From the NCBI GenBank assembly GCA_003971905.1, contig RSEE01000058.1:310001-374000 (forward strand): a DNA stretch of 64,000 bases. The letters are read 5' to 3'. Shown piece by piece: positions 1-64,000 of the stretch; the first letter of the stretch is position 1, and the number at the start of each line of letters is the position of its first letter. The stretch is from Moniliella sp. 'wahieum'. Its lineage: Eukaryota. The notes beneath the pieces were generated by a model. The model did no database searches. It was not told where the DNA came from and saw nothing but the letters and a program-made list of their open reading frames with translations. A program made the position numbers and the translations under genes.

Positions 1-1251
1 TTGCTGCGGCTCGAGGGGGCCAAAGTACCACGAATCGACTCAAGTGCCGCCTCGTCTGATGCAGGTGAAATGGGGGTTGAAGGGATTGGTTCAGAAAGAT
101 GGTATGAATGGCTATTTCCCATACGGGCATGCCTACTTCCACCCTCATTACCATCTCGCGAAACTGCGAGCCTAGTGTCTGGAGACTGGGGCGGGGAGGA
201 GAAGCGAATGGTCGACCCCCTCGTCGGATCGGATGGAGGTGGGTCATGTACCCGATCTTGACAGGCCAGAACCTTCCCCCAAGACGGAGGGGAAGGTGGG
301 CATGTCCCCCGAACTCCGACGAGAAAAAAACTTGCTAGCTCGTTTACCCGCAAGCATGGTACGTCCACGACGAATCCGGCTGGTTGGCTCTTCGGTTTCG
401 GGCGAGTGCCTCCTGGAACCCGGGGAGGCGGTGGTGCGTCCTTATGTCGCCACCCGAGCTTGGTCAACGCACCTCGGATTCCAGTCTTCTCCGGGAGACT
501 AGGTGCAGACGAGCTGCGCTGGTCGCGCGAAACGTGACCGCGTGCTAATTCAAGGCTTTTGTAAGTGGGCGCTGGGCCGCTTCCTGAAAGCCGGAGCGAG
601 GGGCAGGACGACGGTGCCTCCCGCTTGCTTGGACAAAGGCGAGCAGCTCCTTCTGTACATCAAAGGCGAGCGAGGCTTGGAGAGCTAGGTCGGCTGCACC
701 TGCCAGCTGGGTACTGGTGTCAGATGCGCCCGTCTCAAAGCGAGTCACGACATCCTTGATGAGGGTGAGGCGTTGCTGGTCGGCTTGTTGGGCAAGGCCA
801 AAGGCCGGCATCGCCTCCTCCCGCCAACGATCTGGGTCGGTGTCGGCCAAAGGAAGTGCCTGCCGGAGCCTGGCTTGGATGGCAGGGACCTGGGCCCATG
901 AGCTGTTGGACGGAGCGTTACGAAGAAGCTGAACACAGTGTTCGACCGTTTGCTCACGGGCACGGTGGATTTGGACCAAGGCATCCACCTCGCTCATCAG
1001 AGCGTCGAGGATGGACGGACGTCGTCTGGGACGATATGGTCGTGGCTAAAGAAGGGGCGCTGGGCCAGCTTGGAGAGGGCGCGTGCATGATCCGCGTCGA
1101 TTGCACGACGAGCTGAAAAGTACTCGGCTAGCTCGTCCGTCAGGGTGGCAGCTTGGCGGAAGCGCTGCTCCAGCCGCTGGATGGCGTCGGCAGGGTCGGA
1201 GGACAAGAGGGCCTGGGCATAGGCTTGGGGCGACAGGTCGGCGCTCTTCAT
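1..1251 (-). CDS. SYP1: F-BAR (FCH) domain protein, Syp1/FCHo-like; runs off the window start, frameshifted
   Basis: ATG at 1251 begins MKSADLSPQAYAQALLSSDPADAIQRLEQRFRQAATLTDELAEYFSARRAIDADHARALSKLA, an FCH pattern (LAEYFxxRxxIE/DxxY/HAxxLxKL). It continues after a frameshift near 997 into the helical ORF 545-997 (DQQRLTLIKDVVTRFET). The C-terminus is not resolved. Confidence 0.6.
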
Positions 1252-1567
1252 GAGAAGGACACACAGGTCGATGTGGTTGATGAGGGGAGGCAGAAGAAGG
1301 GAGACGAGTGGAGGGACTACGACAAAAGCACTAACGATCCCCACAGAAAAGATGTTTGTCGGTGGATGTTGAGTACGTTGAACGTTTTGATGGCCAGTAG
1401 GCCCCTGGATGTGGCTGAGCTGCAGTGCTGTGGACCAACTGAGCTGAGCAAAGAAACTCCACCAGAAGAGATCGATGAGTGCTCAGCCTGTGCTCAGCTG
1501 TGACGCGCTGATGTGAGAGGCGCAGCTCAGCCTTCCTGAGTGCTTGAGCCTCAAGGAAGCTTCTACC

Positions 1568-1672
1568 TTCAAGCTTCAAGCTACACGCACTCTAGCGTCA
1601 AGCTTTAAGCTTCAAGTCCATCAAGCTCGGAAGCGCAAAGCTTGACATGAAGCTTCTCTTAAAGCTTCAAGC
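1568..1672. repeat. AAGCTT-core heptamer cluster (TCAAGCT) in the divergent promoter region
   Basis: Several AAGCTT/TCAAGCT units, e.g. ttcaagcttcaagct, tcaagctttaagcttcaag, aaagcttcaagc. Confidence 0.8.
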
Positions 1673-2113
1673 ATTCTATGCCGAGAGGTGGGGTTTTATA
1701 AGTAGCCTTTGTGTTGATCTCTTCTCACCTCTCACGCGCACGGCTCCATCTGATGTTTGCCAATGAGTTAATGAGGCCATGAGGCCTGAGGGGGGCAAGT
1801 GACTAAGGCAGTTGATGACTTGTGTGTTAAATGTCACGTGTTGGACAATAGCACTCGCACTACCAACGTCCAACCCTCCACTGCGGAACCACACCGGGGC
1901 GGAACAGGCACTCGCACCATTCCGCCGGGCCTCCACCACGCGGGGCCTTTTCCTTCTTGCGAGCAAAACCCAGCGCATCCTCCAGCGAACCACACGTCCC
2001 ACCACCACACCACTACCGCCACCACCATCTGCCACCACCACCACTACCACTACCATCTGCCGCGCTTCACCCGTTTTTTTTTCTCTCTGGTACGTGGCGT
2101 GCTCCCTGCAGCT

Positions 2114-2191
2114 GGGTATGATTCGAATCATCCAGTTCTGCTACTGAAGGATCAGTGAAGACAACCCAAAATACCAAAAATCCTATGACCT
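2114..2191 (+). ncRNA. SNR61: Box C/D snoRNA snR61 (U38 family), guide for LSU rRNA Am1133 (yeast numbering)
   Basis: C-like box ATGATT at 2118. Guide CCAGTTCTGCT (2132-2142) is antisense to LSU AGCAGAACUGG and is followed by D' CTGA 2144-2147; the +5 rule hits the A of AGC-A-GAAC. C' GTGAAGA at 2155. A second element TACCAAAAAT (2172-2181) is antisense to the adjacent LSU AUUUUUGGUA. D-like ATGA at 2185. Confidence 0.8.
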
Positions 2192-2337
2192 TCTCTTGTC
2201 TGCCCACGAGGGCCGCTGGGACACTGGTTTTGCTAACCCTTGTTTCTGTCTGCTGTGTTGTGCTGTGTTGTGGTGCGTTACGCGTTGTGCTATGGACAGT
2301 ATGGTATGTACTCTGTTTCTTCACGGTCATCCCCAGA

Positions 2338-2436
2338 GCGAAGATGATTCTATCCCTTTTATTGAGCTGGTGAGCACGTGGCTCGACCACGGCATACCAT
2401 GAGCCTTGCTCTACTATGCACCACCATCTGAGCCTT
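2338..2436 (+). ncRNA. SNR55: Box C/D snoRNA snR55 (U33 family), guide for SSU rRNA Um1269 (yeast numbering)
   Basis: C-like box GATGATT at 2343. Guide ATGCACCACCA (2416-2426) is antisense to SSU UGGUGGUGCAU, with box D CTGA at 2428-2431; the +5 rule hits the U preceding GGUGCAU. Confidence 0.8.
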
Positions 2437-3007
2437 TCTGCCTTGCGTTTAATTTGCGCAAAGCAAGCCGCTTGCCTCTTCCTCGCTTACGGGCTACTGA
2501 CTCTTTTTGTTTTGTGTGGTGTTGTTTGATCCAGTCTTCCCCGCCTGCTTGTCCTAATCTAAAGGTCACGCTTGATCGGCAATCTGCACTTGCCTTGCCC
2601 CATCACTTTGTCGTGTGCACCTCATAGCTTTTACCTGTCCTATACCCCCCCCCCCCCAACCCCAACCCTTCCCATATCGCCCCTTGACAGCTTAGCCCCC
2701 CCACTAACGTAATCGATCATCGCAAGTATCGATCGTGCCAACCGAGCCCATATAAGGCCGCTGTGGCCGACAAGAAGTTCACTGTCGCTGGACGCAGGGT
2801 AGAGACGATAGACAAGTCCGAGTGCGAGTGCGAATGCATACTACTGCCCACCCAAGGCTTCCTACTACGACCTCTGGGATACGAAGTGCGCGGTGGCAAT
2901 ATCAAATTTCCAAGAAGGAGCCCTCCCTCGCTCGGGGAGGTACTTGGAGGGGGGGGGGGGGGGTATCTATCCAACTATCTATATGAGTAACTTGGAAAAA
3001 ACGTTGG

Positions 3008-6000
3008 TTATCCCGGCGGTAAGGTCGTGAGCAGTGCCGAGCTAAGCGAGCGCAGCGCTTCGCCCGCTTGGTTCCCCGCGTTGTCGGGCCGGATGCCATC
3101 GGACGCGCTGTCGCGGCGCGAAGACGAGGACGCGAGCGAAAAGCTGAAACGCTGTACCCAACTATCGCGACGCGGAACGTTCGTAGACACAGGGCGGGTC
3201 GACGCCAGTGGTGCGGATGCCGTTGGTGCTGAAGCCAGTGGTGCTGAAGCCAGTGGTGCTGATGCCATTGGTGCTGATGGCATTGGTGCTGATGGCATTG
3301 GTGCTGAAGCCATTGGTACCGATGCCGATGCCGACGTAACCGTTGTAAGTGAGGGGGGCGGAGGTGAGGTCCGAGGCGAGGGTGGAGAGGGTGGAGCGGG
3401 GGGATCGAGGTGCGCACGCCAGCGCGCTGGGCAGCCAGGAGATCAGCTTGCAGTACGGCGCGGCGTAGCTGAGCTTTATCCAATTCCAAGCGTGTGGATC
3501 GCAACTGGGTAGCGAGCGCCGTTGCAGCCGTCTCGATTCGTTCGCGTGTAGACTTGAGCAGGGGCGCGAGGAGACCGAGGTGATGGGCTAAGCGGGTGTG
3601 CTGGTCCAGCTGGGCTTTGGTACGATCGTACGCTGTCTCAGCACGTTGAAGACGAAGTAAGAGTGCTTCCTCGTACGCCTCCACGGGCTCACCCGCTTCT
3701 TCCCCCGTTCCAAACGGGCAAGAGAGGCTTGGTCCATGGCAAACACGTCGATCTTGCGGATCCCAGCCCAGCGGTAGACAGCACAATAGTTGATCTTGTT
3801 CACCCAGTCGTCCCGCTCCGATACGGAGGCCGCGTCGCACCACATCCGTCGTCGTTGGCCCGAATGCTCAAAGTACACTTCCAGCCCCTGTGGCTGGTCC
3901 GGCACCGGTACCGCCAGAGCGTCACCCAAGTTGGTAATCTCATCGGGTAGAAAGTAGGTGATGGCGGGGAGATGCGGGTGGGCTCGCCCAGGGGCCAGTG
4001 AGTTGGTCTGCGCCAGCTTGGGCTTGGATCTGCGCCTGAAGTGCTTCGCACCAGTCGGTATCGCGAAACCAGAGCAGCTGAGACGAAGAGAGAATGCACC
4101 CCCACTGCCGCGCCGCCCATCCTACGCGTCAAGAGCGCAATCTTGGCTACCCGCACCCCTATCGTCTCGTCCTCCCCAGCCGACACCTCGCAGATGGGCG
4201 CATTGACAAACGCAAGCTTCATCTTGGTGTCGTCCAAGGCGATATAACTGGCCGGAAGCAGTGGTGCGCAATCGGAGAGCAGGGTATCCAGGGGCATTTG
4301 CAGGTCCTGCACCCGCCCTTGGCGCATCAACTCATATGGGTTCAGCACCTTCTTTGTCCCCGGCGCAAAGGGGGCGAGAACCTTGGGCAAAGCCGAGTCT
4401 GGCCGGCGGTCCTCATGGACATAGGCAAACTCAAAGGCAGTCGTATTGTCAAAGAGGTACCCAAGCACGTCCGGGTCGAGCCCACTGGTTTCCTGCGTAT
4501 TGCGGAGGTAGGCAGCCAGGTCCATGCGGTTCTTATTGTTGGGGTTGAAGTGGTCAGTGTGCAGCATGATGAGGGAAAAGGCAGTGATGTAGGCCTGGTC
4601 CAAGGTGAGCAGGTCGGGGTGACAATGGATGTACCGTCGTGCAAAGGTATCGAGCACCCGGTCAATCTGTTGGGTTTCCTTGGGCAGCTCGTACTCGGAC
4701 AGCAATTTGCGCAGGGCAAAGTCGATGGCCAGACCAGAGAAGGACATGTGCGCCATAGCAGCTGTCAGGCAGGCGAGCGAAAATTCATCCCCTTGGGCTG
4801 CCAGTAGAGCCACCAGTCGAGGACGACCCACCACTATCGCCGCCCGAGCCACGTACGCATCTGGCTCGACTTCCCCCCGATCTGGGAGGCAAGCGTATCT
4901 GTCTCGAGGGGGACGTCAGGACCTAGATCCGACTTGGCCAGCACAGCGCTGCTTCGGCGAGAGAAGAGTTTGCGTGGCTCCTCTTCTCCTTGGCGGAGAG
5001 GGCGGGTGGCCGCGAAATGCCAAAGAAGGACGTAATCCGGTTTCCGCCCTCTCTTTCCTCATCGTGGGCAGAGGAGAGTCCACCCCCTGTGGCAGGACGG
5101 CGACGCGAAGTAAGTTGAGTGCGGCTGCCGACCCGGTCGGCAGGTGTATCATCCGAGAAGGAGTTGTGCCGCGTGTGGACATACTGCAGGCCACCTCGTC
5201 CTGACTCGGACGAGAGAGAGAAGCGACAACAAACCGCGCCTCGCCCGGGGGGGCTCTGAAAAGTCAGGAGGAGAACGAGGAACTCTATGTGGAAGTGGGG
5301 ACGAAGAGGGTAAAGGTATCCACGATGCTCCCCGGGGGCGTCGAAGGCAGAGAGAGTGGGAGCGGTGGGGATTGAGAGATCCTGCTGGAAAAACTGGGGG
5401 TGTAGAGGGGAACCTGGGGACATGGTGGCAGCAAGCCTCGGGCCAGGCGTGCGGCGAGAAAACACACCGCCCTTCCTGAGGGGGGTGAGAGTAAGGGGCT
5501 GTGATACAGAGTCGACGACCGACCTTGAACGCGCCCGGCGCGCAAGGAGAGTGCGTTTTTAAGCTGCCTGCACTGTTTAGGTGTCCACTCCCGGCGGTAA
5601 GGGTCGAAATGGAAGGCGTGCCAGAGGAAGCTTGTCCCGACTGGGGGGTAGGGGCGGCGAGGGGGTGGAAGTCAAATGAACCTCGGCCGGAGAATGTGTC
5701 CGAAGCAGGCGACATGGATGGGAGCGCTAAGCGAGAAGGAGGTGACAGGTCAGTCCCTGCTCTGTTGAGCCAATGCAGTGCCAGTGACTTGGGACCCTCG
5801 GCTCCACCGGGGTAACCTTAGCAGGAGAAGCAAAAGCCATGGAGGAGCCAGATTGGTCCCTGGCAAGCCGAGGGGATGGGACTGGGATGCTCTGGGTTCT
5901 GCTGTAAGCACCGGGGGGGACCAGGGACCGGGTCGAGTATCCTGTGGCTCGTGTGCGAGCCTGGATGCAGGAGGGTAGTATGGAAAACAGGAGCGGCCCT

Positions 6001-6332
6001 GGATGTGGGGAGGCTTTGAAGAGGGGGATCCCACTGTGCCCCGAGAGGATTAGTACAGCACCACTACGGGGTAAAACGACAGGCGGGGGGGAACAGGAAC
6101 GTACGTTATCGACCGGATGGGAGTCATCTCTCATCTGAGTCGGGGCGGGTGAGAGGAAGGATTGGTCGTGGCGGACAATATGGGGTGCGGGGGCGGAGGA
6201 GGAGGAGGAAGAGGAGGAGAGGAGTACTGGGCAAAGGCTGGGGCCACGGATGGGGAGAGGAGGATTGGCTGTGCTCCCATGACTGACGCGGCGGGGGGAC
6301 AGGCGGGGGGTGGCGGCCAGGCCATCGGCCAT
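3008..6332 (-). CDS. Sec7-domain ARF guanine-nucleotide exchange factor with PH domain (Syt1-like); multiple frameshifts
   Basis: Sec7 motifs in ORF 3800-4852: FSGLAIDFALRKLLSEYELPKETQQIDRVLDTFARRY and AYITAFSLIMLHTDHFNPNNKNRM. PH C-terminal helix DAASVSERDDWVNKINY lies in 3588-3929, followed by a coiled coil. The low-complexity N-terminus probably starts at ATG 6332 (MADGLAATP). Ends are approximate. Confidence 0.85.
3204..3323 (-). repeat. 15-bp coding tandem repeat, 8 units (SAPMA/SAPLA pentapeptides)
   Basis: GCCA(G/T)TGGTGCTGA(A/T) x8, translating as ASAPMPSAPMPSAPMASAPLASAPLASAPT in the C-terminal tail of the Sec7 protein. Confidence 0.9.
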
Positions 6333-6917
6333 GGCGGATGAGCCCGGCGCCGAGGGGGAGAAAGGGCGGGGGGGGAGTTGCTGTGGGGGCGGTGGATGTT
6401 GGTCGCGAGGGGGGCCGCGAGAGGAGTCGGGCGGGGAGGGGGGCGCAGTGGGCTGCGCAAAGGCTTGGGCGGCATGACTTTCCGCAGCCGCAGCACTCAC
6501 GAGGCAGGCGTCGCTCGGCGGGCCATATGACGACCGGCGGGAGGTGGCGGTGGCGGGGAGGAGGTGGTGGTGGTGGTGAAGGGGAGGCAGACGCCTGTTG
6601 GTGGTGGCAGCGCCGAGCGCGGTTGAGTGGATGGCGATCTGATCGGTCCAGTCAGTAGCAGCGTGTGGTGAGGAGGTTATAGCCGGCCGCTGGATGGCAG
6701 GCAACCCTAGCACAGCCCGGGGTGGTGCGGCTATGCGATCGATGGGGAGCATTTTGACATGGCCAAGTTGACAGGCACTACTCACTAGATACACTCCAAG
6801 TACGTTTGCCCTCCCTCCCCGCCGCCCTTTTCTCCGTCTGGCCGGGTGTGTTCGGCACCAAATGAGCAACGCGACAGCCAAGACGCCCATGGATGATCAC
6901 TCGATCACTAACTAGCT

Positions 6918-6943
6918 TCACTAGTCACTAGTCACTAGTCACT
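6918..6943. repeat. (ACTAGTC)3 heptamer repeat
   Basis: tcactagtcactagtcactagtcact. Confidence 0.9.
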
Positions 6944-8281
6944 TGATCCAACCATTCATCGACCATTCAAGCTCAAGATTCATCATCGATCAATGATCGC
7001 ATCAAACAGAGGTTCTCTCGATCAGAAAATGATCCTCCCGATCATCGATCTCAGCGCAGCCACTCTGGTCCACACAACGCCCCACATGCTCTCCCCTCTT
7101 CCCCGCCGTGTTTGCACCAACACCCGCACGCCACGCAGAGTGGATATGGATGGTGCATGTCCCCCTCCCTCCCTCCATCTACCCATCTAGTAGTGCGCCG
7201 CACCACCTGGTTCCCATCCCGCATCCCCGTGGTGGAAGGATGCACGCCAGCCCCTCCCATGCCGCTGCCACCACATGGCATTCTGCAACATCACAAACAA
7301 CACAACTTGCATCCGCGAGAGAGTACAGCCTGTCGCAACACGAGCGCGATGTTGTCGGCAGCAAGCAATGGTGTAGTTGATGTACGCGATGTGCATTTGT
7401 GTGCAGCGCCAGGCCAGTAAGCTGGGGCGAAGCCCCAGCTGACCGGGCCGTATGCCCGGTGGTCTCCTCAGTCGTGTACTGACAACGCCTTTGAGCAGGA
7501 TGACGAAGTGACTGGAGATGGCGCTCAAGTGCTACAACAACGAACACGGAACATGCGCAAGCCTGCGCACAGATCGTCCATCTTACCCTGGCCCATTCTC
7601 TCTTTCGCGAACGCGATGACGCTTCACTCGCCCGTGCGACCTGTGGCCCTTGGATCTTGATTTTTGTCCTTCGATCATCCCTTTTCATCTCGGTGACCCC
7701 ATGATGTTTTCCCTTTATGATTAAGCGTCGATGAAGACGAAGTCTCTGGCTGCCGCCGGCCTGAGACTCCTATAACAACCTGCTGTTGCCTTGGCGCATC
7801 TCTCGACTCTCTTCGTGTCTACCCCTGGCAATGCATGCTTTGAAAAGTAATCCACTGCCTGATCTGACAGCATATGGCAGACTATCCACCACCCTAGCCG
7901 CCAGCCTGTCAGCAAGACTGCGGCCCGTCCGGGGATACCTGGTGAATAGCTGGCGGCAACCTGGGGGCGAGCTGTCGGGCAGGTTGTCTCGACCTTGCGA
8001 CGATCTTGCCGCTAGCGTCCCTTGTCGCGAGAGTGTGGCAACACTGGTGGTTGTCTGGCGATCACGACAGTTAATCTTGTGGCATGGTCCGCGGCAACCT
8101 CGTAACCAGAAATTTCGATTAGCTATGTGTGTTTGTTTTGTTCCCATCAAATCTAGAGCTATGAAAACGGTTCCAAGGGTTGCCTTTCCACGCCCGCTCC
8201 ATGTCACAGTCAATATGCACATCCAATCGACAATTGCGGCCTCCAGGCCGATGGCGAAGAAACAAAACCACAGGAGATGCA

Positions 8282-9879
8282 TCACGTCTGGCCACGGAGG
8301 AACTTTTCAAACATATCCACACCGGCCAAGTAACCGTGTTCGTACTCCCACGAGCTGCCCGACTTGCCCTTTTCAGCTTCGTATGTGGCCTGGCGAATGG
8401 CCGCGAGCGATTGCTTGTAGCCGACATTGGCTGGCTGCGGGCCCGAGGGGTGGTACCAGAACGCCGTGGCGTCCGTCCAGGCCTGTTTGAACCCATCCTC
8501 AAACCGCCAGTGCTCGTAGTTCCCACCCTGCTTGTCCCAGTACCCCGAATGACCAGCCAACGACTTGCCGCGCTCCTGCTCCCGCCTGGTTGGCCGCGTC
8601 TTCGCCCGGTACGTCGTGCGGGTCCTTGCCCAGCGCAAACGACAATAGGTTCCCAGGCAACACGCCTTCCTCCACCGCCGAGTAGAACCCCCAACCAGCG
8701 TCTTTCCCGCCTTCCTTTTTCAACGTCCAGAAAAAGTTGCCGCCGCACGTGTCTTCAAAGAGACGGAGCTGGGAGTGAGCCCAGTTGGTCTGCTGGGCAC
8801 GCTTGTCCTCATTAGGGTCCCAAGAAGTATTGTGCAGCGCAGCGCTCCACTCGCCCACAATCAGGCTGCCTTTACCCTTGCCGCTGGCGTTGGAAAAGTG
8901 TTGGTAGGTCTTACCGCCTGGGCGGACGCTCTCGGCATGCTTGTTGCAGAAGAGTTTGTGGTCTTCCGGGGTAAAGGCGCGGTAGAGGTGATGGTCGACA
9001 ACGAGCGGGTTGAGGGGGTTGTTGCGCACGCCTCCAAACTGCTCCACGTACCAATCCAACGTCCACGCATCCGATACGTAAATCGGTACCGAGTTCGTCT
9101 GCAACGAGTGGGTGGCGTGTCGAATGGGGCCCAGTGCCTCATCGTAAAACGCAGTCAGGTTCGGGCCGTTCTTGGGCTCGTTGAGCAACTCGACCCCGAC
9201 CACATTCTCGTAGCCTCCCACGGCCTTGACCAGCTCGACCAAAATCTGAATCGTCTTTTTGGTTGCTGCGAGCGTCCGAGCCTTCCCAAAAGCCGGGCTT
9301 GTCAATGCTCAGACCTACATGGCCATCCGTATTCTGGCCGCCTGGAGCGGCATGGAGATCGACCAGGACGCCCACGCCGTGCTGCTGCGCCTTCTCAATC
9401 GCCTTTTGCACATACCCCCATGCATCCTTGTACGTGTCGGCGTACTTTTCGTACTCGGTGCCCTTCATCAGCTGAGGCGCAGCCTGGGGCAAAAAGTGGA
9501 AGTACGCAATGGGCAAGCGGACTGTGTTGACGCCATGGTCCACCATCCAAGCCCAGTCACCATCGTTGATAAAGTTGGCCCAGTGCTGAGTCAGACGACG
9601 CTTGACCTCGTCGGCAGGCAGCTGCTTGTTGAGGTCAAACTCGCTCTTGGGATCTTTGACGCCTTCAAAGAGCGAGCCGGTGAGCCAGGTTTCGAGCGAA
9701 AAACCACGAGCCAAGGTTGACGCCGCGTGCTTGCGGTAACGGTAGTGCAGCACGCTGGGCCGCAAGGCGCTGACATCGGACGCGGCGCCGCCTTGCGCCG
9801 TCTCGTCGCCGCCGCCGCTGGAGCTGCCAATGTCGAGCTTGGAGAGTTTGCTGTCGATCTTGTGGAAGAGCTTGTGCAT
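8282..9879 (-). CDS. Glycoside hydrolase family 5 (exo-1,3-beta-glucanase-like), no signal peptide; frameshifted
   Basis: Motifs RGVNLGSWF/LETW, HWANFINDGDWAWMVDHGVNTVRLPIAYFH, VGVLVDLHAAPGGQN, acid/base VGVELLNEP, VVDHHLYRAF, nucleophile IVGEWSAAL and FFWTLKK. These are spread over ORFs 9139-9945, 8499-9305 and 8282-8638. ATG at 9879. Confidence 0.93.
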
Positions 9880-10505
9880 GGTTGTCAGGGGGCGGGGGGG
9901 GGGGGGTGATGGGGGGGCAGGGCGGGGGCGTGGCGATGGCGGCAATTTTATTCGAAGAAAAGACGGGAGGTGCCTCAGCGTGAGCGCTGCGTGCGGGCAG
10001 GCGACATGACATCATGAATGTGACATGGCCCAGGCAGCCACCCAAAGTTGTGTTGTTTGTGCGTCAGAAGCCAGCAGTTCGCACCCAAGCCAGAAGTGTG
10101 GGCAGCGCACGGGCCAGCCATGCGATTGCGCCTTGCGAAGCAGCGCGGCGGCCGCACGGGGGCACTGGCACCCACCAGCCAGCGGGGGCTGTGCACTCAC
10201 CTTCTCCTATCTCGGTCACCATCCCAGATCCCACCGGCGAACCACGATGCACCCGCTGGATCGCATCGGCCGAACGGAGAGCCACGCCGCCATCGCATCG
10301 GAGGGTCCGTATATCCCCTCCATCCCCACCCTTTCCCCGCCATCCCATCCCATCCCATCCCCCCCCTAGACTATAGATGGCAACACAGCTGCCAGCCCCA
10401 GGCACGCACAGCGAGTATCATGTATCACGTTCCAACAAGCGACGACTGACAATAGGCAACAGATGAAGATAGACCACGTCTCCCTCCCCCCGCGCGTCTC
10501 AGGCC

Positions 10506-13500
10506 TCAGGGCGGCGGCGGAACAGGACGCGCACCCAGCGGCCCTGCACATTCGAATTCGCATCCGCATTCGCGTTCGCGTTCGCGCTGGCGCACATCAG
10601 GCTGAGGCTCCACCTCGCCCTCGCTGCCTGCCGCACGCAACGACGCCACCAGCTCCAGCGTCTGCCGTACCCCGCGCGGACGTAAGCAGGGCACGTCGAT
10701 TGCGCGCTCCACGTCCTCAGTGGGCGCAAGGAGACGGAAAGTGCCTCCGCGCGGCTGGACGCGGGCGGCGAGCTGGGTAGAAAGTGAGTTGTGAGGGGGG
10801 CGAGGAGGGAAGTGGCCAAGGCGCCGTGTGCCGCATGCGCGACACACTTCTACTCCAGCCTCTAAGCGCGCTACTGTCTGGTGCACCCGCGCATCCAGCA
10901 TCCCCAAGTCTTCCTCCACACTCTCGTCTTCGGGTGTACTGGCCGCTGCGGCACACAGTGCCCGACGCGCATCTTCTTCGTCCCGCACACACTCGCCCAC
11001 TGCCTGTCCGGCCAAGGCCAAGATGACACTTGCGCGTCCTTCGTTGGGCAGCGGCGCTAGCACCTCGGCCCCCCCCTCGCGCTCGGGCGGGCGAAAGATA
11101 CTGCCGCTGGCGGTGCGCAGGGAGCCGGTGCGCGCATGTTTCCTCTGTTGCGGCGGCGGCAGGGTCGGGGTCAAGGCTAAGCGGCCAAAGCCGAGGTTGG
11201 TGCTGGGTGTCAGCGACCGGGGGTCCCAAGGGCCCCAGCAGCGCCCTCACCACTTTATCCAGTGGCGCCTCCGTTTCGTCCCCCACGTTTGCGCGGGGTG
11301 GGATGACGCTGGGCATAGAGCTGGGCCCAGTCGGTCTCGGACTGGGCGTTCCACAGTTCTTCCTCGCCCAGATGGGCCAGATCGATCAGGCCCAACTCGT
11401 TGGGTGCCAACCATGGCGGGCCGGGAAGAGGATGGACTGCAGCACGTCGCACACCCATACCGCCCATAAGGTACGGCGTCGCTCCATACGACGTACCCAG
11501 CTCCTCCATCCGTTGTCTTCCTCTGGCTCGGGGACCAGCACCAGTTCCCGCACAGTCTGGGTCCAAATAACCATGTTAGCAAACCGATGCACACCAGATC
11601 CAATCAGCAAGGCTAGTTCAGCAGGTAGGGCATGGGACAAGAGAGTGACGTACAGTTACCGCGGCCGCATGCAACAGACGCGCATGGTTCTCACTAATCC
11701 GTTCGCCCGATAACAACGCGGCCAGTTGGCCCAAGACCAGGGCTTGAACACGCCTAACCAACCCATCCGGATCGCTTGCCATCTCCTTCTCCCGCTCCCT
11801 CCGCTTTCGCGCGGGGGAGGCAAATGCGGACTGAGTTGGACCAACGCGGAGCGTGGTGTGCGAGTAAGAAAGTGCGGGGTGCGGGGGGTACGCGGTGGAC
11901 CGAGGCGCGGAGAAGCACGAACGTTCGTCCCCATGCTCGAGTGGGTGTTGGTATTGGTGTTCATGTTGAGTCCCAATGCCGTTTCGTGGGGAGACCTGGG
12001 GCTGGAGGGCCAGAGAGGACGAGCTGACTCGCTACACGTTGAATCAAATGCGCTTTGAGTGCGGTCAAGCTATGTTGGGGCTTGAGTTTGTGAGAGGGGC
12101 CATAGGCGGTGCCCAAGAGCGCCATACCCCAGAGCAAGTCGCCATCGTTTTGTCCTGCAAACGGATGGCTCGTTGGTGGGGGTAGATTGAGACGGAGCCC
12201 CTTTCGCTGGGCAAAGGAGCGGGCGGTACCATTTCCGGTCCTTGGTCTGGCCTCGGAAGGAGCAGGGGCAGGGGCCGAGGTGAGAGCGAGGGCGAGGGCG
12301 AGGTAAGCTCCATAGGTTCGGTGGGATGGAACGTGGATAACAGGGTGGGAACATGGATAAAGGCAAAGAACGTGCAAACGTCTGAGCGAACAAGTACACT
12401 TGATCTACCCCCAGACTCAACGCGGCTCCCCAGTCTCTTCTGCCGCCTCGGCTAGGCATGGAGCGCGGATCCCGTGCCTTCCGAAAAGGTAGCGTCCAGC
12501 TCTGCTTGCAGTGCGGGGCCAGCGCAGCAGCAGCCATGTGGACATAGGATGCAAACCCAATTCGTCTCATCGTCGAGCGACTGGTCAAAGAGCCGAGCAA
12601 ATTCCACATCGCCTTCATGCAGGGCAGAGACAAGCCAGCCAAGCTGCCTGAACGAATCATACCCGACTCTTCCTCATCGAGGCGACAACGTCGTCGAAAG
12701 CAAAGCGGGCGAGCGCAGACCTGCATGTGGGTCCAGTCTCAGCCCAAGGCCCTGCGGCTCGGGCCCAGCGCGCATCGAGTTGAGCAGCGCAGCGTCCCGC
12801 GTCAAGTCTTCCCGCGAAGGAGGGAACGCATCCGGCAAAGGACCGGGCTCGGGATACGGCTCGTATCGCTGGGGGGGCTCGCTGGTCGCTGTCGTTTCGT
12901 ACCCCTCATACGGGTACCCGTACTCGTACCGCCACCGCTCTGGCCCTCTTTCGGGCGAAGGGCTCTCCTCAGGGCTGGACAACGAGGGCGAGCGACCGCG
13001 TGGCTGGGGGGGCGGCAGAGGCGGAGGCAACGTACGGCTGTAAGGCGAAGGGGCCTTGGCCATTGGGTCAGCATCGTTGCTGCATCGGCACTGGGGCGTG
13101 CAGATAGGTGTGGCGGATGCGGTGGGGGATGGGCCAGAGGCGGCGGGAGTGGCGGAGAAGGCGTGCGCGGGGCATAGACTGCATGGGGCAGCGACGGCAT
13201 GTGCGGTGGTGGCGGCGGCGGCGGTGGCATCATGTAGGGATGGGGCAGGGCACTGGGCGGTCCATAGGGTGACGAAGACGGAGGCAGGAAGCGGTAGGGC
13301 GGGGGCGCCGGGAAGGCGTGGGGGAGCGGCGGGGGCGGCGCTTGAACGGGGGTAGTGGCTGGCGACGAGCGTTCGGGCGGCACGGGCCGGGTGCTGGAGG
13401 CGGTGGTGGCGTGGTGGTGGCGGCGATGGAGTTGTGGAGGGCGGTGTGGAGGTGGAGCTTCATGTGCGCTGGAGACTGTCGGTGCGGGTGGACTTGAAGT

Positions 13501-13774
13501 GGCAGTAGGAGCACGCGAACGGCTTCTCGCCCGTGTGGGAGCGCATGTGGCGGCTGAGCCCGTTCTTGCGCTGGAAGCACTGGCTGCAGATGGCGCAGAT
13601 GAAGCGCCCGGGCTGGCTGCCGGCGCGGGCGCCGTCGACGTCTCCACGCGCGCTGGGGTGCTGCTGGGGCGCTGGCCGGGGGCTGCGGAGGGGCCGGACG
13701 GCGGCGGTGCTCCGATCCAGCCCCGTGCTGGGGGCGGCACCTGCGCTCGCCCCGTCCACTGCGGCGGCGCTCAT
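10506..13774 (-). CDS. C2H2 zinc-finger transcription factor with fungal TF middle-homology region; frameshifted
   Basis: Two C2H2 fingers with a TGEKPF linker (FICAICSQCFQRKNGLSRHMRSHTGEKPFACSYCHFKSTRTDSLQRH..) follow ATG 13774, then a Pro-rich linker. WRSWVRRMERRRTLWAVWVCD (11386-11640) matches the fungal TF MHR motif. The 3' end is uncertain. Confidence 0.75.
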
Positions 13775-15899
13775 GGGAGGGGATCGACGACGGGAGGGTG
13801 AGGGTGAGGCTGGGGATGGAGATGGTGAGGACGAAGCGGACAAGAGCGGAGGCAGTGCGGGTGCTGTCGAGAGTGCCTCAGCCACGCCGACTCGCATGCC
13901 CCACCTCCTCCTCCTCCTCCCGCCGATCGCAGCGCACCACTCGCCTCGTGCCGCCCCATGTGGCACCACTGCCCCGTGCCTCCAACCCCTCCCTGTGGCC
14001 CCGTGCCTTGCACCCACCAACCCTACAGTCTGGTTCCACAAACTGCCCCGTGCTCCCGTTCTCTCCCCCGCACCACGCCAGTCATGCTCGCTATCGCCCA
14101 TCGCGCTGTGCCCATCCCAGATCAAAATTAAAGGGAACACAGTGCCCCTCCTTCTGGACCGTGCCGTTCTGTGGTGTATAGATGGATTGTGCCTTCCCTT
14201 CGTACATTCCCTCCCCTATACCACACCCGCGACATTCTTCCTGTTTGGTGCCTTGTCCGCTCTCTCCCATGACTCCCATCTCGGCTCGCCCACGCGGGGA
14301 CCTCATCGTGTTGTTGGAAAAAGTATTGGCCCAGAGACTCACGCTATGCACACCTGCACTTCTTGGCATGGCGCTATTGGCGAGCGCTCAAACGGGCACA
14401 AACAGGAAGCCTCCACATAGGAGTAAGTTGCCCCCGAACGGGGCTGGCGACAAGAGGGCTGTGGGTCATTCGGCTCGAAAACCCCGCTGTATTTGCTTGT
14501 ACCATATCCCCATGATGGACGCCAGGTGTCTGTGGGTTGCCAGTAATAGGTGAGGCCCACTTGAGCCGCAACTGTCTCATGACGACCTATTCGATCCTTT
14601 CCCTTCCTTTCTGTCCTTATTCTCACCTTCTATCTCTGGCATTAGGAGTGCATGAAGGCGCACAAAAGGCACTACAGTCTTTTTGTGGTGTGTAACGCGC
14701 CCTTGATCATATCTCACTTCGCCGTCTATAACCTATGGTTCTCTCGACGGCGATGACACTCTCTAATTAGCTGGCGATCCCCCTCGCAACTCTTCGCTGG
14801 CACAAGAGGGAACAAGGGGTCTAATCACTCCACACTGTCCTTCATCAGGTATGCCTGCAGACTGTGTTTTGACGTCACGAACGATTGAAGAGAGGGTTTC
14901 TATATCTCATGTTTTTGGTATATAAACACAGAGCACCGTACTTTTCAAAACACGTACAATCGCGGGGCAGAGAGCGACGCGTATCGAGATCCTTGTCACG
15001 GTCGCACATCAATAAGTACGACGGTTCCGTAACATTCAATATGCAGTCAAAATCCTTCCCATCTCGGCCGAGAAGAGAGCTCTAGGTAGTGTTAGGTGTT
15101 GATAATGCATACCACTCGTGCGTAGGCTCCCCGCGTATCGAGGGTGTAAGATTACAGACCCTCCTGGAGTGGGAAAAAGACGTTTATACTAGGTTTTCAC
15201 AGATACCAAGATCATAACGATCAGAGAGGGGACATCCTATATACGTCACTAAGCTCATACGCATATATAGCACTGATACATGATAGCTCTTGCGGCCTTA
15301 CAACGGTGTTATGGATGTGTTTACCACAGTTATTAGGAGCAGTAGGTTACATATGATAGAGGCCATACCAACCAACTGTCTTCGTATGACATAGATTGAG
15401 CGATGTTGATCGACGGAGGATGGCTGATGATCGAGAAGAGAACATGCGCTTGTCCACACCACTACGTGATTTATATTCAAGTCTTCACCTGCCCATGCAA
15501 CACTTCGATCGATTGACGGACAATCGCATGTGGGGGCAGTATTCGGGCCGTAGGCACATTTGTTTGTTACTTCCAAGGCGGGAAAGTCAAAAGGGGAACC
15601 GCATGGGTACCTAGGTGTCTCTGACGGAGCAATATAGATAACAGAAGAAACAGTCAGAGGATATCCAAACCCAAGTGATCGATGAAAAAAGGACGACGAC
15701 GGCAACGGGCTCTCACAGCCTGTTTTGTGATTTAGCGCGCCACGCTCTCACTAATTAACCAATCTAGTCAAGTGTTCTTGTTTGACAGAGAGAGCAAAGC
15801 ACACGAAACCTCTCTATACGACTCTCCAAGCTCCTGGTAGTATAGAGGGGCGGATTTTGAGGGAAGACTCTGTGGGGTCCATCACAAAAAAAGTGTATC

Positions 15900-16010
15900 T
15901 CATGAAGCTCATGAAGCCCATGCATGAGGCCTGAGGCTCAGGTCAGGTCTGAGCATGATGCATGATGCATGACATGCATGACGCGAGACGCCATTACGCA
16001 TGACGCGCCA
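15900..16010. repeat. Mixed TGA-N4 heptamer cluster (TGCA, GGCC, CATG, CGCG cores)
   Basis: atgcatgaggcctgaggctca ... tgagcatgatgcatgatgcatgacatgcatgacgcg. Confidence 0.75.
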
Positions 16011-17513
16011 GAGCAGCTCGCACCGATCTCAAAGATGATCTCGCCTGAGGTTCAGGTCTGAGGCCTGAATATTGAATGTCCGAGCCTGAACGTCTAAACA
16101 GTCTGACGGTGTTGTGTGCGACAATGGACAGAAGCCGCGGTCGCAGGTTCCCAATCACGGCGGGGGTAGTGCACATGTCGATGAGAGGCGAAGCTGTGCG
16201 AAAAAGGTGATTTGTGCGTGATTGCGTGGTTATGATTTAAGCACTCAGGCTCAGCGTGCTAAGTAACAACTAGTAACTAGTAATGACGTCAGGGTCACCG
16301 GTCACCGTGACTTGTGCTCCAGCATTCCTCTTGGATATGGCGGATTCGATGATCTCTGTCGTCGCGTCGTTGTTGATTGTCCTTTCGCCTAGTTAGTTCT
16401 CGCTTTCACCTGGCTTAGTTGCCATTCCCGATGGCTAGTGTCCAATCATCTTAATCGCCAGCGATCACGCGCACGCGGCACGTACGGAGGATCCTCCTCC
16501 CCTTGCGATGCCCGCCCACGGTCGCTTCGAACGCCCGATCGGCATGCGTCTTGGGATGGTTTGTGGAGACGAGCTCTGTCACCTGTGTGACCTGCTGTGC
16601 TGGCTGTGACATGTGACACGGGGGATACCAGGCTGCCATTGCATCATACCCGATCATCGATCAGGGTACCCCCCGCAGTCTCCGTAGATTGCGGGGGGGG
16701 GGATGGGAGGTCTGTAGCACCTGGTAGCATCTGGTAAGGCAGGCCTTGGGCCTCAGCCGAGGCAAGCTGGAAGTGGCAACAGATAATTATCGATCACCGA
16801 TTAGCGTGCATCCTTGACGCATGACGCGTGACGAGTGATCTCGAAGTGATCGTGCCTCCTCGGTCTGAAGGCAGTTCTTCCTGGCTTGGCTGAGGGCCAA
16901 CGCTGAATTCAACCAACCGCACTCTTTCCGGGTGAGCAGATGACGTGGGCGATGGCCCCTGCGTTCATCGCCGCGCCGCCCAAGGCTCCGCAGTGACGTC
17001 GTTCGACGCTCAAACCAGGAGCTCTGTTCTATCGCTGCCCTTCATGCATTCCTCGCAACAGCTACAACAGAGAGGCCGCAAGCCAGATCCATGCGGCTGT
17101 ATCTCGTCTGCTGCTGAAGCAAACTCACGTGTTGACGACTGGTCTGGTCCCGTTGGGGGCAAGTGGCCATCCGATACATACCTGGGCCAGCACGCGTGCG
17201 CTCTCCTAGCTCTCGACCGCAAGCAGGCCGGCACAAAATGCTGTGAATCGCAGCCGAGGGATGCCTGAGAAGGTCTGAAGTCTGAGGTGATGCTGTCGGT
17301 GATCTCTGAGCGATGGCGTCGCAGCACAACGTGCTGCTGTAGGCCCAAGCGCGGTCCATGGACTCTGGGGTCTGGTGGCTTTTCGTCATCACACCACACT
17401 CGGTGCCGGCTGCGCACCATCCTGTGGCTGTGTCAAGTTCTAGATTGGTGCGCCCCAGCTCTCCCTTCTCCGCCTCCAACTCTCTCTCTTCTCTCTCCTC
17501 CTTCTCTACCACC

Positions 17514-17520
17514 TTATATA
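17514..17520 (+). promoter_or_regulatory. Putative TATA box of the hydrophilin gene
   Basis: TTATATA lies after a CT-rich tract, about 90 bp upstream of ATG 17606. Confidence 0.5.
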
Positions 17521-17605
17521 CTCCTCCATCCACCCCGACCCGCGCACGCAACATGGCCACCTTTGTCGACTTGATTGCCTTTGTTTTCATCCTGTTATCA
17601 TCGTC

Positions 17606-20467
17606 ATGGCCTCAAAGATCTCAAGTAACGGTACGTCTTCTCCTGAGTTTCGATGATTGTTCAGCTTCTCGCGAAACAAGATCGAACAAGATCCTAACCC
17701 TGGCTGGACTGTGCAGCAATCCAAGGTTCCCCCCGGCACCGAAGGAGCTGGCACCCACCACTTGGACCGAGGCGGCAGGCAACGCAGCCTCCTCTGTCGC
17801 TGGTACCGCATCAAATGTGGCCCAATCCGCTGCGCAGACTGTCGGCCTGACCAGCACCCAAGACCAAGCCACCGCGGCCGACACTGAGCCCGCTTCGAAG
17901 AGCAAGTCTGAGACGAAGGATGGGACCAGCCCCTCCTCTGGCTCAGAGGAGAAGAAAGACCGGCAGCAAAGGATCGGAACCGGGAGTGACTGTCGAACAG
18001 CGCGACGGATGCACCGTGATCAATGGTGTCAACCTCCAGAAGAACTTGGGACAAGGCAGTGGTCTTTCCGCTCCCTCGGGTCCAGCCCATAAGACCGATT
18101 CAGAGCCCAAGGAATCCACATCCCTTTCGGACAAGTCCCAGCACAGGCACCAACGTTTCGGGAAGTGGCACGGGTGCCACAGGCTCGACCGGCACAGAGG
18201 GAACTGCAGCCACGACGGCCACGACGGGGGCAGCCGGTGCCAAAGACCAGTTTGGCACGTCGGGTTTCTCCGAAAAGGATCTCAAGACGAGTACCAAGTC
18301 GGTTCCTCAGTACCCCAAGGGCGATCCCTCTCTCCAAACCTCGCCCGAAGAGAGCATTTCTGCCGCCCAAGGTCGAGCAAGGCCTCTGTCCCGCTCTCAT
18401 TCGACAACTGGGGTGAACGGTTCGGCCCTCGGTGCAGGTGCCGGATCGACTACCGGCGCAGCTACCGGTGCGGCGGCAGGCACAACCCATTCTTCTGGAA
18501 CCACCGCCGGTGCTACTTCGGGCGCTGGTGCGTACCCCAACGCCACGTCGGGCACCGGTGCCACCAGCAGTGGTGAACCCTCCGGGGCAGGCGCGGCGAG
18601 CATCACTGGTATTGCCACCGGTGCGGCAGCCCCCACGGCCGAGAAGGTGGCCCAGTCGGAACGTGAACGTGCCGCTGGCAACTCGGGTTCTCAGGGTGGC
18701 ATCCTTAGCGGCATCTCGAACAAGATTGCCAGTGTCACTGGCTACGGAACGTCCTCCACTGAGCCCACGTCGCAAGTTGGTTCGGGCGCGTACGACTCTA
18801 CCGCCGGGTCTACCGGTTCGACCGGAGACGCCGCTACAGGCGCGTTGGGTGGTGCGGCTGGTGGCGGGGCGTTGGGGTACGGTGCTGACAAGGCACTGCA
18901 CCATGGCGAGTCTACGGGTCTCGGCCAGAAGGCCGAAGGTTATGCCTCCGAGGGACAAGACAAGCTGTCCTCCTCGGCTCCCGGCCAGAAGGCTGAGGGA
19001 TACGTTTCTCAGGGCCAAGACAAGCTCCCTTCGAAGGATGCGCACCTGTCTGGGCTGAAGAACAACATTTCTTCGCAGCAGGGCGCGTACCCTTCCACCG
19101 GCTCGACGCTCCCGTCCACGTCGGAGGCGACGTCAACGGATCTCGAAGGTCGTGGGTTCACCGGCGCGTCAGCCCCGACCACCAGCACGGGGGCGACCGA
19201 GCAGCCCTCGGTGCTGGAGCAGGCCAAGGAAACAGCGTATGAACTCTACGAAAAGGCGACCGAGTTTGTTCAGGGGCATCCCTCTGAGGGCGCCGCCGTT
19301 GGGGTCGGCTCGGGTGTCGCAGCCGGTGCTGGTGCCGGGGCCGGGGTGGAGCACGGCGCGGACAAGGTTGCGTCACGGGAGATTCCTAGTTCGTCAGACA
19401 CCGCACGCACACCGCCACCTCGGTGGGAGAGGCAGACACGTCGGCTCAGCAACCTTCGTACCTTACCCAAGCCAAGGAGAAGGCGTATGACCTGTACGAA
19501 AAGGCCATTGGACAGAGCCCTTCGGATACCACCGACGCCGGCACCGCGGGTGCATCGGGCCCTCCGGCTCTGCTGCGACGGGAGCAGCAGCAGCGGGGCT
19601 TGCCGGTGGGAGCGTAGGCGCCGGCGCAGGCAACCTCTCCTCTGGCCAGACGGGCCACCACGCTGATCTTTCCTCGTCCAAGACAGGCGAGGCTGGGTCT
19701 TCTGCTACCCGTCTGCCACTAAGGGACTCGGGTCCGATCCCACAACGGCAGGGGCAAGTAGTGGTGACTGGTAGCAACCCGATCTCGGACGTGGCAGGTA
19801 GCCAGACGGCCGCGCCCCACGGGCCACCAGAGCTTTACCTGGCCGACAGTACCGCCAACAAGCCCACAGCGGGGACCGGGTCGGGCTTGGGTGCAGGTAC
19901 AGGTGTAGCTGCCGGTGCCGGTGCGGCGGGCTAGCTGGGTCCGGAGCTGCGGGAACTGCCTCGGGTGGAACCAGCAGCGGCAACGGGGTGGCATCCAACT
20001 TGGCCCACAGCAATCTCGCCTCGCAAGGGAAGAGCGAGGGTGAGAACGTCCTGTCCCAATCGAGCAACCCCAAGGATGCCCTGTCCACGGCGGAAAAGAC
20101 GGCTGGGGGGAAGAAGGAGGGGCTGACCAAGGATGCTACCAAGACTGCTTCCGATCTCAAGTCCGACCCGACCAAAGGCGTGCAAGAGGCCGGTAACTAC
20201 GCCCAGCAAGCTAAGAGCGAGTTGGGTGGAGCCGGCAGTGCCGGTGGTGCTACTGGGGCTGGCGGTGCTACTGGGGCTGGGGCTGGGGTTGCAGGTACGA
20301 CGGGAGCCGGCAACCACGGTGGCGAGTATCTCTCTGGACTTGGGCACGCGAAGGGCGGGGCTGAGCATGAGGCAAAGACGGCTGAGAGCGAGGGTGAATC
20401 AGGTGTCAAGAAGAGCCACAAGCTCAAGGACGAGCTCAAGCATATCAAGGACAAGATCCTCCACTAA
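17606..20467 (+). CDS. Large Gly/Ala/Ser/Thr-rich hydrophilic (LEA/hydrophilin-like) protein; one intron, frameshifted
   Basis: ATG 17606 and intron 17631-17716 (GTACGT..CCTAAC..GTGCAG). Long low-complexity ORFs 18023-19666 and 19988-20467 end in KKSHKLKDELKHIKDKILH*. Internal repeats: GQKAEGY.S.GQDKL x2 and QPS.L.QAKE.AY.LYEKA x2. Confidence 0.65.
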
Positions 20468-23400
20468 CTGGAGTGCCTCCATTGCTGTGAAGAACCATTT
20501 TCTCCTTGATGCACTCCGTGTCTGATTTCGAGTCTACATCCTGTCTACCATTTGTCTCCTGTCGTGTTAGTATACGCCAATATTGTTGATCTTTCTGCTC
20601 TATACTTGTCCTCTCGTTGGTCGTTCGAGGCATCCTAATAGTAGTCTACAGTGAGTATAACTAAGGGCTGAGTAAATGTATTAGCCCCAGCCTTCTAGAA
20701 CGCAACACAACCGTAAAGAAGCTACATAGTACATTCCCACTATGCATTCTAGGTTGGAGTGAGTGAGTCTGGCTCTCACAAAGTAAATCTCTTGCTCCCT
20801 ATAGACAACCCCATTTTACCTTGAGCACCAGATGCACTCCATCAACTGTGTTCCAATTTATATTTTTTTGCTCATTGTTTCTTCCGCGCCATGGCATTTC
20901 TCTCTCAACCAGCAATGGCAGAGCCAAAGAAGACTCAGCTATTACATTCCACCCCCAGCAGTAGAGTGCAGTTTCCATTCGCTTGGAGACAGGGATGGCG
21001 CGTACTACCAAGCACAACGTGTATTCCCTGATCCGAAAGGGGATGTCGGGGAGAGGGTGCCCTGTGCCCGGGGTTGTGGACGACGCAGTTTGTCTCCCTG
21101 TTTATAGTGCCTGTGTTAAATTTTGCTGTTTAGAAGTCTTCGTGAGGATCGCCCATCCATGGATCTCTATTGTACACCATCATGTGTTTGGTCCTCTCGG
21201 CCGGGGATTCTTCCAATGGGCATCATCTAAACCCTTAGTAGTGGCCGAACGGCATATATGGCTTCAAAAATGACAGCGACCAACCTTGGTCACGACCTTA
21301 TATACGCCTGGCGCTGACCAGGAAGAACCGACAGAACGAACAATGCGGACGAAGGGGCCATTAAAGGGTAATGTGGGTAAGGAAGGCCCCCCTGGATAGA
21401 GAAAGTCCCAAAGCGTGCGATGACTCTCGTGCATAGTAAGAGCACAGTGGAGAAACTGTATCCAGACACCTTGTCTGATAGCTCTTCCACTTCGTTGACA
21501 CATGTAGGGTAGTCTATCGATTAGGAGCAGGTTGAACGGTGAACGAACAAAAAGATTCAGAGCGAGAACTGAGTACTGGTCACTATTGACTGAGGGTCAC
21601 ATGGCTAACCGGCGCTAAGACAGATGTATAAGACGAGAGGACTAGTGCAACAGAGTGAAAGGGAGGATGGAGGTAGCACCACCCAAACCACAACAGTGTC
21701 GGCGAGGAAGCAAGCGACTGACAAATCACATCCCTTCTGCACTGTTCTATCCGCCTCTCCCTTTTGTTCTGCCTCTGACAGACTCCCTTTTGGAATGCTA
21801 CTACTCATCCCCTCTCCCTTCATACACTACCAGTTCAGATATACAAAAGCTCCCGCAAATGAGCACCAAACGTCGGTGGTCGGACACTGGGGGAAAACAG
21901 TTAGTATATCCTACCTTCAGAAGAGCAAACACCAGTGCATACACTGGCTGCTTACGCGGCCTACGGACCAAGATAAGGTCACAGGTGATGATCGGACCAT
22001 ATACCGACACGCGATCCTCTCCCCATGGCTTCATTTCCAGTTGCGTTTTGCCTCTGGATTCAGAGAGAAACGGTAGGTGGTGGAGGGAAAACGCATATAC
22101 TTTGCCTGGTTTGCCTCTCCGCGGGGTTCGGCACCTTAGCTTGCGCTCCTTTCTGGCATCTACATATTAACAGAATGTGAGAGAGAGAGCTAAGTGGTAA
22201 GTATGTAGGTGTGGAGCCCTTACAGGCCTATACGAGTACGCTCAGGCTCCGATTACATATAACAAAATGCCTGTGGGGAAGTGGATTGACCCTTATTCCC
22301 CGACGCGGCGAGTGACATGATGAAGGTGTCACATGGTTGCCAGTTGCGGCCCAAACCACAACACGTCGCCATGTCCCTGGCCGATTGCTGAGGAGATTGA
22401 ATGTTGATCTATGTTACTTGGTCTAAGATCTCTAAAGCTAAAGGGAGAGGTCCTCAGCCTGCGGCTATCGACTATTATCGTTTTGCTCAGGGGTCGGATC
22501 TTTGGGGCCTCGGCTTGGGGACTGAGGATTCAGGCGCTGAATAAGCACCCTGTTTCAATTGGGACCGGGGGCAACAGGTCCTGGAATCCACTTCTACACG
22601 TAGTATGACCCTGCTTGACCTACCGTGTCTGCGTCTACATGCTACTTCGCATAATACTTGCCATATGTCACACTACAGGTCACGTCATGCTAACCAGGCG
22701 TCCCTTTCTCGCCTTGTGAAAGCCATTTTGCCGAACGCGACGCACGATGAGCTGACCATTATGTAGGGAAGGTAGGGCCGACGAGAGAGGGGTGGGGGGG
22801 TGGCGGCGACAAAAGGTGTGCTACTATATCCACAGCACCGAACATGCTGTATGGGTGCCGGACTACCGAATCGCCACCGGCAGCAACTACAATAGTGGGA
22901 TAGTGCTAAATATCTCCACCAGAGAGAGGCACAGTTGTAGAGGGCTGAGGGCTGAGCGGTCTATGGATCCACCACGTGCAGTGCACTGGGTGGGTGGTGG
23001 GGGGGGGGGGGGGGGCACGAAATTGGGTGTGGCAAGACCATTGAGAAGACAAGTAAAAAGTACAGGTACAACGCTTCGGGCGTATGGATGTGCCGGGGGA
23101 CCAACAGGGAGATGGAATGGAGAGGTTTGGGCGGATGAGAGTGAGCTCCACGGCCCAGACGAGAATGGTGGGCGGGAACGTCGTGAGTGGCGTAGCGAGA
23201 TTCGAGATTGCAAACGAGGGCGGGCCAACGTGGATCCTGACGGCCTGATGATCGGGAGAGGTGGTGTAGCAGATCAAAAGAACAAAAGGGCGCGTAAGGG
23301 ATGGGGTATCCGTTCGGCCCTGGCCGGGCGATGAGACGAGGGGGATGAGGTCTTGAGCCAAATATTAATAAGCAGACTGCTGATGGGAAAGAAGGTGTTA

Positions 23401-23488
23401 GTAGAGGAAGAGAAGCAGTTGAACAACCATGAAAGAGGAGTTGACTGAAGCGTGGGAGGGCCAAGAGCGGGAAGACATACAAAGCGCA

Positions 23489-23593
23489 TCAATGCGTGTG
23501 ACGCATGTTCATCATTGCCTTGCAATAAGGACAGCGCTTGTGGCTCGTGTAGTCCACGAGCGCCTTGCAGGAGGGGCACTGGAACCATTTCAT
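23489..23593 (-). CDS. 34-aa zinc-ribbon (CxxC-x11-CxxC) microprotein MKWFQCPSCKALVDYTSHKRCPYCKAMMNMRHTH
   Basis: Translated manually; it is below the ORF-track cutoff. TATATAA at 23813-23819 (minus). 5'UTR intron 23611-23715 (GTGCGT..GCTGAC..CACAG). First ATG of the spliced message is at 23593 and TGA at 23489. 3'UTR intron 23380-23480 (GTATGT..TACTAAC..CAG). Confidence 0.7.
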   Translation of the reverse strand: MKWFQCPSCKALVDYTSHKRCPYCKAMMNMRHTH

Positions 23594-23812
23594 CCTCGGG
23601 GACTGAGGTGCTGTGGACGCAGGCGAGGGGCGCAAGGTCAGCTAGGTGCCGCCACCGGAGGAGGAGAGAGAAACAGGCCGGCGGAGAGGGGGATGAAGGA
23701 TCACAAAGGACGCACAGTAAGTGTTGGTGGCGGGAGGCGTGTAGTGCTTTTGGGTCGAGGCAGACGGGCAGAAGAGATGGAAGCTGTTTGGAGGCGTTGG
23801 CACGGGCAGGGG

Positions 23813-23819
23813 TTATATA
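23813..23819 (-). promoter_or_regulatory. TATA box of the zinc-ribbon microprotein gene
   Basis: TATATAA on the minus strand, about 100 bp upstream of the first intron donor. Confidence 0.6.
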
Positions 23820-25877
23820 GGCAGGGGCGGGAGAGAGGGGCGGAGGCGTAGCAGGCAGCGCCATTCCGTGATCGTCCAAGTTGGCGCCACTTGTGGCAGA
23901 GTATGGATTTTCGGACAGGGCGGCTGTGGCGGACGATCGATGAGTGGATATTGGGTTGGGTTGGAGAGGGGATGCGATTGAGACGCGGCTTCGCGCTGCT
24001 GAGCCGCTGTCAGGGCCTGCTGGGCGCTGGGCGCTGGACGCTCCAAGCTCCGAGGCTCAGGCGCTCACGTTGAGGCGCTCAGGCCTCAGGCGACGCTCCA
24101 GGCAAGCACGCGGAGGGCTGTTTTGGTGCGGGTGCACCCTGGCCCAGGGGTGTTTCAGCCGTGTGGTTCCTGACCCAATCAGGGATCCTGGGCCGAATCA
24201 TCCATCCAGCTGTGACGGTGGTACCGGTGATCCCTCAAGCTTCAAGCTTCACGCTCCAGCTTCACGCTCCAGCTTCAAGCCAGACACTGATGTCGATGAC
24301 TCGTTGCTGCAGATTCTTCGTTCCGAGCCCGTCGGTATACCTCGTGCGCCGCTGCCCAGTCGGCTGACACGCCGATTTGACATGCATCTCTTGCGCCGCT
24401 GGCCGAGGTACGGAGAGTGAGAGTGTATAGCGCTTTGAATGTGGCCCGGCAAGCGCGGAGCCCCGAGAGTGGCGGGCGGGGTGGGCGTTGTTGGCGCTGG
24501 CGCAGTGCGTGGTGTGCACTGGCCGCCCCGTCGCCCGACACAGGCCAAGCAGCAGACAGACACAGACCCCCCCCCGCGCGCAGCACTGCTCTGCCCCTGC
24601 CACCCTGCCCCCTCCAGCCCCCGGCTGAGGCTCAGCTTCAGCCGCGCCGCCTCACACTGCCTCCGCGCCTCGAGGGCACTGGCTCGCATATACATCACTC
24701 CGGCGGCACAAGTAGTGCGCTGGTCAACCCTTCATCTTGGCAGCGCCGATTCAACTCAAGGGTTGTAGAGATGTCTTCTGTACTCACCCTATTCCTGCTC
24801 CCCCAGCCACCCTCCCCCCGCTCCCGGACCTCACATGTCACTGGCCTGACCGCCACCCCTATGATAGAAAGAAGTATAGCACACAGCTGCGCTATGCTTA
24901 CTACCCCGTCACTAATCATTTATCCCAATTCATTGAACGTGACCCTCGGCAAAACCAAGACGAAACCATACGTGAACACACAGACCTGGTCAGGCTATCC
25001 AGTGTCTGTCCTGGCAATCACATAGGTAGTCTCTCTCTCCTCACGCGTCACGCGTCACCCACGTTCGTGACGGTCGCCTAAGAGCGTGTGTGTTGTCCCC
25101 CTCGCCCAAAAACAGCTATTGCTCCGAGCAATCCAACAATACCGTCCCCTGTTGCTCGGCCTGAAAGCGAGCACACAATCGGACCCCAACGACCTCACCC
25201 GCCTATTGCACATGCACACATCGTGTGGACAGAAAAATCAGTGGCGATGTCCCCGGACCCTACACGTCATCCGCCATTCCCCACCGCACAAAACTTCTTC
25301 TCCACACTCTCCACACAGCAGCCAGACAACAACAGCATGATGGTGTGCCTTGGCATGTGGGACGGCATACAGTTCGAAGATTTGGACTGCAGTGGGGAAT
25401 AGGAAGAGGATCGATCGGATCACGCGTCATGAGCATTATACGCATAGCCTGAGTGCTCGTCTTCTACAGCCCAGCAGCAAAACTGATAGGATTCCACCAC
25501 GCTCACGACCTGCTTGTTACACGTGCACTTTATCGTCCTGTGTGTACAAACAGCGATACTTCGACGGCTTGGCTTGGACGAAACGCCGGAACGCTTAATG
25601 GACCCCACGGAACGCCGGACGTCGATGTATCGGTGATGCCAGATGATCGTGGCGATGATGATGTATGATGCAATGATGCACGCATGCATGAGTGATGCAT
25701 GACGTGTGATGCGCCTCCCGATTACGGCTTGCTCCTCCAGGGGCCTTGTGGTCGTACCCACTTGAGCGCCTGGTCCAGGGGTGGTGGTCCGAAGCGGCTC
25801 AGCCTACGGCCTCCTACGGCGTGAATGTCAGTGCTTCGGACTGGGAGTACGCAGCAGTGCTTGGTACTTAGCAGTTC

Positions 25878-25990
25878 CTCAGTACTGAGACTCAGTACAC
25901 TCAGTACTGAACGTACTCAGAATCAGTACCAGTATCAGTACTCAGTATGCTCGCATGTCACATGTCACGCATATATGTCAAAATGTCACG
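25878..25990. repeat. AGTACT- then ACATGT-core heptamer cluster
   Basis: tcagtactgagactcagtacactcagtactga ... tcagtactcagtatg ... catgtcacatgtcac. Confidence 0.75.
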
Positions 25991-27984
25991 CACGCCACAG
26001 GACTCAGTCGGAGGCGTTGGTCCGAGTGCGGCCGCGTGCCCGGCGCCACACCCTCCAGTCTCGGGTTCACGCGTTCACGATCAAAATGAACATATGCACG
26101 ACCCTGCCAGCCTTGTGGCTTTCTTCGTGAATCATTAATTCATTAATCATTGCACCATGGTAGTCAGTTGGAGCCCCGCCGAGCCCCGCCGAGCCCCGCC
26201 GAGCCCCTAGGAGCATCATGCATCCCACATCAGATCCATCAGACCTCGGGTTCAACAAGGCACCCGGTTCACGCGTCACATGCCACATGTCACATGTCAC
26301 ACTAGCTGCAAGTTCACGTCCTCCGCACTGGTCCGCTTGGCAGCCAGCAAGACAGGGGGCACATGGCCCTTTTCTTCGTTCCACCTGTTCCCGACACGCT
26401 CCAGCAGGCTCCAGCAGGCTCCAACAGACGCACGCCTTTGCGATCCGCCAGTGTGCCAGGGCCCCCCGTCTGTCCCCTGCGCGCCTGCCTCCACCAAGAC
26501 CCACAATACCCACACACGCATCTTCACTGCAGTGGGTCCTGCTAGTCTGCTAGAATAGGACCTGTCACATGTCATGCGTCTCATGTGTCATGCATGCCAC
26601 ACAGGTCACTCACCAGCGCATCAGCAACGCTGAAGCTGAAGCTGAAGCTTGACGAACAGAGGGAGGGGACTGCTGATGCCATGAGCGTGAGGCTCAGCGC
26701 AACCAGAAGGGTGGGCCTGACGCGTGACGACCTGCCGAATCTTGAGGCGCTGAACTCGAGATCTCTGGGTGTTCTGCTAAGGATCTCAAAGGGTGTGCAC
26801 AGGTGTCCCCTTGCGCGGGGCCGTGGTAGAGCTGCTGTATGATATTTGAGTTCTGAGAGACTATGTACCGGCCAGCTCATCAACCATTTAGATCTTCAGC
26901 TTCAGTCCTGTCCTGCACGGCTGGCTGGTCCTGCACCCGTCCCTGACCGGGCCAATGAAAATCGTCCGCGCCACACTGCGCGTCACGCGCGTCATGCATC
27001 AGGCCGCAGGCCTCAGGCGTCGCCGTCACGCGTCACGAGGGCACTAGTCACCGCCACCGGGTCACCACCGGCCTTTTCTACGATCTAAGATCTAAAGCTC
27101 CTTGGGGCTTGAGCAAAAACCCGGTGGCTACCAACATGTAGAGTAGCCCGTGTAGTAGCTGTACAAGCACTAAGTACATCTCCGTACTTGCATGCTTAGC
27201 GCTTACATGTCGATTCTGACCCTGACATACTAAGCCCTCGGTTTGACACGTGCTCTTATTTCGATCTTATATCAGCTTCAAGTTTTACCCTTCAGCTCCA
27301 CCTGAGACTGCGGCGGGGCAGGTTAAGTGGCTAAAGGAGGCTCAGAAGATTTCACAGATGTTTTCGCCAGGAGTACGGCATGTTGCAATGTGGCGCTCTG
27401 TGGGGCTGGGGTTGTCGAGTTATCGATTGTCCATCTATACAACACGTATCCCCACCCACCATGCTCCTTAGGCCTTTCCTGAGACCCTCAAACTCAGAAG
27501 GTTCAGGGTCAGGTTGAACAACCGCCTAACCCGATCTAGTATACCGATCCGACGTGCCATGCACATAGTATGTTCGGCTCGCGCCTGAGGATGATGTATG
27601 CAGTATGGTTCGACCGCAAGACACACATGTAGGCCGCCGGCGCACCACTGGCGCACCCCTTCCTTCGGATTGATTACTGAGATGACTGATTTTTGATTCT
27701 TCCGACGCCCCTTGTGCGCGCGTTTGCGTATCTAGATTCAATATTCACCACCCTACGTTCCGTAGGTCTCCCGCCTACTGTCTGAGTCTGACCGTGAGCG
27801 CCTAAGGCCTGACAGGCGAGGCTTGGGCCAGGGCAGGACAAACGGGAGGAGTAGACGTTCGGCCGAAGGGACAGGGGGCTGAATAATGAAAAGTGACTAG
27901 TGAATATGAATAGTGAATGCCATCGAGGGCTTGTCCCGCGCACGGGGCAACACAACCGGAAGATTGGGTGGTGCTAACGTTCTG

Positions 27985-28060
27985 TCAAGCTTCAAGCTCT
28001 TCAAGCCTTTTCAAGCTTTGGCAAAAAGCTTTTCAAGCTTCAAGCTTCAAGCTTATTCAA
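27985..28060. repeat. (TCAAGCT)n heptamer cluster
   Basis: tcaagcttcaagctcttcaagccttttcaagctt ... ttcaagcttcaagcttcaagctt. Confidence 0.85.
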
Positions 28061-29250
28061 AACGTTTTGAGTTTCTACGTCCAAGGTCCAAGGTACACTA
28101 CTTTAACTTCCAACAGATGGGTGTGGGCGCAATTAGTGAGTAAGGAAGGAAATGAAACAGGAAGCATGAAGCTTGAAGATAGGAACGGGGGCATGAGTTG
28201 ATGGTCTACCATTCGAACCCTTGCCCCCAGCCTTGTCCACCCTCCTGCCCAACCGCCCGCGCAAAAGCGAAGAGATGCGCCCAGGCGACGGGGTGCGCCA
28301 CTCTGTCCCAGGTACCGTTATGATGCAAACCATGTCACAGTACTATCATCTCCACCGTTTGCTCCCTCTCTGGTCTCTTGCCGCCAATCTCGCCAAGGGG
28401 ATTCTTCCTTTCGTTCTTGATTCTTTCGTTCTTTATGTCCTTCTGATACCCTCCAAAGCTCCTCCCGGCCTGGCGACTCCTGTCGGGATCAGACTCGTTT
28501 GATCACGTTTTGTCACCAAGTTGTCTGGCCCCCTTGATTTGTTCTAGACCCTGTTTTCCCCCTTTGGATTGTGCTCCCTCTTTCCCTCCATGTGATTTAG
28601 CTCGCATGTTCTCTTCTTCTCCGAGGCATATATACCTCGCTCTCTTTCACTAGATAAATATGATCCTCATCCTTCTCCCCATCTCCATCTCCTGTTACCT
28701 CTCCTCTTTTCCCCGCACTATAATATTGCCCCCTTTCCGTCGCCTCGATCCGATTGGACGGACGTGGGGGCAGAGCGGGATGGATGAGATCTGCCGCTAC
28801 CGCTACCGCTACCGTCTGGGCCGTGCACTACGCTTCCACCTTCTACCTTCCACCTTCTACCTTCCACCTTGCTACTTCCATACAACATCCACCGTCCAAC
28901 TTGGCGCATGCAACGTTTCACGTGAGAGTAGTAACATTTCCCCGCCAAAAACGAGCGGGCAGGAGGAAGAACGCTACTGGGGGGCGTGCTCGTTCCCCTG
29001 GCCAAGGTCACGGCCATACGGGGCACATGGGAGAACCAGCAGGTGGGTCGCTAGGCCAGGGGAAGAGAAGAGGTCGTGGCGTAAATCACTAGAGGGCAAA
29101 AAAAAACAAATGCAGCAGCGGAGCAAGACGAGAAGAAGAAGAAATCAGAGTCGTCCACAGTCCCCGGGTAAACGGGAGGCAGGATCGGAAGAAGAAAAGA
29201 AAAGAAAAGAAAAGAGAAAAAAAAGGGTGAAAAGACGAGGAGACGATGAT

Positions 29251-30910
29251 CTATCGGGCGGTTGGCGCGAGAGGGCCATGAGCCAACTGAGCCAACGCGG
29301 CCAAGCTCCGACTGCAGGCGGCCGAGAGAGAGAGAGGGGGGGGGGGGGAAGCAGAGTCCTTTTGTTTGGTAAGGAAACGAGCGGGACACGTTTACTTGCT
29401 TAAAAGTGTATGAATCTCCGAGAGGATCCCGAGGCCTTGGCGGGCAGGAGCGCGGGCTGGGTCTTCGCCCACCCGGAGCGTATCAGGCAAAGCGGGTTGG
29501 CTTGGTTTGGGTCCGGCCCAGGGGAAAGGGAGGTACTCTTGTAAGTATTCAAACGACACGAGGGTTGCGCCGAATTGGGGTGAGGAGCGTAGGACACGAG
29601 CGAGGGAGCCCTTGAAGAACGCTTTGGGACCTTCTTGGACCAAAATTTTGCCAAAGCAGTCGGTGATGCCCTTGTACGTAGCTTGGCCCTTACGGGCTTC
29701 GACTTGCAACCGCGTTTTGATCACGTCGGCTGGCGTGGTGAAAAAGGCGGCGGGCATACCACTGATCGATGCGGCCGCCAACATTTCCCCAAACGATAGT
29801 TTCTTGCCATTCTTTCCCTCGTGAAACGTATCCTTTTTCAGATGCGCATAGGCAGGGAAGTAGATCGCACTAAATGGAATGTCCCGCAGCAGACACGCTC
29901 CAGCACCTTTGTACAGCCCACGAAGACCCAAGTCTTTCACAATCTGCCCGGCACCCAGCTTCTTGACCCCTTCCACCTTGGCCAGCTCTCCCTGAACTTG
30001 AAGACGGATCTTGACAATCTCTGAAGGTCATACAGGTTAGCTGACTTCCTGTTTCTCAAAGGGGGATGACACGGATGATACAGAGGAGAAAGCTGGCGCG
30101 TGGAATAGGAGAGAAATCAAATCAAAATCGGAATCGGAATGGGGATGTGTACAAAACAAAGAAGAAAAAATGTATAGAAGACGTACCTAACGGATTGGTA
30201 AAGATGACTTGGCACCCTCCCGCCGAACCACCAGCGACCAACTCCCACTTGAGCGCAATCTCTCCGGTGTGAGGGTCCGTGGTCTTGGACCGAATCAGAT
30301 CGTTGACCGTCAACTTGATAGCCTTTTCCGGTGCGACACCAATGAGTTGTGGGCCCAGTCCCGAGTAAAACCCGAGAAAGCCCTCGTTACGAAACACTTT
30401 ACCAACACAGTCCAACGAGTTTTTGTACATTGCCGCCTCGCCCACGGGAGCACGCTGGTTTTGCATCCGCGTCTTGACCAGGTCAATGGGATAGACCAGC
30501 GTCGCACCGACCGATCCTGCCACGCCACCAAGAGCAAAGTGATACACGGCATGGGCTAGGTCGTACAGCAGACCATGCCGTGTTGGTGGGGCGTCACCAG
30601 GGGTAGATGTAGAGGCAGCAGTAGACGCAGTGGGGTCCTGCTCTTGGTTTTGGTTTGGTCGGGCCCCGCCGCGGGAGGTGAAGGATGCGAGGGGGCAAAG
30701 TCATCTTGGATGGCGAGCTGGTGATGGAGGCGTGTCGGGTGAGAGGGGTCCTTGTTCACCGCATAGCTCACTCCGCCTCCGAGCTGCTGGAAGCGGTGCA
30801 GACGCTCCGTAAGTGGCGTGATTGTCCCCCTCGGTGCGGAAGGTGGCAGTGAGGAGGAACGGGGGCTGCTCCTCACACAGCAGCGGCTTGGTCTGGGGGA
30901 AAAAGATCAT
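29251..30910 (-). CDS. AGC1: Mitochondrial aspartate/glutamate carrier (SLC25A12/13, Agc1 family)
   Basis: Three carrier repeats: [27 protein letters not shown] and [12 protein letters not shown]. Agc1-diagnostic [25 protein letters not shown] and RSSPQFG are present. Intron 30021-30186 (GTACGT..GCTAAC..CAG). A last intron at 29312-29395 is possible; otherwise the stop is at 29392. Likely ATG 30910. Confidence 0.92.
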
Positions 30911-32847
30911 TGAGCGTGGTGGAAAGCCAAGACAGAACGGGGTGCTGCGTCTCCAAGAAAGGGGGCAACACAAGGTCAATGTGAGCAACGGTGGGAGGGG
31001 AGAGGGGTAATCGCTAGCCGTCGGTACTGTGCCGCTTTTCCTTCCCCTCGGCTTGGGGCCAGCGCCTGGATGGGCCCTTGTTTGCGCTGCTGAGCCTCAA
31101 CGCTCAGCCTGAGCGGCTCAGTACCCCCACCAGCGACACCGCCACCGCCTATAGATAGACAGGACACGACCCCCGCGCCCACTCCCCCTCCTGGCCTTAC
31201 CGCACGTTACGCGTCACGGCAGTACTAGTTACTATAGTTATTAGTTACTGGCCCCTCGGCCCCCACACAGCGCCAGGCCGAGGGCGGAGGGCTGCTGCGC
31301 CCACGGCGGCTGCGGCGACAAGGTACTAGGGACTATTAGTGACAAGTACCACGCTCAGCCGGAGCGGCCCCTGTGCGCCTTTAATTGTTGCGGATGGCTG
31401 TGATGTCCCCTGGCGCTGCGAATGTTCTGGTAGCTCTGGGCTCGAGGGGAGCGCCCATTCTATTCAACTGATCGTCAGCGCGTCAGCTTCCCCGTTTGTT
31501 ACGTGCAACGTGGCCAACCCAACCACATCACCACGGGCAGCCCTGGTTCAAGTCGGGCATCAACTTTCAAATGCACCCAATCGAGGTAGGAACAGTACCT
31601 ACGCGTGTTAGTTATCAGGTAACGTTTAACCCCGCTTCTGTTCCGCCAGCGCCCCCAGGGGGAAAAGCGGGGCAGACGCACACCCACACAGGCAGTGGCG
31701 CAGCAGGGCGCAGCAGGGGTAAGGCGCCCACCCATAAAACCTAAGGTTAGGCCTACGGGGGGTACTAGCTCCTAGCGCCTAGCGCAGCGTCTCGCATCCA
31801 CCTACTAGTAGCTCGGCCCAGTACTAGTCCAGCACCATCAGTTCCGTCATTCTCGAGTATATATATCCTCTCGAGAGCATGGTTGTGCCAATCAATAGAA
31901 TACGTACGAACATTGACTAGTTTGAAGCTAGCCCCGGCGCCTCTCTCTAGCATTTCACTTACAGTACCATCTGCTTCGACCATCGCGACCGCCATCGGTC
32001 GCGCGAGCCTCTCTTTGATCAATGGGTTAATGTTTTGGCACAGAGGTGAGGATCACGCATGATGATCGCAGTGAGGCCTGAGGCCTGAGGTGATCATCTC
32101 GATGATGCATCTGCCTCGCATGTTCCCACCACACCGTGGTCAATCTGACAGTGGGGACTGCCAGTGTATTAACGGTAAAATGGTAGTGGTAAGGGTGATG
32201 GTACTGAGGTACTGGGGGGCCGTTGGGGGGCTGCCGAGGATTAAAAGTAGTGTATACGCCCGGCAACAGGGAGGAGCGGGGACAGGAAGGTGAATGACAG
32301 GGACAGGGACAGAGACAGGGACAGGGACAGGGGCAGGTATGTGTGGGGTTAGGGGTTTAGAGGGGGGGAGGGGACAGACTGCACGTCTTGGCCGGCAAGA
32401 CGGTGCGTGTGTTCTATTTTGTGGATGTAGGAAGGGGAGAGAGAGAGAAGAACGGAGACTGAGCGACGAGGTCGAGAAATGGGCAAAGACAACAGCAAAA
32501 GCAAAAGCAAATAGCAAATGGCAAAAAAGCAAAAAGCAAAAAGCAAATAGCATCCAGGCAAGAAGAGGATGATACAGTGTTACCCGGCGTTTGCCATGCA
32601 AAAATCAGTACCCAAGTGCCCAGTGAGGATGGGCTGGAGAGAGAGAGAGAAAATCGAGGAGGCACTCTCTCTCTTCGCATCGCAGTCTCCCTGGAAAAGG
32701 CAGAGTGCAGAGTGCAGACCTCACCCCGCTGCCACGCGCTCATAAGGGCATGGACTGGGGACGGTCATGAAGGGAGATGGGAAACGGGAAAAGAAGGAGA
32801 AAGAGAAGAAAGAAGACGGAGCAGTGTGGTGCCAATTCTTGAGAGGC

Positions 32848-33155
32848 TCATCGGCCACTGGACCGTTCGGTCCGTACGGCCGCCGAGGAAGAATGCACGC
32901 AGAACTTGCATTCGGACCAGAGGGCGAAACGCGCAGCCGGCAGTGCGGGCAGATCTTCATTGGTGGTTGCGACCTGGGCAAGAAAACCAACAGGAGCCGG
33001 AAACGCGTCCGGGAACGGAAACAGGAACGGAACGGAAGCAAAAAAAAACAGTGCGTCGGTGCCCATGGGGATAATAGGCCGGGAGAATCGAGAGAGAGAG
33101 TCAGTGCATGCCTATGATAGGCAGATAGACAAGAAGGGCACAAGACGTACGACAT
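32848..33155 (-). CDS. Candidate 43-aa zinc-ribbon microprotein MSSQPPMKICPHCRLRVSPSGPECKFCVHSSSAAVRTERSSGR (requires one inserted base)
   Basis: ccatcATG at 33155 and intron 32974-33150 (GTACGT..pyrimidine tract..CCCAG). KICPHC is in one frame and ECKFC in the adjacent frame; they join if a C is missing at GGTCC^GAA (about 32914). Confidence 0.45.
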
Positions 33156-33472
33156 GATGGGTCTGCTTGCGGGGGGGGGGGCGAGAAGAGGTGAGGGGTG
33201 CGGCGGGGTGTGCGGGGGACTAAACGTTAACCAGTAAGCGTTAAGCGGTACCCGTTCCAGTACCGCTCCAAACCAGGGAGACAAAAACAGATGGGCCGCA
33301 AGGGAAGAGAAAAGGCTCTCGGATGAGAGACAAGGCTGGACAGAAAAAGGTGGTGGTACAGCAAAGGGGAGCGCCAATGGAGGGGGACAGAAGCGCTGAG
33401 CGAGCCTGCTGCACTCCCCACACTGGCCAAAGATATATGGCCGAGGGAGGGTGGAGTTAGTGCTGAGGGAGC

Positions 33473-33492
33473 CACTAGTCACTAGTGACTAG
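33473..33492. repeat. ACTAGT heptamer repeat containing the 18-bp perfect palindrome CTAGTCACTAGTGACTAG
   Basis: Read directly at 33475-33492. Confidence 0.9.
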
Positions 33493-34280
33493 GCACTTGC
33501 GTAGTGGGTATCATAGGGCCAGGGTGCGAGAGTCGTGGCGGTGTGATAGGTGATGGGAAGGATGACGGGGTGCGGTGTGGCGCCGGCTGGAGGCGAGCGG
33601 CAGCGCATGCTGCATGCGCTCAGCAGCTCGGTAGCATGCAGCATGCCGGCATGCCAGAGGTGTGTGAGCGCTGCGGAGCCCAGGTGGGGCGACGCATCGG
33701 CGTAGTCTACGCCCTAGAGCAGACACAGCGCCAAGGCACAGCGCAACGCACTGGTAACGCACTAGTCCTGCCGGGCTAAGACGGAGGGATGGATATGCAT
33801 TCGATGGATGATGGAGGTTTCTCCCTGTCGATATAATGATGCCAGGCGCCGCCGTCGCCTGTGTGAGCCTGTGGTTGAACCTTAGGCTCTAAGCCAGTGC
33901 GCCCCACACTGGGACCAACGCTAGAGCCACACTGAGTACGAGTTGAGGACTCATCACAGCCAGCATGCTCTGCAGCCCGACGGTCACATGTTGCACCGTC
34001 GTGGGCGTTGAGGTTTTGGAGGGGAGATGCGGCAAGAGCAAGGCCTATAAGGGGGGCGCAATGCACCATCCCAGGGGGGGTAGTCAACGTGCCATCCGAG
34101 GCGAAGGGACGGGAATCGCAGAGGGACGAAGCTGGAAGCTCGAAACTCGAGGCTGGATGGGCGATGTACAAAAGGGCGCGTTAGTGAGTACTGTGTGCGT
34201 TGGAACGTTGGTCAGCTCGGATCTCAGAATGGGTGGCTGCGCAGCATCACACATCACGTGTCGATCAACGCAGTTCGTGC

Positions 34281-34340
34281 CACGTGACATGCGTGACATG
34301 CGACATGCGACATGTGATGCCTGTGACATGCATGTGACCT
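34281..34340. repeat. ACATG(T/C)G heptamer cluster
   Basis: cacgtgacatgcgtgacatgcgacatgcgacatgtgatgcctgtgacatgcatgtgac. Confidence 0.8.
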
Positions 34341-35748
34341 ACTCGGTTCTCGAGCGTCGCACTTCGCCAGGCGCCACACCAGTGCCACAACTCTCTCGTG
34401 TCACATGTCACACGCGTCACACGGCTCTTCACCTGCCCTGCTACACAATAAGAGGGGCATGGTCTCCCTCGTCGTTCCACGGCCCAGGTCCAACGCCCAC
34501 CGGCTACCTTTCTTCTTCTCTGGCTGGATGCCCTTTCCTACTGCCCATCCTCTCTTCCGCTCCGTTCCGCCTTGCCCGGTGCCCCGCCCAACCGCGCCGG
34601 AACCTGGTTCCTATAAGTATACTGGGTAGGTTTGGCGGCGGGGCGGACGCTGTTTTGTTATGTGTGGGGTTGTGAGATGGTAGATAACTTTGCTGACCAG
34701 CCGTTTGATCCCAGGACGCGGGGAAGCGCTTGTACAGCAGATGACTGGTGAGGATGGACGATGAGAGAGAACATGGCCAGGGAGAGATGGGAGCCCGAGA
34801 GATGCTGACCGACTGAAGGAGCTGATGGTGGAGCCCAGCTGGGGAAGGAGTCGCGGGGCGTACTTCGCAACTGACTTCCGCCCGCGCGGAGGGCTGGTGA
34901 GCGCATGAGCCTGCTGAGGCTCAGCGGCAGTTCTGGGGCCGCACAGCCCCCGGCAAGGCAGAAGCCGACGCGAGGCAGGGGCGGCTGCCCTGCACAAGCA
35001 CATGGGTGCATTACATGCTCACAGGCCGCATGCCCCGTCGCACGAGCACTGACGTCAGCGTCACTAGCACTAAGCCTTCCGGCCGACATGCCGGTGAGGC
35101 ATGCAGCCATCGCACGCCGACTGGCTGGCTGTTCGGCGGTCGAAAACTTTCTCACCCCAGTGTTCGGTGTACCCTACGCACTCAGCCTGAGTACTCAACT
35201 GAGTGCGCAGCAGCTCGCACCCAGCCCATGCACCCATGGCGCCAAGCCGGTCCGACTGCGCGCTGCCATGGCCCCCGCTGAGTCGCCTGCGGCCCGGAAC
35301 CTGGCTGCCCCCCGCCGCAGTAGCCGCAGCATGCGCGGTGCGCGCCTGCGCTCCCGCGGAGGCGGCTGGTCGGTGGTTGGCGTTTTGCCCTAACCCTCCC
35401 TCCCCCTCACTGCTCGCATGCATCATGCATCACATGCATCATGCACATCGGCGATCCTGCCTCCGTGCATCAGCATCCGCAGTCACCGGCATCACCCCAC
35501 TGTCCTCCGTGCCGCAGCACGCAGCAGGCCCGTGTGCTAGTCACCAGTCACTAGTCTAGTCACCAGTCACTCGTCGCAGCCACCGCCCCCGCCAATCTCC
35601 AATGTTTAGTTCAGCATCCAGGCGCTGCGCCCCACTGCCTGCGCCCCGCCCGCTGCCAGCCGCTTCTGTGCGTTTTTGGAGCATTCGCACGTTGCTGCGT
35701 CGCACGCTTCCTGCGTCCCCCCCACCACCTCCCGCCTCCTGTGCCGCC

Positions 35749-37946
35749 ATGAAGACCACGGTGCTCGCCAGCGCCCTCCTCGCCGCTGTGGCCACGGCGC
35801 CCTGCGCCCACGCCGCCGCCTTCCCGCCCTCTCCCTCGGAGCGCTCCCACCTCGAGGCAGCCACCGTCGAGCAAGTTGCCCGCGCCATTGTTGGCCTCTG
35901 AGGTCATGCTCGGCAAGCGCTCCGACCCCACCGGCACCTACGCACCCACCTACATCACCTGCCCCAGATCACACACCACGGTGCCAACTACATTGGGGCT
36001 ATGTGCGCAACGCACTGGCTTGCCCTCAACCCGGCCGAGGCCACCTACATCCGAACCACCCGCTCTGCCCGTCACGCCGACTGGACCACCTGGCTCAAGC
36101 AGGCCCAGGTCGTCTCGACTCGGTCGTGCCCGTGGGTTTGACAACTACACGTCGGACCTGAGTCGTGTGCCGCGCATCGGCATTGCCTCTTCTGGCGGCG
36201 GGTACCGTCGATGCTCAATGGCGCTGGTGTGTTTAATGGCTTTGACGGCCGCAACGAGACGGCCAATGCGATTGGTACTGGAGGTCTGCTGCAGTTGGCT
36301 GACTACCTAGCCGGCTTGAGTGGCGGTAGCTGGCTCCCGGCTCGGTCGCCATCAACAATTACCCTACTCCAACAACTTCACGATGAGGTGTGGGACTTGG
36401 AGAGCAACCTCATCCTCCTCGGACAATAAGGTCAGCTTCTATTCCGGCCTGATCAGCGATGTGCACGATAGAAGAACTTTGTCGGGAATGGCAAATGGAC
36501 TGGCATCACGGACTATTGGGCTCGTGCCTTGGCCCACCACTTGATCAACAATACCATGTACCCCAACTACGGTGTGGCTACCACCTGGAGCGACGTGCGC
36601 AACGTATCCTTCCAAACCTTTGCCTACCCCGTACCCAATCATGTGTTGCCGACGAACGGGGTACGTGCTTCTTCTTTTTTTTTCTCTTTTTTCCTTCTCC
36701 CTCGTTGGAGAACTGCGAGCAGCAGATTGTGTGTGCAGAGAAAGGACATAACTGACTGACGGTGCTGTGGCGTATACAGAACCGGGCGAACAGATCATCC
36801 AGGCCGAATCGCTATCTGGGAATTCACACCGTACGAATACGGTACCTGGGAACCAAGATCAATGCGTTTGTGGACATTGACTTGGCCGGGACCGAGTTGG
36901 AATGGTCAGCCGACCAACTCGTCGCAGTGTGTGACGGGGTGGACGAATGCGGCATGGACGATGGGCACGTCGAGCACGTTGTTCAATGGTGCCTTGATTG
37001 AGTTGACCGAGAGCAAGGGCGGGGGACTGATCAAGAAGGCGATTGAAGAGGTGCTGAAAGACATTGGCGATGACGGTAATGACATTTCCATCATTCCCAA
37101 TGCGTTTGGTGGGTTGAACCCGACCGTGTCGGAAATTGCTTCGAGCAACAACGTGACCCACGTCGACGGTGTGAGGATGGCCAAAACGTGCCGATCTGGC
37201 CGTTGCTCAACCCGGGACGCAAGTTGGACTTTATCATTGCCGAGGACGCGTCGGCCGACGTGAGTTCCTGGCCGAACGGAACCAGTCTCTGGACCACGGG
37301 GCAACGGTTCAACTCGTCCAACGACTTTAGCGACTATGCGTTCCCCTACATTCCTCCCATGGAGACCTTTGTCAACCGTGGGCTTAACACGCGTCCCACG
37401 TTCTTTGGCTGTCCCGGATCGCGGATCACGAACCAAAACACGTCGTTCAACGGACAAACCGTCGCCGATTGTTGCGTACTTGCCTACCTACCCCTACACG
37501 GGCTTTGGCAACACGTCGACGTACAAGATGGACTATGACACGAACGAAAGCCAACGGTGCTGGACAATGCGTTCAACGTGGCTACCATGGGCAATGCTAC
37601 GTCCGGAGCGATCAATTGGCCTACGTGTTTGGCATGTGGCATGCTCACCCGTTCGTTTGAACGGTCCCACACGCCCATCCCGGACAAGTGCACTCAATGT
37701 CTCGACTTGTTCTGCTGGGACGGGGTGGAAGATAACTCGGAACCTTCTGCGGCGTACTCGCCCCCGATTGGCGTGCCGGAATTCATCACCTCGGGCGGAA
37801 AGACGTTGAAGGAACCGCCGATCACGGGTGGCAATGGTCCAATGGTGCTGCCCCCTCGGGCAACCCCGGTTCTATCACTCTCCCCTGGGCTTCCAAGCCT
37901 TCGGTCGCCCTGGCTCTCGCCGCGGTTGTCCTGGCCCGTGCTTTAG
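35749..37946 (+). CDS. PLB1: Lysophospholipase / phospholipase B, secreted, probably GPI-anchored; frameshifted
   Basis: Signal peptide MKTTVLASALLAAVATAPCAHA, YAPTYITCP, PRIGIASSGGGYR(A)MLNGAG, catalytic YLAGLSGGSW, HVDG..NVPIWPLL, FVNRGLNTRPTFFGC, WPTCLACG..C..CLDLFCWDG and a hydrophobic C-terminus. Intron 36661-36779. Confidence 0.93.
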
Positions 37947-38039
37947 GTGCGGTGAACGTCAAAGTCAAAGTCAAAGTGAACGTGAAAGTGAACGTGAAAG
38001 ACGTTACCTTGCTCACAACCACACATTTCTTCCCTCCGC

Positions 38040-38420
38040 TCCTTGCTCCTTACTCCTTACTCCTTACTCCTTGCTCCTTGCTCCTTTCGACCTGCTGGCT
38101 TGCTTGCGGGCCGGTTGCTGGCTGGCTTGTTGCTTCTGCGTACCTACCTATCTTTCCCCTCGTTTGATCCTACCTCGCTTTAGTTCTTGTTTTGGGTCTT
38201 GGTCTTGATCTTGACCGTGGTCTTGGTCTTGGTCTTGACCTTTACCTTGGTCTTCATCTTCATCTTGGTCCTTGTTCTTGCTCTTGTGCCAGTGCTTGGT
38301 ATAGGCCATGCCATATGTCACGTCATGGATCTTGGCCTGTGGTTGTGCTTGTGCTTGTTGGCTGTGCTTGTTGGTTGTTGGTTGCGGTGGTGCTTGTGGT
38401 TGTGGTTTTGTGGTTGTGGT
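38040..38420 (+). repeat. Low-complexity 3'UTR microsatellites: (CCTT[A/G]CT)n, (TCTTGG)n, (TTGTGG)n
   Basis: ccttgctccttactccttactccttactccttgctccttgct; tcttggtcttgatcttga... Confidence 0.8.
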
Positions 38421-39033
38421 TTGAGTTTTCAGCCCCCTAGTCCTTTTCCCCTTTTCCCCGTTCAGTAGAACTGAACCCCTCCTACACTTCGCCCTAGCTT
38501 GCTGATTGCATGGATCCTTCTCCTTCTCTTGGCCTCTCTCCCGCTCGCTTGCCGTGCTGCTTCCCCTCTCAAATATTACCTCTCGCCTCGCCTCTCAGAT
38601 CTTACCTTTCACCTCCACCTCTCCCTTTCACCTCTAATCTGAACGTCCAACCTTGGGAATTTAGCTAGCTAGGACGATCCACATTGAGCCGATGCTTGCT
38701 GGGTTGTGATACGTTCGTGTCGTTCATTCTACTCGTCTCTTAAATTCTGCTTTGGTTTGATTTACTTTGCTTGGTACACCCACGGAACCCCCCTCCCCCC
38801 ACACCCATCTACTTCGGCCCCCATCTCTTCCCTCTTCCACCTTGAAGCTTAACTTGAGCCAGCCCGTACAAGCAGGCAGTCCGCGTCGGTTCGTCCCGCC
38901 CACCCGAGCGTAGAGAGCTTCTGTATAAGCTCGGCAGACGGACGTCCAACCCACCGCGCTGAGGGGTTCAAATCGCACCCCCCACCCACCCCTCGATCGG
39001 ACCTTGGTTCTCGGTCCTCGGGTCTCGGGTCTA

Positions 39034-39138
39034 GGTTCCCGCTTCGCGATTCTCGGTTCCCGCTTCGCGATTCTCGGTTCCCGCTTCGCGATTCTCGGTT
39101 CCCGCTTCGGGGGTCTAGGTTCCCGCTTCGCGATTCTC
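39034..39138. repeat. 21-bp minisatellite, 5 units of GGTTCCCGCTTCGCGATTCTC
   Basis: Four perfect units and one variant (GGTTCCCGCTTCGGGGGTCTA), with degenerate flanks. Confidence 0.9.
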
Positions 39139-40010
39139 GGTTCGCGGGTCTAATAGGTTCTCGGTTCTCCCCCCTACCCCCCCCCCCCCTCTTCTTCCGG
39201 CACACGTCACGCCTCTGTCGTTCATTTTCAGGTGTCCCCCCCTCGCTCTTTGATCCATCACAGCACTCGCTGCACCGCGATGGCAACCCCGTAACCCGGA
39301 CAAGACAACAGTCACATCTGTCTGTCCTGCATGCCTCGCTTCTCCTCTTTTCGCTTCTCTTCTCTTTGTCTTGCCTCTTGCCTCTTGCTCCTTGCCCCTA
39401 ACCTTTGCTCCTTGCCCTTCGCTCCTTGCCCCTCGCTCCTTGCCCCTTACCTTTCCTCCCCCCCCGTGAAGACTTTACTTCACGTACGTTCCTTTCACTT
39501 GGTTGGAGAAAACTATACGGACACATTGCCCCAGTACTGGTACTGGTACCGGTACACCATTTCCCACCTCCGTCCGCACGCCCCACTTATTGCCACTTGC
39601 CTTCTTGCCTCTTTCCTTCTTGCCTCTTTCCTTCTTGCCTCTTGCCTCTTGCCTCTTTCTTCTTGCCTCTTGCCTCCTGCCTGTAGCCTGTTGTTGCGTG
39701 CCGCCCGGTGCGGAAGTCCGCAAGGCAGGCCCCAGGCTCCGCGCCTCAGGACAGTAGAAAGAATGGATACAGGTTCGGTCCTGCCCCACACGCCGATTGC
39801 AGGGAACCCGTAGGGAACTCAAACGAAATCGACCGAGCCCGACAGACTCTTAGCTGTCTTTCCCTAAGGCATTGGCCACACCTCTGGGGGAGGGGGAGGG
39901 GTAGGAACCATCAACTCGCGGGTCTGGCACGCGAACCGTGCGTGCTTAATCGGAGGCTCTTGACTTACTGCCCGTTGTGGATTGTCGATAGTCAATTGTC
40001 GATTTCCGAC

Positions 40011-40066
40011 AGTCGATAGTCGATAGTCGATAGTCGATAGTCGATAGTCGATAGTCGATGGTCGAT
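40011..40066. repeat. (AGTCGAT)7 heptamer microsatellite
   Basis: Seven perfect units at 40011-40059 plus one degenerate unit. Confidence 0.95.
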
Positions 40067-40703
40067 TGTGGGTTGCTGGTTGTCGTATGTGGAGTGTCGA
40101 CGGACCAAGACCAATTGCAGTGCCGTGCTCGTCGCTCGTCCAACGACGTACCCGTACCGCGTACCGCGGAACGCCTCAGCAAGCACGTTTTGGTTTGTCT
40201 CGAGCGTTGGGTTCCGACGTGAAAAAAACGCCCACTCCGGGGCTCCGGGGCTGGTACGCCGCACGCACGCCTTCTCCTACCTCCTATCTGAGATGGGAGA
40301 GGGGAGGTGGGAAATCTGACAGGGGACGGACTCGTCACTGACATGTGGTGAGCTGGGACTTAGCGCTAAGCGCCAAGCCCGCTCCTCCTACTCTCCAGTG
40401 TGGCGAAAGTTTAGGTCTCCATAGGACTATAGACGATGACTAGTGACTAGTGACTATTGAATGCGCCCAGCGGATGCCCTGCCCGAGCCGAGCGCGACTA
40501 TCGTGCAGCCGCGGGTAAAGAACCGGCAATGTGTCTCTTTGGACTTGTTCTTACTCTAGCACCGCCCCGGCTGGGCTAGGTGGGGTAGGGGGGCAGAAGG
40601 ACGTTGTGGCATAGAGCAGATGCAAAAGAGGAGGGGGGGTTGGTTGTACTTAGTATGCGCAGTGTGGGTTGGATGGCTTGCCGAGGCAGGCAGTAGGTCC
40701 AAC

Positions 40704-41785
40704 TTAGATCCGGCCCAGCTCCTTGAGCTTGGCAATCAGCTCGTCCACATTCTCCACCTGGCGGGGCAAGACGTGTCAGAACCCCAATGAGTAGAGAAAA
40801 CCCCCCAAAAGGAAAGGAAAAGGGGGGGAAAGGAGCAAGAAGGGAGAAATAAGAAACAAGCACGTACCTTACCGCCACCCTGGCGTGCGGGGGGAGGCGC
40901 CACCTTGAGCGTCTCGAGGTGCGGCTTGGCCGCGTCCTCGAGCCCCAGCTCCTTGAGCGTCACCGTCTTGGTCGGCTTCTTCTTGGCCTTCATAATGTTG
41001 GGCAGCGAGGCAAAGCGAGGTTCTGTGGTGCGGGAAGGTAAGGAAGACGAGCAAAAACAAAGGAGGAAAGAGAGAAGGTGGGTGGGGGGGGCGTTAGGGA
41101 GTCAGTACCTCGTAGCAAACCCGGAAAGGTAAACCAGGCATGGCTAGGGGGGGGGGTGCGCCGGCACGTACCGTTCAGCCGCAGGTCGGTGGTCAAGACA
41201 AAGGGGAAGGTGGTCTTGACGACGCCCAAGCCACCATCAATTTCGCGCGTGACTTGGACTTCTTGGCCGACGTCGGGTGTGCCCAAGAGCTCGACCTTGG
41301 AAGCAAATGTGACCTGGGGCCAGCCGAGGTGGGCAGCCAACATCTGGCCCGTTTGGGACGCATCATCGTCAATCGCTTGTTGCCCGCAATGACCAAACCG
41401 ACTTCTTTCGGGTCACCCTTAGCGGTCGCTCCGGCCTTGACGAGGGCAGCCAAGACCTTGCTCACCGCCAACGGTTCCAGCACTTGCTTCTCGTCCAACT
41501 TGACGTGGATCGCATCGTCTGCGCCCATGGCCAAGCCCTTGCGCAACACATCCACCGTCTTAGCCGGCCCAGCCGAGACGAGGGTAATCCCCGACACACC
41601 GTCTTTCAACTGCTCCTTCAACCGCACCGCCTCCTCCACGGCAATCTCGTCAAACGGGTTCATGGACTGCTTGTCGTTCGTCCCGACTTGCCGTCCGAGG
41701 CAACGCGCACCTTGACCGTGTAGTCGAGCGCGCGCTTGACCGGCACAAAGATGCGGATCGCACGGGCAGCGGGGGTGGCAAACAT
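40704..41785 (-). CDS. CIR1: Electron transfer flavoprotein beta subunit
   Basis: [123 protein letters not shown]. Introns 41023-41171 and 40758-40867; two frameshifts. Confidence 0.95.
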
Positions 41786-42179
41786 GCTGGTGTGGGGGAG
41801 AAGAGGAGGAGGAGGAGGAGGAGGAGGAGGAAGAGGGGCAGATGGTGGAGCAGACCCACTGGCTGCTGATGCTGGCCCCGCGTGCTTTGTTGCGTTCTTC
41901 CCGGTGCGGCCGGGGCCAAGCCAGCCGGGGAGCGCGAGTGCCAGCCAGTGCCCGCCAGCGCAGGCCAGCGCAGGCCCGCACGCCCCCCGCCGGGCAGCAC
42001 GGACAGGGTTGCCAAACCCAACCCCCCCGCTGCGTGCCGGCCTGGTGCCGGGCCAGGCCGACACAGGAGCCGTGCCCACCCCCCCGGGCCCGGCTACGTG
42101 TCGGCCCGAGCGCGTTGGTTGGCGGCGCATTCACAGGGGGCGGTCGCATGCCACACTGGGCCCGTGCGGGCTGGTACCC

Positions 42180-42217
42180 AACGTTGAACGTGTTGAACGT
42201 TCAACGTTGAAAGCTTC
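42180..42217. repeat. AACGTT-core heptamer cluster
   Basis: aacgttgaacgtgttgaacgttcaacgttgaaagcttc; similar clusters at 43134-43160 and 43998-44020. Confidence 0.8.
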
Positions 42218-44460
42218 AGGCTGGCGGCTAGCCTCACTCAGTACGCACTGGTTGTTGGTTGCCTGCATATTGCATCTGCATCAGATCGATCAGATCTCAG
42301 CATCTCGATCTCGTGTCTGCTGCACGCCGGCACCAACTCGGCCCGGACAACCAAACGCCGACAGACGAGATGAGGGACCTAGGGATGAGCGATGGGAGAT
42401 GGGACATCTGCCATCTGCCCTCGATTGGTCCATGTCGATGATGCAATGCTTGGGCCTTCGACAGCCATCTTAGGTAATCGCAAGTGTCGCGCTTACGTCT
42501 TCGCTCGAACCCTCTCTCCCTCTTCGTCGATGCTTGCCACTCTGGCTCATCCACGTCCGACGCCCTCCCACCGCCGGCTGCATTGGTTGCTACTCTCGCC
42601 ACCAGCAGCCAGCCACCACGGGCAGTAGAGGTGCTGGGCACACACCGCCCGGCCGAACACTGTGTAGTAGTAGCCCTTCCAATGGGCGGAACAAAAGGGT
42701 GGACGAATAGAGTCGCCACGGTCCATGAGTCCATGAGTCCATGACGTAGTTGGGGCGCGCACTAGACGGCAATCCTGCCATTGTCATGTGCCCCCTGCAT
42801 CCCATCGCGCATCAGCCATTCCCCAGAGAATCGATTATCGATTACTCGATTACTAGTTACTGCCGCTCGCCTGTCCGGAGGCTGATGAAGCGTCCCATAC
42901 GTTCAACTCAAGCTGTTTTCCGGAAAGTGGATACTGCGTTCGCCTGTATATATATAGCTCAGGTGGCCGCAAGAGATCGACTCCCTGTTCCCAAGAACAA
43001 GCTGCGCCTGCCGCTGCGCCGTTCCGTCGCTGTCGGTCGGTGGTCGCCGATTCTTAGAAGTCCCATGCCATCCATCATCCATCATGCATCATCCATCTCG
43101 CCCCACCTGACGGGCACCCGCCTTGGGCAAGATTAACGTTGAACGTTGGACGTTGAACTTCAACAGCCTCTCGGACCCCGTTGGATCAGTCGATCGTCTG
43201 TGCACGCGCCTGCGCTCGCACTCGCTGGCAGGAGACAAAATGTCGATCGGCTACGCGGTTGGGCAATGCCGTCGAACGTCGAAAGGGGCCCTGGCGGCTG
43301 GGTGGGCGGTCTGGTGCTGCGAGTGGCAAATCGGGTTCGGATCGTCATCGTCATCGAGTCATCGTCATCACGCTGTCGGCATCCTTGCGCAGCGCGCACC
43401 TAACCTTTGGGGTGAGGCATGAGTGCATGAGGCCGAGGAGACGGGCGCTGTTCCCACTATGGCTGTGTGCGTAGCTCCAAGGGACAGAAGGGGGGCAGAG
43501 CAACGTCCGTCCCTAATCGATCGATAATCAGGTTAATCAGGGCTAGGGCTAGCGCCTCAGCGCGCGCTGCTCAGCCTGAGCGCTCACGCGTTCAACGTTC
43601 ACGCGCCCCCCAGCCCCAAAAGAAGATGATTATCATCGCAGCGAGCGAGAAGCGAAACAGGGAGGCATATGGCTTGTTGGTCTGTCGGTGTGGTGCCGTG
43701 GGAGAGGTGCGAGATTGTGGGCGTACCGACGTCATACTGATCGGAACGCCAACGCTGCGCGCAGCTGCGCTTGGAACAGCGAACAGATTTGCGAGCAGCG
43801 AGTAGGCCGCAATCATTAATCGTTAATCATCGTAGTCATCGATCATCGATCTAGTCATCGGCCCCATCTGCACGGTCATGCGTCGTTGGTGCGCTTGCCT
43901 TTCTGGGCTGTCCGCGGGGCGGAGGGGCAGTGCACGCAGGCGCAGGCGACAGTGGGTTGTTGCCGCCGCGGAAGCGCAAACTTGCTGGCTGAGTACGTGA
44001 ACGTCGAACGTTGAACGTTGCGTACTGCGTACGAGTGCGGAGGAGAGCCGCTGCTACCCCCGCGTGCGCAGCCAGCCACCCACACGGGCGTCGTCCCCAG
44101 CTCGCTCGCCAATCCTTTGTCCCCCGCCGCGCGCACCCAGCCAGTGTCCGCGTCTGCGCCCATTCGCACCGGCACCCGCCTGGCCGCCCCAGCCCGACGA
44201 TCAGCAGCACGTTCACCCTTCACCCTTCACCCACCGCTCACGCCGCATGGAGTCACTGCGCAACGCACTCACCCGGCAGTACGCGCTACTTCTACGCATC
44301 CTTGCTGCTCACGCGCACCAGCAGCCCTCACGCTCACGCGTCACACGCCAAACTTCATGCTTCCCGCGCACGCTCAAGCTCACCGTCTGGGCCGTCGCGA
44401 CGCCGCCCCACACCCCTGGTGCCCTTGGCGCACGCATGCCCCCGCCGCTCCACGCCGTCC

Positions 44461-44467
44461 ATATAAA
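44461..44467 (+). promoter_or_regulatory. TATA box (ATATAAA) of the Ser-rich secreted protein gene
   Basis: Canonical TATAAA about 145 bp upstream of ccaccATG 44609. Confidence 0.6.
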
Positions 44468-44608
44468 GCGCGCTCCCGCCGCCCGCATCGTTCTTTTCCT
44501 CTTCTGCCTCCTGCCATCGTCTGGTTCTCTCATCTCCCCACCAACGTCACGATCGTTGTCTGATCTCTTGTTGTGACCCACCCAACCCAACCAACTCATC
44601 TAGCCACC

Positions 44609-45524
44609 ATGCAGCTCTTGCCCTCGTCGCTCTCCTCGCCGCCGCTGGCGCCGCTGTCGCCCAGACGCCCTTCACCGTCAACACGCCACCACCAGTATCA
44701 TCGCGGTATGCACCTCCCGTAGCCCACCCGCTCACTTCGCTTGCGTTTGCGTTGCGTTTGCGTTTGCGCTTGCTCTTGCGTACCGAGACTAACGAAACTG
44801 GTCTTGTGCAGTGCGTGCCCCTCCAGGTGACCTGGTCCGGTGGTCAGGGCCCCTACTCGCTGGTCGTCCACACCTACGCGGTAGCCCTGGCCCGTCATCG
44901 ACACGGTTACCAACCTGTCGGGCACTTCGTACACGTACCAAGTCAAGAGCTCCGAGGTCAACCAGCAGCTCGAGTTCCAGCTCACCGACTCGACCGGTGC
45001 CACGGCCCAGTCTGGTGCTACGCCCAAGGTCGCCAGCAACCCTTCGTGGTACGTTGATTTCCTCCCATGGTTGCCTTATTGCCTTGTTTCCTCCCGGTCT
45101 ATTTTCTCTGACTCATTCGGACCGTCTCAAACAGCGCTGGTAGCGGCTCGGGCGCCTCGTCGAGCGGCGGTGCTGCTCCCAGCCCCTCGTCGAGCGGCGG
45201 TGCCTCTTCGAGCCCCAGCGCCTCGTCGAGCAGCAGCCCCTCGTCGAGCAGCAGCCCTCGTCGAGCAGCCACGCCTCGTCGAGTGAACATGCCTCTTCGA
45301 GCAGTGCTGCGGCTTCCAGCTCGGCTTCCAAGGGATCCTCCAGCTCGGAGGCCAAGAGCAGCGGCGCTTCTTCGTCGGCGCCGCCTCGAGCTCGTCCAGC
45401 AAGCCCACCGCCGGCTCGTCGGCCGGCAGCTCGTCCCAGTCCTCCTCTCGTCTGGGTCGCGTTCGCTCCCCGTCTCGGCTGCGATGGCTGCCATCGCTGG
45501 TCTGGCGGTGCCGCGCTGCTCTAA
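44609..45524 (+). CDS. Secreted Ser-rich, probably GPI-anchored cell-surface protein; frameshifted
   Basis: Signal peptide (..ALVALLAAAGAAVAQ), TVNTP..QCVPLQVTWSGGQGPYSL (a pattern common in basidiomycete secreted proteins), introns 44706-44811 and 45049-45134, TCGTCGAGC Ser repeats and hydrophobic tail AAMAAIAGLA. Confidence 0.7.
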
Positions 45525-47378
45525 GCAAGTCGGTTGGACACTTGACCGCACATAAGGGGCACCGACCATGCAAGACCCCCCCCCCCCACACGCAGGTGGT
45601 CGGGTGACGCTTTTCCTTTTATGTCGTTTTTGTTCTTGATTGCTTAGCAACGACAGGTTGTACCCCATGGGAGCCGTTTGAGTTGCCTTCACGCTCCCTT
45701 GCCTTTTCTTCGGTTTCGACCTCGATTTCGATTCCGATCCTGATCTACAGATCATACCACGGTGGTGCGCTGCTTGACTAGCCTGCTCTTGGCGGTTGGC
45801 TTGGCCGCGCACCATCGCCCCTGATTTTGACACCGACACCCTTGCCACTTCTCCTCATCCATCATTCCCTCTCACCTCTTTTGTGTCTTCTTGCCTGCCC
45901 GTACCTCATCCTTCTTGCCGCTACTGGTTGTTTTTTTTTCTTCCCCGATTCATCGCAGATGCGATTCCGATGCAGTTGAACGTTGAGTACTCTGAGTGAG
46001 TGTTGGAAGGTCGATGTGTGGCCAGCTCTTGAGGTCTGATGTTTGAGGTGTGAGGTTGGAGGCCCGACGTGTGTGAGCGCGATCAGAGTGCCTTGCTACA
46101 GATGCTTCTTTTCCTTTCCGTTGTCTCCATCAACCGTGCGTTCGTAGACAGGTGTGACTGTGGCGTTTGCCTAACGTTCACCACGGATTGTGGTCGGTGG
46201 TCAGTATTCGGTACACTTCGGTATTCGTTGAGTGGTCAGCGCGCGTCATCTTCAGTACAGCCGTTTCCGCGCTGCGCCCACGGCTTGGTTTTGGTATCTT
46301 GGTGAAATCCCGCAAAGAACAGAGCAGCTGGGCGCAGCAAGCTTATACCCAGGGGAGTGGTGTAGAGTCACTAGTCACTAGCCAAAGAGGGAGGGGGGTT
46401 GGGTTGGGCACATTTGGATGGGCGGATGGTAGGACCTCGGAGGAAGGTGGTGTGTACCCGATTACAAGGGAAAAGTGAAGGGGAATGGATCGATGGGTTG
46501 ATGGATCGATGGCTCGTCGGACACATAGTGACTAACTCATGCTCATCGAGAACACCTCTTGATTATCATTATGTGTGCGGTTTTGTTAGGGGGAGGGATG
46601 AAAAAGACAGGAGACCGACATGACACGGATGTGGGTCAGAGCACCACTGTTGCACTGTATTGCAACATCCTGACTTATCTTGGGAATACAGTGTGCCTAA
46701 TCGAACTACTCTCCTTGGTGGGGCATCTGTTCGGCCGGGTAATGTGGCCGCGAATAAGCGCGCAAGGAGCGTGAAGCGTCTCTGAGATGTGAGGCTGGAT
46801 GGGGAGACAAACGTTGCTTCGGCGGTGGCGTTCGATTCAGACCCGCCTGGCCATGTAATGATGATGCGAGGCAGCTGGTAATCGATCATCGACAGGCGAT
46901 AATCGGTACTCGATAATCGATAATCGGTTATGGTATGCTCATGCTTTCCTTACCTCAGCGTGCCACCCGTACGTAACAGGCAGATAAGATAGCCTGCCCC
47001 CTCCACTGCCCCCCTGCCCCGCCCAGGCCGAGGGCAGCGCTGGCACCGCACCACTCTCCCCGCCATAACGCAATGCCTCCCAGCACCCTCTTTTTTTGGG
47101 TGGGTCGCCGATTAGATATCAGATCGCAGTCCATCGCCCCACTGCCCTTGCCCCTGCCCCCTTCCCCCCTCCTCCTCTCTCTTTCTCCTCCTCCCACACC
47201 CTCGCCGTCCACGCCGGCAATGCTGCCGCCGCACACCAACGGGCCAATCACTCCCCCCCCTGCCCGCCCTCCTCCGCGCCTCCGCGCAGCACTCCCGCGA
47301 AACCCTCCGCCCCGGGCCGCTGCCCACCGTGTCCCCACAGCCACTTCTCCTCCTCTCGATCCGAGTGTTACAACCGCA

Positions 47379-49921
47379 ATGAACAGCCTCCCTTCCAGCT
47401 CCTTCCTCTCGCCGTCCCACTGTTCCCGTGTCGGATCGCACAGCCTTGGCTCACTCTTCCTCTGCCGCCACCATAAGCGCCCCCCGTTTGGCCCCAAGCG
47501 AATGGGGACCATCACCGTCGGCATGCGTCGCTGTCAATGGGCCAACCAACTACTCCGTGGACAGGTGGCGTTGCAGCCTCCCAAGGCTCCCGCCGAAGCA
47601 TGCAGTCCTCTGGTCGTTCTGGCCGCTACGGTTCGAGCGGAATTGGAAAAGATGGGGTGGGAGCTGTCCCCCCCCTCGTGGGTCCGAATGGCGAGCGACG
47701 CTTGACCGCGGCCAATATCAGCTCGGAGCGTCGACGCGAAGCGCTGTCGCAGGTACCATGCAAATTCTTCCGTAGCAACGGATGTTCTGCCGGGGCTGCC
47801 TGTGCCTTTTCCCACACCCTCCCTGATGACTCGTCTGCGCCCAACACGGATGGGATTGGATCTGGTTCCAACGTCATTTGCCAATGGTTCTTACGTGGCA
47901 ACTGTCGCTTTGGACCTAAGTGTGCTTGCTCACATCTATCCGGGCCAATCGGTCAGCGTACGTCCTGCCTCCCTGCCCGTTGCACCTCTGTTCTTGTCTA
48001 CGCCGACTGACATGTATCTGTCCCCGCAGGAGGATATGAGATTCAATAAGGGAGTCCACTCCAGCCCACCGTCCGGGTCCTCGCCGAACGGAGGTACCAA
48101 GGCCGGATCTGCACCCCGGCACGCTGCTCCGGCTCCGCGCATGAGGACCAGTCAGCAGCTGGATCCCACTCCGAGCCAGACCCAAAACTCGAACAAGCTA
48201 CCCCACCCGAACCAAAACCAAGCATCTTCCCTTCCTTGTGCGCACACTTCCATCCAGTCCCGAGCGACTAGCAGCTCAGACGATTCAACGGTCCCCTCTT
48301 CCCACGGGGGTCGTACGCAACCATCTTATCTTTCCATCCCGGCCTCCATGCCCCGAGGAAACACATGGAACTATCCGCCACCCAATTTGAGTCCCACCCA
48401 GTCCCATCCGTCGTGGCCTTCGTATGGCGATCAACAGTCCGGTCCGTGGGGCGGTACAACGGTCCCCACTAACCCTGTTGGTACGGGCATGGCCATGGGC
48501 ACTTCTCCAATTTCATCTACAACCTCTACCAGTTTCCTTCCGCTTGACCCGGACCGCACGGGAAGTGGCACCAGCCTGCCGGTCGATATGCTTTCCCATC
48601 GCATGGGTTCCCTCCAGCTTAACTGGCCCGCGGACCAAGAAGCCGCTCCGTTGGACCCTTTCTTCCCAGAGGCACAGGATGAGCTGCATCCAATCCGTCG
48701 AGCAAGCGTGACATTGTCATCTAGCTTGAGCCAACCCTCTCATAGCTATGTGGGGCCCAGGGTTGCTGCCCTGCCCTTACCATCTCCTTGGTCGCGTCCC
48801 ACCATGTCTGTTCAAGCGGACGAAGTAGCCTCCTCAGCATCATCCTTATCGTGGGACGCGGGGTCCCAGATGTTCCCCTGGACCATGCAGTATCCACCTC
48901 AATTGGTCCTCACGCCGAGGCGTTTGGTACCGACCCTCTCTTTGCCCACCCGCGTTCTTCGTACGAGACGAGCAGCGCGGGCCAACTGTACGGAACGTCG
49001 CTTTCGGGGTACAGTAATTTGTCCAGTGGCTATTCTCCTAGCCAACTTGGAACGCCGGCGCACTTGGGCGTACTAAGTACGGCCGCCTTGGTTTCTCAGG
49101 AAGGTAATAGTGGTGGGGAAAAAGTATCTTCCCACACTCGGATTCCCTCTCTTCCCACCTCCTTTCCTACCTCTTCCACCCGCTCAGCACTTACTTCCCC
49201 CACTGCTTCCAATACAAAGGCGCCGCAGGTGCCGCACGCACCTCCTGCCCCGCGCCCCCCGTGGGAACGCACATGGGCACCTGCCGCTCCACAAGAGTAT
49301 TTGGGCACTACGTTTGCCTCCACCAACCGGTCCGAGAGGTGGGGTACATTTTCTCCCATCTCCTCCTCCCCGTCCCAGGCAGCTTTCTCTTTCCATGGCT
49401 CGTCCTGGGCCGGACAAGGTACGCGGCTCATGTCCCACCAAGCTAGTGGCGCCAGTGGCGCCAGTACAAGTGCCTGGCCAGCGACCGATCAGGCCAAGGC
49501 GCCCGGTGCTAGTCGGCGCACTACCAGTACCTGTTCCGGGTTTGGCGACCACTTTGATCCCCCTTGGCGGGCTTTGTCGATCCACCCGTGCCTTACTCTC
49601 TGTCGAAACGGTCGTCGTTGTTGGATGGCGCTCGACTAGGGTCGGGATTGGGATCGGGATTGGGATCGGGATTGGGATCGGATTGGGATCAGGGTCCACC
49701 CCCCCGCAGGACCGGTGGGGATGGAGCGGGCCAACTTGGCTAGCTTGCCTAGTTGGGACAAGGGCGAGAACGCGGAGAGCAAATCGCCCACCAGCCCACT
49801 TAGTCCTACCTCCGTCCCTGTCGCCGCTTCGGGAGAGGTACCGTGTCTCGCAGTCGGTTCATGTCTCCTTTCCTCCAAGAAGGTAGAGAGGTCGACGCAG
49901 AGGCATCTTCCCTTTGAGTAA
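47379..49921 (+). CDS. Tandem CCCH zinc-finger protein (Cps3/Lee1-like) with long disordered tail; frameshifted
   Basis: LSQVPCKFFRSNGCSAGAACAFSH and VICQWFLRGNCRFGPKCA.(A)H. Intron 47958-48029 (GTACGT..ACTGAC..CAG). Ser/Pro-rich ORFs follow. Ends are approximate. Confidence 0.8.
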
Positions 49922-51806
49922 ACGTATCCTTCTCTCCTTCTCTCCGTGCTGTCACATGTGACCCAACGCTCGTCCTGAGCATATCTCAGCGTGGGTCAAA
50001 ACTCCCGTCCTTCCCTTTCTTCCCTTTGTTCCCTTTCTTCCCTTTCTTCCCTTCTTCCCCTTCATCTCCTCTCCCCCCTCTCCCCTCCCCCTTCCCCCTT
50101 TCCCTTTCCCTTTCCCTTTTCTCTGTTGTGTTCCTCACTTGCTACCATGCCTCTATACGACTCGACGAACGCTTCGCTTGATCTGTGACGATCCAAAAGA
50201 TCTCCAGTGTCTGCCCTACGTATGTACACTATGCCTTCTCGTCTTCTCACCTTCTCGCCTTTTCGCCTTCTGGCATTCTTTGCCCCCCTGTGAACAAGGG
50301 GGTTGTGTTTGCATGTGATCATTTTCTCGTCTCGTGACCCCGTCTGCCTACGGACTGGATGAAGATGCACGGCCGCGATCTCGGTTCCTTTGTTTGGGTG
50401 TACGGGAACCCACCAACAAACTCCTTTTGCTTTGCCTTCTCCGTTCCCCCGTTTTCCCCCGTTCCCCCGGTCTCCAACACTAATCGTTCCCCGTGCCCCG
50501 TGCCTCGTGCTCCATGCGCCATGCCCCGGCGCCAAGTCTGTCCCATTGCCATCTCAGCTTCAAGACTCAATACTACTTGATGTACTCCTTATTTGGGGGG
50601 GGGGGTGCCCTTATCCTCCCCCAAGATAGTCTTCAATGCTTCGGCCATCGACGGAGTTCTTGTTGATTGCGTTTTGAGCTCCGAAGTCTCTGCCTTTATA
50701 CATGCAATCCGGAATCTACACTTGTTCTTGAACACGTTCAGTAGCTTTAGCTTGGGCACGTATACTTTGTCGCTTCGCATCCCCCTAGGTACTAGCTGCC
50801 ACATTGTGAGGTGAGGGATTAGCACTTGCGTTTAGCGTTTAGCGTTTATTTAGCGCTTAGCAGCAGTGTGATGCATGGTGGCGGTAAAATATCCCTCAAA
50901 AAAGTGTTTTGAAAATCTGCACGTGTGAGATCTGATATTGGTGTTGCTGAATCGTATAAAGCTTGCCAGAAGCTTCAACTTGAAGTTGAAATTCGCCGTA
51001 GGGACGCGTCCTGCCAATCCTACCCAAGAAGATGGCCATGCTTCCAGCCTGCATCCCTAGTATCACTGCCGTGGTGTCCGGCAGCTGGGTGTAGTACTTG
51101 GTGCTGAGTGAGTGGGTGAGAGGATTGAATATTGAAGCTGAGCCTCAGCGCTGAAGGAGGGCCTGTAGCGAGTGACATGGACATTCGATTTGGTGCTAGG
51201 TGGGCTGGAATGCTGGCGGTGGCGTTGAAGGCGGAAGGGCGGAAGGGCAATGGTGAGGCCTGAGGCCGCCGTTGAGGCTCTCATTTGGCGGAGCACGGAT
51301 GGACTAGCCCCTCGGGGCCTTGCGCAGACGGGAGATGGGCATGGCTGAGCGATGAATGATTCAATGATCGGATGACGTGTTTCCGACGGCTGTCGGTTTC
51401 TGGGCCGACATTGGCGGGCGGACGCAGCGCAGCGGGGCAGTGTGGGCGCGTCGGCGGCAGGTGACACGGCACAAGGCGTGTCTAAGATCTAAGCTCAGTA
51501 TGTGCTCAGGGCGCCCTCGCGTCACGGGGGCAGTCTGCCGCTTTGGCCCGAGATCCACCACGCTTGCGCTTTCAAGAGCTTCACGCTGTCGCTTCCCAGC
51601 AGCCTGTCTCCCGCCTTCTGTCCAGCTCCCGGCCCGAGCACCGCACCCGCACGCGCCTCCCCACCACCCTCACCCCCGTCCAGGGCCCCCCGCTCCCACC
51701 CGCTAGCCCCGGCTCTCGCTACGCCCCTGCCACCCCCCCCGCCCCCCTCCCCCCGGTCGCCTCCACCTCCCTGCCTCGCACCTCTGCCTATTCCCCCGGC
51801 GTAAGC

Positions 51807-54800
51807 ATGGCCCGGCCCCGCAGCTCGACGTTGGCCCCGTCGCTTGTTGTGCCCTCCCAGCGGTCACATCCCTCTCCCTTGGTAGACGACCCCTTGCCGC
51901 CTCTGCTCGACACATGGGCGCCCTCGATCTGGGCCGCGCCAGATGATAACACCCTCGCTGCTGCCCGCCACAGCAGCACCGACTTTGCCCTCTCTTCGCC
52001 CTTGGCTCCCTTGCACTCGTCCTCCTTGGCCCCACCAGGCTCAACCTCCGTCCGTACCGGGCGCGATCGCGCATCCACCTTGGCTGTCGGCGCCCCCATC
52101 CCTCACAGCCTCCACTATGCCATGGCCCGCACCCCCTCCCTTTCCCCTGACCCGTCCCCCGTCTTGGGTCCTGGCCTCGTTCCCGATCTCGATGCAGAAG
52201 ATGCCCCGATGCACCGCCGTTCGTCGGTCGGACCACAGCCTCCCCTCCCTCCTGTCGGGAGCAACATGGCCTCCAAGGCATTATGGAACCGACTCCACCT
52301 TGCCACGCAAGACGACCAGCCTGGCCGCCGGCGTGCTGCTAGTATGATGGGACCTCCTGAACGGGGGGTTCACTTCCCCAGTCCTTTGGCGCAGGAGGAA
52401 CACGTTCCACCTCACCTCTCCCTTCCTACTTGAGAGAGAGGGACCCATCGCCTCCGCGGTTGGAGGAGCTTCCTTCCTCCTGGACAAGGGTGCGGTCTGG
52501 TACTGTGGGTGCATTCGCCTCGAGTCCCGGAGGGTATGCTCCCTGGCCACTTTGCCTTCCCTTCGACCTCACCAGCCCTCGGTTTCCTCGCCTTTTGCCC
52601 CCTCTAGCGGCAGCGATCATTCCCACTCTTCCTCCCCTACGCTTGCCCGCCATCCACTTCTCATGCCGACGAACAGGACAACTCGTCCACGATCTCCATC
52701 CCATTTGCCACCCCCCCCATGAACGCCTTTCTACGCCTTCCACTACCGCTCCCCGTGCTCCCTCGATGTATCCATCCATCTCTCCTTGGACCTACTCTAC
52801 ACCTCCAGGGGCTCCATTCCTCCCCACCTCTACTCCCGCTGGCGGCATCACTGGCCAAAGTACCAGTCTCCCTTCTCCTGCGCCTGCGCCTGGCCTAGCC
52901 CCTGCCCCTGCCCCCGCTGCAGCTCCTGCCCCTGCTCCTGCTCCTACCCCTATTTCACCGCCTTCGGCACCAGCAGCCAAGAAGGCTTCCTCCAAAACGC
53001 CTGCCAGCCCTCCTCCCAGCCGGGCGTTGTGGATCGGCAGTCTACCCCCCAACTTGACGACTGCGGCGCTCACCACCCTTTTCCGCCGGTGGGGCCCACT
53101 GGAGAGCACTCGGGTACTGAGCATCAAAAATTGCGCCTTTGTCAATTCCTCAATACCGACGATGCCGTCGCGGCGCGCAACGCGATTGTTGGGACGAGGT
53201 GGGATGCTTGGGATTACTCGGTTGGGTTAGGACTGGGACTCGACGCGGCAGGCTTTGATGCTGGTACGATCAAGTCGGAATTTGCCAAAGCGTCTCCTGC
53301 GCCAACGGCTTCGCTCGAGCGCGGTTCAGGCGATCGGACTACCACCGTGCCGGAACCCAAGGGGAACCCGTTCAGTGCGGTAGCGCGGGAACGGAATGCC
53401 GCTCATGGTCTTTTCTGCCAGCAACTCCATCGTGCCTTCCAGCGACAGGGGCGGCGTTGCCCTCCCGCCCGAAATGGCAGTCACGTCGTCCCTAGAAGAC
53501 CAAAGAGCCATCTTGCACGCTCTGGCCCCAATCCGGATGGGACAAGTCCCGAAGAAGAACTGCCGGCGTCAATGGCAGTCGATCGACCCATCTAGGCCCA
53601 AACGGTTCTCCAACCTGCTCCCCCGCCTCCTGCGCGTCACGCCGGTTCGATGCAGCCCGACTGCGTGAACTACGAAGGGCACTCGATGCACCTTCCTCCA
53701 TGTGGGACGTGAATCGATGTGCGGAAGCTTGATGCCTGACCTTGCCTCCCTCGCCAGCGATTACACGGGCAACGTGATTGTCCAGCGTCTGTTTGAGAGT
53801 GGTTCGGACGCGACGAAGCGCGTTATGCTTCAGGCGCTCGCGCCTCACCTGGCTCGGATCGGGTGTCACAAGAACGGGACGTGGGCAGCGCAGAAGGTGC
53901 TGGAATGCATCCCGCGAGAGGGCGAGATGGTTACGCTGGCTGTGGAGGCACTTGCGCCTTATGTGCCCCCTCTGTTGCTGGACCAATTTGGTAACTATGT
54001 CGTACAAGGCTTGTTGCCCTTTGGCCCGCCCATACCGATGCCATCTTTGCTGCGTTTCTGGAGCAAACATGGGAGATTGCCCAGGGCCGATTTGGTGCGC
54101 GGTCAATGCGCGCGCTGTTGGACCATCCTAGCGTCACTGCACGCCAACGCCGTCTTGTGGGACTGGCGATCGTGCTGTGTGCTGTGCCACTCGCCTGCTC
54201 GGCGAATGGGACGATCCTATTACATTGGCTGTTGGATGACCCGTCGCACGTGTTCCCAGGCCAGCGACATGCACTGCTTGCTGCTCGTCTGCGGCCTTAC
54301 CTAGGGGACCTAGCTACGCACAAACTGGGCTCGGTCGTGCTCCTGCGCCTGGCGCACCAGACGAGCGAACCGGCAGTGGCGCAAGATACAGTCGCGGCGT
54401 TGTTTGAAGGTCCGGCGCCGGCCTACCTCGATATCCTGTTAGACCCAGTCCATGGCTCCCAGGTCATTGCACAGGTGTTGGGTGCGCCCTGCTTAGATCC
54501 AGCGCGCCGAGCACGTTACCTCGCCCTGACGCGGACCGTGGTGCAGGAACGCGGCCTGGTCCATGTTCCCTCCCATCGCATGCTCGCAGAGGTGGTGGGA
54601 CTGCTGCGGCCACCAAGGAGGGCGAGTAGAGCAGACTTGGGCGTGTGTCTCCTCTGCATAGCCAAGGCGCAATGCGGGGCCTCAATATTCAATGCTGGAT
54701 TTGGCAGGCAGCGGTTGTTGCCTCTCGTGTCTTTTTGCTCCTACCATGTCCCACCAGGACAAGAGCACAATGATCGCGGTATTTTCGATTTTCGGTTGGT

Positions 54801-54915
54801 TATACCTCTAACCTCCTCCTCCTCCTCTCCTCCTCCTCTCTTCGTGGTGGCGCGCATATCTGCTTGTGCTAGTGCTGTGCTTGTCTTGCTGGTGATTACC
54901 TCAATGACTAGATGA
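51807..54915 (+). CDS. JSN1: RRM + Pumilio-repeat RNA-binding protein (Jsn1/Puf1-Puf2 class); frameshifted
   Basis: RRM PSRALWIGSLPP..FRRWGPLESTRVLSIKNCAFVN(F). PUF repeats LASDYTGNVIVQRLFE, IGCHKNGTWAAQKVLE, LLLDQFGNYVVQ, LATHKLGS and LDPVHGSQVI. The true stop may lie near 54630. Confidence 0.9.
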
Positions 54916-55676
54916 CGACTATGGAAGCTGGGCGTTGGGTGGAACTGTCAGCGTGTGTGGGGGATGGGTTGCAGGCATAATGGAAACTGCCATAGACAAT
55001 GGACTGGAAGCTTGGCATGCCAGACACGCCTCGCAGTATGGTATGTATCCGCAGGGGACGTGTGTGGGGGCTGCGCTGCGTCTGTGCCTCTGCGCGCCGG
55101 ACGACCATCGGTGATTGGGCCATCCGAGCGTCAGCATTAGCAATTGCGGCTCTTCCACACGCTCCGCCGACACGCGGCTGGCCGATGGGGCCGCACAGAG
55201 GACGCAAGCCACCGTCAGTCGCCGTGGGCGCTGGGCTTCGATGTCCCCCTGTGGCCATCCGTCTGGGTGGAAGAGTGTCAGAGTGAGGATGTGCATGAGA
55301 TGATGTCAATGCGAAGAATGCAATCCCCATCGGAGGGGCTCGGCCAGCCTTTGATTCTTTCAGGCGGCCAGCGTCCCAACACACGCACAACACAGCCGCC
55401 GTGCCGCCGCGGCCTGCCCCGCGGTGTGAAGCTTGAAGTTGTGAAGCATGTCAAGCTCAAGCAGGCTACGCTCGCTGCTGGCCGTGCCTGCCTGCCTGCT
55501 GCTCTCCGTCGCTCCATGCCCAGCACTGCTGGTCCCGCCGGCTTCGCCCTCCACCACGCCTCCTCACCCCCACCTGCGCCGCCCCCTCCATCCCTCCACC
55601 ACCCACCACCACCACCACCATCCCCTCCCCCTCCCCTGCATGGGCTCCTCCCTCTCCCTCCACCCCCCTCTCCCCC

Positions 55677-58600
55677 ATGCCCTCGCCGCCTGGCCGTCCC
55701 CGCCCCGCCCACCACACCCCCTCCCCCGCCCAGGCTGGCGACCTGGACCCAATCCTAGAACGAGATGCTGTGCTCGACAATGCCGACGAGTATGTCCCCC
55801 CTGGCCCCGCTCTGCCCCATGGTCCCTGACCGCCTTGCTTCGCTCGCTTCCTCCTTACTCTCCAGCCCCGTTCTCAGCACTCCCCATCCCACTGCGCCTG
55901 CACCAGCCCACCCGTCCATCGCCTCCACCAGTGCTGCCCCCTCCCTCTGCGCCAGGGCAGCACGATCCCCCTCCGCCACCCGCCCTCCTGCCGCAGCCCA
56001 ACCTGGCCCAGTTTGGCTGCGCATCTCACTACAGCCACACCAGCGATTCGGACCTGGGCTACACGGCCAACACCATCGTTCGTCCTCCTAGGGATCAGCT
56101 CGGGCAGCTGCAGGTCCATGTTCATGGCGTCGCGCTCGTCGGGGCCAAGAGCCGAGTTGAGACGCAAATCCGAATGCGGATCGAATTAGTGCGCCCCACC
56201 CGCCCTCGATGCCAGACGGGTCCGACCCGCATGCGGGCGAAGAGGCTGTCTGCTCTGCAAGCCACCTCGCCTCAGGCCATCGACACGGCCCGTGCCCGCT
56301 TTGGCCCCCCGAACTGTGGCAGCGCATCGGCAGTTTCACCCACATCAAACTGCCCCCCGGAACGGCCACACGGCGCAAGGGCCGCAAGTACAAACCCCCG
56401 AGGTGGATGCACAACGCGCGCTCTTCCTGGATGCTACAGTGGTAACCGCCACCCCACCTCATAACAGTATTAGTGTGTGTGACAGCTGCTGCACACGCGA
56501 GCGCAAACGTGCGCTTCGCCTCAAGGCCAAACGCAAGGGTGAGGTTGGAGACCTGGAAGAACCCCCTACCGAGGAGGAGATGCGTTCCATGGGGGTTGAT
56601 CCAACTCTGCCTAACGCTGTTGAGCTCGTTCTGGCCCACCGAAATCAACGTGCCAAGTCTCGCGTGGTGGTGTTCAACTCGGACGACTATATCGAGTTCC
56701 ATAATGGCGAGGCCGTGTTGCCAACAAGGATTACATGCTACTGTCGGCACCACAAGGAAACGGTCGGGTTCTGCATCATCTTTACTCTGCGAGATTGGAC
56801 GGGCCAGCTGCTTGCTTCCGGTACCACCCCTCCCATTATGATCACCGACGACCATAAAGCCCCCAAACGGCTCTGGGCCATGCACAAATCCAAGCCCAAG
56901 CCGATGCTTTGGCCACCGCCCTCTCCCAAGCCCATGAGCAAATGCAACTCCCTTGCCTAACCAGGGTACCACCCCGCTAGCGCCGTTACCACCGACAGAG
57001 GAATCTGCTCCGTCACAGGACAATACGGTTGGCCGTCTGCCGCCGCAACGGCGCAAGAGCAGTACGGTGCGGCCCAAGCCGTATGCTCGGCACCCTAGCA
57101 ACGCATCTTCTCTCCCGCCCAATAGGGCCCAGCGTGCCATCTCGCGCGTTTCGGTCCCGTCCCCGGCACCGGCAACAATGGATGCAACGCTCGAGATGGC
57201 GCGCAGAGCATCAACGGTTTCCCAGCACGAGACGGTACCCAGTGTACACCCACACGACACCAATCTTACGGAAGCCATCTCCTTCTCTGGCACCGCTTCT
57301 CCCTCGTCCAACACGCTTCCACAAGGTCCAATGCCCCTTTCGGCACTGCAATCCGGACTAGCTCCCGACACTCTTCAACCGCTTCCGATGGAGGATGTGT
57401 GGATGGGCTCACTTCCCTCTGGCTTGCCTGTCAACCCCGACCCCAACATGTTGATGCAAGCTTTCCTCTTTGCCAGGTCCCAGACTGAGGGGGAGACGTC
57501 CAACACTGATGGAACGAGCCCAGAATTCGTGGCAGCCATGATGTCGGCCATGATGAATTTCAACCCTCAGCCCAGCCCTGGGGCGCAGGGGAGTACCCTG
57601 CCCCCTGGCCAAGGAGATCCCAATCGGAACGAGTTGATTTTCCCACTTCCTGGGGCGACGGCCTCCATGCCCACTTTTACCCCTTCCCCACTTCCTCCCC
57701 CTCCTGCACCCAAAATTTCGCAACTGATCCCTCGGGAAGGCCCGACAACCGGAGGGATCGAAGTCACGGTGCTAGGAGAGAACTTTGTCCCTGGAGTCAC
57801 GGTCCTATTTGGAGATCACCCCGCTATCAACACCAAGGTGTGGGCGAGCAATACGCTTGTTTGTACCTTACCCCCCTCGGCTTGCCCGGGCCCGGTGATC
57901 ACTAGTCTCCAACTTAACGATGTTCGTCTCACACCGAAAAAGGACCAAACTTCTCCGCTTCCCTTCTTTACCTATGTGGAGCAGGCCGATCGTGGACTGA
58001 TGGAGCTGGCGCTCCAAGTGGTCGGGCTCAAGATGACGGGCCAAGTGCATCTCGCGGGACGTAGCAATGAGGGTGGTCGGGCACGAGAACGATCCCTCAT
58101 CCAACTCGTCCAACGCCGACGTGAGCAATAGCTCCAACCCCACTTCGGCCACCCAATTCTCGCTCCTTCAGTCGGTTGCAGAGGAGAAGCGGAAGCCGCT
58201 AGCGTTCCAAGATACCTTGCTTGCCCTCTTGGCACTATCCGATGTAGAGGTCCCTCCTCCTCTGCAGACACGGGGCACGGTCCAACTTCCTCCTTCTCGA
58301 TGGGGCGAGCTGTACGTTGGCCAACCCGGCGGGACAGACGATGCTGCACCTTGCTGTTGTCCTGGGCCTGTCTCGTCTGGTGGAGGAGCTGGTGCGGCGA
58401 GATGCACGGTCAATGCACCGGACCGGAACGGATTGACTCCCTTGCACTTTGCTGTGCTGCATGGTCGAACCGAGGTAGCACGGTACCTGCTGTGCCACTT
58501 TGCCGACCCACGCGCATGTACGCGCCAAGGCAAGAGTCCCCTCGAGCTGGCTCGGTTGGCTGCACAAGAGGATACAGCCAAGGTGCTCGAACATCACTTT

Positions 58601-59218
58601 GACCTGCTCGCCCTGTCCGCCAAGGTCGATGCGGAAGCACAGGAAAGCGGGGACGAATGGGACTGTGCCTCGGATGGGGCAGTAGATACGGCATCTGAAT
58701 CCCATTCGAGTGATGGGGCCGGACCCGCGTCCCAATCTTGTTGAGGATGCGACCGCGAGCCTGCCCCCACCTTGGACCGACTCCAAACCTCCCCTTCCAC
58801 TCAGACTCGCACGTCGAGCTGGGAAGAAAAGGCCTTGTTAGCCGCTAGCTTGGCCAAGTTGGCCGAGGAAGCGCAGCGCAACCAGCCCGAACAGTCAAGA
58901 CAGCAAGGTGTCCCGAAGTCCCGGTTCGCACTGGGTCTCCCGCACCGAGCAAGGCAGGTGCACTCTCCCCCGCTGTCGGTGTACCAAGTCCAAGTGCCTC
59001 GGGTCGAGAGGAGCCCGCACCCGCCCCCCCCGCCCTATTACGACGAGGGGGTACCGCGCCACGACCGCAAAGGACGCTATGTGGTACGGAACCGGTTTGC
59101 CTGGAAACAGGATCGCATGTTGGTCCTGTTCTGGTTGCCTGCTCTGGTACTTGCTTCGGTACTGTTGTTGCTCTATTCGCCCGTGCTCGGGAGGATCTCC
59201 CCGCTTCTCGGGGGGTGA
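55677..59218 (+). CDS. MGA2: Spt23/Mga2-like membrane-tethered transcription factor (IPT/TIG, ankyrin, C-terminal TM); frameshifted
   Basis: AKSRVETQIRMRIEL, VCDSCCTRERKRA, LPTRITCYCRHHKETVGF..PIMITDDHK, IPT domain PKISQLIPREGPTTGGIEVTVLGENF, ankyrin NAPDRNGLTPLHFAVLHG and TM KQDRMLVLFWLPALVL. Start is uncertain (55677 or 55765). Confidence 0.92.
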
Positions 59219-60536
59219 CGTGTGGACAAACATGTGACATGGGGTCATGCAATGTGGGGTTACTAGTCACTGGTCACTGGTCATTGGTCATGGGAGCCCG
59301 AGTTGGTCCCCGTCGGTGGGGATAGGGAAGCGAGAAAGTGTATCTATGCTACGAGAGGTTGTGGACCTTATTTTGTTGTTGTTCTGTACTTGCTTGAGAA
59401 GGTGTTCGTTTGTGACAACTATACTACTATTCACGCTGAGACTTATTGTTAGTCTTCGAAGGTTAGAAATGAGAGAGACAAAACAGGTATGCAGATACGC
59501 AGAGAGGGCGAGAGATCGATCATGATCGATGTTCGAGAAAACACCTAAGTTCGTGTAAGTAGATCTTGATGTACTACTCAGTACTCAACGTACCCAACGT
59601 CCCCAACGTCCCCAACGTTCAAACCGTCCCCTCACCCATCCCAACACCGAAACAATATGGTTCGCACTGCTGTTTTCCGGTGGAGGTCGGAGTTGGGATG
59701 GGATGATGCACATCATGCATCATGATGCAGGGGCTCGCTTCGAAACCTATAATAGTATCCGTACGTATATTCCAGTCCCAGGTCAAGCTTCAAGGGACCA
59801 AGCGATCGTGACTAGGGACTAATACTGGGGAATGACTATAGTAAACTAGTAACTGGGGAAATGGGTGTTGGAATATTCCAAGAAAGTGGTGACTTGGGGT
59901 GCTCACATGTGCTCACATGACACAGTTGCCGCCCATGCGAAGCGCGGCCTCCCGTTCGCTTGCGCCCCTCTTTTAATCGTAGGAAATGGGAAACCGCAAG
60001 CAAAGGTGAGGCTCGGGATCGATCAAGAATGGGAGGCCATCTGCCAAGCTCATCGTGTATTTTCAATTGGGCAGGGGAGGAGAGGAGACGAGAGGAGACG
60101 AGAGGATGGGAAAGGTTGTGTAGGGAAATGACAAGAGGTTCAAGTAACAAGAAGGAAAAGAGATCGTTGTGCAACCGAAATGCTGATCACCAGCAGGCCC
60201 CAACCATTGCACGAGATGGATGTGTGGACATAAGTGTATACATGTATCATGGTGTGTGCCAACGGCACAAAGAAAGTGATGACAATTTGAAGCAAAGCAG
60301 GCCTTACTCACAACTGATATGTGCCCGATGACCTACCGAAACCGTAGATCATAGTATGAGAGGACCAGGATGGAAGGACGGTCTGCAAGGTCAAGCCACG
60401 TTGCTTAGAACCGAGCGGGCCGTGACCTGCGGGTCAATGGCACTAAGGGTTGATGTGGCCATGCCAAAGATGCCCGGAGGTTGAAATGCAGTCACAGAAG
60501 GTACCGTGAGCTGCACCGGAAGAGAGCGGGTGGGTG

Positions 60537-61506
60537 TCATAACGGCACGCAAACGGGGAGGGGAAGGGGGGTTGGAATGGTCCGGAACCCCGACGGTGGT
60601 CTCTTTCTTCGCATTTTTTCTTCCGTCGTGACCGTGGGTGGTGTCGAGGGAGTGGTGAGGGGCAAATCTGGCCTTAACTTTTCAGGATCGCCAATTTTGT
60701 CCTTAGGGTCAAACTCCGTCGGGTCATGGTGTATGGTAACCGTAAGGATACCCGCGGTGAGAACGATGGATGTGTGCGGCGTGGCGGTGGGAGGAATATA
60801 AGCAGCCGAAAGACCAATGAGCACATCCCATCCGCCCGGTACGTTGTGATCCATAAGGTTGTCCAAACGGAAAGAAATGGCCTCGGTGGCATCCGCAAAG
60901 GATGCCGGCGTGGTGGACAAGACTGCGTTAACGTGTGTGCAAACCTTCTCTGCCATCTCGTCCGACATGGTTGTGGAAGCGATGGCAGGGTTGGGGATGG
61001 GAGGGACAGAGACAGTCTCATTTGACGGCTTCGTCTCCTCCGTTGCCATGTCGATCTCCTCAACATGGTCGGTTACTTTCTCACTTACAGGGATATTCTC
61101 CTTCGCAATGGCGCCTTCTCCTGAGCCTTTTTCGTGTACAGAGCGATTGCACCAGATAGCGTAGAACATATCGCCGTGCTTAACGTTTAAAAACGTGTTG
61201 GCATCTGCAGAAGTAGGGGGTGGGGGTTAGGGCGTGTGACCCGCATCACAAAAAGACGCACGCCCTGATATTGTCAGAAAGGGTGAGGAAAACGTACCAT
61301 CGCAGACGCTGAACTCGAACGAGGCGCCAGAGATGCAGGACAGGACAGTGGGGGGAGAGAGCTGCATCGAGGTCTTTTGAAATCTGGCGGGCCGGGGCGA
61401 GGGTGGGATGAGGATGGGCAAGGGCGTTGGAGAGAACGAAGAGGGCGATGCGTTGGGTGTCAAGACTCATGTCCGAGTCAAGGACCTGCAGGTGAGTGGG
61501 AGCCAT
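60537..61506 (-). CDS. Protein with two divergent dynein light chain LC8-like domains
   Basis: Domain 1: LQVLDSDMSLDTQRIAL..QISKDLDAALSP/LSCISGASFEFSVCD|DANTFLNVKHGDMFYAIW. Domain 2: IASTTMSDEMAEKV..AISFRLD..GGWDVLIG..SIVLTAGILTVTIH. Intron 61205-61297 (GTACGT..CCTAAC..CAG). TATATA at about 61628-61636 (minus). One frameshift near 61355. Confidence 0.55.
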
Positions 61507-64000
61507 GGTGGGTAGAAGAATGAGAAAGCGGGCACGAAGGGGAGGATGGTGGCGACGAGGACGGATAGAGGGGAAAAGGAGCCAACCGTTGGTGCAGGGG
61601 GAGTGGGGGGGCAGCGACGGAGAAGATTATATATATGTACCTTCGGACTGTGTTATTATAATCGCCCACTTCGATCAATAAGCTCAATCGACACATGAAA
61701 TAAGTTATGCCCACCGGCTCAGCGCTCAGCCTGGGGCTGAGCGGTCACCCGCGGGGCCAGCCCTCGTACGAGGGTGGTCTGGGTCGGTGTGTTAGCGTAC
61801 GGCCGCACCGCCACAATCGGACACCGAGTAGCACGGAGGGACTCGGCTGAGATTCGATACAGGAGTCGTGAGTACTGAGTGCAGAGGATAATGGCCTAGC
61901 TAGCGCCAACTACTGTGCATGAGAAGAGAGCGCTTGAGAGCACTGTTGAGTATCGAGGAGAACGAGAAGAGCACAGGCCAACAGGGGTATTGGTTCGTTA
62001 TTACATCGGGTGTGCTCTATCTCTGCTGCGCTCGGACGGTACGGTATACGTGTGGTGGAGCAAAATGGTAACGTGGTTAAGCGAGAGACGTCCTATTTCA
62101 CTTTCATCAGTGGAACACGTATGCCGAGGAGACTGCGAGAGCTGCGCCCACAGCAATCTCATATGTGGTCAGAGCCTGTATCGGGCTTACACGGCTTACG
62201 CCCAGTACGCACTCTTTGCTGTCAAAAACGCACTTCCGATATCCTCAGCAGGAACGATGAGTCCGATGAGTGTGTATCTGCAAAAAGGTTGGTCGATATA
62301 TAATCACCATAGGGGGATGCTGATCAGACGGGGTTTACACGTATGTGTTCACTACAAAGGTTCACACTGATACAGACACCATTGTGGTGTCAACGAAGCT
62401 TCCCATACTTAGTACATATGGCTTTCCCACACTACGGAATTCAGTTTGAATATATTCACCCCGAATATATGGAAGACAAGAAGTTGGGTATAGAAAAGGT
62501 ATGTTTCGTCATAGCGGCAAAACATCAATTTAACAGGTCTTTGCTGTGTGGTTGGAGGTCGTCTCAAGGATTGCGTGGTGAAAAGGTATCACGACAGATT
62601 GTGGTTACACAGTCGTAAAGCTCCACGAGCTCTGTTATTCTCAGTTCGATTCTGGGCGCAGTCACTTTTTTGCGCGGCAAGTCCCTCATTAACTTTTGTT
62701 CAAATGCCCGGCCTTCAATCAGTGGCCAGTAGCGAAGAAGAGTAATAACGAGGAGACTACCGGGCCTACGGCCCGGTCTGCTGAGGCTTCGCGCCAGCCT
62801 GTCCTTGCACTGATGGCGACGGTTCTCATGCCATCATTCCCCCTTCGTCTCCATCATTATCATTCCATTGACCCCCTTTTCCCCACTGTGGTCTACCGTT
62901 CCAAAGGCCCCTTTCCCACCGTCAGCGCTGTCCACCGTTCCATCATCCTCAGAGACCTTCACTCCCGTGTGCAGCAGATAGGTTAACGTTCCAGCATATT
63001 CATCGTGTGGCATAGTATACCGTTCTGTAGTCAGTAGGATCAGCAGACCGTGTTCTCTTTTTAATAGCATAGAGATGAGATTTGGAAGCGAGTGAGGGGA
63101 ACCACGAAAGGCCCTGGTTTGCGTTTGCTGGCGATTCTACCGGCCGCTTGATTGAGTTGGAACGAGACATACTATCTGTCCCAAACTTCACAGGATGCGT
63201 TATTAACACTAAGGTAGAGGTGATGTGTATATATGTGTGTGCATGGTATATCGGGATGGACAGAACCAAACAACATTGCCATCAAGTCTGATCCCCATAT
63301 GATGCTTGACCTGGTCCGCTCATCGACTCATCCCATCTCCAAGGTTCGTTTGTTGCATCGTACTTCGTCATTATCCATCACTTGATGAATTATGATCTTC
63401 TTTGTAGTGTTCCACATACTGTGACCATGACTTGAACACCTCGCGGCAGTGAGGGCAGTAATACGACAATGAAGGGCCCGCCATATCGAAATCGAAGTTG
63501 AGAGCTGTGGATCAAGAAGTGAGTGAGTATACTGTCACAGCCAGGACTCGGCTCCAAACAAAACTTGCTGAGGCTCTGCTTTGGTTCTTGGATCAGAGAA
63601 AGAGAGGAACACATACCTGCCAGTGCCTGCAACGCAGTGGTGCTGGGAAAGGTCCGATACGAGAGTGATATCGGGGGGATAATTGGTGGAAGTATAGAGA
63701 GAAACGGGAAAATTATATACGCAGGAGAGAGAAGTGCAAAATTTTCGCACTGCGTTCACAGATCTCTCTCGGTTACTTTCGTATCCCTGTTGGGGGTGTC
63801 CGGTCCATGTTTCCTCGTGATAATGACGGGAGAGTGCCGGGCTATGCCCCAGTATCGCATAGAAGACATACGTCCTACTCTAGCACTCCACTTGTGCTTT
63901 CTCATCGTACACGGTCGGATTATGTGCACGGACGATGGACATGATAGGCCCAACAGCTGTTGGATCGCGTTCAACGCGCCGCGCAACTACTACCTAAAAG

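What the first reader, a model, noticed from the sequence alone, without database searches (positions are those of the whole stretch)
23380..23819. Unannotated 34-aa zinc-ribbon microprotein gene with introns in both UTRs
Seen on the minus strand: TATATAA, an ATG-free first exon, a canonical 105-nt 5'UTR intron, then the first ATG opening an intact frame MKWFQCPSCKALVDYTSHKRCPYCKAMMNMRHTH*. A 101-nt intron with a perfect TACTAAC starts 8 nt after the stop. CxxC-x11-CxxC is a zinc-ribbon arrangement (established fold class). The ORF is too short for the ORF track and for most gene finders. Inference: a stand-alone single-domain zinc-finger microprotein, a class studied in archaea but poorly described in fungi.
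Basis: partly seen in the sequence, partly recalled or inferred. Interest (0 to 1): 0.7.

Follow-up and report, generated by a model that had tools for sequence, protein, structure and literature searches.

The report
Candidate 34-residue zinc-binding microprotein gene
A tiny, unannotated-looking gene for a 34-residue four-cysteine zinc-binding protein, with an intron on each side of its coding part, probably sits in a gene-poor stretch of a basidiomycete fungus, but no RNA or cross-species evidence could be obtained to prove it.

Summary
Controls within the window show the combination is unlikely to be chance. The candidate is the only 1 of 429 short ATG-ORFs flanked on both sides by intron-like segments. 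Those two segments are among only 7 pyrimidine-rich intron-like donors in the window, and at least one of the other five is an intron of a recognised gene. A random 130-nt exon of this composition encodes such a Cys4 ORF about 1-2 times in 100,000. Synonymous codon use and GC3 fit the window's coding sequence. The ORF's ATG is the first one after a TATATAA, whether or not intron 1 is spliced. External support is missing. No RNA run could be listed. No homologue turned up among 1.84 billion protein representatives or in metagenomes. No fungal genomes were available for comparison. My verdict is that it is probably (about 0.58) a real, lineage-restricted microprotein gene. The fold class is open, either zinc ribbon or treble-clef-like. 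The function is inferred only. Interest is moderate.

The parts
23813..23819 (-). TATATAA, candidate TATA box. It lies 226 nt before the ATG in the genome and 121 nt before it after splicing of intron 1.
   Evidence: TATAWAW occurs 24 times in the window against 3.1 expected from shuffles.
23716..23812 (-). Candidate exon 1 (5' leader). It is ATG-free and pyrimidine-rich. The transcription start is unknown.
   Evidence: no ATG; Y fraction 0.60-0.70.
23611..23715 (-). Candidate intron 1 in the 5' UTR, 105 nt: GTGCGT ... CTGAC ... CAG. Y fraction is 0.71. An alternative acceptor lies at 23603.
23481..23610 (-). Candidate exon 2, 130 nt. It holds the whole coding sequence, with 17 nt before the ATG and 8 nt after the stop.
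   Evidence: In one search the Y fraction is about 0.5, against 0.70-0.83 across most of both flanking introns (lower in the bins that straddle a boundary).
23489..23593 (-). Coding sequence of 34 codons plus TGA. The product is a 4.1-kDa basic (pI 9.4) Cys4 protein with CPSC at residues 6-9 and CPYC at residues 21-24.
23380..23480 (-). Candidate intron 2 in the 3' UTR, 101 nt: GTATGT ... TACTAAC ... CAG. Y fraction is 0.74. The acceptor is a CAGCAG tandem (23380/23377).
23360..23371 (-). AT-rich patch TTATTAATATTT at the start of candidate exon 3, a possible polyadenylation element. The 3' end of the transcript is unknown.
   Evidence: In one search GC falls to 0.37 in this bin. The role is inferred.

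Best explanation
I read this as a small, free-standing, RNA polymerase II gene on the minus strand. A TATA-box promoter drives a short transcript of three exons, and the 130-nt middle exon carries the whole coding sequence. The first AUG, with A at -3, opens a 34-codon frame. The product is a 4.1-kDa, strongly basic peptide. Its four cysteines, two CPxC knuckles 11 residues apart, most likely hold one Zn2+ and fold the chain into a beta-hairpin plus a short C-terminal helix. The stop lies only 8 nt before the last exon junction, so by the usual 50-55-nt rule (established knowledge, not tested here) the 3' UTR intron should not trigger nonsense-mediated decay. By analogy with single-domain zinc-finger microproteins of archaea, the peptide most likely works as a zinc-stabilised adaptor that binds a nucleic acid or an acidic protein partner, not as an enzyme. 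Shown here: the sequence anatomy and its improbability under chance. Inferred: transcription, splicing, translation, zinc binding and function. The gene appears restricted to a narrow lineage, because no relative was detected.
For: (1) Anatomy is confirmed. (2) The candidate is the only 1 of 429 ATG-ORFs of 20-80 aa in the window with intron-like segments within 40 nt on both sides. (3) Of 144 intron-like donor/acceptor pairs in the window, only 11 pairs (7 donors) are pyrimidine-rich (Y >= 0.65). Two of the 7 donors flank this ORF. One of the other five is the intron joining the two Mito_carr ORFs (30186-30021, GTACGT..CTAAC..CAG). A second lies next to the ETF ORF. Three (45049, 47958, 55790 on +) sit among long open frames that had no Pfam hit. 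(4) The exon is a purine-balanced island (Y about 0.5), while both putative introns are pyrimidine-rich (Y 0.71 and 0.74 over their whole lengths; 30-nt bins 0.53-0.83). (5) Synonymous-codon log-odds is 0.103, rank 18 of 291 short ORFs. The window's coding chunks average 0.119 (sd 0.114) and the short-ORF background averages -0.093 (sd 0.141). GC1/2/3 are 0.37/0.46/0.77, and the GC3 contrast ranks 2 of 291. (6) A complete ATG-to-stop Cys4 ORF arose in 2 of 300,000 shuffles of the exon and 4 of 200,000 Markov exons, and never with both CPxC. (7) Pfam: 7 zinc-finger families at E <= 0.01, with Zn_ribbon_ACC at 1.5e-5 and 25.6 bits against a cutoff of 24.5. Of 149 other short ORFs, including all 26 others with >= 4 Cys, only 3 had any hit at E <= 0.01, and none had more than one. 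(8) The ORF's ATG is the first ATG after the TATATAA even in unspliced RNA, and the next ATG outside the exon and intron 2 is 448 nt downstream of the stop, at 23041. TATA-like heptamers are 8-fold enriched in the window. (9) AlphaFold single-sequence pLDDT is 74.3 (five models 61.6-74.3), against 66.7 (44.8-66.7) for one Cys-rich control ORF. With n = 1 control this is weak.
Against: There is no direct evidence of any kind. No homologue was found. phmmer against 1.84 billion representatives gave 4 hits at E <= 1e-3, all multi-repeat zinc-ribbon or repeat proteins of 122-844 aa and none an orthologue. The word-indexed search found no candidate. Two metagenome scans found only motif-level matches. 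The full codon log-odds is unremarkable, rank 48 of 291. One clearly spurious Cys-rich ORF (22025-22177 +) reached Pfam E = 1.8e-4, so 1.5e-5 is not far from noise. The loose intron pattern is as common in reversed sequence, and reversed sequence also produced one doubly flanked ORF in 365. About 1 kb around the ORF is pyrimidine-rich on this strand, so the pyrimidine richness of the two introns is not independent evidence. The candidate was picked post hoc from 64 kb in a scan of many windows. The locus lies in about 9 kb with no recognisable gene.
Confidence: 0.58

Rival explanations
1. This is a chance open frame in untranscribed, or only incidentally transcribed, intergenic DNA. The splice-like signals, the TATA heptamer and the Cys pattern coincide by accident in a pyrimidine-rich stretch.
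For: CxxC-x8-20-CxxC occurs 6 times in the six frames of the window. Intron-like patterns are no more common than in reversed sequence. Reversed sequence gave one doubly flanked ORF in 365. A spurious ORF reached Pfam E = 1.8e-4. No homologue exists anywhere searched. No recognisable gene lies within 9 kb.
Against: The joint expectation is far below one per window: 2 of 291 ORFs with two CxxC times about 1 in 400 to 1 in 2,000 for double flanking. The two flanking segments are among only 7 pyrimidine-rich intron-like donors in 128 kb of strand sequence. Synonymous codon use and GC3 match coding sequence. It carries the first ATG after an enriched TATA motif.
Confidence: 0.2
2. This is a real spliced transcript that works as a non-coding RNA. 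Intron-containing transcripts without coding potential are reported in Cryptococcus. The short frame would be incidental, or translated without yielding a functional protein.
For: The intron and promoter evidence speaks for a transcription unit, not for coding as such. [quoted passage not shown] No protein homologue was found.
Against: A random 130-nt exon of this composition carries a complete Cys4 ORF about 1-2 times in 100,000. The frame shows coding-like synonymous codon use and GC3. It starts at the first AUG in good context. No Rfam family matched 21000-26000 at E <= 1.
Confidence: 0.12
3. The 130-nt exon is the last coding exon of a larger, mis-seen gene whose upstream exons splice into the acceptor at 23611. 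The zinc module would then be a C-terminal domain and not a free-standing protein.
For: The frame is open upstream of the ATG through the whole of exon 2 and, in the spliced model, back to the TAA inside the TATA heptamer. C-terminal zinc modules are common, as in the prokaryotic proteins of about 112 aa found.
Against: No ORF of >= 75 aa between 19.5 and 29.4 kb has a credible Pfam hit. The 260-aa open frame over the locus has no homologue. Apart from the candidate's own, no pyrimidine-rich intron-like segment lies within 5 kb upstream. The TATA heptamer and the ATG-free leader fit a start here.
Confidence: 0.08

Closest known systems
Single-domain C(P)XCG zinc-finger micro-proteins of Haloferax volcanii (for example HVO_0758, HVO_2753). 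Sources: PMC6562870, abstract read; PMC11241148 and PMC10716476, starts of abstracts only, in the listings.
   Same: Both are free-standing proteins far below 70 aa that consist of little more than two Cys pairs, each with Pro after the first Cys. Both are expected to hold one zinc ion. Both act, where known, as regulators or adaptors and not as enzymes.
   Different: This one is eukaryotic, with a TATA promoter and two introns. Both knuckles read CPxCK, not CPxCG. At 34 aa it is smaller than the named archaeal examples. No sequence homology was detected. PMC11241148's title and abstract start say that several such proteins do not bind zinc, so zinc binding cannot be assumed.
Pfam zinc-ribbon models (Zn_ribbon_ACC PF17848, Zn_ribbon_3 PF13248, DZR PF12773)
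   Same: The candidate has two CxxC knuckles with the typical hydrophobic residue two positions before the first Cys, and a spacing of 11. P0004 carries three repeats of the same pattern.
   Different: Only PF17848 passes its cutoff, by 1.1 bits and through short partial stretches. The AlphaFold model places Cys21/Cys24 at the N-terminus of a helix. By the classification I recall (Krishna, Majumdar and Grishin 2003, not read here) that is a treble-clef arrangement, not a ribbon.
Prokaryotic proteins of about 112 aa ending in ...YWFNCPTCGHKVPSTSMFTCPRCATSLR (metagenome loci, for example L104)
   Same: Both carry the identical skeleton WFxCPxC-x11-CPxC.
   Different: The match is at most 12 of 34 positions, 8 of which the search pattern forced. 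There the module is the C-terminal part of a longer protein. I take this as convergence on the motif, not as orthology.

Membership tests
Zinc ribbon (Pfam zinc beta-ribbon models) | Four metal ligands arranged as two CxxC knuckles separated by roughly 10-20 residues | tested here: met
   Cys6, 9, 21 and 24 form CPSC-x11-CPYC.
Zinc ribbon (Pfam zinc beta-ribbon models) | Profile score above the curated gathering cutoff | tested here: inconclusive
   PF17848 scores 25.6 bits against 24.5 and passes, but its best stretch covers only profile positions 1-11 of 26. PF13248 scores 23.4 against 27 and PF12773 scores 20.1 against 27.3; both fail.
Zinc ribbon (Pfam zinc beta-ribbon models) | Both knuckles sit on beta-hairpins | tested here: inconclusive
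   The single-sequence AlphaFold model (pLDDT 74.3) has strands 4-6 and 11-13 and a helix at 22-30, so the second knuckle is at a helix start. Foldseek against the PDB gave no match. VIA-align gave one chain at Z 2.0. The model is too small and too uncertain to decide.
Zinc ribbon (Pfam zinc beta-ribbon models) | Binds one Zn2+ | not testable with these tools
   This needs a metal assay on the peptide.
Archaeal C(P)XCG zinc-finger micro-proteins | Protein below 70 aa | tested here: met
   It has 34 aa.
Archaeal C(P)XCG zinc-finger micro-proteins | [quoted passage not shown] | tested here: not met
   Both motifs read CPxCK, with Lys where Gly is required. The family definition comes from the abstract starts.
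Archaeal C(P)XCG zinc-finger micro-proteins | Detectable sequence homology to a member | tested here: not met
   phmmer over 1.84 billion representatives returned 4 hits, none a small archaeal protein.
Upstream ORF / leader peptide of a downstream gene | A main ORF follows on the same transcript | tested here: not met
   After intron 2 the next ATG on this strand is at 23041 and opens 26 codons. No minus-strand ORF of >= 75 aa down to 19.5 kb has a Pfam hit.
snoRNA host gene (intron-encoded snoRNA) | A snoRNA family match inside an intron | tested here: inconclusive
   No Rfam match at E <= 1 in 21000-26000. By eye I saw no box C (UGAUGA) in either intron. Lineage-specific snoRNAs could be missed.
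Basidiomycete lipopeptide pheromone precursor | C-terminal CaaX box (definition recalled, not from a call) | tested here: not met
   The C-terminus is ...MRHTH, with no Cys in the last 10 residues.

The most novel reading that the evidence does not exclude
This is a lineage-restricted, possibly de novo-born, 4-kDa Cys4 zinc mini-protein gene with its own TATA promoter and an intron in each UTR. It would be a fungal counterpart of the archaeal zinc-finger micro-proteins and among the smallest free-standing zinc-finger genes of any eukaryote. Its Met/His-rich tail (MMNMRHTH) next to two CxxC pairs leaves open a role in sensing or buffering zinc or copper.
Probability: 0.45. Interest if true: 0.55.

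Novelty: new member of a known kind. Interest (0 to 1): 0.4.

Why it matters
Genes this short are skipped by fungal gene finders. The review PMC11413187 (passages read) says it is hard to tell real short ORFs from incidental ones in fungi; the word 'zinc' does not occur in its text. A free-standing 34-residue zinc module with clean gene architecture would be a convenient test case: one exon, two diagnostic junctions, and a peptide that can be made synthetically. It could show that single-domain zinc-finger microproteins, so far studied mainly in archaea, also exist as independent genes in fungi. It could also show how such genes arise. If it proves not to be expressed, it is a useful calibration of how convincing a chance gene-like arrangement can look.

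Tried and rejected
- RNA evidence: the look-up of sequencing runs on 23100-23950 listed no run, so no RNA holder was listed. Read laying could therefore not be used.
- Whole genome: none is held for this window.
Longer window references that include in-frame non-coding codons found nothing. phmmer on the exact 34 aa gave only 4 repeat-protein hits.
They are dominated by one prokaryotic family, with a best match of 12 of 34 identities and no orthologue. This scan was not exhaustive.
- Long alternative frame over the locus (260 aa, 23277-24056): no homologue and no self-hit.
- PDB by sequence: nothing below E = 0.24.
- PDB by structure: Foldseek gave no match. VIA-align wide gave one chain at Z 2.0.
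- ESM Atlas: the nearest clusters are hypothetical or rubredoxin-like proteins of 32-46 aa at 0.87-0.90 with few shared features. These are leads only.
- Rfam: no match.
- Repeats: no transposon, LTR or repeat at the locus.
- Automatic harvest of true introns, to train a splice model: far too noisy in this GC-rich sequence, so I abandoned it.
- Bacterial promoter/terminator scan: irrelevant for a eukaryote. It only showed a 7-bp hairpin over the stop codon.
- Earlier findings of the scan: none by place, sequence or words.
- Readings rejected: pheromone precursor (no CaaX); metallothionein (4 Cys in 34 residues, by recalled criteria); snoRNA host (no Rfam match).
- Literature: searches for 'zinc ribbon' plus 'microprotein' gave 4 papers, none on fungi judging by their titles and abstract starts. 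Searches for 'zinc finger' / 'microprotein' / 'fungi' / 'small open reading frame' listed no fungal zinc-finger microprotein among the 15 of 137 shown. I cannot say that none is in print.
Full report
**What is in the sequence.** All features lie on the minus strand.
- TATATAA lies at 23819-23813.
- An ATG-free, pyrimidine-rich leader follows.
- A 105-nt segment at 23715-23611 has GTGCGT at its 5' end, CTGAC 26 nt before its 3' end, and CAG at the end.
- Seventeen nt later comes an ATG at 23593 with A at -3.
- A 34-codon frame ends in TGA at 23491-23489.
- Eight nt further on, a 101-nt segment at 23480-23380 runs GTATGT ... TACTAAC ... CAG.

The peptide is MKWFQCPSCKALVDYTSHKRCPYCKAMMNMRHTH. 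It weighs 4.1 kDa, has pI 9.4, and has Cys at 6, 9, 21 and 24.

I add four points.
- The ORF's ATG is the first ATG after the TATA heptamer even without splicing of intron 1. After intron 2 the next ATG on this strand is at 23041.
- The second acceptor is a CAGCAG tandem, and intron 1 has an alternative acceptor 8 nt downstream.
- An AT-rich patch (23371-23360) directly follows intron 2 and could serve polyadenylation. This is an inference.
- A second ATG at 23588 opens an overlapping frame that looks like noise.

**Is it more than chance?** Single features are not.
- Stop-free CxxC-x8-20-CxxC occurs 6 times in the six frames of the window.
- My loose intron pattern is as frequent in reversed sequence.
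- About 1 kb around the ORF is pyrimidine-rich on this strand, which by itself keeps frames open. The frame stays open for 175 codons after the TGA, and a 260-codon frame overlaps the locus.

The combination, however, is rare.
- Of 291 ATG-ORFs of 25-60 aa, 2 have two CxxC.
- Of 429 ATG-ORFs of 20-80 aa, only this one has intron-like segments within 40 nt on both sides. The reversed control gave 1 of 365.
- Of 144 intron-like pairs in the window, only 11 (7 donors) are pyrimidine-rich. Two of these 7 donors flank the ORF.
- Of the other five donors, one is the intron that joins the two mitochondrial-carrier ORFs. One lies next to the ETF ORF. Three lie among long open frames that gave no Pfam hit.
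- The exon stands out as a purine-balanced island between the two pyrimidine-rich introns, whose Y fractions are 0.71 and 0.74.
- Random exons of the same composition produced a complete Cys4 ORF in 2 of 300,000 shuffles and 4 of 200,000 Markov sequences, and never with both CPxC.
- TATA-like heptamers are enriched eightfold in the window, and one sits at a fitting distance.

**Coding signals.**
- The full codon log-odds is unremarkable, rank 48 of 291, because the amino-acid composition is odd.
- The synonymous-only log-odds is 0.103, rank 18 of 291. It sits on the mean of real coding chunks (0.119) and 1.4 sd above the short-ORF background.
- GC at codon positions 1/2/3 is 0.37/0.46/0.77, the second-largest GC3 contrast of the 291.
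- Pfam gives seven zinc-finger families at E <= 0.01. The best is Zn_ribbon_ACC at 1.5e-5, just over its cutoff.
- In a control of 149 other short ORFs, which included every other ORF with four or more Cys, three had a single hit each. One of these is a probable true phospholipase exon. Another is a spurious RING hit at 1.8e-4. The profile evidence is therefore positive but not far above noise.

**What could not be obtained.**
- No genome is held for the window.
- No RNA run could be listed.
- No collection open to me holds fungal genomes.
- phmmer over 1.84 billion representatives found four repeat proteins and no orthologue.
- The word-indexed search and two metagenome scans found only motif-level matches. 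These are dominated by a prokaryotic family of about 112 aa with the same WFxCPxC-x11-CPxC skeleton.
- The long overlapping frame has no homologue either.
- The neighbouring carrier's best relatives are at 81% and 75% identity (both unnamed) and 70% (Tilletia controversa). The organism is therefore a basidiomycete without close relatives in that database.

Failure to find an orthologue of a 34-aa protein is consequently uninformative.

**Surroundings.** From about 20.5 to 29.4 kb, no ORF of 75 aa or more has a credible Pfam hit. There is no repeat or transposon signature at the locus and no Rfam match. The candidate thus stands alone in a gene-poor stretch. This argues against its being an exon of a bigger gene or a leader of one.

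**Structure and mechanism.** Single-sequence AlphaFold gives pLDDT 74.3, with a beta-hairpin (strands 4-6 and 11-13) carrying the first knuckle and a helix (22-30) starting at the second. One Cys-rich control ORF gave 66.7, with much poorer agreement among its five models. By recalled classification, a hairpin knuckle plus a helix-start knuckle is treble-clef-like and not a classical ribbon. PDB searches by sequence and by structure were blank or trivial. I therefore call it a Cys4 zinc mini-domain of undecided class.

I infer that it binds one zinc ion and uses its basic surface (+4.7 at pH 7) to bind a nucleic acid or an acidic protein. This is by analogy with the archaeal single-domain zinc-finger micro-proteins, whose deletion gives stress, biofilm and swarming phenotypes (PMC6562870, abstract). 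The Met/His-rich tail leaves a metal-sensing role open.

UTR introns are documented in another basidiomycete, and so are introns in transcripts without coding potential (PMC5851062, passages). This keeps the non-coding-RNA rival alive.

| Reading | Probability |
|---|---|
| Real protein-coding microgene | 0.58 |
| Pure chance | 0.20 |
| Spliced non-coding transcript | 0.12 |
| Terminal exon of a larger gene | 0.08 |

If real, it is a new, lineage-restricted member of a known kind, the free-standing Cys4 zinc-finger microprotein, in a kingdom where that kind has hardly been described.

Noticed in passing
window 20500-29400: About 9 kb has no Pfam-recognisable ORF of 75 aa or more on either strand, in a window that is otherwise fairly gene-dense. 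GC dips to 0.515 at 20-22 kb.
   Followed up: partly
window 29395-30700 (-): A mitochondrial carrier gene of the aspartate/glutamate-transporter type has a 166-nt intron at 30186-30021. Its best database relatives are at 81%, 75% and 70% identity; the 70% relative is named Tilletia controversa.
   Followed up: partly
L001-L120 (metagenome loci), e.g. L104: A widespread prokaryotic protein family of about 112 aa ends in a conserved zinc module...YWFNCPTCGHKVPSTSMFTCPRCATSLR. It filled most of the pattern scan.
   Followed up: no
window 7421-7469 and 62750-62798: A 49-nt inverted repeat, 90% complementary, with arms 55 kb apart. It may be two copies of a small dispersed element.
   Followed up: no
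window 22995-23011 (+): A run of about 16 G (C on the minus strand) lies about 370 nt downstream of the candidate's second intron. A similar G run is at 2950-2962.
   Followed up: no
window 22025-22177 (+): A 51-aa Cys-rich short ORF has a zf-RING_6 hit at E = 1.8e-4, well below the cutoff. I judged it spurious, and it is useful as a noise yardstick.
   Followed up: partly
window 37359-37535 (+): A short ORF matches the lysophospholipase catalytic domain (PLA2_B, E = 3.3e-5, at the cutoff). It is probably an exon of a phospholipase B gene.
   Followed up: no
window 38000-40100: A dense cluster of CT-rich 14-, 15- and 21-nt tandem repeats, plus a GTCGATA heptamer array.
   Followed up: no
window 18020-19666 (+): A 548-codon open frame encodes a low-complexity protein rich in Gly, Ala, Ser and Thr, with an internal 60-nt repeat. 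It has no Pfam hit.
   Followed up: no
window 23485-23505 (-): A 7-bp hairpin encloses the candidate's stop codon, a few bases before the 5' splice site of intron 2.
   Followed up: no
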